A stretch of DNA of 64,000 bases from Antedon mediterranea. Lineage: Eukaryota > Animalia > Echinodermata. Shown here one piece after another: positions 1 to 64,000 of the stretch (position 1 is its first letter; each line of letters starts with the position of its first letter). The notes beneath the pieces were generated by a model. The model had not been told where the DNA came from. It made no database searches and was given only the letters and a program-made list of their open reading frames with translations. Made by a program: the position numbers and the translations under genes. Location of the stretch: assembly GCF_964355755.1 (NCBI RefSeq), contig NC_092677.1, positions 3,184,101 through 3,248,100 of the forward strand, written 5' to 3'.

Positions 1-3000
1 GACATAAATGGTTACTATACCATAATTAACATGCGCAGAGTCGATTAATGGGTTCTGCGCATGTCAATTTTGCTACAGTAACCACTTTTGACATAAATGG
101 TTACTATAGCATAATAAACATGCGCAGAGTCGAATAATGGGTTCTGCGCATGTGAATTGTGCTATAGTTACCAGTTTTATCGAAAAATAAAAAGGTCGAA
201 AATTAGTAAAATTTTTTTAAAAATCCCTGTACTATAGTACAGGGAAATTTTCAAAAAATGGTCGATTTTACACCCTTTTATTTTCTGACATAAATGGTTA
301 CTATAGCATAATATACATGCGCAGAGTCACATAATGGGTTCTGAGCATGTCAATTGTGCTATAGTAACCACTTTTGACATAAATGGTCACTATAGCAAAA
401 TAAACATGCGCATAGTCGAATAAATGGTTCTGCGCATGCCAATTGTGATATAGTAACCACTTTTGACATAAATGGTTAGTATAGCATAATAAACATGCGC
501 AGAGTCGAATAATGGGTTCTGCGCATGTGAATTGTGCTATAGTTACCAGTTTTATCGAAAAATAAAAAGGTCGAAAATTGGCAATTTTTTTGAAAAAATC
601 CCTGTACTATATATAGTACATGGAAATTTTCGAAAAAAGGTCGATTTTTTACCCTTTTATTTTCTGACATAATTGTTTACTATAGCATAATATACATGCG
701 CAGAGTCGAATAATGGGTTCTGAGCATGTCAATTGTGCTATAGTAACCACTTTTGACATAAATGGTCACTATAGCATTATAAACATGCGCAGAGTCGAAT
801 AATGGACTTTGCGCATGTCAATCGTGCTATAGTTACCAGTTTTATCGAGAAAAAAAATGGTCGAAAATTGGCAAGTTTTTGAAAAAATCCCTGTACTATA
901 GTACAGGAAAATTTTCGAAAAATGACTGATTTTGTACCCTTTTATTTTCTGACATAAATGGTTACTATACCATAATTAACATGCGCAGAGTCGATTAATG
1001 GGTTCTGCGCATGTCAATTTTTCTACAGTAACCACTTTTGACATAAATGGTTACTATAGCATAATAAACATGCGCAGAGTCGAATAATGGGTTCTGCGCA
1101 TGTGAATTGTGCTATAGTTACCAGTTTTATCGAAAAATAAAAAGGTCGAAAATTAGTAAAAATTTTTTAAAAATCCCTGTACAGGGAAATTTTCCAAAAA
1201 TGGTCGATTTTACACCCTTTTATTTTCTGACATAAATGGTTACTATAGCATAATATACATGCGCAGAGTCGAATAATGGGTTCTGAGCATGTCAATTGTG
1301 CTATAGTAACCACTTTTGACATAAATGGTCACTATAGCAAAATAAACATGCGCATAGTCGAATAAATGGTTCTGCGCATGCCAAATGTGATATAGTAACC
1401 ACTTTTGACATAAATGGTTAGTATAGCATAATAAACATGCGCAGAGTCGAATAATGGGTTCTGCGCATGTGAATTGTGCTATAGTTACCAGTTTTATCGA
1501 AAAATAAAAAGGTCGAAAATTGGCAATTTTTTTGAAAAAATCCCTGTACTATATATAGTACATGGAAATTTTCGAAAAAAGGTCGATTTTTTACCCTTTT
1601 ATTTTCTGACATAATTGGTTACTATAGCATAATATACATGCGCAGAGTCGAATAATGGGTTCTGAGCATGTCAATTGTGCTATAGTAACCACTTTTGACA
1701 TAAATGGTCACTATAGCATTATAAACATGCGCAGAGTCGAATAATGGACTTTGCGCATGTCAATCGTGCTATAGTTACCAGTTTTATCGAGAAAAAAAAT
1801 GGTCGAAAATTGGCAAGATTTTGAAAAAATCCCTGTACTATAGTACAGGGAAATTTTCGAAAAATGACTGATTTTTTACCCTTTTATTTTCTGACATAAA
1901 TGGTTACTATAGCATAATTAACATGCGCAGAGTCGATTAATGGGTTCTGCGCATGCCAATTGTGATATAGTAACCACTTTTGACATAAATGGTTAGTATA
2001 GCATAATAAACATGCGCAGAGTCGAATAATGGGTTCTGCGCATGTGAATTGTGCTATAGTTACCAGTTTTATCGAAAAATAAAAAGGTCGAAAATTGGCA
2101 ATTTTTTTGAAAAAATCCCTGTACTATATAGTACATGGAAATTTTCGAAAAAAGGTCGATTTTTTACCCTTTTATTTTCTGACATAATTGTTTACTATAG
2201 CATAATATACATGCGCAGAGTCGAATAATGGGTTCTGGGCATGTCAATTGTGCTATAGTAACCACTTTTGACATAAATGGTCACTATAGCATTATAAACA
2301 TGCGCAGAGTCGAATAATGGACTTTGCGCATGTCAATCGTGCTATAGTTACCAGTTTTATCGAGAAAAAAAATGGTCGAAAATTGGCAATTTTTTGAAAA
2401 AATCCCTGTACTATAGTACAGGGAAATTTTCGAAAAATGACTGATTTTTTACCCTTTTATTTTCTGACATAAATGGTTACTATACCATAATTAACATGCG
2501 CAGAGTCGATTAATGGGTTCTGCGCATGTCAATTTTGCTACAGTAACCACTTTTGACATAAATGGTTACTATAGCATAATAAACATGCGCAGAGTCGAAT
2601 AATGGGTTCTGCGCATGTGAATTTTGCTATAGTTACCAGTTTTATCGAAAAATAAAAAGGTCGAAAATTGGCTATTTTAAAAAAAAATCCCTATACTATA
2701 GTACAGGGAAATTTTCGAAAAATGGTCGATTTTTTACCCTTTTATTTTCTGACATAATTGGTTACTATAGCATAATATACATGCGCAGAGTCGAATAATG
2801 GGTTCTGCGCATGTCAATTGTGCTATAGCAACCAGTTTTATCCAGAAAAAAAAATGGTCGAAAATTCAAAATATTTTGAAAAAATCCCTGTACAGTACAT
2901 GGAAATTTTCGAAAAATGGCCGATTTTCGACCCTTTTATTTTTTTATATAAATGGTTACTATAGCATAATAAACAAGCGCAGAGCCGAATAATGGGTTCT

Positions 3001-5588
3001 GCGCATGTCAATTGTGCTATAGAAACCACTTTTGACATAAATTGTTACTATAGCATAATAAACATGCGCAGAGTCGAATAATGGGTTCTGCGCATGTCAA
3101 TTGTGCTATAGTAACCAGTTTTATTGAAAAATAAAAAGGTCGAAAATTGGTAATTTTTTTAAAAAATCCCTGTACTATAGTACAGGGAAATTTTCGAAAA
3201 ATGGTCGATTTTTTACCCTTTTATTTTCTGACATAAATGGTTACTATAGCATAATATACATGCTCAGAGTCGAATAATGGGTTCTGCGCATTCCAATTTT
3301 GCTATAGTAACCACTTTTGACATAAATATTTACTATAGCATAATAAACATGCGCAGAGTCGAATAATGGGTTCTGCGCATGTCAATAGTGCTATAGTTAC
3401 CAGTTTTATCGAAAAATAAAAAGGTTGAAAATTGGTAATTTTTTTAAAAAATCCCTGTACTATAGCACAGGGAAATTTTCGAAAAATGACTGATTTTTTA
3501 CCCTTTTATTTTCTGACATAAATGGTTACTATAGCATAATTAACATGCGCAGAGTCGATTAATGGGTTCTGCGCATGTCAATTTTGCTACAGTAACCACT
3601 TTTGACATAAATGGTTACTATAGCATAATAAACATGCGCAGAGTCGAATAATGGGTTTTGCGCATGTGAATTTTGCTATAGTTACCAGTTTTATCGAAAA
3701 ATAAAAAGTCGAAAATTGGCTATTTTTAAAAAAAATCCCTATACTATAGTACAGGGAAATTTTCGAAAAATGGTAGATTTTTTACCCTTTTATTTTCTGA
3801 CATAATTGGTTACTATAGCATAATATACATGCGCGGAGTCGAATAATGGGTTCTGCGCATGTCAATCGTGCTATAGCAACCAGTTTTATCCAGAAAAAAA
3901 ATGGTCGAAAATTCAAAATATTTTGAAAAAATCCCTGTACTATAGTACATGGAAATTTTCGAAAAATGGCCGATTTTCGACCCTTTTATTTTTTTATATA
4001 AATGGTTACTATAGCATAATAAACAAGCGCAGAGCCGAATAATGGGTTCTGCGCATGTCAATTGTGCTATAGTAACCACTTTTGACATAAATTGTTACTA
4101 TAGCATAATATACATGCTCAGAGTCGAATAATGGGTTCTGCGCATTCCAATTTTGCTATAGTAACCACTTTTGACATAAATATTTACTATAGCATAATAA
4201 ACATGCGCAGAGTCGAATAATGGGTTCTGCGCATGTCAATTGTGCTATAGTTACCAGTTTTATCAAAAAATAAAAAGGTCGAAAATTGGTAATTTTTAAA
4301 AAAAATCCCTGTACTATAGTACAGGGAAATTTTCGAAAATGGTCGATTTTTTACCCTTTTATTTTCTGACATAAATGGTTACTATAGCATAATTAACATG
4401 CGCAGAGTCGATTAATGGGTTCTGCGCATGTCAATTTTGCTACAGTAACCACTTTTGACATAAATGGTTACTATAGCATAATAAACATGCGCAGAGTCGA
4501 ATAATGGGTTCTGCGCATGTGAATTGTGCTATAGTTACCAGTTTTATCGAAAAATAAAAAGGTCGAAAATTGGCAATTTTTTTAAAAAATCCCTGTACTA
4601 TAGTACAGGGAAATTTTCGAAAAATGGTCGATTTTTTACCCTTTTATTTTCTGACATAAATGGTTACTATAGCATAATAAACATGCGCAGAGCCGAATAA
4701 TGGGTTCTGCGCATGTCAATTGTGCTATAGTAACCACTTTTGACATAAATTGTTACTATAGCATAATAAACATGCGCAGAGTCGAATAATGGGTTCTGCG
4801 CATGTCAATTGTGCTATAGTTACCAGTTTTATCGAAAAATAAAAAGGTCGAAAATTGGTAATTTTTTTAAAAAATCTTTGTACTATAGTACAGGGAAATT
4901 TTCGAAAAATGGTCGATTTTTTACCCATTTATTTTCTGACATAAATGGTTACTATAGCATAATTAACATGCTCAGAGTCGAATAATGGGTTTTGCGCATG
5001 CCAATTTTGCTATAGTAACCACTTTTGACATAAATATTTACTATAGCATAATAAACATGCGCAGAGTCGAATAATGGGTTCTGCGCATGTGAATTGTGCT
5101 ATAGTTACCAGTTTTATCGAAAAATAAAAAGGTCGAAAATTGGCAATTTCTTTGAAATTTTCCTGTACTATAGTACAGGGAAATTTTCGAAAAATGGTCG
5201 ATTTTTTACCCTTTTATTTTCTGACATAATTGGTTACTATAGCATAATATACATGCGCAGAGTCGAATAATGGGTTCTGAGCATGTCAATTGTGCTATAG
5301 TAAACACTTTTGACATAAATGGTTACTATAGCATAATAAACATGCGCAGAGTCGATTAATCGGTTCTGCGCATGTCAATTGTGCTATAGTAACCAGTTTT
5401 ATCGAAAAATAAAAAGGTCGAAAAGTGGTAATTTTTTGAAAAAATCCCTGGAAAATTTTCGAAAAATGACCGATTTTTTACCCTTTTATTTTCTGACATA
5501 AATGGTTACTATAGCATAATATTCATGCACAGAGTCGAATAATGGGTTCTGCGGATGCCAATTTTGCTATAGTAACCACTTTTGACAT
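1..5588. repeat. Complex satellite array: ~89-bp hairpin monomer A interspersed with ~110-bp palindromic spacer B, with higher-order structure; runs off the window start
   Basis: GACATAAATGGTTACTATAGCATAATAAACATGCGCAGAGTCGAATAATGGGTTCTGCGCATG...GCTATAGTAACCACTTTT recurs at 1, 90, 287, 376 and onward. Spacer B contains CCCTGTACTATAGTACAGGG. Identical 64-aa pseudo-ORFs at 476 and 1418 indicate a ~945-bp higher-order period. Confidence 0.97.
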
Positions 5589-7139
5589 GAAAATCAAGCA
5601 GCAGTTATAGTACTACACTTTGACATTTTTGTTAAAATGGAAACTCGACTATAATTTATAGGTACCAACTGTATTTCTGGTATTTATGAGTCCCATGACA
5701 ATACTGTATTTTGCTGTCAGATAATCATTGAATTATTATCAAAACAATCCAGGAAAGTTTTTGTTTGTAATATGATACTTGAAGTGACCTCCAGACTTGA
5801 CCTTAGCAATAAAATAAACTAAATTGAGTCTGTTTCATATCATATTCACTTCTGTAACAAAATTCACATTATAAAAAGAGAAAAGAAACGTTTAATTATA
5901 ACTCAAACACCATTTGTCTGACAGACAATTGAAGTATTTTTTGCTTTTAATTACATTTTTTCAGGTAAAATAACTATTATGTGACAATAAAATGACAAAT
6001 TCAAAAACAAATTTGAAATAAAAAATATTTTTCAGAGGGACAATATATCTTTAAATCTGTTACGTCAATAAGCGAGCAGCGTTTTTTGTAAGAAATATTT
6101 CTTGTTTACTTAACTAGTTACTATGACTCTATGACAAAAGGGCAGTCTTCAAACGGGTCAAACGCCTTCAGATCATGAATATTCATAAGGACATAATAGG
6201 TAAGTATTAAACAGTAGGTGTACGTACCTTCAAATAGGTTTCCTTAATAAAGATGTCCCCTGAATTGGGTTGGTTGCATATTAAATATACCCAGCTGATA
6301 TTTAAAGGGCTGATTCTACTCTTATTATTTATAGGCCTACTGTACAGTGGGATACAGACTTTGAAAGAGGTTCGTACGTAAAAAAGAATAGGTAAATACA
6401 TTTGTAATGAAAAATTAAAAATACATTATAAAATTACAGTATAAATGTTTAGTAGATTTACTATTCTCTGATATAAATAATGAAGACGAATGAACTTTGA
6501 CATTGATAAATGAAATAGACGCGTACTATCCGATTATTTTATGTAGTGTGACACCCGGATGCTTGTCAACTCGCAACGCGAGTGTCCTATGACAGATTTC
6601 TTATTTTTGTTTTAGGCCTACAAACCGGTTTATTGCGACAAACAGCTTTATTGCAGTAAACAAGATTAACAAGAGCTTGAGGAGGTGAGTGAGGCTAAAC
6701 TTGGATACAAAATGTCTCAATACCAAGCCGGTGTTTACGATGTAAGTACAACACTTAAAAGTTATGTTAATTTTCGTCACCAATCTCCATCTACACATAT
6801 TTTTCTTTCAAAGAAAGATCATGAAAAGTTAGCCCATTGTAACCAATAATATAGTTTACCCTACAGAGCCAATCGGTTTTCTATGGCATGATACTTTTTT
6901 AAAGAAAAATGGCACAACAATTATTATTATTATCGCATAATTGAATTAAAAAAATTAAAGAAAATGCCATATTTTCCAATTGTTCACCCTAATAGATATA
7001 GCATTTTTAAACTGATTTACTACAGTAGTCCTATGACTTTCATGTAAGATGATGATAACGCAATAATTCTTGTCATATAATAGGTCATACCAATATTTCC
7101 CCCCTAGTACTTGAACTTGAAGTTTATTATTTTGTGTTT

Positions 7140-7440
7140 CTCGAAAAAAAACCCATTTTGACTCATTTATTTTTTGACATAACTGGTTAGTATATCATAA
7201 TTGACATGCGCAGAATCATGTAACGTGTTCTGCGCATGCAAATTATAACATAGAAACCAGTTATTTCGAAAAATAGAAAGGTCAAAATTAGCCAAATTTC
7301 GACCTTGTATATATTGTATTATCATGATATATATTAATATTATAAAGCCATAGTAATTATATACTATACTAAAATAAAAGTAAAGGGAAATTTTCGAAAA
7401 ACTTCGACCCTTTTATTTCTTGACAAAACTGGTTAGTACT
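7140..7440. repeat. Diverged dispersed copy of the satellite A/B unit
   Basis: TTTGACATAACTGGTTAGTATATCATAATTGACATGCGCAGAATC...GTTCTGCGCATG...AACCAGTTATTTCGAAAAATAGAAAGGTCAAAATT aligns to the units at 1-5588. Confidence 0.8.
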
Positions 7441-7810
7441 GTATGTCATAATTGCACAATCCCTGTAGTATGGCGCGCCATACTGTAGCCTGTATTTTTT
7501 GCGGATGTGTTAGCTTTCCATAGCTATGTGCGTATCTGGTGGTTAATTGCTATGTAGATCGTGTTTATGCAAGGTTTATCCCCTGGCCGTGCGCAGCAGG
7601 CAGGGATCAGCTGTTTATTTTGATTTAGTAGGCCAACTCATAAATTGAGAATGTATCTTGGTACTTAAGGAATGCTCTCACATCGGGGTATCTACTCTTA
7701 TTAATTTTTGAACGCACAAGGTGAACGGATGACATTCATTGATACTTCAGTATGAGAGTATCCGATAGACTATTGATTTTCGTCGTTTTTTTGCAATATA
7801 AAATCAACCA

Positions 7811-8811
7811 ACAAACGAATGCGAACATGCCCAAACTTGGGTGACTTGCCACAAACGAATGCAGGCATGCACAAACTTGGGTGACTTGCCCCAAACGAAT
7901 GCAGGCATGCACAAACTTGGGTGACTTGCCCCAAACGAATGCGGGCATGCACAAACTTTGGTGACTTGCCCCAAACGAATGCAGGCATGCACAAACTTGG
8001 GTGACTTGCCCCAAACGAATGCAGGCACGCACAAACTTGGGTGACTTGCCCCAAACGAATGCGGGCATGCACAAACTTTGGTGACTTGCCCCAAACGAAT
8101 GCAGGCATGCACAAACTTGGGTGACTTGCCCCAAACGAATGCGGGCATGCACAAACTTGGGTGACTTGCCCCAAACGAATGCGGGCATGCACAAACTTGG
8201 GTGACTTGCCCCAAACAAATGCGGGCATGCACAAACTTGGGTGACTTGCCCCAAACGAATGCAGGCATGCACAAACTTGGGTGACTTGCCCCAAACGAAT
8301 GCGGGCATGCACAAACTTGGGTGACTTGCCCCAAACGAATGCGGGCATGCAAAAACTTGGGTGACTTGCCCCAAACGAATGCGGGCATGCACAAACTTGG
8401 GTGACTTTCCCCAAACGAATGCGGGCATGCACAAACTTGGGTGACTTGCCCCAAACGAATGCGGGCATGCACAAACTTGGGTGACTTTCCCCAAACGAAT
8501 GCAGGCATGCACAAACTTGGGTGACTTGCCCCAAACGAATGCGGGCATGCACAAACTTGGGTGACTTGCCCCAAACGAATGCGGGCATGCACAAACTTGG
8601 GTGACTTTCCCCAAACGAATGCGGGCATGCACAAACTTGGGTGACTTTCCCCAAACGAATGCGGGCATGCACAAACTTGGGTGACTTTCCCCAAACGAAT
8701 GCGGGCATGCACAAACTTGGGTGACTTGCCCCAAACGAATGCGGGCATGCACAAACTTGGGTGACTTTCCCCAAACGAATGCGGGCATGCACAAAATGGG
8801 TAACTTGCTCC
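7811..8811. repeat. 40-bp minisatellite, ~25 copies
   Basis: Tandem CCAAACGAATGCGGGCATGCACAAACTTGGGTGACTTGCC; accounts for the three overlapping minus-strand ORFs. Confidence 0.97.
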
Positions 8812-9423
8812 AAGTATGTAGTTATTGTATTTTCTATGCTAGGTCTCCAGTCGTATGAAACGCCACATGTGCAAAAATATTTATCTTTTTACTAATATAA
8901 TAAGTCACAACTCCGTTTGGAAACCCAGACTAGCAAAAACTTTACACGGCAAATGAAAATTCGAACGATTTTTTCGATTCAATATTTAGTGTCTCCAATT
9001 TTCCAATCTACTAATTATTAATCAAGTTACAACCCACCTAGGTACGTCAGAAGTAAGGATCCAAGCGATCGGAAACAAATCTAATTATTCAAATGCTATT
9101 ATTCATTCATGTAGCGTTGCTATTCAAAGCTCTATTAAAGGGACACGGACGCACTCGCGGTTTACTAGAGAGTGTCCCCATAATAATATGTATGTAGGCC
9201 CTACATATAATATTTTTCCCCTTAATATATCAAATAGGAGTTGGCCGAAGTGAAATATTGCCCGCTGCCTCGCTTGGTTTTCTAGCTAGGTCTCCTAAGT
9301 AGGGCCGGGGTGTCCAAAACTAAAATACAGGGATCGTCTTGTCTACATGTTTATGTAGTAAGTCTAATAAGTCGTTTCATATTTCTAATAAATTAAAATT
9401 ATGTATTTCATTACATATATTAG

Positions 9424-12400
9424 GAAGTGGATCAAGAAAATGCACAAAAGATGCCACGACCACAAATATCATCAAAAGACATTGTAGAAACAGCGTCGGA
9501 TTTGGGTTCAAACCCATTCACGGTCTCTAAATCGTTTAAAATGTTGGACGAGCCTGCTGCTGGCGGCGGTAAGTATAAAAAAAAAAAAGATTTCTTTTAA
9601 TAGAAATGTTGGACGAGCCTGCTGCTGGCGGCGGTAAGTATAAAAAAAAAAGATTTCTTTTAATAGAAATTTTAAACTCGGGGTTACCCTTTAAGATAAT
9701 AGATTTGTTTTTCTTTTTAAGCGCCTGCACCGTCCATTTTTAGTGGTGACGCCACTGGCAGAGAGACGGCGTTCAAACGGGTCAAAGATTCTGTAGGAGG
9801 ATGCCGTGAACCGCCAAAACCGGGCATGAAAATATGCATAATATGTGGAGAAAAAATGGTGTAAGTTTTTGTATACAATAACGAGTAGGAATGTGTTATG
9901 ATATAACCTCTCCTTAAAAGGACATTTCCCATGAAATGATGATTATATGGGATGAATGAGGTGGATGTCACGCCCCTCTCACTTTGTTGATTGCCTTGGT
10001 CGGTCGGAGAGCCACTTTCTTGCTAAGCCCGGTTTCAACTAGACGCAATGGTGACGTAGGTGAACGCAAGTGACCAATCGCAAGCGACAGTTCGGATGAG
10101 TATCGCGTCGTTCATTGCTGCTCAACTTTACATGTGGTTCCCGTCTAAGTGTCAACCGCGCTTAAGCGACGTGCGGCCCCATGAAATGCGGGTTTATTGC
10201 GTCGTTTTAATAGGCCAACATTTGATACAGTTGGACATATTGACTGATGTACCACCTGTAGAATTGATTTTGTAAACACTAAAAATAAATATTACAATCC
10301 ATTACAGATGGAAACATCTGGTTTTCTCAACGTGCTAACATTTCAAAAAGAGGCTTTAGGAAAATCATGGAAAATAAATTAATGTTGGTCCCTTGAATCG
10401 AGCACTTTGATTAGTGTTTGTACAGTATTTTATCTGAGTGAAATAGACTCAATTTAATTGGAACCAGAACAGGACGACGACTGTAGGCTATAATACGGAG
10501 CTTTCGTTTTGCGACGACATAAACCTACGCGTCGTTGTTGTCAAATTCACCAAAAACCGTACTGTGTCTGTCCTCCAGGAACGGAGTGCGACGCTTGCGC
10601 ACAACGGCGGTCCTCCTAGAGAAAATACGTCATCTTGGCTTTAGCGTTATCACAACTCTCTAACGATTATTACCACCTAGCGATAGAGGTAATTTCACTA
10701 ATGTGTTACCCCTTCTCCCCTCGGCTAATTAACGCGTTTACAGCCAATAACACGATGCATCTGTGACGCTTGTCAAAGAAATCACCGCCTACAGTTTCGT
10801 TCCTCCTACATCAAGTTATTATTAATCTAAGTAATCAACAATTTGTTTACGATTTCTTTGTCGTCGAAAATCCACTTACTGATGGTTTTGTCATGGTTCG
10901 GTGATTTCACAAATGTAATTATGGGCGCTGTTCATGTTGTTACCATTGTTTTTGTCAAATATATTTTTTTGTTGAAGTATTTAAAAAAAGTCCGTAACAT
11001 AAATATATTTACCTACTGTCGCGTTTAATCAGTGGCGTAACGGCTATGAGCTTCACCGGCTAAACCCAGGGGCTCCGGTGCTTTCTTGGGGCCCTCAGCA
11101 GTCTCTAGAGGAAAAACAGGCATTGAAATATGTCGGAAAAGGCTAAAGCGCCAGCGTTGGGGGCCACTTAGGTTCCAAAATAAGGGGACTCATGTCTCTA
11201 CGTTACACCACTGCTTTTAATATCATCACCGATGAAAATCTCTACTTTTCGACGATTCATTGCGATGATCGAAATATCATAGATTTCTTATTTAGGAAGA
11301 ACTTGATTGGGCGCGCCGAAGTAACCTTCAAAATCGGACGTCCATTCTATTCACGTATTTCTGCAATATCAAACGGAAACCTATTAGGCTTAAATGTACT
11401 TAGCCGATAAGCCTATGTAACCGTACATTTATATAAATGTCGTGGTTGTTAAATGTGTAAACTTTCCGAATGACGTATAGCGCGTTCCACCGCATATTCA
11501 TCGCGTCGTCTGCATTCTTTCAATTCCCACGTTTATCCATCACGAAGCTAGCAAAGAGAATTACTTAAATCTTGGATCTTAAAAGTAATCTCGGGTTAAG
11601 ATGGTCTTAATTTTGTTTACACATTTGACGGCGGTTGGAGTAGATTTTCGATTTTTTTTTCAAACTATTGCAAGAAAAATAAATCGATCTAAACGGGATA
11701 AGATTAGAACACACCTGCCGTCGGAAATGACTTGATATCGATTCGAAAATTTAAAGTAGGGCCTAAAAAAGAAAAATGTAAACAAGAGAATAATACACAA
11801 TGAAAGAGCGAGGCATAGGAAATTATAAAAGTAAACTACCGTACGTTTTATGAAAAAAACTCCTTAAGTGCGGAAAAACTAGTTAGCCTAAATCAACACT
11901 AATTGTATATACGTATGAAGTTGCTCCAGATAGAACCATTCATAAAGCAGTAATATTACAAATTCACAATGTTAACGTGCGGATTGAAACAAGTCATTTT
12001 GTTAATCTACCGCGACAACACGACGAAAATACGAACATTTTCCGTGACTGAAAATTCCCCTTTAAAATCCAATTTCACAGAAAGTAACGGTGACGGTAAA
12101 GCGTGGTTCCCACTAGCGACGCAACGCAAGGACGTAACGCAACGCAAGTGAATTGACCAATCACAAGCGATGGCTTATTCGCTTGTGATTGCTAACTGTC
12201 TATAACTTCACTTGTCATTGGTTAAAATGCTTGCGTTGCGTTTACGTCCTTGCGTTACGTTCTAGTGGGAATCAAGCTTAAGCGGAAAACGTTGTCGTCC
12301 CACGTTGAATGTGTATCTATCCTCACAACCATCCGTCCGCTCCGCGCGTTTGTGTAAATTGGCATTTACAACGCTATCCCAGGATGCCGAGCGGGAGGCG

Positions 12401-14889
12401 ATTTTTTTTTTCGTACATAAGTTGGGGACCCCATCATGAAACGTCACAAAATAAACATGAATAATTCATCAGTTAAATTTTCTTGTTCCGTGTGCACCCA
12501 AAGCGTATAGCAACAAGAAGTGATTACACAAGTGCGGTACGATTCTAGGCCTATCTCCGCTGTGGTTGCATGCCGCGTGCGATTTCATAATAGAATAGCG
12601 GAGTTTTGTGTGGATTGTCGAAATAATCAGCCTTTAGTTTATGGTGTTTTTAATATAGTTTATTACTAAAGAATTACGTGTTAAAATTATAGGTTTTATT
12701 GATACTATTAGGCCTAATTACTAGTCTCTAAACCCCTGTATATATTCTAGTAGTAGCTGTGTGGGTACGGTGTGTGTGACTTGTGTCTTTGGGCTATGTA
12801 CGTCCAATTACTACTTAGTTTAATGTTTTGCCTAGCTGTCGATTAGCCTCGACACATTTTGCATAGTGGACGTGTGTGTGAAGAAGAGTGCGCGAAGGCA
12901 ATCACGTGAATTGACCTAGAATCCTAGGCCTATTATTGTAGAAAGAATCGTATCGCAGTTGTTGTTCTGTGTGCACACCCAAGCGTTCTTGGACATAGCC
13001 CAAAGAAAGCTTAGACCCACAAGAATAAAGAATGTGTATAATTTGTGTACTGTATTTGTTTAATTCTGCTATCAATTATCAAACAATATGCAATGTACTC
13101 AAAGGAACTTTAAAAATGCGCGTATATGAACACATGAGATGGGAAGATTTGACCCACGAGAATAAAAAATGTATTTTTGTGTAATGTTTATTGTTTAATT
13201 TTGCTGACTTATTACTCGGATTGTGTCATACCAAAGATAGTGTAACTATTACACCAAAGATAGTGTAATCTTTGGTCATACCTAACACACACACACGTCA
13301 CACACATCCACACAGCTACTACTAGAATAGACATGGGTTTAGAGACTAATAATTAGGCCTAATAGTATTAATAGAAACTATAATTTTAACACGTAATTCT
13401 TTAGTAATAAATTATATTAAAAACACCATAAACTAAAGGCCGATTATTTCGACAATCCACACAAAACGCCGCTATTCTTCAACAGCGGAGATAGGCCTAG
13501 AATCGTACCGCACTTGTGTATATCACTTCTTGTTGCTATACGCTTGGGTGCACACGGAACAAGAAAATTTAACTGATGAATTATTCATGTTTATTTTGTG
13601 ACGTTTCATGAGGGGGTCCCCAACTTATGTACGAAAAAAAAAATCGCGAGCGGGAGCGGGACGAACGTTAAAGCTTAGTTCCCACTAGTGACGCAACGTA
13701 AGCAAATGCCCTTCCAATAATTGTGTTTGCCCCCAACCTGCGATGTTTGCGTTGTCGTGATACGCAATACTTTGCGTCAATACGTCGCTGCGTTGCGTTC
13801 TAGTGGGAACCACGCTTAAGTTAACCATAGGCAATAGATTGACTATAGGCTAATGTACTTTTATGCATGAGCGTCGATTTATCTTTTACGTTACCGCCCG
13901 AAAACTAGCTAGTAACGCATCTGAACTCCATCAATTTGATTTCCATGCGTGCCGTCATCTACTTCACTCATTGTGTCTCGCCGCCGCCCGTATTTGCTAG
14001 GCCAATTCATCCCTTTGTTTTTATTTGCAGGGGAAAGTTTGTGAAACTTCGTGAAAAGGGTTTACACAATGAATGCTTCAACTGTAGTGTATGCGGGGTA
14101 AATTTAAAAGGGAAAGGTGAGTTGCAAGCTAATCAATCAATTTAAATAATCGATATATTATCTATGTGTTTATTGATTATTAGTAATCATGATCATGATG
14201 GTGGTGAGGGGTTGATGACAATTTTAAAACATGTGACAATAAATAAGTGTTACAATGTTTGACCAGAATGTGTAACAATAATTTGTGACAATATGTGAAA
14301 TAATGTGTGCGACAATAATATGTGACAATATAAATGTGTGTGACAATATGTTTGACAATGTGTGACAATAAATACATGTGTGACAATGTGTGACAATACA
14401 TACATGTGTGACAATGTGCGACAATAATATGTGACAATATAAATGTGTGTGACAATTTAATAAATGTGCGACAATGTGATACTAATACATGTGTGACAAT
14501 AATACATGTGTGATAATAAATACATGTGATAATGTGCGACAATAAGTTTGACAATATGTGACAATATAAATGTGTTTGACAATATGTGACAATGTGTGTG
14601 ACTCGACAATATATGTGACGTGTGACAATAATTATGTGACGTGTTCCAATAATATGTGACAATATGTTTGACAATGTGACAATATGTGACGTGTGACAAT
14701 AATATGTGACAATATGTTTGACAATGTGACAATAATATGTGACGTATGACAATAATATGTAACGTGTGACAATATGTGACAAAGTGACAATAATATGTGA
14801 CGTGTGACAATTTTGTATATTATTGATTTCTCGTAGGTTACCATGAAAAAGACGGCGCCTACTATTGTCGAAAAGACCGCCCTTTGTGA
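9424..14889 (+). CDS. ALP/ZASP-type (PDLIM family-like) protein with one C-terminal LIM domain; 5' end uncertain
   Basis: Exons 9424-9568, 9722-9860, 14031-14116 and 14837-14889 have AG/GT boundaries and matching phases. The translation contains SKSFKML (ZASP-motif-like) and a full LIM domain CIIC...LHNECFNCSVC...YYCRKD followed by RPL-stop. GKFVKLREKGLHNECFNCSVCGVNLKGKG resembles the PDLIM1/3/4 LIM. A possible start ATG at 9451 gives 131 aa. Confidence 0.8.
11030..11213. mobile_element. hAT-like MITE
   Basis: TIRs CAGTGGCGTAAC / GTTACACCACTG, flanked by a near-identical 8-bp TSD CGTTTAAT / CTTTTAAT. Confidence 0.7.
12100..12278. mobile_element. MITE (PIF/Harbinger-like, TAA flanks)
   Basis: AGCGTGGTTCCCACTAG...CTAGTGGGAATCAAGCT with internal GCAAC/GTTGC palindromic repeats and TAA on both sides. 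A related degenerate copy lies at ~10024-10165. Confidence 0.75.
12398..13647. repeat. Long inverted repeat (foldback) with ~370-390-bp arms
   Basis: 12398-~12785 (GCGATTTTTTTTTTCGTACATAAGTTGGGGACCCC...) is the reverse complement of ~13283-13647 (...GGGGTCCCCAACTTATGTACGAAAAAAAAAATCGC). Confidence 0.9.
13672..13816. mobile_element. MITE of the same family as 12100-12278, inverted
   Basis: AGCTTAGTTCCCACTAG...CTAGTGGGAACCACGCT, with TAA flanks. Confidence 0.72.
14214..14810. repeat. Degenerate low-complexity TGTGACAAT-based tandem repeat in the last LIM-gene intron
   Basis: Dozens of TGTGACAAT(A) variants; produces His/Thr/Cys-rich pseudo-ORFs. Confidence 0.9.
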
Positions 14890-15576
14890 ATATCAAAATT
14901 ACTTTGAATCAGCTGTCAATACCAATAGTCTTCCATTTTGTATAGATCACGTTCTTTTGAAGTTTTCTACTCCAGAAGAGCGAGGCACTGACCGCAGTCA
15001 GCTGCAGTGATTTGGTTTTCCTCTATAACATCATGGAGTTATACCTCCATGATAAAATTACTTTCTGGCTAATTGATCAATTTTATCTAGTGGCGTCGTC
15101 GTCATAAACACGTCGCATGCACTCTCGTCGTGCAGGCATTGATTCGGTCTCCATTTATCAATTAATTAAATTGATGACGATAATGAATACTTCAAAGGAC
15201 ACGGTAATTTGGTTATCAACCGCAATATACGACGACTATCATTTTAATCAAATTTTTAATCATGACTATCTAAAATGGATTTAATTGTAATAAGAAGCTT
15301 TGCACCGACAGATTAAACATCTTTTGTAAAAATGTGAATTTAAATTATTTTTGTTTGTTCATTAAAAGATTGTTTTGCAACTTGTATACAGTAACGTTGT
15401 GTTTTTATTTGCCTACGTGATCTTCGATCATGACATGTGTGCTAATTTACTCTATATTATTATTAACTTGAATACAGTTAATGGTATTGGTTGTTGTTTT
15501 CCTCGAGCAAGTTAGAAAAAGACAGTGTGCTTAAACTAATCTGCTCCACATACATACAGTAGAACTACGCAATAAT

Positions 15577-15903
15577 GGGACACTCGTATTTAGGGGGACA
15601 CTCGTATTTAGGGGGACACTCGTATTTAGAGGGACACTCGTATTTAGAGGGACACTCGTATTTAGGGGACACTCGTATTAGAGGGATACTCGTATTTAGA
15701 GGGACACTCGTATTTAGGGGGACACTCGCATTTAGACACTCGTAACTAGGGATACTCGTATTTTAGGGGAACTCATATGTAGAGGGACACTCGTATTTTA
15801 GGGGGCACTCGTAAGGGTGACACTCGTATTTAGGGGGACACTCATACTTAGAGAGGGACAATCGTATTTAGAGGGACACTCGTATTTAGGGGGACACTCG
15901 TAT
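15577..15903. repeat. ~20-bp minisatellite GGGACACTCGTATTTAG(A/G)G
   Basis: About 16 tandem copies directly after the MITE-like left end TACAGTAGAAC at 15555. Confidence 0.9.
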
Positions 15904-16069
15904 CTAGCTTTTGGAGGTGTGTTTTTATGGCTATGCCTTTTGTTTGTTGTTGCCTTTTGCATGTCTTTTGTTTGTTGACATCTTTGATTGGCTGATGTTT
16001 TTTATTATGTAATTTTGTATATGTGATATATATGTTATTCTCTTCACCTGTATGATGGACTATGCCCGA

Positions 16070-16582
16070 AACATCGTCGTGTTAATACATTTATATTGAG
16101 GCAGTTTTAACTTGTTTGTTTTTACACTATGGTTTACTCCTATTAAAGGGACACACTTTATTGGGTTCTGAAAATGATCATAGAGGTTCGAGACAAACAT
16201 AGCATTAAGTTCACTGGTCCTAAACTCTGGGATAACGTACCAGTTAATATAAAAAGTGCTTTGTCTAAGAAGAGTTTTTCTTTTAAATTGAAACAGCACC
16301 TCGTATCTAGTTATGTTTAATTATCCTTTCTCTCATTGTAGTTTTGATATTTAGTCTTTTCGGTACCCTGAAACTAAAAGTCTTCATTACTGTTTTTGTC
16401 CTGTTTCCGGTTCCCGTGCTGTCCTGTTTTTTTTTTTTTTCAGTTTCTTTGGGCTGCCTTATACAAGCTTCGCTTTTTAGGAATGTTGCCCCTCTTATTT
16501 TAATCATTTTTACTGTTAATTTTTTAATTTCTATGAAAGACAATTAGAGAAATAAATGTTACTTTGATTGATGATTGATTGA
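16070..16582 (+). mobile_element. 3' fragment of a CR1/L2-group LINE (decayed)
   Basis: Encodes VRDKHSIKFTGPKLWDNVP, a typical ORF2 C-terminal motif, followed by a T-rich 3' UTR, AATAAA and a (TGAT)n-like tail. Confidence 0.6.
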
Positions 16583-16760
16583 ACTGTGTGTATATAGTAT
16601 ATACTGTAGTTGTTATCCTACTGCAGTTACTGCAGTAAATACACTTGTTTGACATTTGTTGGTAATCATACACACTGTGTATTACAGTGAGACTGCCTCA
16701 TAACCTTATACATTGAAACAACTTAAAATGCAGTAGCTTCATAGTAGTATCCCGTAAGCT

Positions 16761-17074
16761 TTGATTGAACTTTATATTTATACTGGGTAACCTCTTCAGT
16801 CAAAGACTGGTCTCCCAGAGGGCCCAGTTGGTGATCAGTGGCTGTGATGTACTAATACACCGGGGTAACGCCTACTCGTCTCGAAAGATGTACTAGGTTC
16901 TTTAAAGTGCACACGAGCTAGATGTGTACACTGGACCTACGGTTTATAGTCCTTATCCGAGAAGACTTGTTCTACCACCAGAACCATGGAGTGAGTGAGC
17001 CTCGAACCCCTGCCGATGTTATGGCTACGTAATTACGGTTCCACTGTCTTAACCGCTCGGCCACTCACTCACTC
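16761..17074 (-). mobile_element. tRNA-derived SINE, family 1 (Deu/Nin-domain-like core)
   Basis: The minus strand starts GAGTGAGTGGCCGAGCGGTTAAG (A box) ... GGTTCGAGGC (B box), with core GGATAAGGACTATAAACCGTAGGTCC. TSD TAAGCT at 16755 and 17075. Near-identical copies at ~28.4 kb and ~50.0 kb. Confidence 0.85.
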
Positions 17075-18756
17075 TAAGCTATATACAACCAGTCAACACG
17101 TGGTCCCCCACTTGAATGTAAGTTGACCTATCGCAAGTGACATTTTTGGTCGTGATTGGTCGAATTACGTGCTGCATGCTTACATAATATTTAAGTCTTA
17201 AGTGCAATATTATGATCTGCATTCTTTGGTTGAAGACAAATTCAAGGGCTCTACTTCGTAGTTTCTAGCCAGCTAAATTAACAAATTTAATTCTTTGGTG
17301 AAATAAGTAGATATTTATCACCTCATAATGTCTGGTGTTGCCGGCATTTCAATGGTCTTAATAAAAATGGAATGCAATTAAATTTCAGAAAGGTATGTTA
17401 ATGGTGGATGATGTTAATTAAAAATAGAAAACAATAATTAACTACATCAACATTTTCCATTTTTAATTGTAAGAGTAAGTAAGTATTAAGAGTTTAATGT
17501 TAGCTTTGATGTAGTATATATATATATATATACAAATTGTATCTTTTTAAAATCTAGATATTAAATTTGACTGAATTCAGCTGGTTTTCTGATAAGAACA
17601 ATATGTTTTTATACCAATATCGATTTTTGAAACGCTTTAAATATTTTTACTGGATTTAGCTTGTAAAAAAGGTCTAAAAAGGTCATCAACTGTGTATTCA
17701 ACACATTACTTTAAACTATTGATCATACTTGATGTTAAAAAGTTACTTTTATTTACATGATCATTTTATTAATAAAAAATAAAAAAATATATCTTTTATG
17801 ATTGTATGTTTAAAAAAAACCCATAAATTGAACAAAATAAAAAAATTAAACTGAAAAATATATGTTCAAAATATTTATTCTTTTTTTGAAAACTTGAATA
17901 CAAAATCTATCAAAAAAAAAGTAAATATATACAAAAAACTAAACTAAAAATGATTTTCATGTATCACATAAACTTTCTTAACTAATTTTGAACTGTTGTA
18001 GGTTATGTATTTGTTGTGGTAACTGTTGCTATGGTAACCGTTTTTGTCTCGTATCAATATTTTATCAATTTCAATTAATTCTATCTATCTAAAAATGCAG
18101 TATGGCCATTCAATACCAGCAATATGGTAATATAAAGTACATTTAAAAAAACATGTATTTCAAAGAATATGAATATATTTAAGGGTTAATTAAAAGAGAA
18201 TTATTGCATACGGCCGTAGCCATAACAAATGAACCCAATGTTGATTGTTCGCCATGGTGATTAACGAAGCCATAAATATTGATAAAAGTCAAAGTATAAG
18301 CAAAAATGGTTTTTATTATACAATAAAAAAAAGACATTATCGAAAATCAATTTTTCGTTACTGCATACACAACAATTTACCTATTTTTAGTTACTCGTTA
18401 TATTTTTCGATTTCTGCTGTTAAAAAAACGTAACCTTAATACGAATCATAGATATGGATTAAGTTCCACAAGATTTAATCTGCATTAAATCAAGTTTAAT
18501 CTGTTCAACCTCAAGTTGTTATTTAAATGTGTTGCCAGCTATGAATGGTATGGACATACTGTATGCATAATATCCAACCAGTAATATGCATAAAAACCTA
18601 GAATTAATTACTCGAAAAGTTGAGAATGCAATTCCACCGAGAAAGAAGTATTAGTTAATTATTATTATTATTAAATGTTTTTTTCTACGACAGCAGTTTT
18701 TACCGAGAGAGAAAAGGTTAACCAATTAGTTAAGAGCAAAAATCCATTTTAAATGC

Positions 18757-21700
18757 TCATTTTAAGATGGCCTGACCTTGCATGACTAACTTACGAATCG
18801 ACTTTCTTAAGGGATGGCTACGATTCTTTTCCACAAAATCTGTTAAACGCTGACACATCCCCGTGACAACGCCCGTGAGGTGTTCACGTGTGAGGTCATT
18901 GCCGGGGTCAATGGCCAAAACACATTCATCTAGGTACCTAAAGGCAGATTAAACAAATATTAATTTGAAAAAATAACATTTATGTAATTAAGTTAACATA
19001 CTAATGTAAAATATGTTTTTAAAATTAAAACATATTGTTTTAAATATTAATAAAACGAATCTAATTAATAATTTAAATTAAACTTAATAAAAGGGTTGAC
19101 ATTTTTGTTGAAAATTTGCCTGTACTAACATTAATGAAATAAAATAATAATAAAATTAACATTAATAAAAATAAAATATAATTCATTTTTGTATTAAATA
19201 TATTGTATTGATATTATACATTTTTTATTTTACAAACAAAACATGTAACTAAACAATAAACAACACCCATTTTGCTTTAATTAATAATTTCAACTTGTTT
19301 AATTAAATTATGGCAAAATATGATTCATTTTTGTATTAAAGATGTATTGTCCCCCAAAAACATGAACAATTAAACATTAAATCAGACTTTAATATGTTAT
19401 TTTGTAGTTTTAATAAAGTTAATCACTTCAGTGGAAGTCAAAGTTATTTCAGTTAAATGATTTTTTTTTGACTAATTTTTGGTGAAAGTTAATAACTATT
19501 TTGATACTTCAAATTGACCCACTTTTTTTTCGAAATCTTTTATTTTTTATTTGTTTGGAATTAGTCAAAGGGACAATACATTGTAAAGAATTATTTTTTC
19601 AGGGGGAAAAAACATCTTTATATTGATATTATACATTGATTTTTTATTTCACAAACAAACATGTAATAAACAACACCCACATGGCCTTGTAGAGTATCCC
19701 ACATCATATTGCAGTAAAAGAAATTTTTAATTAATTTGCAACTGAACAAAGCAAAATCCATCAGGCCACAGTAGTTTTATTACGCTCATTTACTTGTCGT
19801 TTTATTCTCGCATTACAAAATATACGAACGTGTGGAGTATAATTATTTTAAATTGTAATTGCGCAAAAATGTTAATTTATTAACAAAGGTTTTTTATATT
19901 AAAAACATCGCAATTGTTGATGGCGTAAATATAATAATAATAATATATAATATTATGCTTTTAATACGGCTTTAAAAAGCATCACACGCTTTTTAAAGCC
20001 GTATTAAAAGTGTGCCTTGTAATAATAAGTTTGATAATTCCAAAAAAGTGTGGAGCATATCAATAAAATTGATCTAAACCTGAAAACCAATAACGCATAA
20101 GCCCGACCATAAACAACACACGCATAGCCGACAAAATTCAGGTAATATAGACATAAGGTAAGGTAAAAGAGACATAACACAAAATCACACAAACCTATGT
20201 AAAAATACACCGTACAAAGATATTAAGGATGAAATCCCCCCAAAAAATAAGTTAAAAAAAACATACCTATATTTAATATCCGTGTCGGTATCAAGTTCTT
20301 GTGACAACTGTTGTAGTAAAGATAAGATGACTGGCTGGTCAACCGGACAAGGAGTTTGACCGAATAAATCTTCTGGACTGAATGACTTACAGGCAAATAA
20401 TACTAACCGAAGATCAGATGCACTCAGAGCCTGAAAAATTATTTGTTTTCATTTAAAACTTTTTTTAAAAAAGCTTTAATTAATTTCACTCAAAAAGTAG
20501 AGTATTTAGGGACCATGTCGAAATTATTCTACATACTGCAGTAACTGCAGTAACTACATTTTGTTAACACTTTAAGCAATTATTTTTCAAAAACTTTTTT
20601 TTGGTAATCATACACACTGTTTATTGCGGTGACTGTCTCATAAATTTCTACATTGAAAAAACTAAAATTGAATAATAAAACATAAGAAAAGTACTGCTAG
20701 TATACTACTGTAGATTGATATGGTACGACTTAATGACTTGACTGCACATTTATCATTTATAATTATTTCGTGCATACAAATAGTCTTTTTTCTTTCACTT
20801 TCAAAGGTTGTACTAATTTATTTTACAAACTATTGTTGTTGTAGAACCATAAGCTATAGCAATAATGACGGATTTTACAAATGGTTAAAAACAAATAATT
20901 TATAATTTTTGTAAATAAATAAAAATATGCATACCGTCTGGAACGCCTCATTTATTTGACCTTGACTGAGTTGTTGCGCAATCCTGCTCTGCGTTGCTTG
21001 AAGGTCAACCTGCGGCAGCGGAGTTTGCGACCGTATCGCGGCGCTAATGCTATCCTGCACGGTCGCCGAGTGATCCTGTAACGCTATCGTTAATTCTTCT
21101 TTTACAACTTCTTTTAGTTTAGTTACAATGTTTTTCTCCATGCTATAAATAAATTTGAATAATTTAAATAAAATTGAATAATATAAATCAATTTGAATAA
21201 CTTAAAAGCCAGGTGCGGGCAAAAAATTTCTATTGATCATACATTCCAATAATTATCGATCTATAGTTTCCCCTATGTTTCATAATTTTGGGGATTTTAT
21301 TTGTCTTACATGAGCTTGTTGAAAATAAGCACTTTCTTATCAGTGGGGGGATAGTTCAAATTATACAGTAAAATCTCTATTCATTTGTACACAAATTTTG
21401 TAAATAGAGAGGCATTTTAAAAAGCTACGAAAAATAAAGAGTGTGGTAAAAAATGTTATCAGATGACTAAATATAGGTAATTATTAACTTGAATTTTACA
21501 TTTCTGGTATTTTTATTCAACTTCAGATTTTTATTTTTATGCTATAGCAAAAATTATCCACCGTATATCCACTATCTTTTTTCACCTTCTAGGGAGTCAC
21601 CAGACATGTTATTACATTAGGTTAACTACCTAACTACTGAAAAAAGGTCTTCCTAGTTTTTATGGCAGAATGTTGCCAAATTTTGTATTTGATCATATTA

Positions 21701-24700
21701 AGGGAAATTCATGTTTTTTCGTCTTGATTTCTGTTACAAATATTTGATTTATGTACAATTAATCAGATATTATATTTAAAATTCATGCCTGTACCTGAGC
21801 TTTAAATAAATTTGTATTTTAATCTAAACTAGACATGTAACTCGTCACTTTGACGAGTTAGTTATCCGCACGACAAACGCCACGTGCACGTCATACGTTA
21901 GAATATTGCACACAGAAAAAATTATGGCATTATGACCTGATCTGAAGAATATGATATGTTGTTAGTGCTGAATTCTGTCAATTTTGTGTCATATAGTATA
22001 TACATGCAAACAGTATAATCTGTATACATGTTACATACAGTGTAGAATAGGTGAAATTACGGGACCCGCCATTTATTCAAATTTGTAACATGGCGACGGT
22101 ATCAAGATGAAACACTAAGATAGCAATTTCGGAAGCAAATTATCTCAGCAACAACATATTAACGTGTAGAAGAAATTTGAATACGTTTAATATTGATGCG
22201 CGCTCTTTTAAATATAATGAACTATGATGCAAAAGATGAAAATACGACTTTTTTTATTTAACTGGCAATATGATGACGTCACAGCATCTGATTGGCAAAA
22301 TGTTCACATGATTTCATATCTAAAATCCAAGAGCTTCCAGAAAATGTTTGAATCGTGATTATCACATTTTATTTTGACGGGCTATTACAGATTAAAATTT
22401 ACTGTAAAGATGAAATTAATGACCCACGTAATTAAATTTTTAGGCATGATGACGTCATAAAAATTTAAATTTTTTTATCTCATGCGAAAGATAGTTGATT
22501 GACCTAGACAATATTAAAATCTCGGAGAAAAAAAAATACGTATAAGCGTGATGCGCTCCATTGAATGTGATGAGCAATAACGAAAGACAAAAAAATCCTA
22601 TATTTTACATATGATGACGTCACAACATCCGTGAGGTAAAAATTCTGCATGAATTCATATCTACAACATATCTGCTTACATATTAAGTTAAAAAAATTAG
22701 GGGTAATCGTTGATCCTGAGAAGCTATAAAACATTCAAAATAGGCATAATTTTGACAACATTTTGTAACTTTTTCAACTAAAACGCGCGCAAATGGGCTA
22801 AATCAACGTGTTCGTATGACGTAATTTTAATTTGAAATGATGTCAATCTTTTTGAAAATGACTAGGAAAGGCTGGAAAATCACAATTCAAGAGAAAAAAA
22901 CATGATTTTCATGCTCTATGCACACCGTGCGCGTAATATTTTTCGCTTGCGCGGTAATTTTGTACATGCTTAAAATGACATGAAACGCGTAGAAAGTTGA
23001 TTAGAAATTATTTTTGCGCATTTTGAAATTTTAAATGCGCGTGCGCGCGTAACTTTGTGTAAAACACGCAATTTTTTTCAAACAGAAAGTTAGCGCATGA
23101 TATAAATTAAACTTTCACAAAGTGTCAATTAAAAATCACTTTTAGTTTTTAATCTATGATCAATCATAAAAAATCATAAAATCGCGCATAAGTCACGTTG
23201 CGCAACTCTGACGTAATTCAAAAATAGGAGGTGCACAACTTCACGTAAATGCCCACATGTTGTCAAAGTTATAAAATGTTATGTTTACACATTTTAGAGA
23301 AACGCTCTACACAAAAATAGCGAGAAAGAAAGAAGAATAATACAGAAAAAAATATTGATCCCATACAATAACAAGGAGTTATCCGCCAAGTGCGGATAAC
23401 TAATAAATTGGAATAATTGAAATAACATTGAATAACTTAAAATAAATTGAATAATTTAAAAAACATAGAATAATATAAATAAATTTGATTAATTTAAATT
23501 TAAATAATATAAATTGAATATAAATAAAATTGAATAATATAAATTTCTACTAAATATTATCTCTGCAACATGATAAACTGTTCAAATCACAAAATAGATA
23601 GCCTCTCTTCAAATTCAATTTAGGTACAGTAGGTATAATTTGTATAATAATACAGTTATATACAAATATATAGACTCTAAACCAGCCAGGGATATATTGA
23701 AAATTAATTAATAAACAGTGAAACAGAGGGAAAAAGCTGATTTATTACAATTTTTTTCCTGAATAGGAAGATTTATGAAACACCTGCAATACACTGCTAA
23801 GTATTCAGCCTATATGTTAATTAGCTTTATCTATAGCAATCAAATGCAGTTTTTTAAAAAGATTTTTCTCTAAATATATTTATTGTTGTAAACCAAACTG
23901 CCAAAATACAAGATCTAAACAAGTATAGATTTTTATGAAATTATTTTCAAAATATTATTTGTATATTATTATTTGGATTAAAAATATATAAATAAAATTC
24001 TCATCTGAGGGAAGTTAAGACTGCGATTCACAAATCCCCTCAAGCGTTTATTTCAAAATTTGTCTATAAATATCGGCATCATTTTTGCCGGCCATCACGA
24101 AACAATTGAAAAAAGGAACTTGAGAACTATATTTATTATTAGATAATCAATATTATATTATATGCTTGTTAGATGTACTTTGTTTTGATAATTGAGTTTG
24201 ATATACCATTACCAGAATCATAATTACTATGTGCCACAGGCATATATATCAAATATTATAATATTATATAACATCAGAGTGCCACATGCACTTTTAAAAT
24301 GATTCTGGAAAACGTACCATTCAGTAATGGTTATTTTTAAAATTAGTTTTATTATTTTTATATTAAAAAGGTAAAGTTGCTTCAAGTCATTTTCGTAACC
24401 TTATGCGAGAATTTAAAAGTATATGTAATGTTTTGAGAAATTATAAAGTAGTATACTGTATGTTCTGTATAAGAAATTAAAAGGTAATTAATTAAATAAT
24501 AAAGTATATGTAATTTATAAATAATAAAGTACAGTATACAATATGTAAAGGATAGGAAATTAAATTTTATTAATTTACATGAAAAAGAATTTTAATATCA
24601 TATAATAGTTATTCACATTGACCAAAAATTGGATTAAAAAAAAGAAATTATTTACCCGAAAAAAACATAATTTATTTTGTCTTTTTTACAAACAAAATCA

Positions 24701-27700
24701 CTATTTTTGTTAATAAGCTTTCAGTTGATCGGTTTTATCAGGAAAATAATTTCTTCATCAAGTTTTTGGTCAAAGTGAATAATCATTTATGGTAAACAAA
24801 TTGTAATGATTTTTTCAAGGAGAAAATATATCTCATTGGGGTATAAATTATTATGGCTATACAATTGGTTTTGAAAATAATGTTATAATGCCCTATATCG
24901 CTGGTATATATACAAATTGATCTGCAAATAGGCATAAACTACCGACCTTCCGACGACCTCTTCCAATTTCACGCCCATATCCTGGTGGATTAACATCTTA
25001 GTATCTTCGTGCAACTTTGCGGAAGTTTCCTTAAAACTGGCAACCATTGACTTCATTTCTGCTACAATCGGATCGCGGGCATCAACATGTTTTTGACGTA
25101 ATTTTTGAAGTTGCGAATCCACATGTTGCAGATCTGTAATAAACAAAATCATATTTCATTTAATTTTGCTTTCAATATTTTTTTTACTCAATAAAAATTT
25201 AAAAAAGATTTTTTTTTTTAATACATCTAATCTAAAACACACCTACTGCATGCTAGTGGTTGGCATGTGCACAAAATAGATTAACAGGCTAGTTTGCCCA
25301 GGGTAGTTTGCCCAGGCTAGTTTGCCCAGGCTAGTTTTCCCAGGGTAGTTTGCCCAGGCTAGTTTGCCCAGGGTAGTTTTCCCAGGGTAGTTTGCCCAGG
25401 CTAGTTTGCCCAGGGTAGTTTTCCCAGGGTAGTTTGCCCAGGCTAGTTTGCCCAGGGTAGTTTTCCCAGGGTAGTTTGCCCAGGCTAGTTTGCCCAGGGT
25501 AGTTTGCCCAGGGTAGTTTTCTAGACATTTTTCCTTAATAAAGAAAGAACATATTTGTTTGCTACTCATATTCAAACATCGAACGTGTGTTGTTTTTGAG
25601 TGCTTTTGGTTTTTATCTCTTAAAAAGATTTTCTCTTTCCATTCTTTTGGAATTGCGTTTAATACAATTTGCCATTCAGCAATCCAGTTTGATTTATAAT
25701 ACCTAAGCATATCAAGTAACTCATTTGCGTTAATGAACCTATTCTAAATTACAATATCCTTCATATTTCGTACACCTGACCTATCCAGTTTCTAAAAAAC
25801 ATGTCATTGTATAAAATCATTTTGTTATACCAGAGTTGTTGATGCAATATATCATCATAACATAATTGACGTTTAGTCATACCACTATTAAGTTTGACTA
25901 AAATACATAGTATAGATTTATAGAAATCGGGTATGGCTTTAAAACTAGCATTTTTCTTATCAATATATGATATGTTTTCAATAATATCTTTTGGGCCTAT
26001 TCTATTAAAATATGTGTTTGGCAGACATTTCCTCTTTGAATCCTCATTGTTATACAATCTTTTAAGCCAAGATATTTTTAAAGATTTAACCTGTGACCTG
26101 AAATCAGGCGCTTTAACACCACCACTTTCATATTCGTTTATAAGAACTACTCTTTTAACCTTTTCTCTTTTTCCATCCCACAAAAGTCAAAAATTATGTT
26201 ATCAACACGTTTTAGAACACTTTCAGGCGTGTCTATAATACTTGCAACATAAACAAGTTTTGACAGGCCAAGCGTCTTTAAGATAATTTTTTTCCCAAAA
26301 ATGGTCAGATTTCTTTTTCGCCACGATTTAAGCGTGTTTTGTAACGAATAGATTTTTTCGGACCTTTTCCGGAAAATTCTTTGTCATGGCCAATATAAAT
26401 ACCTAAAATTTTAAAACCGTCAGAAATCCAATTAATGTCCAATAGGTTGTCCTTTTTCTCCCATTTTCCAAGCCACATGGCATTTGTTTTTTCTTTGTTA
26501 AGTCTTAACCCAGATACACTACCAAATTTGATAACAACATCAATACACTTTTTTATGCAGTTCTCATCTTTCATAAATAAGACCGTGTCGTCTGCAAGTT
26601 GTGCAATTTTGACCTCGACAACAGGGTTTGGTAAAAGTATACCTTTAATAAGTTTATCCTGTTTTATCTTTAACGCTATAATTTCAGCGACCAAGATGAA
26701 CAGAAGTGCGGATAAAGGACAACTTTGTCTTATACCTCTAAACATTTTAAAGCTTTTTGAGCACCATCCATTGTTTAAAATAATACATTCTGTTTCAGCA
26801 TATAGAACTCTGAGCCATGCAATAAAAGACGGTCCAAAATTGAAATGGTACAAAGTGTTAACAAGAAAAGTTCTGTCTACTGTGTCAAAAAGCTTTTCTA
26901 AAGTCTAAACTTAATAATGCCCATTAACTTGCTAGTATCCATATATTCAATTACATCTTCGATCAATCTGATGTTTTCACCACCAAAACGGCCTCTAATG
27001 TACCCTTTTTGATCATTACTCACTTGTTTTAATAATATTTTGTAGCCTTTTTGTTAAAACAAAGGTGGCAATTTTATAGTCAGTGTTTAAGAGGGTTATG
27101 GGTCTCCAATTGTTTAGGTCTTCGTGATCACCTTTTTTAAATATTAAGTTTATTACTCCCCTTTTTTGCGTATTTGATAATGCTCCATTCTTTAAACATG
27201 GATTGAGAGCATTGCAGACTAATACGCCAATCTTGGGCCATAATGTCTGATAGAATCCTACCGTGAGACCATCGGTACCGGGCGCTTTATTTAGTTTCAT
27301 ACTCCGTATCGCTTCTTCGCATTCTACGGAGGTTAATTCTCCTTCACATAACCCCTTTTCAAGATGTGTTAACTTTGGAACGTCTATTAAATTTAAATAA
27401 TTTGGAATATCATTTGCTTGTATGTCCTCTTTTGCATACAACTTTTCAAAGTGTTGGACTTCTTATATCAAGATATCTTTAGTTTTTGTGGCGCATGTTC
27501 CGTCAGATTTTTTAAATCTTTTTATTTGTTTTCTTTTCCCGTTATTTTTTTCCAGACCAAGAAAGTATTTGGAGTTCTTTTCTCCTTCTTCTACCCATTT
27601 CGCTCTTGAACGAATTTGAGCCCCTTTTGCCTCATAGGCATATATCCTCTAATTCTTTAGATTTAATTTCAATTTCTGTATTCACATATTCATCTCTATC

Positions 27701-30700
27701 GTTGTTCATTAGTTTAGTTGTTGAATTTCTTTTTGTAAATTTTCCTTCTTTCTATTTATATTTTTTGATTTTAGTTTGCCAAAGTTAATTGAAAATTCTT
27801 TGATTTTGATTTTAATTATGATTTCTATATTATTAAGAAAATAGAACTGCTGTGAACAGCTATCTATTATCTGATTTTTGTTGAGAAATTGTTCGTCCTG
27901 TAATTAATCGGAATTTAATTTCCATAATCCTGGACCACGATCCTGGATCCTAATACAATATATTGTAATTTAATATGAATACAGTTTGTGAAAATATGTG
28001 TAATGCTTTAATAGCTAGACCTAGCCTTCCACTAGCCTACTGTCTTTTTTAATTTATTCTGGTTAACTCTTGGTCGTAAAACCGGTTTCATAAGAAAACT
28101 GCACTCCACTTTTCCTCCCAGAAATACTAATATATACAACTATATTCTTAGAAGAAGTAATATATTCATAAAAAATATATTTCACAAGATTATTGGAATA
28201 TTTAACAAAAAACAAATTGTGAACATGATGTCCAATAACTATAAAATTGTAATTGTATTGCATTAATCAATTATACTGTATCTAATAAATAAATAACAAT
28301 AATCTACATCAAAAAATTAAGAAAAAAATGTATACATACAATTATATTCAACAGTGTAATGACTGCCTATAATTGAATTGAATTGAAATATATATTTATA
28401 CTGGGTAACCTCTTCAGTCAAAGACTGGTCTCCCAGAGGGCCCAGTTGGTGATCAGTGGCTGTGACTGTACTAGGTTCTTTAAAGTGCACACGAGCTAGA
28501 TGTGTACACTGGACCTACGGTTTATAGTCCTTATCCGAGAAGACTCGTTCTACCACCAGAACCATGGAGTGAGTGAGCCTCGAACCCCTGCCGATGTTAT
28601 GGCTACGTAATTACGGTTCCACTGTCTTAACCGCTCGGCCACTCACTCACTCAATAATTTGATTAGGAAAAGGAAAAAAACGTATTCACCGTTTCCATTT
28701 TAAAAATGTTTAACTGGACTAGTTACTGGCCCACATGGCCAACAATTTCAGTTAGTGAACTAAATATACTTGCCATGTTAAAAGGACCACATCAAAATTC
28801 TACTGCAGTTACTGCAGTAATTACATCTTGCAGAAATGCAGTAATTACATGTTATTTAGCAATGTTTTTTTATAACACTGTTTATTAAAATGACTGCTTC
28901 ATATACTTCTACTGAAACAAACTAAAATCATATCATTGCAGGAAAAAAAGTTCTGTAGTTACTGCAGTAACTGCAGTAGAATATTTGACATGGTTTTTCT
29001 TAATGAACAAATGATAATGTTGCAATAATCAGACTAGTATAGACTATTTATATTCCACGGTATCATTTCTTACAATTTCAAACAATTGTCAACAACTTAC
29101 TGCAGTAATAAATTAATTACCGCATTAAAAGCACTAGTGCATTACTCGCGGACAATAAAATCCACAAATGCCATGACGATAAAATTAACAGTACGCTATG
29201 ACAGATTAAAACACTTAAAAACATCAATTATTTCGGTATGATCAGCGTTTAGTATAAGTAACTCTTGGTTAATAAAGATAAATTACGTTATATAAAGACG
29301 ATGTAATAGGTAGAAATATATCAGGTAAAGCTTTTTACTAAATAATAAATTGCGTAATGATGAAGGTTAATTCTCATCGTAACAAAAAGTAGCATTTTAA
29401 ACGATTGCGTGGTAAGTAACAGACTTCTAACAAGAATCTTTTAATCCGGAAAGTTATTCTTAATATTGTGATAGATGGACTTATGGTTGGATCCAGGGAT
29501 TACCAAATACAGTTTATCATTTTTGCACTTTTTAAAAACCTTTTTACTTTTTCAACTTCAAATTAGATTTAGATGAGATTTAAGCATAATATATAAGAAC
29601 TTACATTCTCGGGTTCCCGATTCAAAAGCTGCGTTGACTTGCGACAGCATGTTCTGACAACTACGTTCAAACGCCGGTAGAATGGACGAATGGAAAGCAT
29701 CACGATATGTTGATTGTATTGTGTTTGATAACGTATTAGCGGCTGCTTGACCCATGGCTTCCGTCGTTGACTGCAAGGTAACAAATTTAATTTAATAAAA
29801 AAAAAAATGCGTTTAAAATAAATTTATTTGCATACTCTGCAGTTGGTAATCATATTCTCTTTGACACTTTAGATTTGGGCCACTTATTTTCACGTATTCT
29901 TCACTGTATGTAGTACGTATACAATATATAGCTGTATATACTTAGATGCGACACAAAATAGAGAGCGCACTAACATTTATTCAATGGTATAATCGTTTTT
30001 CTCTGCGCAATATTCTAACATGACATGCACGTGGCGTTTGCTCTGCGGATAACCTAACTCGTCCGTAGTGACGAGTTCAAATCTAGTTGATACTTTAGAT
30101 TTGCACTACTGACCAATTTATTTATATTCTTTACTTACCCGTGACTTGACCAGTTTAGATATATTCTCTTTCATGATGTCATTAGTGGCCGTAATTTTTT
30201 GACTGACCGTTTCATGTAATCGGTCACCGAGTGGCTGAATCATTTTCTCAATTTCTAAAAAGTAAATCATAAGTATATCAAACATCATTTAAAAGTTTGT
30301 AAAATGATTATTCCAATAACGTTAGGACATTACTTTTCATCATAAAATATTTTATACGCATTCAACAGCGAGCAACTTGCTAATTACAGGATGGATAAAC
30401 TATTTTATAATTTATCTCACTTATAAACTAAGTCTCGTTTGAGCCTTAGGAGGTGGAATTGAAAGCAGTGAGTTGTAACCCTGGCACTAAGTCAGGATTG
30501 AACCCTGGACCTTGGGATTGGAAGGCAAACATGTTAACCACCAAGCTACAGCGTCACTACTTTTTAATGACTTACGTGGCATTACATGTTGCTGTATTTC
30601 CGTCTTTACCGTCTTATCCAACTTTGTCGTTACAGATTGTCGTAATGTATGGGAAATATTGTCCATTATTTTATCCTGTTTTTGTTTGTCCTCTTGCTGC

Positions 30701-33700
30701 GCTAACTTTAATCTCTGACCTTTGACCTTATTAAGAATTTAACCTTCAAAATAGATTTGGTTTTTTCAAAACCATCAATAATATACTTGATTTCAGCGCC
30801 ATTGTAATATTTTTTAGTATTTATAAATTTCTTTATTTTTTTAATACACACATTAGAAGTTACTAAATCCTAATTACATACGGTCAGACTAACTGCCTAT
30901 GTATTATCTTAACCAACATAACTGGCGCCCATATAGTGCTACAGTAGGTCATTTTGTAAATGACGAGCCAATAAAATATTCAACTCTACATTGTGTTATG
31001 ATTCAAGGAAATAACTATGCAGCCTGATATTTAATTAAATCTCCCTAGGCTTAGCACCTGGGCCACTACTTAATTAGATTACACCCCATGATACATCGTC
31101 AAGTGTAGAGAAAAGTTAGGCCTAGCCAACATCAAGTGTAGAGAACAGTAGGCCTAGCCATCGTCAAGTGCAGAGAACAGTTAGGCCTAGCAAACATCAA
31201 GTGTAGAGAACAGTTAGGCCTAGCTATCGTCAAGTGCAGATAACAGTTAGGCCTAACCAACATTTTATTGTTTTAACATGTTCACAGTGCGGAATTTGAA
31301 CTTTTAACTTGACTGTACAAAGCAAACAGAAAAGAAAGGATACGTTCTGACTCGGCATGTTTGGTAAACAAATTCTCAACCTTTGAACTTAGTCCTTTTT
31401 CTAATTTATCTATTCTTGATTTTAAAGATTGATTAATGCTATTTGATAGTTGATTTCTGTTCATCTCCTTCCTCAGTTGACTCATCTCCTCTTGTTGTTT
31501 ATCTAATCTCTCTGTTATTTCTTTTAATCCATCTGTGATCTGAGGAAAAGAGATGTTTCCACTGTAAATACGGTGATGAAATAAAATCAAATTAACGCAA
31601 AATGTAAAAATCAACCAAAAACCTTGTAAAATATTATTGTATGTTTTCATTAATTTTTAAACAAAAGCCAAATTTTCTATAATAAAACTTTGCGGTTTTG
31701 AATGAATCAGATGCTGGAAAATATGATAGCTTCTGTGTTTAAGACTTTTGTTTACTTCCCGCAACTAAATAATCCTACAAGTTCATGTATATTGTAACTG
31801 AAAATGTTTGCAATTATGAAAAAATTGTATAAAAAAAATGAAAAGATATGAGAAAAAAAGTAACTCACGCTGCTTAGATCCACGATAGGATTGTCGAGCA
31901 CCTGTAGCGATCTTCTAACCAAAACTTTCGGGGAGGCATGCTTGCGCTTCTCTTTTTTAAGACGTCCTAATAAGGTCTGATCCTTACTTGATGACGATAC
32001 ATCAGCATCAGAACTGTACAAAAAGATATCTTAGTTTATTTCAATTTCAAATTTGTTCCTACTGCAGTCACTGCAATAAACAGTGTACACGATTACTCAA
32101 AAAAGTTTGCTAAATAATTGCATAAAAGGTAAAAGAATAAACAAAATAGTTACTGCAGTAAATTTAAAATGGCCCTAAACCATTGTATTAATAATTAATA
32201 TTACAAATAACAATTTATCATGGGTTGGCCAAAATAAAGCATTCAGTAATTTACAGCTATAATGAGCATTATAAACAAATTACTGAAATGAAAAAAAAAT
32301 AAAAAAATCTACACTATCAAAATTTATGTGACATAAAAATGTGATGTGCGCGATATATGAACATGATGATGTCATATCACTACCAAATTTGGGTATATTA
32401 CTACCATATATGGTTACATCACACTTGTTTTGTCAAAGTAGTTTGATAGTGTGGACAGAGCTTAAAGATTTAAAAAATAAGCTCATGGGCTTGTTACCTG
32501 GTTTCATTTCCCTCATGGTCATGCAAATGCATAGTGCTAGAGTCCTGTCCCTCGTCCATTGTTGATTCAAAATCGTCTTGCGGAAACTTATCTAAACTTT
32601 CAGATTTTCTAGCATAAAACAAATATAACACAAAAATGATGCATATTTTTCTGTAAGTTCTGTCTACACTATCAAACTTTATGTGACAACAAATGTGATG
32701 TGCCCATATATGGACATGGTGATGTCACATCACTACCAAATTTAAGCATATGACTACCATATTTGGGCACATCACACTTTTTTTTCAAACTAGTTTGATA
32801 ATGTAGACTGAGCTTTAATCATGATTAAATTCTGAGGTCAAATCATAAAAGGTAAAATAATTGGAAATCCCCATCTGGGTTGGGTTAAAGGTTTTTTTCG
32901 AAACAGTAGGATCAAAATTTCAGACCTTCATTCCAGAGTGTTTACTGTTTATATAAGTTCTGGGTTCAATCCTGATTGGGTTGGGGCTACAGTCAAATGT
33001 TTTTATCAAAATTAATTTATTTTCAACTGTAATTTTAGAGTATCTATACATTCCATGAGCTTACAACAACATGATTATGACCAGATTACAATACCACCAA
33101 GCACGCAAGTGAAAGCAACACATGCTCAGAATCGACGTCTTTTACTTACAATTCAACAGCTGGTTTCTCTTCAGCGTCTGGTACTTCCATCTTCTCCTCC
33201 TCGTGCTCCGCAAAATCAGCATTGTCACTTTCATCTTTCAACTGTCCATCTACAACTGGTGTTGTTTCATTGTTGATATCGACCTCCGACGCAATGTCCT
33301 GACCAAGTATCGTAGCCACTTCAGCACTTGAATCTGACAACCTCTTTTCAAGAAGTCTTGATTTACTTCCGACGCCCGATCTTGAGCTCACTGGTGTGCC
33401 ATCGTAGTCAACTGGTGATACAGGCAGTGGCAACGAAGATGGCGTCAACAGAGAATCAGATTCTGGTGTTGGTTGTAGAGACGAAGGAGTCATTGTATGC
33501 GAACTCTCCGGCGTCATGATTCTTGTTGTGTCGGAGGATGTTCTGGAGCTTAGAAGGTCATCGATGGAGCTGTTGATGGCGGTTACTTGTGTAAAACTAC
33601 TGGTGCTGGAGACACTATCACCAGTGGCAGAATGTCGAGCACCCTTCATAAAATCCTGTGGTGTCATTAAGACTGGTTGGCCACCAGAACGAGCAGACTC

Positions 33701-36700
33701 TGACGTAAAAGATGCCGTGGTAGAATTTGAAGGTGTCGCATGCTGATTGGCAGTTGATTCTTGTTCTCCTTGTGAGGTATCAGCATCAATTGACTGGTCT
33801 AAAAAGCTCATGTCAGACAAGCCATCATGTAGAGCTGTCAATGAAAAATGTAATCAATTTATTCAAACTTAAGGTACGTCCACACTGAGCCAGGATTTTC
33901 TTTCAATATATTTATTAGTAAATATGGTCAAATTAATACATTAATGTATAATAATACAGATGTAAATAAAATACATACAATATAGTCAATTAATGATAAA
34001 CAAAAGACCATAAATAGGGGATCAAGATTAGAAGTAAAAATACTTGTCTCATAATGACCCCAAATAAAAAAACAAACAAAAAGAAGCAACAACAAAAAAG
34101 AAAACAAACCAATATAAAATACTAAAAAACTAAAGATTGCGCAAATAATTATCAGTCATCTGACTGATACTTTGATAAACATTGCATTTTCATATTTCTT
34201 CTAAAAAGTTTAATTGATTTAACGTTAATATAGTGGCTGTATTTAGGTTATTCCATTGTGTGGGACCTGAAAAAGTAATGAAAAATTGGCTTTTCCTCAA
34301 TCTTACGAAAGGGACAAATAATAACAAATTATTGACATACTGAAACATAAACGAAGTAACTTGAATTGTGTGAAGGTCCTTAATTTTTACGATGTTTAAC
34401 TTCTTAAATAGAGGTTCAGAGGGCGTTCTAAATGGCGAAAAAGTTATTAAGCGAACGACACGTTTTTGTAATATAAGAATTTTGTGTAGATTTGAAGGGT
34501 AATCGGTTCGGTGCTAGAGAAAACTCTGGGCTATGTTACATTTTTTTTGGGCTCTGCAACATTAACACATTTCTTAAGCTCTGTCTACACTGTCAAACTT
34601 TATGTGACAAAAAATGTGATGTGCCCATATATGAACATGATGATGTCAAACCACTACCATATTTAAGCACATCACTACCATATTTGGGCACATCGCAGTT
34701 TTTTGTGTAACTAGTTTGATAGTGTAGACAGAGAATTAAAAAAAAAGAACTATACCAATTTTACATTTTTTCTTATTCGGGCACCAGACAAAAAATTCAT
34801 ACCTACGCCAATGAATATTTTAACCATTTTTTAATCATTAAAATTGAAAGTTGACAAACTCACCAGTATCATCTTGTGACAACGAGCTTATGGATTCACA
34901 GACTGATTGCTCTACTGACGATTGTGGTTGGAACCGAATTTGAAATTCTTGCAAAGATCTAAACAAAAATAAAATTCAATTAAATTTTAAGCACAATATT
35001 TTTCCAATAAGTATAATACTACACTTAGTACTACACATAAAAGTGTATTGGGTATCTGACATATTAATGGTTCAATAGACTATGCAAGGCTCAATAATAT
35101 CACACTCCTCTCCTCCCCTCCCCCTCCCCCAACTCTCATTTTCTTCAAATTGGCTCACAGACATGGATTATAATACAAGCATTCGTTTTAGTACAGGTCT
35201 GCTAAGGAAAACAAACCAGTAAAATTGATCATTGGTCGAATTAAATTCAGGCCAGTTAAAATTCCGGTCACTTGCTTGGTAGGTCTGCTAAAAATAATCT
35301 TAAGACCCCTGAATTTGTTGCGAAAAAATATTATAGAATTAAATTTAATGAATTACTTAGTGTGAACACAATACATCTTGACAACTGTACCAATCACGCT
35401 TTCCATCTCTCCTACAAAAAAAAAACCATAAATAAAAATTGTTTTTCATAATATTAATACGTATCGGGCTTCAAAACCACAGACCTTGGGTTCATGTCCT
35501 GTATGTTCATATCATCGTGAAGTAATTTCCAGATTGATCGTAATCAAAACGGTACTGGGTATGGTCTACTAGCGTTCCTGCTCCCAACAAGTACATCCAT
35601 TCATAGAAGCCTTAATGAAGTAAGCCTACCTGGTGGTGGCCATAGAACGGTCCCGAGTTAACGACTATACTTCGGCTTTAGTCGATAGAAGATTGAAAAA
35701 ATTGTTAGATGTTTGATTATGTGTAGATTTGTTCTTTTATTCAAATGATGTTCTGCATAAGGAAACGGAGATATGAGGTTTTGTTGTATTGGACTGGTGT
35801 ACAGTAGGTTTGTACCCTCCTATTAAGGGACACTTTTTTGGTCTCGAATGTGTCCCTTTAATAAAGGTTTTACTGTAATAATTGTGACACATTTTCCAAA
35901 AATAATATAAATTTTAATATTAAAAAAAAATTCTTTTTTTAATGTTTTCGTCAATTGTACTGTGATAGTGCATTTTAATGTTCTTTCCGATTTATTTATG
36001 ATTTGTAATTTTTATTGTGTGCATTGAGATTTAATAACGCAATACGCTTTATAAATCTCTATCTACAAACAAACTAGTGTGATGTGCCCAAATATGGTAG
36101 TGATAGGCGCAAATATGGTAGTGATATGACATCATCATGTCCATATATGGGCACATCACACTTATTTGTCACATAAAGTTTGATAGTGTAGACAGAGTTT
36201 TTAGAATGATAAACAATATACCTGATATATATGTTTCCTCATTGTTGTCATACTCAGCTGTGTGTTTGAGTTTCTTCTTACTGGCATCCACTACATAAAA
36301 ACTAAGCATAGGTTGAGTGAGTAGGAACTCTGACACAGAACTGATATGAGCCGTACCTTTCTCATCATTTTGGTGAACTTGCAGAATATACAATACCTAA
36401 TGAAAATATAGAAGATATGTTAATACCGTAGTTCCCCGGGTATAATCCCACTCCCCTTGCACGTGAAATTTGCCCGAATTTGGGAGGTGGGACTATACCC
36501 GGGGATTTCCCGCTGCAGGAACTGAAAATGACGATATTTCTTCTAGCTACGATTTAGGCTATCTAAAAGCTATATTCCAGTGTAGGCCTAGCAATCTAGG
36601 CCTAGGTGGCCTTACCTGTGCTATGCCTACCGTATAGATTTTCCCCGAGATTTCTACTTAAAAAATACCCTAAAATGTGATCTAGGCCTAGCTTCCTAAA

Positions 36701-39700
36701 TCGACATGAACTCAATCATACAAGTTCTCCATGTTCACCCACACGCTCGAGCTCTCTGTGTAAATCGAATGTTGTTGCATGTGACTCTACTCTACTCTTT
36801 TTGTTACAGTAATCAAGCATGCACAGTAGTGTAAACAACAAGACAGAATGTACACGATGGCGAAAGGATGTACAGAACGTGACGATCGGGGTATGCTAGC
36901 CTTAAGGTTGTATTCAACTTAACAATGTTTGATGAGTTTTAAGTCAGCCAAATTCAGAGAAATTACTCTATTTTTTTGGTGAGAAATTGACGTCGGCCTA
37001 GCTAGCTACAGTAGGCCTAGGCCGACCTCTGGCCTAATGTTAAATTATACACTGGGACTTTGCCCGGGGATATGCTTGCGTGCGAAGGTAATCGTAAAGT
37101 CGGGGGTGGGATTATACCCGAGGTGGGATTATACCCGAGGAACTACGGTATTACAAGCGATTGTACAAAGGTCTCAACTTTTGCAAACACACCCACAAAA
37201 GACAGGGCACTATAAATTAAATGCACCAAACAATATCGGATGCTATTCTAAAAAAAATATTGTAGTGTTATGACATCATCGTATCCATATATGAATATGA
37301 ACATTTTTTGACACATAAAGTTTGATAGTTTAGACAGGGCTTAAGGCATTGGTATCCTTAGTATGGGTATGCCAGCCGCTATTCAGATGAGAGAAGAATG
37401 GAAAATATGTTCGGGAATGCATTTCTTACTTTTTTAGAATCTAAATAATATATTTTTCCATATTAAAAAAAAAGCATATTAATGAGAGGGGAAGAAAGGG
37501 ATTACAAATATCTGTGATCTCTCAGGAAGTTGGCTTTCACACATTCTTACAATTTACGAATCTGCTTACCTTTCGTTTAATATCCGACATAACAATATAC
37601 GACGCCGTTAGGTCTAGCTTAGCTTTCAGGCTAGGGTACGGTTGCGGTGTCGGGCTAGAGAACATGACCGTTTGTAAACACGTCCAAGTCACTGTACACC
37701 ACATTTTCAACTCGCTGTTTTGGTTGGCGCAAGTTATCAGAAACCGCCAGAAATGAACACTAGATGAAAACAACAAATTTAAAATATATATACCTACAGA
37801 ACAAATGTACAAGCAAATTCATTAAGTTTAAGATATTTAGAATATCAATTATGATGGGTGATATTTTTTTACCTCCATGAATTTTTAGTTGAATGTTTTT
37901 AAACTTGTTATTAACCATTTGACTATTCTAATTTATTTTTTATGGAAATTAAAAAAAACATTAAAACAAACAAAAATGTAATCATATAATACATATTTCT
38001 GCCTTGAACACTAAGCTTTCAATTTACAATGATTGACGATCTAGAAACAAGCTAGCTAATGTCAATTCCTTTTTTTTATTACCATATTTAATGAGGGTGA
38101 TCCATCCAGCAATTGCTGATCATTAGGAACCCTCAGAGGTTCACAAGACAAACATATACACAACATGCTCTACATAAACAAAGTCTTATTAAAAGTATTT
38201 GGGAGTGGAGTTGTAATTTTGTCCTTAGAAAAAACTCTGACATGTGACGGGACTTGAACTCCGGACCCTTGGAGCACCAAGCCACAATTGCGCGCATGTG
38301 GAAAAGTTGGGACATGCTACTTCAATATTGGTGGTTTATAGGTTCAGACAACTAACGAAACATAATTGCGGTCCTACAGTAGGTATGTAGGTCCTAGCAA
38401 ATGGAAAGCTTTAAAATAAACTAGTGCTAACGTACTTAGGATCTTGGAACTTATGATTGTCACAGAATAGAATAGTTGAGATGGGTTTTCCACCATGAGG
38501 TACCCACTGGTGCAACCTTCTGGGAGGGTCAGTACCTTCCCAGTATATCTGCCAAAATTTGACGCTGCCATCCACACTAGCGGTTGCTAACACAGATGCA
38601 TCAGGTGCTACTGCTACATCAGTAATTGGCTACAAAGAAAATAAATTAAAATAATTATTTCATTTTGAACAACATTATTTTGAGCTAAATACATTTTGTA
38701 ATATTACTACTAATTATTAACTAATAATATACTTTTCATAACAATAATAATAATAGTAAGTACTACCATATTTGGGCATATCACAACCATATTTGGGCAT
38801 ATCACAACCATATTTGGGCACATCACAACCATATTTGGACACATCACAACCATATTTGGACACATCACAACCATATTTGGGCACATCACACTTTTTTTGT
38901 CAAACTAGATAGTGTAGACAAAGCTTTATAATGATGTTTTACCAAAGTGTGTCCATCTCGTACTGCTATCACCCCTTCTGTAACATCGTACACTGGTGTT
39001 GGGTCACTGCCATACTTGTCTGCAATAACGTCAATATCCCACACTTCCGCCTGCGAGGAGGACAAAACGCAAAATATTATAATTATTTATAATCTTAGCT
39101 TAAGTTCGGTTCCCACTTGGAAGTAATTTGACCAATCATAACACATAATGGGTTTTATATCCAAACTGTGATTGGTCAATGGCGTAGAAAGTTACTCAAC
39201 ATAATATATTGTAATCAGTACTGATCAGAGTTTGACAAAAAAGTGTTATGTACTCCAAATGGTAGTGATATGCTTAAATATGGTAGTGATATGACATCAT
39301 GACCTTATTTGGGCACATCACATTTTGTGTCACATAAAGTTTGATAGTGTAGACAGAGCTTTATGGAAGTTTCAATCAATATGTTCGGGACCATGTTAAA
39401 ATCGAAGTTACCGCAGTAACTTCATTTTATTTACTCTTTAATTACAGTAGTTCATGTAATTAGTTAGCAAACTTTTTTGTCTAATTATACACATTGTTTA
39501 TTATCTACCACAAACTTTTACATTGAACCAAGCTAAAATCACATTTTACATATTGCATTAAAAAATGTAGTACTGCAGTAGTATGATTTAATATCACAAT
39601 GTTACTGCAGTAGTATGATTTAATATTACAATGTTACTGCAGTATTATGATTTAGTATTACAATGTTACTGCAGTAGTATGATTTAATATCACAATGTTA

Positions 39701-42580
39701 CTGCAGTAGTATGATTTAATATTACAATGTTACTGCAGTAGTATGATATAATATCACAATGTTACTGCAGTAGTATGATTTAATATTACAATGTTACTGC
39801 AGTAGCATGATTTAATATTACAATGTTACTGCAGTAATATGATATAATATCACAAAGTTACTGCAGTAGTATGATTTAATATTACAACCTTGATGTTGTT
39901 TGGTACTTACAATGTTATCATGAGTAAGAGCCAGGATTCTACCGCCTTCATCTGTTGAAATCGTTGAGCCAGTTTCGCTTGGTGTATCTGGAATGCACGG
40001 GCACCAGACAACACGGTGGAAATCACTGCTAACGTTACTGCCGGCTTGCGTTATATTTACTTTAAGTTCATGCCTGGGATTTCAGTTAAGTTTATCATAG
40101 TAATCAATAATAAAACCGTAAACAATAAACAATTATTTATAATAATAGTATTATAAAATGTTTAGTTTTCATTTATTAGATTAATGTTAGACTGTTTTCG
40201 TTTAGCTTTTTGCTTATTTTCTTTCAATCCTCATTGAGATCCAGCCACTGATACCAACAGCATTGTCATTTTTTCAGTGCTAATTTTATTTGTAAATCTA
40301 TTGAGATCCAGCCACTGATACCAACAGCATTGTCATTTTTTCAGTGCTAATTTTATTTGTAAATCTATTGAGATCCAGCCACTGATACCCACAGCATTGT
40401 CATTTTTTCAGTGCTTATTTTATTTGTATCTCCATTGAGATCCAGCCACTGATACCCACAGCATTGTCATTTTATCAGTGCTTATTTTATTTGTATCTCC
40501 ATTGAGATCCAGTCACTGATATCCACAGCATTGTCATTTTTTCAGTGCTCAAAATATATAGACTAGAAATGATATCAAAGGATACTGTATCTTGTCATTG
40601 ACTTCCAGTAGCTCATACACAGTTACATTTCCCAACTTGTCAATACATGCTAATATGTTGGAGTTTGTGTGGGCAAATGCTAGGTCAGACACAACGTCAA
40701 CAAACCCTTTGATCAGAGAACGAGTTGATGTCTTGCGATTTAAAATGCGAACACCATAACCAGAGCTAACTGAAAAAGACAGGTAAAATATGTCATGATA
40801 TAATACATTCATACTGTTTGAACCATTACAGATTTTCTGGCTATGTTTTGAGACGTCCAAATATGGTAGTGATATGCTCAAATATGGTAGTGATATGACA
40901 TCATGATGTCCATATATGGGCACATCCCATTTTGTTGTCACATAAAGTTTGATAGTGTAGACGAGACTTTAAGCTCCGTCTACACTATCAAACTAGTTTG
41001 ACACAAAAAGTGTGATGTGACCATGGTAGTGATATGCTCAAATATGGTAGTGATATGCTCAAATATGGTAGTGATATGCTCAAATATGGTAGTGATATGA
41101 CATCATCATGTCCATATATGGGCACATCACATTTTTTTGGGTCACATTACAGTTCTACTTACTTTTGAGTACATAAGCAACATAATTACTACTGACTGCA
41201 ATGAGGTTTCCTATGTAATATTTGTGTTCCCAATCATAGTTCACTACCGGAGTTATTTTCACCTTTCACCAAAAAAATTACCAAATTACATGTTAAAATA
41301 ATACACTCAACTGGTGGCCAGCTCCTTATTTGTCACATTGTCATATTTATTATTAATTTCAAAATTATTATAACTAGTCAAAGAATAGACAGTACAGTAA
41401 TTACAAGATTTTGATTTGTGAAGTTAACTCATTGTGCACATGCTGGGAAGTTAGGAAGCGCTTCCTCACATCCCACCTTGACACAGCTTTGGTCGGTTGT
41501 CCGACATATTAATTGACCTGACCTTTTCAAGGTCATCGCAAATCAAAATGGACCCTCAAACACCAATCAAACCAAAACAATGTTTAATTTGTTATTAGTG
41601 ACATTATACTGTAAGCCAATTTCTGAGCCGTTTTAGCAAATTGTGTAATTCCAAGACGAATTGATAAGACTTGCCTTACTACTGCCTGGAGTGTTCACAT
41701 CAATAGACGAGCTGTCACTTGATACAATGTGAACCTCTCTGCCATACACTGGATATGAATCACTAGTGTCATCACCAGTTAAATGTCTACATAAACACAA
41801 ACAACAATTAAAACATTTATTTTGCCGCGCTTCAGCAATCGATTATTCCAAAGTTATTCCTAATATTTGATCTTTTTTGAGTTTTTACCATCTTTATATA
41901 TTGTTTTAGCATCAGGAAAAAGAATTTTACATCTGAATTTCCAAAAGTGACAATAAATATATATCTTGTATTTTTTAATGTCCTACAGTATATCAGGATT
42001 TAAAATTTTTTTTTCTTTTACAATTAAATGGATAGAATTATTCAGGGACCACCTTTATTAATGGGACACATTAACATGTTTTAACACTACAGTCAACCCC
42101 TATTGAGGGGACACTTTGGTTGGTCCCTAAGGTATCCCCTTAATAGGTGTTCTACTGTATCAAAGTGTAGGCTATTTACATTTCTTGTTTAGTCTTCATG
42201 AGCAGTGTAGCATCTAGGAGGGAAGCATCTCCTCTGCCGTTGGAAGCCTGCAAAATAAGATACAATTACATTATAACATACTGTACATATTTTGACAGTA
42301 CAACTCTTCATAAAATGTTTCTATCTTCTTTCAACTAAAAGCGTAGTTAGTCTTGTCTCAGGTCACATTCTATGGTCGCCGTACAGATAGGCTGCTACAT
42401 CAGTACTTCTATGAGTGACAAGAACGCTAGTTGGTCATACCGTTCTGTCAGTACCGTTTTGATTACCGTTTTGATTTTACAATCATTCGGAAAACAACCT
42501 CCCGACAGTGGACAATTAACTAACTTCCTGTCTATTTTAAGCTCATATATCTATCAGTTAAGTTTAATTTTACTTACCAT
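18757..42580 (-). CDS. EDC4: Enhancer of mRNA-decapping protein 4 (Ge-1/Hedls), ~1249 aa
   Basis: 23 coding exons with consistent phases: 42578-42580 (ATG), 42180-42247, 41675-41786, 41163-41262, 40586-40769, 39911-40073, 38943-39050, 38436-38629, 37570-37759, 36222-36396, 35357-35411, 34864-34958, 33150-33834, 32498-32608, 31869-32013, 31344-31539, 30576-30719, 30139-30254, 29605-29770, 24947-25133, 20935-21142, 20267-20430, 18757-18937 (3750 nt). WD40-region motifs VKITPVVNYDWEHKYYIGNLIAVS, LATASVDGSVKFWQIY, FWRFLIT and YCVHTKSLQ; a Ser-rich linker; C-terminal KENISKLVKS, LPAFERSCQ and EAFQTALSASDL. All match EDC4. Confidence 0.95.
21826..23407 (-). mobile_element. Non-autonomous Helentron/DINE-1-like (HINE) element in an EDC4 intron
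   Basis: On the minus strand the 5' end is TTTATTAGTTATCCGCACTTGGCGGATAACT (subTIR plus short partner IR), followed by a short TTCT run. The 3' end is subTIR GTGCGGATAACTAA, stem-loop AACTCGTCA-AAG-TGACGAGTT, then CTAGTTT. Confidence 0.75.
25288..25522. repeat. 15-bp minisatellite CCCAGG(G/C)TAGTTT(G/T)
   Basis: About 15 tandem copies abutting the 3' part of the LINE relic. Confidence 0.9.
25523..27950 (-). mobile_element. Decayed 5'-truncated L1/Tx1-clade LINE ORF2 (reverse transcriptase), frameshifted
   Basis: Fragmented ORFs carry DRGPGLWKLNS (post-endonuclease), LNKAPGTDGLTVGFY, NNWRPITLLNTDYKI, RGIRQSCPLSALLFILVAE, AQLADDT, SGLRLNKEKT and GGVKAPDF, interrupted by multiple stops and frameshifts. 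Confidence 0.9.
28372..28652 (-). mobile_element. SINE family 1 copy with an internal deletion
   Basis: Near-identical to 16761-17074 but lacks the segment between the two TGTACTA repeats. Confidence 0.85.
28783..28995. mobile_element. MITE family with ACTGCAGTTACTGCAGTA subterminal palindromes
   Basis: ACCACATCAAAATTCTACTGCAGTTACTGCAGTAA...GTTACTGCAGTAACTGCAGTAGAATATTTGACATGGT. Relatives at ~16620-16740, 20508-20710, 32060-32178, 39387-39580 and 60255-60715. Confidence 0.6.
29995..30089 (+). mobile_element. 3' end fragment of the same Helentron-like element
   Basis: CACGTGGCGTTTGCTCTGCGGATAACCTAACTCGTCCGTAGTGACGAGTTCAAATCTAGTT matches the reverse complement of 21826-21915. Confidence 0.7.
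30345..30556 (-). mobile_element. tRNA-derived SINE, family 2
   Basis: Minus strand TAGCTTGGTGGTTAACATG...GGTTCAATCC (A/B boxes); homologous to the plus-strand copy at ~51960-52175. Confidence 0.75.
30720..31343 (-). other. U12-type (minor) GT-AG intron in EDC4
   Basis: Donor GTATCCTTT; branch-like TTCTTAAT about 10 nt before the AG; no polypyrimidine tract. Confidence 0.8.
31094..31260. repeat. ~34-bp tandem repeat, ~5 copies
   Basis: CATC(G)TCAAGTGTAGAGAACAGTTAGGCCTAGC repeated. Confidence 0.85.
32655..32816. mobile_element. High-copy Harbinger-like MITE (representative copy)
   Basis: Family TIR AGCTCTGTCTACACTATCAAAC...GTTTGATAGTGTAGACAGAGCT with TAA/TTA flanks. Other full or partial copies at ~32308, 34576, 36057, 37200, 38760, 39230, 40860, 40971, 46728, 50886, 58704 and 60490. 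Confidence 0.8.
33900..34540 (-). mobile_element. 3' fragment of a CR1/L2-group LINE
   Basis: The minus strand reads RTPSEPLFKKLNIVKIKDLHTIQVTSFMFQY and VRLRKSQFFITFSGPTQWNNLN, followed by a T-rich 3' UTR. Confidence 0.7.
36424..37150. mobile_element. Non-autonomous Tc1/mariner (pogo/Tigger-like) DNA transposon
   Basis: TIRs TACCGTAGTTCCCCGGGTATAATCCCAC / GTGGGATTATACCCGAGGAACTACGGTA, TA target site, and repeated subterminal GGTGGGA(C/T)TATACCCG motifs. Confidence 0.8.
39570..39888. repeat. 32-bp minisatellite, ~10 copies
   Basis: Tandem GTTACTGCAGTAGTATGATTTAATATTACAAT. Confidence 0.92.
40074..40585 (-). other. U12-type (minor) GT-AG intron in EDC4
   Basis: Donor GTATCCTTT; branch site AACTTAAC about 11 nt upstream of the CAG acceptor. 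Confidence 0.85.
40232..40548. repeat. 67-bp tandem repeat, ~4.7 copies
   Basis: ATTGAGATCCAGCCACTGATACC... at 40233, 40300, 40367, 40434 and 40501. Confidence 0.92.
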
Positions 42581-43176
42581 TATTAAAACTTTTAAGTCAG
42601 TTTTCTAGAAAAAAATACTGCAATGGTAAAAACAAGATATTAATAGGCTATATTATATATATATTTATTTTATTTATTATCTATAAGTATAAAATCAAAT
42701 AATTTTAGTAAATTAGTTATTTACAACAAACATCATATATAAGTACATTCCATCATTATCAATTATTATGGTGAATTGCCTCTCGACTACACAGACTTCA
42801 TTTTACAAACTTTTTCAAAAATGTTTAAATTTAATAAAAAATTATTCTATTTTGCCAATTAATTATAATATTAAGAGTCAATACTATAGGCCTACTCTTT
42901 ATTAACAAAGACTCGTATTTAGTAATATCACACAAATATACATTATTGGGTATACCAAATGCTTAAAATTAAGGCTTGTTAAATATCTAGGCCTAGGCCC
43001 TAGAGTCTCACCACTACTACAGGAACCCCAAAAAGATGATACCGATAGCCCAGTCGATACACGATAGCTTCCCGCCGCACAGACAAAAAAAATATTTTTG
43101 TAGGACTAGCCTAGAGGCCTAGTAGGTAGGCTAGCCAAAAGCTTTTTATTAATTATAATCTCATCGACGGTATTAC

Positions 43177-44498
43177 CTATAGCGCTTGGATCCTATTTAA
43201 ATATTTATAATTTTATACATTTGTATAGATTAAAAAACAGTAAAATTACAATACAGAACGTCTACTTCTTAACGCTTCTAGCCATCATCAGGTTTCTCAC
43301 ACTCCCCTCGCGTGTTTTTTTTTTCAATTTTCTAGTTTGCCATAACCTGACCTTCCAAGTCTTTCAAACTATAAATAAAAATATTTTATAAATAGATATT
43401 TATTTTCAAATTTTATGAAACAAATAAATGTTTAAATTGTAAAATTATTAAGCAAATTGTTATTACAAATTTGATTAAAATTTATATTGATAATTTCTTA
43501 ATCACATATCAGTATAATTTGAGCGAGCCATAACATGGAAGCCTACACATGTGCAGCGTTTACGACATTCAACTTCTTGAATCTCAAACGTCACGTGACA
43601 TACACCCCGACATCTTGTATCTTTTTTCAATTCGATTATTTTGTACTTAAGCTTAAAGATGTATTGTCCGCCAAACACATGAAAAATAGAGATTAATGAA
43701 AAAGAATTTGAATAGACCATTTTGCAGTTTAATAAAGTTAATCACTTTCGTAAAAAAAAAACACTTTAAAAATAATGTTTTCACTTATAAAAAAACAAAC
43801 GATTTAATTAAAATAAAAAATGAAATTTAACCAAAACCCATTGAATTCTAGTCAACTTGAATAAAGTTATTCAGGTGAACAATAGTTTTTTTCGATTCAC
43901 TATAATGTGACATTAATAATGTTATATTGAACCAAAAAATTAAAAAAATTAGTTGGGGGACAATATATCTAGGAATAGCATTAGGCCTACTAATACTATA
44001 TATATCTGTCTAACAAATTTATGATTATTTTGAAAGATCATAATCTGAAAATCCATACCTCCTAATAAATATCACAATGAGGGCCTACAGGAATCATAAC
44101 TTAGTTAGAATACTTCATGAACATGAAAAAGCATAAGGCAAATTGTAATAAGCTTTCATGGCATTTATCATGTATCTCTTTTTTCAGCTTATTGTTATTT
44201 TTATATGTTTTTTTTGTGGTAATTGAAATATGTATAATCTTACAATTGACCAATGAGACCAGAGTCAACAAAACTACCTGAAATGGTCACGCATGAATGG
44301 ATTGTGTGAAGTTTGTGGTGGTGTACGTACGTGTACATTTGGTCGGTTGTCATGGTTTTCTAAATAGCGCCACCATGTTTATTTACACATTATTTTGATT
44401 CCGAAAATCTCAGTCGGACTGTGTTAAACTAAAATAATGAATTAACTATAAATATTAGCCTTTCTTAAATAAACAAACTACTACAGAAAAAGAAAAAC
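43177..44498. promoter_or_regulatory. Putative bidirectional promoter and 5' UTR region between EDC4 and TSNAXIP1
   Basis: Divergent start codons at 42580 (-) and 44499 (+). A putative EDC4 non-coding exon has its donor at 43176. CCAAT at ~44250; X-box-like GTTGTCATGG at 44346. Confidence 0.45.
43652..43972. mobile_element. AT-rich MITE-like element
   Basis: AAAGATGTATTGTCC...GGGGACAATATATCT ends; related sequence at ~19337-19620 and ~5850-6053. Confidence 0.5.
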
Positions 44499-47400
44499 AT
44501 GTCTGCAAAAGCTAAATTACCTCCAATTACAAGGTAAGCTGAGAAAAGAGTAGATTTTTCGGGGTGTAGGCTAGGGCCAGGCCCACCCATCCAGGCTGTC
44601 ACTGACACTGTCAGTGTATGTGGGGGAAGAGAGAGCTCAGAGGCTACCCGAGAGAGAGCCTGCTGAGGCTCCCCTCCTCAGTCTCAGAGTATCACACCAG
44701 TTTTGGCTGGTCCGCCCGGGGGAGAAGCATCTAACCCTGATTACACCACCCCACCAGATAGGATAGCCTTTTCTGTAGCTTCTTTGTTAATGCACCAGTA
44801 ATATAAGTGTTATGCGCGATTTGAACGATTTGCGCAATTTGAAATTGCGCAAAAAAAATCCTTGCGCAATTTGAATTGAAACATGTGTTTCAAATTGCGC
44901 AAGCAACGTATTAAATTGCGCAAGTAATCTGCAAATTGCGCAAGGTTTTTCGACAGATTGTGAAATCATGCACACCCATATTTTTATAGTAATTTCTAAG
45001 AATGATTCAAAATTAAAGATAAATATCGCATTTCCTTATTTTAGTAGTGCAAATATTGTTATAAGTTAGCATACCGTCGAAGAACCGACGAAGGAAAACG
45101 AAGCGGTGGTGTTCCACCAGGCGGGCGCGGCGCGGGCGGCCGGCTATACTACTCTAGCCTAGCTAGGGTCTGGACTACTGATACTGACTAGGTTACATGG
45201 CCTAGCTTAAACTAATATTAAAAACTTAAAAAGTGAGTATTAAACATTATCTTCATTGAAATGGTCTTATTTATATAATAAAATACTAAATTTTAAACTC
45301 CTCTGCCTAGGCCTAGCCTAGCCATGTATGGGAAAATTTACAGTTCGTTTTCAAATTGCGCAAAGGTGTCATATTGCGCAAGAACTATCTTGCGCAATTT
45401 ACAAATTGTGCAGCGCAATTTAAAATTGCGCAAAGATTTTCTTGCGCAATTTCAAATTGCGCAAGTTGATTGCGCAATTTGAAATTGCGCAAAAAAATCC
45501 TTGCGCAATTTAAAATTGCGCAAGAATTCTTTGCGCAATTTCAAATTGCGCAAGGATTTTTTTGCGCAATTTCAAATTGCGCAAATCGTTCAAATCGCGC
45601 ATAACATAAGCCTATTAGGGCCTACATTATAGAGCTAGAGAGGAGCCTATTACTAATACTATATTAGTATTAATTTAAATTTAAAAAAATTAACCTATAG
45701 GAGTAGGCCTAGTAGTAGCATTGCCATATTAATATTAATAATTTCTAGGCCCTATGTAGTGTTTTGTTCCGACACAGCCTGTGTGTGAACAATTTAATTT
45801 GCAATCGTAATGTCAGATGAGTGAATTAACAATGCCACGGTGATGCAGTATGAAAAATATAAGTTTTATAAATTAAATAATGATTTCATTTGTTTTGTTA
45901 CAATTCAGAAAAAGTCCATCACCAGGCCTAGGATACCCGATGAGTCAATCAGGACCGCATTATCAATTGACGTTAACTGGCGACTTAATGAAACATAACT
46001 TACCTGAACCAAACACGCTAAAGGTAACAACAAGAGGGTATATTTAACCATTAAATCCTTGTACAGTAGAACCAAGGGGACACCTTCATTCAGGACCCAT
46101 CAATGTGTCCCCCTAATAGAGGTGTCTTAAAGTAGTGATTCTACCATTAACAAGGCACATACAGAACTAACTTTAAATTCTTTTCACAGCCATATGTAGA
46201 CATAAAAGCTGGGAAGGTGGACACATGGCCAGCCCACGCCACTGCTCAAGCAACTACCGCGCTGACGTCGTACAACCAGAGGCAGCAGCACAACGTAGAT
46301 GGCGTTGATGACAACAGTCCACAACGATCTATCATTCCAAAGCCGAAGTTTTTAGACCAATTGGAATCATTTCTAAAAAAGGAACTAAGAAACCTAGACT
46401 GTTCTCAGTCTGGGCCTAGCGAGCTAAGGCTACAGGTATCATTTTAAACTTCCCCCTTTTATTGGAATACTAGTAGTCCTAACCTAGGACTATCACAGAC
46501 ATATGCAGTACATTATATTAATATTTCTTTAATTTTTTTAATTCCTAAAAAAATTTCTTTTAAATTAAACAGGCTTTCAGAGAAGTATTTGAATATTTAA
46601 TTCAAGATTTTAAAACGTATCGTCCACTTCTGTCGGCCATCAAGAATGAATATGAAATGATGTTATCGCATCAACGTCAGCAGATCCGTGAACTTCAACC
46701 TCTCAAGGTTTGTTTACCTCCATGTTTTAACCTCTGTCTACACTATCAAATTATGCCCAAATATGGTAGTGATGTGACATCATCATGTCCATATATGAGC
46801 ACATAATTTTTTGTCACATAAATTTGATAGTGTAGACAGAGCTTTCCAAAATTCAAATATTTTAAATATAAAACATTTGTTTCCTGTGACATTACTGTAT
46901 TTTTTGCATCATTTTAGTCGATGCTGGTAACAGTATCTGAACAGTGCGACCAGAAGGTGATGGCATTACGAGGAGAGGAACGACAAGAGATGACGGAACT
47001 GAAACAAGAGAATAAAAATTTACAAGAAACAATTACTATCATGAAACGGGACCATGTGGAGTTTGAAGAACAGATTAAAAAGGTGAGTGAGTCCCCTTGA
47101 GGGGTACAAAGTGTCTTCTTAATAGGGGTACAAAGTGTCTTCTTAATAGGGGTACAAAGTGTCTCCTTAATAGGGATACAAAGTGTCTCCTTAATAGGGG
47201 TACAAAGTGTCTCCTTAATAGGGGTACAAAGTGTCTTCTTAATAGGGGTACAAAGTGTCTTCTTAATAGGGGTACAAAGTGTCTCCTTAATAGGGGTACA
47301 AAGTGTCTTCTTAATAGGGGTACAAAGTGTCTTCTTAATAGGGGTACAAAGTGTCTTCTTAATAGGGGTACAAAGTGTCTTCTTAATAGGGGTACAAAGT

Positions 47401-50400
47401 GTCTCCTTAATAGGGATACAAAGTGTCTTCTTAATAGGGGTACAAAGTGTCTCCTTAATAGGGGTACAAAGTGTCTTCTTAATAGGGGTACAAAGTGTCT
47501 TCTTAATAGGGGTACAAAGTGTCTCCTTAATAGGGGTACAAAGTGTCTTCTTAATAGGGATACAAAGTGTCTCCTTAATAGGGATACAAAGAGTCTTCTT
47601 AATAGGGGTACAAAGTGTCTTCTTAATAGGGGTACAAAGTGTCTTCTTAATAGGGGTACAAAGTGTCTTCTTAATAGGGGTACAAAGTGTCTCCTTAATA
47701 GGGATACAAAGTGTCTTCTTAATAGGGGTACAAAGTGTCTCCTTAATAGGGATACAAAGTGTCTCCTTAATAGGGGTACAAAGTGTCTTCTTAATAGGGG
47801 TACAAAGTGTCTCCTTAATAGGGATACAAAGTGTCTTCTTAATAGGGGTACAAAGTGTCTCCTTAATAGGGGTACAAAGTGTCTTCTTAATAGGGGTACA
47901 AAGTGTCTCCTTAATAGGGATACAAAGTGTCTTCTTAATAGGGGTACAAAGTGTCTTCTTAATAGGGGTACAAAGTGTCTTCTTAATAGGGGTACAAAGT
48001 GTCTCCTTAATAGGGATACAAAGTGTCTCCTTAATAGGGATACAAAGTGTCTTCTTAATAGGGGTACAAAGTGTCTTCTCAATAGGGGTACAAAGTGTCT
48101 TCTTAATAGGGGTACAAAGTGTCTTCTCAATAGGGGTACAAAGTGTCTTCTCAATAGGGGTACAAAGTGTCTCCTTAATAGGGGTACAAAGTGTCTTCTT
48201 AATAGGAGTACAAAGTGTCTTCTTAATAGGGATACAAAGTGTCTTCTTAATAGGGGTACAAAGTGTCTTCTTAATAGAGGTACAAAGTGTCTTCTTAATA
48301 GGGGTACAAAGTGTCTCCTTAATAGGGGTACAAAGTGTCTTCTTAATAGGGGTACAAAGTGTCTCCTTAATAGGGGTACAAAGTGTCTCCTTAATAGGGG
48401 TACAAAGTGTCTCCTTAATAGGGGTACAAAGTGTCTCCTTAATAGGGGGACAAAGTGTCTCCTTAATAGGGGGACAAAGTGTCTTCTTAATATGGGTACA
48501 AAGTGTCTTCTTAATAGGGGTACAAAGTGTCTCCTTAATAGGGGTACAAAGTGTCTCCTTAATAGGGGTACAAAGTGTCTCCTTAATAGGGGTACAAAGT
48601 GTCTCCTTAATAGGGGTACAAAGTGTCGTCTTAATAGGGATACAAAGTGTCTTCTTAATAGGGGTACAAAGTGTCTCCTTAATAGGGGTACAAAGTGTCT
48701 CCTTAATAGGGGTACAAAGTGTCTCCTTAATAGGGGTACAAAGTGTCTCCTTAATAGGGGTACAAAGTGTCTTCTTAATAGGGGTACAAAGTGTCTTCTT
48801 AATAGGGATACAAAGTGTCTCCTTAATAGGGATACAAAGTGTCTTCTTAATAGGGGTACAAACTGTCTTCTTAATAGGGGTACAAAGTGTCTTCTTAATA
48901 GGGGTACAAAGTGTCTTCTTAATAGGGGTACAAAGTGTCTCCTTAATAGGGATACAAAGTGTCTTCTTAATAGGGGTACAAAGTGTCTTCTTAATAGGGG
49001 TACAAAGTGTCTTCTTAATAGGGGTACAAACTGTCTTCTTAATAGGGGTACAAAGTGTCTCCTTAATAGGGATACAAAGTGTCTCCTTAATAGGGATACA
49101 AAGTGTCTTCTTAATAGGGGTACAAACTGTCTTCTTAATAGGGGTACAAACTGTCTTCTTAATAGGGGTACAAACTGTCTTCTTAATAGGGGTACAAAGT
49201 GTCTTCTTAATAGGGGTACAAAGTGTCTTCTTAATAGGGATACAAAGTGTCTCCTTAATAGGGATACAAAGTGTCTTCTTAATAGGGGTACAAACTGTCT
49301 TCTTAATAGGGGTACAAAGTGTCTTCTTAATAGGGGTACAAAGTGTCTTCTTAATAGGGGTACAAAGTGTCTTCTTAATAGGGGTACAAAGTGTCTCCTT
49401 AATAGGGATACAAAGTGTCTTCTTAATAGGGGTACAAAGTGTCTTCTTAATAGGGGTACAAAGTGTCTTCTTAATAGGGATACAAAGTGTCTCCTTAATA
49501 GGGATACAAAGTGTCTCCTTAATAGGGGTACAAAGTGTCTCCTTAATAGGGGTACAAAGTGTCTCCTTAATAGGGGTACAAAGTGTCTCCTTAATAGGGG
49601 TACAAAGTGTCTTCTTAATAGGGGTCTTCTGAACTTTGCTTTATTTTTCACAGCTCCAAGATGAAGTTGCAGTTGAATATCAAAAATACAGAAATGAATG
49701 CGACGCCAGAAAACTTCTTGTGTCAGACATCAATGATCTGAAATATCAACAAGAGGACAACCAGAAGAACCAAGCCGGTATGCAAGAGGTGTCGGCAGAA
49801 TCCAAGGAAGACCCTATCAGACTTAAGATCGCTCTTAAGTAAGTGCTTTGACTAGATTTGTCAGTATTCCCATAGAGATAGTGTAGTACGGTATACATAG
49901 AGAACTATAGTATCTCAATGGTATTAATATCTCTATGGCATGGCATTGCATGCACAATGAATAGTGAAATTTTCCTAATCTACTCGGATTATTGTTTGTT
50001 TGTTTTATCTTTATACTGGGTGACCTCTTCAGTCAAAGACTGATCTCCCAGAGGGCCCAGTTGGTGATCAGTGGCTGTGATGTACTAATACACCGGGGTA
50101 ACCCCCTACTCGTCTCGAAAGATGTACTAGGTTCTTTAAAGTGCACACGAGCAAGTTGTGTACACTGGACCTACGGTTTATAGTCCTTATCCGAGAAGAC
50201 TCGTTCTACCACCAGAACCATGGAGTGAGTGAGCCTCGAACCCCTGCCGATGTTATGACTACGTGATTACGGTTCAACTGTCTTAACCGCTCGGCCACTC
50301 ACTCCTTTTTATTACAAAAACTGCACCAAACATACTAGAAGACTACAAGACACTGGTGCACACACACAAGACTAGATAAAAGAAACAAAAGATAACACAT

Positions 50401-53400
50401 ACTAATTATTTTTATTAATGTTTATAGAAAAGCTCGAGAAGACATGACAGCAGTTACGATACAATTAAACGAGATGATTGCCAATTATGGTGATGTCATT
50501 CCAAGAAGGGATTTTGAAAACCTTACAAAAGAACATGAGGTTTGTATATATCATAACACATGTATAAAGTAATTAGGTCTGACATTCATCTCAGTGAATA
50601 TCTGGTACACACCAGCCATTTTGTGTCCTTTTCATCACCATTAATACACATAAAAAATATTCATATGATAACAAAATTTCAATAATAACAATGATTATGA
50701 CATACTGTATTTATAATCTTTCATTTAGGTTGTTACGAATCAGCTGACACAATTACAGGCCGATAACGCGCAGTTGATGTCCGAACATGAGTAAGTACAA
50801 TTTAAAAAGCGCTGGGGCGGTTCCAGTTTCACTGGTTTGGAGGATTTGAAAATATAACTAATAAAATTGTTGTTATTAAATTGTCTAAAGCCCTGTCTAC
50901 ACTATCTAACAAAAAAAAAGTGTGATATGCCCAAATATCGTCCATATATGTGCACATCACATTTTAAAAATTAAGTTTGATAGTGTAAACAGACCTTAAA
51001 GTTTAAGATTGTTTGTCTTTTATTAGCACGCTGTTACAAGTTCATGATCAGGTGATCCAGCAACGAGATCAGTTTTACACGGATCTTGAAACACTCAAGA
51101 GAAGCGCAACACCAAGGTATAAATAAAAAACAGAATATTTTAAATGTCTGAAAATCAAGTAACATTGCAAACAAATGATTATTACATGGCAACTTATATG
51201 GATAAACAAATAAATGCCATTATACCTACATTATAATACACCCCTAAACAATTAATGGAACTTTCCAGACATTTTTATCATCATACAAATATTAATCACT
51301 TAGACCGGACTGGGCAAGATGTGCAGAGGTCATTTCAGGTGGAGAAGATAAATGGCAGGACCTCTCAAAAGACAAGACAAGTAATGAACGTGTAGAGGTG
51401 CTTCTGCAGATCATATCAGGTGCAGCTGCGGCGGAAGATTTCTATGAAGGAAGGGTATGTGGTCAATTTATGAATTATGAATAAAAGTGACTGCTTTTTT
51501 TTTAAGTGACCCTCAAACACTAGAGGCCTTGGACATTTTTATCCTTTTTCAACATATTTTAATGCCTGTTTTTTCCTCTGGGCACTGCTCAGAGTCCCCC
51601 ATAAGCTCCGGGGCCCCTATGTTTTTCCAGTGAGCACTCATAGCCACCTCTTCCATCAAAACTCAAAGGTCAATCTTTAAGCCAATTTAGGGCCAAACAA
51701 AGCAAAATTAATTTATGTGTTTGTACAATGATTCCTCCAGGGTACTGGTGAGGATGTTCCCAAATACCTTCAACATGAAGGAATGGTTAAGAAACTGAAA
51801 TGGACCAGACCGGAAGCAGTTGCCATCATCAAAGAACTATGGGCAGAGAAGTCTAAAGCCAATGTTGAAGTACGTACATTCCTGATCTGAAGCAGTTAAA
51901 GCACATAAACTTTGCTCGACAAATAATACAGAAAACAAAGTCATATTTACAATTATGGAGCTAGCTTGGTGGTTAACATGCTTGCCTTTATGTCCCAAGG
52001 TCCGGGGTTCAATCCTGAACTATTGCGCAGGGTTCACGACTCTTTCAACTCCACTCCCTAAGCCTCAAATGAGACTTGGTTTATAAGCTTTATAAATTAT
52101 AAAATAGTTTATCCATCCTGTAATTGGCGAGTTACTTGCTGTTTGATGCGTAGATAATAAATAATATAAAAACATTATTCATGAGCTTATTCATGGTTAG
52201 CTATTTACACTTATCACCAACTTTGGCGGGTATTTATTACAGAGAGAAACCGAGTCACGGGAAACAATGGCGGACTTCCTGAATACGTACCTAATGCAGA
52301 AACTAAATAATGAGCCAACAGCTGTTGTTGAGTATTTCTACAACTTACAAGATGCCTGCGAGACTTACGATGACTCACCATTTGATCTTTTTTATGGCGT
52401 ATTGACAGAAGAAGTAAGATGTACAGTATTTAACTTTAAAAACAAACAATAACAAATAAATAACTTTATTGACAAAATATGATTTGAAATTTGTCTTCCT
52501 CAAAGCAACAATAGGAATAAATAAGACATTGTTTATACAGTAGTTAACCTAGTCTATTAAAGTGACACCATCAAGGACCCAACAGAGGTTGGCCGTAGTG
52601 TAAAAACCTACAGTTTTGTTTCTTTTGGCCCTTAAATTTAAATGTTTTTTTTTTACAGATTGATGAAGAAAGGTATTACCAAGAAATAGAGTCATTATCC
52701 AAACTTCATGATTCACTGCAAAAAGCCGACGAAGAAATGGCGACCGAGGTATTTCACTCAATATTCCAACTTACATTATGTGATGCTGTATCATGGATTT
52801 GGACTATGATACTGGACAAATTTTTCCTCATCACCCTGTCTTCAACAATAGAAACAAGATTATTACATGGCACCTTACATGGATAAACTAATAAATGCCA
52901 TTATACGTACACTATGATACACCCCTAAAAAATTAATGGAGCTTTCCTTTATTATGTGACACTGTATCATGGATTTGGACTATGGTACTAGACAAACTGT
53001 TTCTCATTTTGTATGTTTTTTTCTACAGGGTTTACTTCCACGTGATTTATTTGAGAAGGTGCTAAGAGACAACTTTCCTTTATTATGTGACACTGTATCA
53101 TGGATTTTGACTATGGTACTGGACAAACTGTTTCTCATTTTGTATGTTTTTTTCAACAGGGTTTACTTCCACGTGATTTATTTGAGAAGGTGCTAAGAGA
53201 CAACTTTCCGATCAAAGAGGACGAATCAATACAGAAATTAATGGACACCGCCCTCGCAGAGCTTAATTCCGACGACCCAACGACGATGAAATACCAAGAT
53301 TTGTTCTTAGTGGTATGTCATAACATGATAATATGATATTTTATCATAATCATATTGATTACGATTCCAATGGTAAATTCCTGGTTTAGTTTTTAAGGCC

Positions 53401-54590
53401 ACGGATGGAACTAACAAAAAGTGATAATTGCGTTAACTCTATCTTTTAGGATGAAGAAGGAAAGAATAGTACATTCCTGATACTGATACAAAGCCAAGGA
53501 CAAGAGGAGAGAGAGATTTATATAGAACAGATTAAAAAAGAACTCGGAGAAAGAGAGTAAGTACAGGGGCTAGTACTATAGAGAGTAAGTACAGGGGCTA
53601 GTACTATAGAGAGTAAGTACAGGGGCTAGTACTATAAATATGAAAGCACTCAGAAACTGAGTGAAGTACTTGGCAAAATAGACCACAGACGGCGCATGTT
53701 GATATTTTGGCCCAAGTTAAAAGAATACAACTTCGTTTATTTGTGAAGTTATTAATTATTAATGATCTTTGTATACCTTCTTTTTTTTTTTTTTAACTGG
53801 TGGTCACTACTTAAAGTTGTCCGCAACTTATTTTGACCTCCATCCGCACATTTTTTATGTTTTTCTTGTTTATTGTAATTTTCTTTTTGCAATTTGTAAT
53901 TTTTATCTTTTATTTTAAAATGTGTGGAGAAACTAATAAACAAACAAACAATCTGATTATACTGTACACAAATAACAGGGATCAGAGATTAAATATATGC
54001 ATGTATAGAAGATTAAGATTACTCCCAAAAAAAAATTCAATCATACTAGATGAAATATACTGAAATATTCAGAATGATAACTTGAAAATTGTAGGCGCTA
54101 TCATGCTAACAAACAAAGCAAATACTATACTTCGCAAAATTTTATTTTGCCAAGTACTAATAAAATACACAAAGGGATCGAATTAAATATATATATTTTA
54201 TTTTTCCAAGTACTAATACCATACACAAATAACAGGGAACAGAGATTAAATATATGCATGTAATAGAAGATTAAGATTATTCCCCAAAAACAAATTCAAA
54301 CTATACTAGATAAAATATACTTCACGCTTTAAAAATATTTTAATACAAAAAAAAACTTTCATTTTTTCCGTAGGGAGAATGTTCCAGTTAAAGAACTAAG
54401 AATCGCAATCGCTGTCGTCGACGCAGAAATCGACAAAACTTCCCTGCGTTCGTATCTCGCTCGTGCTTATAACGTTTCCAAAGATTTGATAAACGATGCC
54501 GAACCAGAACACATCGATGTTATCTTAAAACGCCTGAGTACCGGTGCTGTACGACGAATCGGTAAACTGAACACCTCCGATATGATGTGA
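44499..54590 (+). CDS. TSNAXIP1: Translin-associated factor X-interacting protein 1, ~720 aa
   Basis: 16 exons with consistent phases: 44499-44533, 45909-46023, 46190-46435, 46573-46707, 46918-47082, 49654-49838, 50428-50539, 50729-50790, 51027-51116, 51304-51454, 51741-51869, 52243-52413, 52659-52748, 53160-53312, 53450-53556, 54374-54590 (2163 nt). Motifs PKPKFLDQLESFLKKEL, FREVFEYLIQDFKTYRPLLSAIKNEYE, ARKLLVSDINDL, YGDVIPRRDFE and TPRPDW match the family. Confidence 0.92.
44808..45606. mobile_element. Non-autonomous DNA transposon with TGT...ACA termini (Ginger-like)
   Basis: Long TIRs TGTTATGCGCGATTTGAACGATTTGCGCAATTTGAAATTGCGCAAAAAAAATCCTTGCGCAATTTGA and the reverse complement, a 4-bp TSD TAAG on both sides, and many internal TTGCGCAA palindromes. 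Confidence 0.8.
47097..49625. repeat. 24-bp minisatellite, ~105 copies, filling TSNAXIP1 intron 5
   Basis: Tandem TTAATAGGG(G/A)TACAAAGTGTCT(T/C)C; explains the 855/858-aa repetitive ORFs. Confidence 0.98.
49992..50304 (-). mobile_element. SINE family 1 copy
   Basis: Near-identical to 16761-17074, but with a different simple-repeat tail (TTTG). Confidence 0.85.
51960..52175 (+). mobile_element. SINE family 2 copy
   Basis: TAGCTTGGTGGTTAACATGCTTGCC...GGTTCAATCC; homologous to 30345-30556. Confidence 0.75.
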
Positions 54591-55427
54591 GTGATGATGC
54601 CATTTCCAAATCATAAAAAGTGAAATAATATTTTATTTTTACTCAGGTTGGGAAAACAAATACATTTCTTGCTTGAATAAAAAGAATGTTCGGCTTCATT
54701 GAACCTTTCCTTGTTTATTGTAAATTGTGAAAGCGGGTTATAAAGCGTGTGGACGCAACTTGTCATCAAGAACCGTAATAAATTAGGCATGTTTGGTTTT
54801 ACCCTTTTGTTCTAATCCAACTACTTTAAGACAATATCAATCAATATTGATTGTCAATGTAGTTGGATATTTTAAACTTTTGAGTAAAAACGTTAAAAAT
54901 TGTATTTACAGTAGTATGAAGAAAATATTTTATGTTTTGTATAATAAAATACTTTATAATATTGTACAATTTTGACTTTTGACTGCCAATCAATACCATT
55001 ACAAGACAAAAACTAAATAAAAATTTCAACTTTTTCATTAAAACAACGACTACAGATACATAGTAGTAGTAAACAATAGAGTAATAAATTAATCTATTTA
55101 TAACTAATTAATAATAATATAAAGGTTTTACTATACATTCTAGTACACATATTTCAATTGGCAACAACGTGTTTGTCGATAATATTATTTGTTCAAAATG
55201 GAAGCAAATGCAGCAAATTTATTTTACAGCATATGGTATTGCATATGTATAATGTTACTGTAATTATCAACCATACAGCTTCCACAAAAAAGGGATGGGA
55301 AGGGGCTTCTGTATGGTACTTGATGTAAATATGAGCGTTCACTGGCTAAATTCAGGGGCCCCAGAACTTAAGGGCCCAGAGCATGCAATGCAACTAACTA
55401 CCCAATGTTGGAAGGCCACTCACTTAT

Positions 55428-56478
55428 GAGTGCTAAACCAGGGGCACCAGAGCATGAGCAGTCCAATGCAACTACCCAGCGTTTGAGGGCCCTTAGGAGT
55501 GCTAAACCAGGGGCACCAGAGCATGAGCAGTCCAATGCAACTACCCAGCGTTTGAGGGCCCTTAGGAGTGCTAAACCAGGGGCACCAGAGCATGAGCAGT
55601 CCAATGCAACTACCCAGCGTTTGAGGGCCCTTAGGAGTGCTAAACCAGGGGCACCAGAGCATGAGCAGTCCAATGCAACTACCCAGCGTTTGAGGGCCCT
55701 TAGGAGTGCTAAACCAGGGGCACCAGAGCATGAGCAGTCCAATGCAACTACCCAGAGTTTGAGGGCCCTTAGGAGTGCTAAACCAGGGGCACCAGAGCAT
55801 GAGCAGTCCAATGCAACTACCCAGCGTTTGAGGGCCCTTAGGAGTGCTAAACCAGGGGCACCAGAGCATGAGCAGTCCAATGCAACTACCCAGCGTTTGA
55901 GGGCCCTTAGGAGTGCTAAACCAGGGGCACCAGAGCATGAGCAGTCCAATGCAACTACCCAGCGTTTGAGGGCCCTTAGGAGTGCTAAACCAGGGGCACC
56001 AGAGCATGAGCAGTCCAATGCAACTACCCAGCGTTTGAGGGCCCTTAGGAGTGCTAAACCAGGGGCACCAGAGCATGAGCAGTCCAATGCAACTACCCAG
56101 CGTTTGAGGGCCCTTAGGAGTGCTAAACCAGGGGCACCAGAGCATGAGCAGTCCAATGCAACTACCCAGCGTTTGAGGGCCCTTAGGAGTGCTAAACCAG
56201 GGGCACCAGAGCATGAGCAGTCCAATGCAACTACCCAGCGTTTGAGGGCCCTTAGGAGTGCTAAACCAGGGGCACCAGAGCATGAGCAGTCCAATGCAAC
56301 TACCCAGCGTTTGAGGGCCCTTAGGAGTGCTAAACCAGGGGCACCAGAGCATGAGCAGTCCAATGCAACTACCCAGCGTTTGAGGGCCCTTAGGAGTGCT
56401 AAACCAGGGGCACCAGAGCATGAGCAGTCCAATGCAACTACCCAGCGTTTGAGGGCCCTTAGGAGTGCTAAACCAGGG
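55428..56478. repeat. 72-bp tandem repeat, ~14.5 nearly identical copies
   Basis: GAGTGCTAAACCAGGGGCACCAGAGCATGAGCAGTCCAATGCAACTACCCAGCGTTTGAGGGCCCTTAG... repeated; I saw only one variant position (~55756). Confidence 0.98.
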
Positions 56479-56803
56479 ACCTTTGCTCCCTGCATTATGC
56501 CACTGTAAATATGTAAATGACATCAAGAAGGCAGTTAATTGTATCGACAATGTACAAAACAGAGATAACGGCTGGTACTGTATTGATTCCTACACAGATA
56601 ATAAGCTAATAATGTGCAACCATGTGTGCTGAAGAATCATTGCCATTATAAACGTGAATAAAATGTTCATTGTTATTTTTTTTAAACACCCACCCAATAT
56701 ATTTATTTTCAAATTATAGAAAAAAAATCGCCTTATATAGATTGCTAGTCTGTTCACTGCTCACACTGCGATTCCTGGATCATAGCCGTGACAATATCCG
56801 ATT

Positions 56804-59800
56804 TTAAATATTTTGTTCTATTAATTTAAGTACGTCAAGGTATATAGAAGTTGTTTCCTCAGAGCCATTATGCTCAATTGCTTTTAGTTTATCAATATAG
56901 TCCTCACCTAACTCGTTTTGTACGGCACCCCTGACGATCACATCTAAATAATTTGGGTGCGGTGGACATAAAACTACCTCGTTGCTGATGACGTATGTGC
57001 GGCAAGTTAATGTTCCTTCTGTAGTGGATTCTGTGTTTACTTCAATTCCATGGTATCCTCCTTCTTGTCTAAAAAAAATAAAAATATATACCGACTATAA
57101 AGTCAACAATATATACAGGTTTAAACAATAAAAAATGAGAAAAACCAAGAGTGAAAAATAAAGCAAGACTGAATTTAAAAATGATGAAAAAATAAATAAT
57201 GAATAAAAAAATTGAAAGTGAAAAAAACAGCAACAGTGAAAAAAATTAAGACTGAAAAATAAAGCAAGAGTGAATAAATAAAGCAAGAGTGAATAAATAA
57301 AGCAAGAGTGAAATAAAAAGCAAGAGTGAAAAATAAAGCAAGAATGAAAAATAAAGCAAGAGTGAAAAATAAAGCAAGAGTGAAATATTAAGCAAGAGTG
57401 AAATATTAAGCAAGAGTGAAATATTAAGCAAGAGTGAAATATTAAGCAAGAGTGAAATAAAAAGCAAGAGTGAAATAAAAAGCAAAAGTGAATTAAATAG
57501 CAAGAGTGACAAACAATTCTTTTGCTTGATGTGTAGAAATCATATAGACTGCTAGGATTTATAATGTTTATTTAATATAAACAAATAATTTAATTACAGT
57601 ACACTGAAAAGACAACAATATAAAATGAAAATCATGAAAAGATCAATTATCATTTTAGCTCATCTAAAAATAAAAGCAAAATATTCAGTCATCTATCCTA
57701 TCATTTAAAAATTTTGTTTAGCAATATTGCTAATCAAACTGATTTTTAAGTCGAGAAACATAATTTTGTATTGTATTTTTTGCTACACAATTTTCAAAAT
57801 GTGTAGCAATAAGGTTGTTTTGTATAGCTTTTTGCTACGCTACACTGGCGAAAATGTTCCCTGCAGGCACACAGACAATCATGTTGACTAAAAGTTTTTT
57901 TCTGAATTTGAAGAACATGCCAAGAATTGGTAAATATATTCAAGTAGCGAGAGGAAAGCGACATCACAGAGCAATGACCACCACATCAAGTACTTCAATA
58001 CTTGGCACAAACCACAAAAACCATACAACAGACCACAATTCCATAGACCAACTTGCAGTACCTTTCATACAGCATTCGTTTCCACGCAAACTTTTACAAG
58101 ACTATACATTTGCGAGTCTTTTTCCTCGCTTCCTCCCAATCTTTTATCAACATCAACGTTTCCTGATACGCACGTACATTTCCTTGGTAACGGTTATGAT
58201 CGACTTCAGCGAGTGAGTCTAAATAATCTTGTGGCATGCCTTCGTTTCTAGCACCCATAAGAATAACGTCGACATACTGGGGGGAGGGTTTCATGGGAAT
58301 AAACCGCTCTATGTGATAGGTGTAGACCGGTAGGCCTTCGTCATGTGGGGTTATGGCAGTGGTTTCAAAACGTTGATATATGTGAAGATGTACTCCTAGT
58401 TGACTATTCATATAAGGAAATAATGAAATAATTTATTTTAATAAATTCAATTTATTTAAATTAAATTCAATTAATTTATTTTAATTAAATTCAAAGCCAT
58501 GTTGGTATTTCAGCTAGTCAATAAAAAGGTCATTAAAAAATTTATTTGATCTTCTTTCACATTCCGTACTGTTTTTATTTTATTTATATAAATATCTTTT
58601 GTACTTTTTTGATTGTGAGGGGAAAAAATAATAATAAAAAAAAACCGAATAAATGCTCAACATTATAAAAGATCAACAGGGAACAGAATATTAAGCTCTA
58701 GTAAAGGTCTATCTACACTATCAAGCTAGTTTGACAAAAAAATGTGATGTTCACAAATACGTTAGTGATATGCTTAAATATGGTGATGGTGATATGACAT
58801 CATCATGTCTATATATGGGCACATCACATGTTGTTGTCACATAAAGTTTGATGGTGTAGACAGAGCTTAATTGTCCTCCTACACTCTAAAGGTGGACTAT
58901 AGCTTTTCTTCTGCTCAGCCTCTAGTATAGGATATAAACGTCTGAGAGGAGCTTCAGACTATTTAATCGAACACCCTACAGTATTTTACTACTTTTTTTT
59001 TTGTCTTTTATGGGCTCGTCCACTTTTATTTCACTTTGCAGTACAAATTATTTCAATAATATACAAGTTCACTATAAGTATAATAAGTATAAACAGTATT
59101 TTACTACAGTAATCAAAATACTAATCTTACTGGTCTAGTGTTTTAAGGTGGCGTCTGCTAAGTTTCCAAACAACACCCCACACGTGATCACCGGGTGAAT
59201 ACTCTACACTCGCTACGCCACCTTTCCATACAGAACTTTTCCACGATTTTTGTTGACCAAAAACTAATTTATAATCCTAAAAAAACCAAATATTTATTAA
59301 TTTAGTTATGTTGGCTATCTATGATGATTAATATGAGAGTGCAATGACATTCAATAGAGTTTAAGGAGACAATTTTAGGTACTCTTTTCATAGAGGTGTC
59401 TCCTGATTAGAGGTTGGGCGTAGTGTTAAAACCCATAGTGTCCCTTTAACAGGGATGTCTCATAAACAGAAGTATCCCTTTAATATTGTGTCCTCTGAAT
59501 AGGCATGTCCCCTAAATAGGCGTGTCCCCATAATAGGTGCGTCCACTAAATAGAAGTATCCTTTTATTTTTTAATATGGTGTCCTCTGAATAGGCATGTC
59601 CCCTAAATAGAAGTATCCCTTTAATATGGTGTCCTCTGAATAGGTGTCCCATTAATAGGCGTGTCCCTAAATAGGCGTGTCCCTAAATAGGCGTGTCCCC
59701 TAAATAGAAGTATCCCCTTAATGTTGTATCCCCTGAATAGGTGTCCCATTAATATAGGCATGGCCCCTAAATAGGTGTGTCCCCTAAATAGAAGTATCCT

Positions 59801-61075
59801 TTTAATGTAGTGAACCTTGAATAGAGGTGTTCCATATGGAGGTATGTATAGACAAATACTGTAGGCCTACAATATTCTGTCCGTTCATTTGTGGGTGGGA
59901 AATGCAAATATTGTAAACATTCAAAAACTGATAAACAAAACAGTTTCACTGCAATTAGTAAGAATATAATCATTAAGAAGTATTCTTTAAATCAACTCAT
60001 AGGCAGAATATTCAATAAAACAATCAATTGTTTTGTCTAAAATAGCTTCAAATCAATACATGAACAATCAACTTGAGGTCAAACAGGCATTGAGTTCACT
60101 GATGAATATGAACGCCACAAATGAGACGTGTGAAGATGGTTATAATACTGAAATATTTCAGCTATTAAGTTTCAATAAAATATTCTTGTAAACAAATAGT
60201 TAAATGCTGTTGTTTCAAAATGGTTTGAATGTACTGTACATGCATTTTAAAAATAGTCTACTGCAGTTACTGCAGTAACTCTGCTGTTTTTTTAACCTTT
60301 TATTAAATTATTTGACAAGCTTTGTTTTTGTAATCATACACACTGTTGTTGTTTCAAAATGTTTGAATGTACCTGTATTTTTAAACATTATTCTACTGCA
60401 GTTACTGCAGTAACTACATTTTCTTTTTTATATTTTGTTTCTTTAAAATTTTATTCAATTATTTAAGTTTTTTTTATTCAATCATAAACACTGTCTACAC
60501 CATCAAACTTTGTGACAAAAATATGTGCCAATATATGGACATGATGATATATATATCATTACCATATTTGGGCATATCTCTACCATATTTGGGCACATCA
60601 ACATTTTTGTTAAACTATTTTGATAGTATAGACAGAGTTATACTGCCTTCATAAAATTCCAAATTGAAACCAAAACAACAAATCATATTTTCTGCAGTAA
60701 AAAATGTAGTTACTGTGCAGCTGAATTCAGTAAATTCTTACCCCTTCCCACCTGTAATTAAAGGTAAAATGGAGATAAATATTATTTAAAAATTTGGAAT
60801 GAAATTAAACATAATTCATAATGGAAAACAGGATAAAAGTTAATTACCTCTAGTTTTGCAATTGTCAGAAATGTGGCGGAAGGATTTTTGATGAGAAGTC
60901 GTTCTCTTAACAAATTGCTGCCATAACTGAAATACAAGAAGAAACCTCTACGCAAAGGTCGGAATTCCTCTTCATTAAATTGCCGCGATGATGACATTTC
61001 AGATGCTTCGTCACTTTCCGACGGTTTGAGCTCAAACACGGGGCCTTCCGCTACCTCATTCGCATTTGTCGCCAT
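56804..61075 (-). CDS. GGCT: Gamma-glutamylcyclotransferase, isoform using distal last exon 3b (catalytic QEG retained)
   Basis: Exons 60848-61075 (FLYFSYGSNLLRERLLIKNPSA), 59131-59276 (WKGGVASVEYSPGDHVWGVVWKL...LD) and 56804-57068 (QQEGGY...TCRTY...PPHPNYLDVIVRGA...LKAIEHN). Intron positions and motifs match GGCT. Probable 5' UTR exon donor at 61657. Confidence 0.88.
57253..57509. repeat. ~19-bp A-rich tandem repeat AAGCAAGAGTGAAATATT
   Basis: About 13 tandem copies. Confidence 0.9.
58094..58403 (-). CDS. GGCT: Alternative proximal last exon 3a of GGCT (Glu-to-Leu at the catalytic position, C-terminal CaaX)
   Basis: AG acceptor at 58404-58405 in phase 2, matching exon 2. Open frame HQLGVHLHIY...KPSPQYVDVILMGARNEGMP...YQGNV...ARKKTRKCIVL-stop. 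AATAAA downstream at 57567-57572 (-). Confidence 0.8.
59390..59835. repeat. Degenerate GTGTCCCCTAAATAG tandem array (MITE-derived)
   Basis: Repeated ~18-20-bp GTGTCCCC/TAATAG units. Confidence 0.75.
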
Positions 61076-63010
61076 ACTACCAAAACAAACAATTTTCAAA
61101 ATATGATTATCAATAAATTATATAACCCCAAAATGAAAAACAAATTATAGTAACTTTAAAAGAAAAATATTTGGCCTATTATTATTTATTCTCTAGTGTT
61201 TTAAAAAGATAATTTTTTTTTCTATTTGGTTTTCAAATTTTTTAATATTAATTATTTCAAATAATTTTAGAAAATTGATCTTATTAAGTTCTTAAATTGA
61301 ATTCCTAAAATAGTTCTCCAGGAATACTATCCATAAATGTCCTGGATTTATATTTAAATTAATATTATCAGTTATAATTTGTAATATTTAATATATTAAG
61401 CATTTACGAATATGTAGGCCACTAGGTACAGGTCAGAGTAAACATGTGTTGTGGTGGGCTTCAGTAGGCCTAGTAGAGTAGTCACCCGCTGGATTAGCAA
61501 AAACATTATGCGCCGGGAGGGCTTACCCTGCCTGGCCAGTCAAAGCACTACATATAGGGTGGGTATTATTTTATACTGTTACTTCTTGTTGTTTTGAATT
61601 AATATTCTTTAATACATTTAATATAACAGCTAAACTACTTTAGTAACTAAAACTTACCTGTACAGTTTTACGTGACCACCACCAGCGCAGGTCTTGTCTG
61701 CTCACATACGCTCCTCCTCCTACCGCCTGTCGAATGTAACTTTTTATCGCAGGGGAAAGTACCGTTCTTTGAATATGCAGAGCGCCACCAACAATCTTAA
61801 AAAGGAAATTCCCCTATGACGACATGACAATGTTGGAGAAAGACTAATATAACGCCCGTACTCTTAACCAATCAATGACGGTTACATTTTTTATAAACCT
61901 CGTTTAAATACCATTTAGTCGGCGATTTAGCCTTCCCCCTCGAGGACTAAAAAATTGATCAAAATCCGTCTCGATTTAGTCGAGGTTGGCCTGATTTAGT
62001 CGCCGATTTTTAGTTGAAGTTCGGTTTATGAATTAAAATGTCATATTTAAAGTTTTAGCTCGAACTACGACTATAGTAGGCTACATAGATTTTTTTCTAA
62101 AAATTGCCAAAATTTCCAATTTTTAAAAACAAATATGTAAGCGATAATATTGCCATTTCCCGGTGCCATTTATGCACACAATATTGTGTTAACGTCATAT
62201 TATAGAGCCATAGTAACTAGTTAAGTCAAAAAATAAAAGGGTCAAAATTTGGCCATTTTTCTAAAATTTTCCTGTACTATAGGCATGACCAGACAGAATA
62301 CTCTGGGACAGTTGCCTACACTTGAATCGACCCGGAGAGGGGGTGAGGGTTGTCGGATATTAATTTCGTAAGATAAAATATTACTGCCATTAATGTTGCT
62401 CTAAAAAAAGTACACTAACATAAATGTGACGTCAATATAGGACTTTATTTACGAATTAATACAGTTTTTGAACAAGTAAAATTACATTAAGAAAATGATT
62501 ATAATTTGAAATGACGTAGGTGGTTAACGAATTGCCAATAAATGTAATGGATGTAGCCCATGGGCCTAATTATATTTTAAAATATATTATGACGTCATCA
62601 TCATAACAAAAACGCTGAGTCGCTCCAACAACGTTAGAGAATGGAAGAACGATATGCAAGGCATTACAAAACAGTTACAAATTGCTTCCCTTTAAAAAAA
62701 ATCAATTTTTAACTATCGAAAATCATGTTGCCCAATTTAAGGTTTTGAATAGTGAACATGGTATTGTTAATGTTAGGTATAACTCTCGATATATGATCGA
62801 GACGTGACCAATCTGTCCAGTACGCAGCTTGAATATTCTTACGCGTAACACTACTTTCTCTCCAAATACGCATAACTGTCGCTGTGGTAACTGGTTACTC
62901 AGACAACAAAATGCGCAGAAATGTAACAAGTAAAAGTTTTAGTTTTCTATATTATGGTGTCGAGTCGGCAGGCGGAGCGTGGCCGAAGAAAATAAAATAA
63001 CAATTTTAAA

Positions 63011-63702
63011 ATGGATTTTGATATTAATGATTTGGAACCAAAAGGTTAGTTCAGTTTTATATTTACTTTTTAGTTAGGCCTAAGCTAAACGTTTAGTACT
63101 GACTGACAGATTATTCTTTTATTTTCAATCTTTCAGGTCCAATTCCTACCGAGACGGAATTAGCTCGACTTCTTTGTGACCGCACGTTCGTCGACTATTT
63201 CAATATATTTCTATCATTACCGGTAATTTGATTGTAGTTAATAAATGTTTGAAATTCGATAGGCCTATCATATCAATATTCATACTGTATTAGGATTGGC
63301 ATGTATAGTCTATCACTAGCCTAGGCCTAGATTCTTTCATTTCACAATTTATTTTCTTTAAGATTTTTGCTCAACGGTTGTTATATCGTTTCTCGGAGCA
63401 TGTATTTGAGCTTGACCCTCCTTTAAAACGAACTCAATACGTAAGTAATATATGTAAAATATAGGCAAGGATAAGGTGCAGTACTGTAAATAAAATTACT
63501 TAAAAAAAAAAAAATATTATTATTATTCGAACTTTATAAATAATGTTTAAGCGTTTAGATCGAGTGAAGTTGATGAGATGGGTGAGAACGCATCGTGCTC
63601 CACTATTCTTCAAGACAGACCTCTATCTACATTACATTCTGTGTAAGCATCTACTAAAGACACATTTATACCAACCAACTCATGCAATTACTACTGAATA
63701 TG
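63011..63702 (+). CDS. RGSL1/RGS22-like regulator of G-protein signalling, first four exons (continues beyond the window)
   Basis: Exons 63011-63044, 63137-63222, 63363-63440 and 63552-63702 are in phase. FVDYFNIFLSLPIFAQ and WVRTHRAPLFFKTDLYLHYILCK resemble the RGSL1/RGS22 N-terminus (FNxFLSLP; RLPxFxKTxLxxHYILC). Confidence 0.75.
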
Positions 63703-64000
63703 GTAAGTAAAAATTAACGTAGTAAGGCCAATTTACACAGTAACCGGAAAAAAACAAAATATAGAATCTATGTTATTTATTATACCATTTAGGCCTACAC
63801 AAAACAGGAAAGATACAAACACTACGATCGGTACAAGCTCTCGGTTTTCCGCTTACGGTCACCGCTCATATGTGTAAATTGGCTTAATCTAACCTTCTCT
63901 TTGAGAGTGGAATTTTGTCATGACAAACTTCCTAACCACTGACAGAAATTGAACCAATGACTGCGGTATTAGTAGTCGAGCATCTTAACGACCAAACCGC

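Follow-up and report, generated by a model that had tools for sequence, protein, structure and literature searches.

GGCT is a dimer whose active-site residues include Tyr105, Tyr125 and Tyr139. Outside this family, K-Ras4A and K-Ras4B have common 5′ exons followed by alternative 3′ exons, both forms being prenylated, and GSTD1 joins common 5′ exons to homologous alternative 3′ exons, its variants being enzymes that are not known to carry a lipid anchor. UGT1A_i2 proteins are inactive regulators produced through an alternative last exon that is not known to be a homologous duplicate, and the two forms of OAS1 have a common catalytic domain and differ only in their tail.

The features of the GGCT family have been named as a YGS(N/L) motif and a catalytic Glu, Glu98 being the acid/base of GGCT, together with conserved Tyr residues listed in ChaC2 numbering (PMC7022552). 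The E98A mutant is termed catalytically dead (PMC11821397) and has likewise been used as a dead mutant in another study (PMC13039682). For isoforms directed to membranes, the p46 form of OAS1 has a CaaX motif and goes to endomembranes, p42 being without CaaX (PMC9041830), while alternative processing of ZAP-L (PARP13) adds an inactive enzyme domain together with a CaaX motif and brings the protein to membranes (PMC10747524). Splicing moves the metabolic enzyme G6PD5 of Arabidopsis to membranes (PMC9478949), and splice variants are described for GSTD1 of Anopheles gambiae (PMC1761136). For GGCT itself, no report of duplicated last exons or of an isoform-specific CaaX motif was found in the literature searched, mostly from outside subscription journals, in agreement with the original prediction, to which no such arrangement was known.

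The window analysed here, i.e. the whole stretch of 64,000 nucleotides taken from contig NC_092677.1 of the crinoid Antedon mediterranea, contains on its minus strand a GGCT gene with a single exon 1, a single exon 2 and two homologous last exons, 3a and 3b (Table 1). An exon-wise profile and tblastn search in six frames over the 64 kb recovered a single copy each of exons 1 and 2 and two copies of exon 3, as expected from the earlier remark that no second copy of exons 1 and 2 lies between the two last exons. The exon coordinates originally proposed hold, as does in-frame splicing of exon 2 to either last exon, conceptual splicing of exons 1-2-3a giving an open frame of 227 aa (isoform A; LDHQLG ... 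ARKKTRKCIVL) and that of exons 1-2-3b an open frame of 212 aa (isoform B; LDQQEG). Each acceptor is the first AG of the right phase within its own stop-free stretch. Identity between the two last exons amounts to 29 of 104 aligned residues, and both score above the 27-bit cut-off of PF13772, with 41.8 bits for 3a and 44.8 bits for 3b. Homologous, equal in phase and served by one upstream exon set, they follow the pattern of duplicated alternative last exons. The AATAAA hexamer noted downstream of each of them is present in both cases, but the motif occurs once per ~417 nt per strand in the window, so that both hexamers are at chance level and were rejected as evidence.

Table 1 Features of the Antedon GGCT locus, in window coordinates (X1, contig-only sequencing run)
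Feature	Position	Strand	Remarks
Probable upstream exon, non-coding	61658..61760	-	Inferred; 5′ limit approximate; picked from sequence
Exon 1, common to both isoforms	60848..61076	-	ATG at 61075; YFSYGSNL loop; phase 0 donor
Exon 2, common to both isoforms	59131..59276	-	146 nt; ends ...LD-CA, phase 2; donor GTAAGA
In-frame intronic ATG before 3a	58409..58411	-	Would begin a 105-aa half protein
Exon 3a, unannotated alternative last exon	58094..58403	-	310 nt; C-terminal half of the GGCT fold; ends RKKTRK-CIVL
Codon CTA, Leu127 of isoform A	58397..58399	-	Aligns with human catalytic Glu98
Basic stretch and CaaX motif of 3a	58097..58126	-	RKKTRK 58126-58109, CIVL 58108-58097; X1 allele K220E at 58120
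Candidate poly(A) signal for 3a transcripts	57567..57572	-	AATAAA 522 nt past 3a stop; T-rich tandem repeat 57513-57142 behind
Exon 3b, annotated last exon	56804..57068	-	265 nt; C-terminal half with catalytic Glu, codon 57064-57062
AATAAA after 3b	56702..56707	-	97 nt past 3b stop; X1 contig runs on to beyond 56600

Isoform B is letter for letter identical to the Antedon mediterranea RefSeq protein XP_071959657.1, which bears out the expectation that 3b completes an ordinary enzyme, and it has both the YGS(N/L) motif and the catalytic Glu of the GGCT-fold family. It aligns with human GGCT/C7orf24 (PDB 2PN7, 2I5T; Pfam PF13772, PF06094) over residues 45-195 with an E value of 4.5e-42, including YGSN and the catalytic Glu, and the coding part of exon 1 (61075-60848, 228 nt) is 100% identical to residues 1-76 of P0001. 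A query with the conserved portion of exon 1 retrieved 3 proteins among 13 candidates, XP_071959657.1 being the best match and the second one being the Anneissia japonica orthologue, a 3b-like protein of 212 residues whose last exon is orthologous to 3b; Antedon and Anneissia belong to different comatulid families. For both species this query returned only the 212-aa form, neither being labelled as an isoform, and isoform A was absent among the 3 matches. Searches with 3a itself gave 0 of 19 candidates among longer proteins, no candidates among proteins of similar length, and 81 matches among 50% representatives, none of them above 55% identity. Exact look-ups of the 3a forms in protein collections were negative (0/5, a set comprising forms other than the 105-aa ATG form), and the ESM Atlas returned only sub-0.9 matches to short unnamed clusters. 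The one metagenome locus (L001; 66% GC, 26 residues) was dropped, as it matched no full GGCT query.

Several lines of evidence indicate that 3a is an intact coding exon, as originally claimed. Among its listed variant sites, 6 of 8 are synonymous, where chance would give 21-28% (P 0.0017-0.0078; pN/pS about 0.1), in a listing that is incomplete (six table rows missing, two of nine X1-contig differences unlisted); in the worst case, with both unlisted differences non-synonymous and located in 3a, the count would become 6/10 (P 0.016). The same listing gives 5/8 synonymous sites for 3b and 4/4 for exon 2. At columns conserved in at least 90% of homologues, 3a and 3b each match 11 of 14, and at those conserved in at least 70%, 3a matches 19 and 3b 17 of 25. 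In a neutral simulation restricted to substitutions, 132 of 2000 runs were still stop-free down to 55% identity. The 3a acceptor resembles used acceptors, with 15 pyrimidines out of 21 and with the 37 upstream nt examined free of any further AG. Moreover, Arg or Ser precedes QE in 16 of 18 homologue fragments with a non-homologous upstream part versus 29 of 60 intact homologues (Fisher p 0.002), and these residues, taken as read-through of an AG, suggest that the phase-2 intron position of the 3a acceptor is common to homologues.

In a tree of 30 rows picked from a 72-row set, in whose own tree 3a is unplaced, 3b pairs with the Anneissia orthologue (100/99). A 3a+3b clade excluding the Anneissia exon is rejected (AU p 0.0145), which places the split between 3a and 3b before that between Antedon and Anneissia, and a crinoid-only clade of the 3a and 3b exons has an AU p of 0.18. 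A bacterial origin of 3a was also considered and rejected, its junction with P0032, read as bacterial-like, in the 30-row tree (96/89) not recurring in the 72-row mixture-model tree. Judged from polymorphism, conserved columns and the age of the split, 3a is under purifying selection, and the data support its reading as a selected coding exon at an ancestral intron position.

At the catalytic position, 3a carries the Leu of HQLG: in a gap-free alignment of 3a to residues 98-177 of human GGCT (PDB match E 1.6e-7), this Leu faces residue 98, the position mutated in the E98A and E98Q structures 2RBH and 3CRY. The corresponding column holds Glu in 76 of the 78 database domains that passed a coverage filter, with one Asp and one Met, the filter having removed fragments short of the motif and seven sea-urchin LYPTLY domains. 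The predicted loss of the catalytic Glu in 3a is thus confirmed, and isoform A, with Leu in place of the Glu of active GGCT, very probably lacks canonical GGCT activity. The surroundings of the site are retained: 3a keeps Tyr counterparts of Tyr105, Tyr125 and Tyr139 as well as PSPQY, and the YGSN loop lies in the common exon 1.

AlphaFold modelling of 3a by itself, from a 38-row alignment, reached a pLDDT of 92, and the six best PDB matches of the model in Foldseek are all human GGCT. Its superposition on GGCT is poor (TM about 0.48, rmsd about 7 A), a result that fits a half-fold but does not prove a complete one; a single-sequence model of isoform B had a pLDDT of 33. Both the C-terminal-half profile (PF13772) and the fold match assign 3a to the GGCT-fold family. 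Isoform A would carry the mark of a pseudoenzyme, its fold being kept under purifying selection despite the loss of a catalytic residue.

The C-terminus of 3a is 12 residues longer than that of 3b, and the model ends there in a long helix that stops only two residues short of the C-terminus. Among 3344 stop-ended segments of the window, 14 carry the broad CaaX pattern and a single one, 3a, the strict C[VIL][VIL]L end. In a yeast reporter, human GGTase-I fully modifies the closely related motifs CIIL, CTIL, CVIL and CVLL by geranylgeranylation, and farnesylation of CaaL motifs occurs as well (PMC11152559); plant GGTase-I accepts only Leu-ended motifs (PMC3017772). CIVL itself is absent from both papers. 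The CaaX motif ending in Leu announced by the original prediction is present, directly before the stop codon and close to motifs that are fully modified. Canonical CaaX ends occur in 0 of 97 homologues, which leaves the motif without comparative support. As for the K-Ras-type polybasic anchor proposed alongside, the RKKTRK stretch exists but makes a weaker case, with 5 basic (K/R) and 2 acidic (D/E) residues among the last 10 before the Cys and with the K220E allele of run X1 falling inside the basic stretch; the listed variants, from an incomplete listing, include none in the CIVL codons. If made, isoform A is very probably a prenylated protein, with Cys224 as the predicted site.

Transcript information came from X1, a single contig-only run whose RNA nature was guessed, none of the five runs being on record as RNA. 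Contigs lose rare variants, their depth is unfit for ranking exons, and uncovered parts prove nothing. X1 contigs stop at splice sites, which fits spliced RNA: one contig end coincides with the exon 1 donor at 60848, another contig, record 3, sets in precisely at position 57068, the 3b acceptor, and record 7 lies on exon 2 (59131-59275) with ~30 further letters on each side. At the 5′ end of the gene, 101 letters of record 8 extend upstream of 61078 and form the basis for the probable upstream exon, whose 3′ end reads CAG/GTAAGT and which contains in-frame stops, including an ATG-TGA start-stop, making 61075 the likely start codon. The interval delimited in the original prediction comprised neither this probable non-coding exon nor exon 1.

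In three separate bins, the residual depth where exon 1 ends and 3b starts fits the exon-2 contig (48.4) plus one further contig of 16.3-16.6. An exon-2 contig ending on 3a would give 15.3 in the corresponding bin, versus the 5.83 seen, indicating that exon 2 joins 3b. Transcription of the exon 2-3b junction fits the RefSeq identity, the contig ends and these depths, from which we also infer a second transcript path linking exon 1 to 3b without exon 2. Over 3a, two contigs were recovered (57864-58360 and 58362-58541), the second of which crosses the 3a acceptor unspliced; they account for the 3a depth bins, with residuals of -0.5 and 0. Hence, of the two junctions initially proposed, 59131 to 57068 fits the contig data, whereas no piece spanning 59131 to 58403 occurs among the X1 contigs, an absence that, given the loss of rare variants from contigs, does not count as evidence against the junction. 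Depth was 8.8 on 3a, 3.6 just upstream and 48-58 on exons 1, 2 and 3b, in contig depths that cannot rank exons, and about zero at 57069-57215 and 57524-57677, where lack of cover proves nothing.

Our preferred reading is that 3a serves as a minor alternative last exon yielding a prenylated and catalytically dead isoform A, a joint claim that we place slightly on the probable side; production of isoform A by splicing of exon 2 to 3a is, taken by itself, probable. Counting against it are the unspliced contig over the 3a acceptor, the exon-2 contig that a join to 3b explains, and the return of no form but the 212-aa one with exon 1 as query. The exon 2 donor would join the proximal acceptor at 58403 in certain tissues or stages, and cleavage of the 3a-containing transcript before 3b would give a minor or stage-restricted isoform. 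This single splicing choice would swap half of the fold, removing the catalytic Glu and adding a geranylgeranyl anchor. Isoform A would fold as a full GGCT domain, keep its pocket and bind gamma-glutamyl substrates without turnover, while geranylgeranylation on Cys224 would hold it on membranes. There, the tethered non-catalytic form could bind substrate and pair with isoform B so as to localise or damp it. This tether or damper function appears the likeliest role, as a conjecture to which, on its own, we give a rather low probability, and a sensor or recruiter role is an equally conjectural proposal of no greater weight. The broader idea, that one crinoid GGCT gene encodes both an enzyme and its own membrane-tethered pseudoenzyme regulator, with a dead subunit that binds gamma-glutamyl peptides or captures active subunits, is doubtful.

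Other explanations of the locus bear on whether isoform A is made at all and on what it does. Exon 3a might have remained from an ancient duplication and have dropped out of splicing into mRNA, its cover in X1 stemming from pre-mRNA or DNA, which would account for the 212-aa form being the only one in the protein collection and for the contig running unspliced across the 3a acceptor. This explanation is nonetheless improbable: the synonymous-polymorphism excess speaks for present-day selection, neither frame nor acceptor has decayed since a split that predates the divergence of two comatulid families, and conservation of 3a at family level equals that of 3b. Still less probable is expression of 3a on its own, from a start within intron 2 and the in-frame ATG at 58411, giving a prenylated half-domain of 105 residues. 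The ATG lies 8 nt before the acceptor, a TATAAA stands at 58588, and from 58541 the unspliced X1 contig extends into 3a; yet TATAAA occurs once per ~930 nt per strand, the ATG has a T at -3, and such a half would carry only part of the barrel. Moreover, 3a retains family-conserved positions that belong to the full GGCT fold, in which they have a structural role.

If isoform A is made, it could also be a membrane-anchored enzyme with a changed chemistry or substrate, in which another residue, such as a His close to the site, or another reaction replaces Glu98. Retention of the Tyr105/125/139 equivalents, of PSPQY and of the YGSN loop would suit such a protein, which also has His at 125, 130 and 132, and ChaC2 can employ an alternative Glu (PMC7022552). 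We consider this unlikely, since isoform A has no acidic residue between D124 and E138, Glu is nearly invariant in the filtered homologous domains (76/78) and the E98A mutant is described as dead (PMC11821397). A slightly lower probability attaches to a non-catalytic but cytosolic isoform A whose CIVL end is incidental. The 0/97 homologues with a canonical CaaX, the tolerated K220E allele and the modelled tail on a long helix ending two residues from the C-terminus all agree with this proposal; against it, chance seldom produces a strict CaaL end (1/3344 segments), the basic stretch accompanies CIVL on the 12-residue extension that has no counterpart in 3b, and the incomplete variant list has no entry in the CIVL codons. 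Between these alternatives and the preferred reading of a prenylated, catalytically dead isoform, the sequence supports 3a well as a selected hidden exon and presents isoform A as a candidate.

If isoform A is made, the Antedon gene would provide a natural matched pair of proteins, with identical N-terminal halves and C-terminal halves that differ in the catalytic Glu and in the lipid anchor, and would allow a direct test of whether the GGCT fold has a function other than catalysis. Exon 3a would, moreover, represent a coding sequence under selection that the protein collections searched do not contain. These observations reach no further than one invertebrate lineage, and every ingredient has precedent in other families; the combination appears new for GGCT, duplicated last exons being known elsewhere, as are isoform-specific CaaX motifs (OAS1, ZAP).

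Closest in kind is human GGCT, in whose structures neither a second last exon nor Leu98 nor a C-terminal CaaX was seen, all three of which are found in Antedon. Among echinoderms, the sea-urchin tandem GGCT cluster (S. purpuratus LOC577509; Lytechinus XP_041454586.1 and XP_063971293.1) also contains GGCT duplicates, one of them with Leu at the Glu98 position: in the seven LYPTLY domains of Strongylocentrotus and Lytechinus the aligned residue is Leu, as in 3a. Unlike the Antedon exons, these are whole-domain duplicates with their own N-terminal halves and without CaaX, and in the tree they group with other urchin domains and not with 3a, so that the catalytic Glu was likely lost independently on the two branches. 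As a change from Glu to Leu needs two base changes, its repetition is unlikely to be trivial, and, if the regulator reading is true, it would point to a function of the GGCT fold, favoured by selection in crinoids and sea urchins, that involves no catalysis; the urchin paralogue thus offers an independent comparison. Beyond the family, OAS1 p46/p42 resembles the Antedon gene in having CaaX in one isoform only, whereas in Antedon the exchange extends to half of the fold and the catalytic residue. ZAP-S, for its part, is simply without the added domain, and no active homologous counterpart arises there from a duplicated exon, unlike the enzyme half that 3b provides in Antedon.

Depth bookkeeping on the contigs of X1, a sequencing run guessed to be RNA, implies a second path in GGCT transcripts, leading from exon 1 to the annotated last exon, exon 3b, while avoiding exon 2 (60848-60877 and 57039-57068, minus strand), with a contig depth of ~16 vs 48. 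This path would correspond either to a direct skip from exon 1 to exon 3b, which shifts the frame and reaches a stop 8 codons on, or to the inclusion of a putative cassette exon lying between them. Exon 2 is itself flanked, one copy per intron, by two inverted copies of a short and very high-copy element that are 79% alike, and their pairing could favour exon 2 skipping. At the 5' end of the gene, there is also a probable non-coding first exon, and the same strand carries, downstream of GGCT, an exon of an EDC4/Ge-1-like gene, of which two further ORFs may be parts. Long stop-free frames in several of the window's tandem arrays are repeat artefacts.

Features located in the window around the GGCT gene
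Feature	Position	Strand	Details
Probable non-coding first exon	61658-61760	minus	ATG-TGA start-stop in main ORF frame
Short element, inverted copies	58700-58870; 60470-60645		either side of exon 2
EDC4/Ge-1-like exon	40552-40968	minus	PF16529, E 1e-14
Two more ORFs	33149-33853; 31285-31656	minus	
Broken non-LTR retrotransposon	25246-27462	minus	reverse transcriptase piece, PF00078 at 26308-26904
Tandem array	57142-57513		unit 18 nt
Tandem array	55423-56478		unit 69 nt
Tandem array	47100-49625		unit 24 nt
Tandem array	7812-8813		unit 40 nt
Tandem array	1-5588		units 89/285 nt

Among the GGCT homologues collected in database searches, predicted proteins of Ptychodera, Branchiostoma, Cichlidogyrus and sea urchin contain 2-4 GGCT domains each (P0004, P0005, P0006, P0087, P0093 and P0095). 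These multi-domain predictions suggest that GGCT has often been duplicated in tandem, and some of them may be fused gene models. The position of the catalytic Glu98 (human numbering) is occupied by Met in the homologue P0029, and by Leu in a GGCT paralogue of the sea urchins Strongylocentrotus and Lytechinus (P0085, P0086, P0088, P0089, P0091, P0094 and domain 4 of P0087), in which the YGSN loop motif is replaced by YASN. The sea-urchin paralogue is likely an independent GGCT pseudoenzyme.
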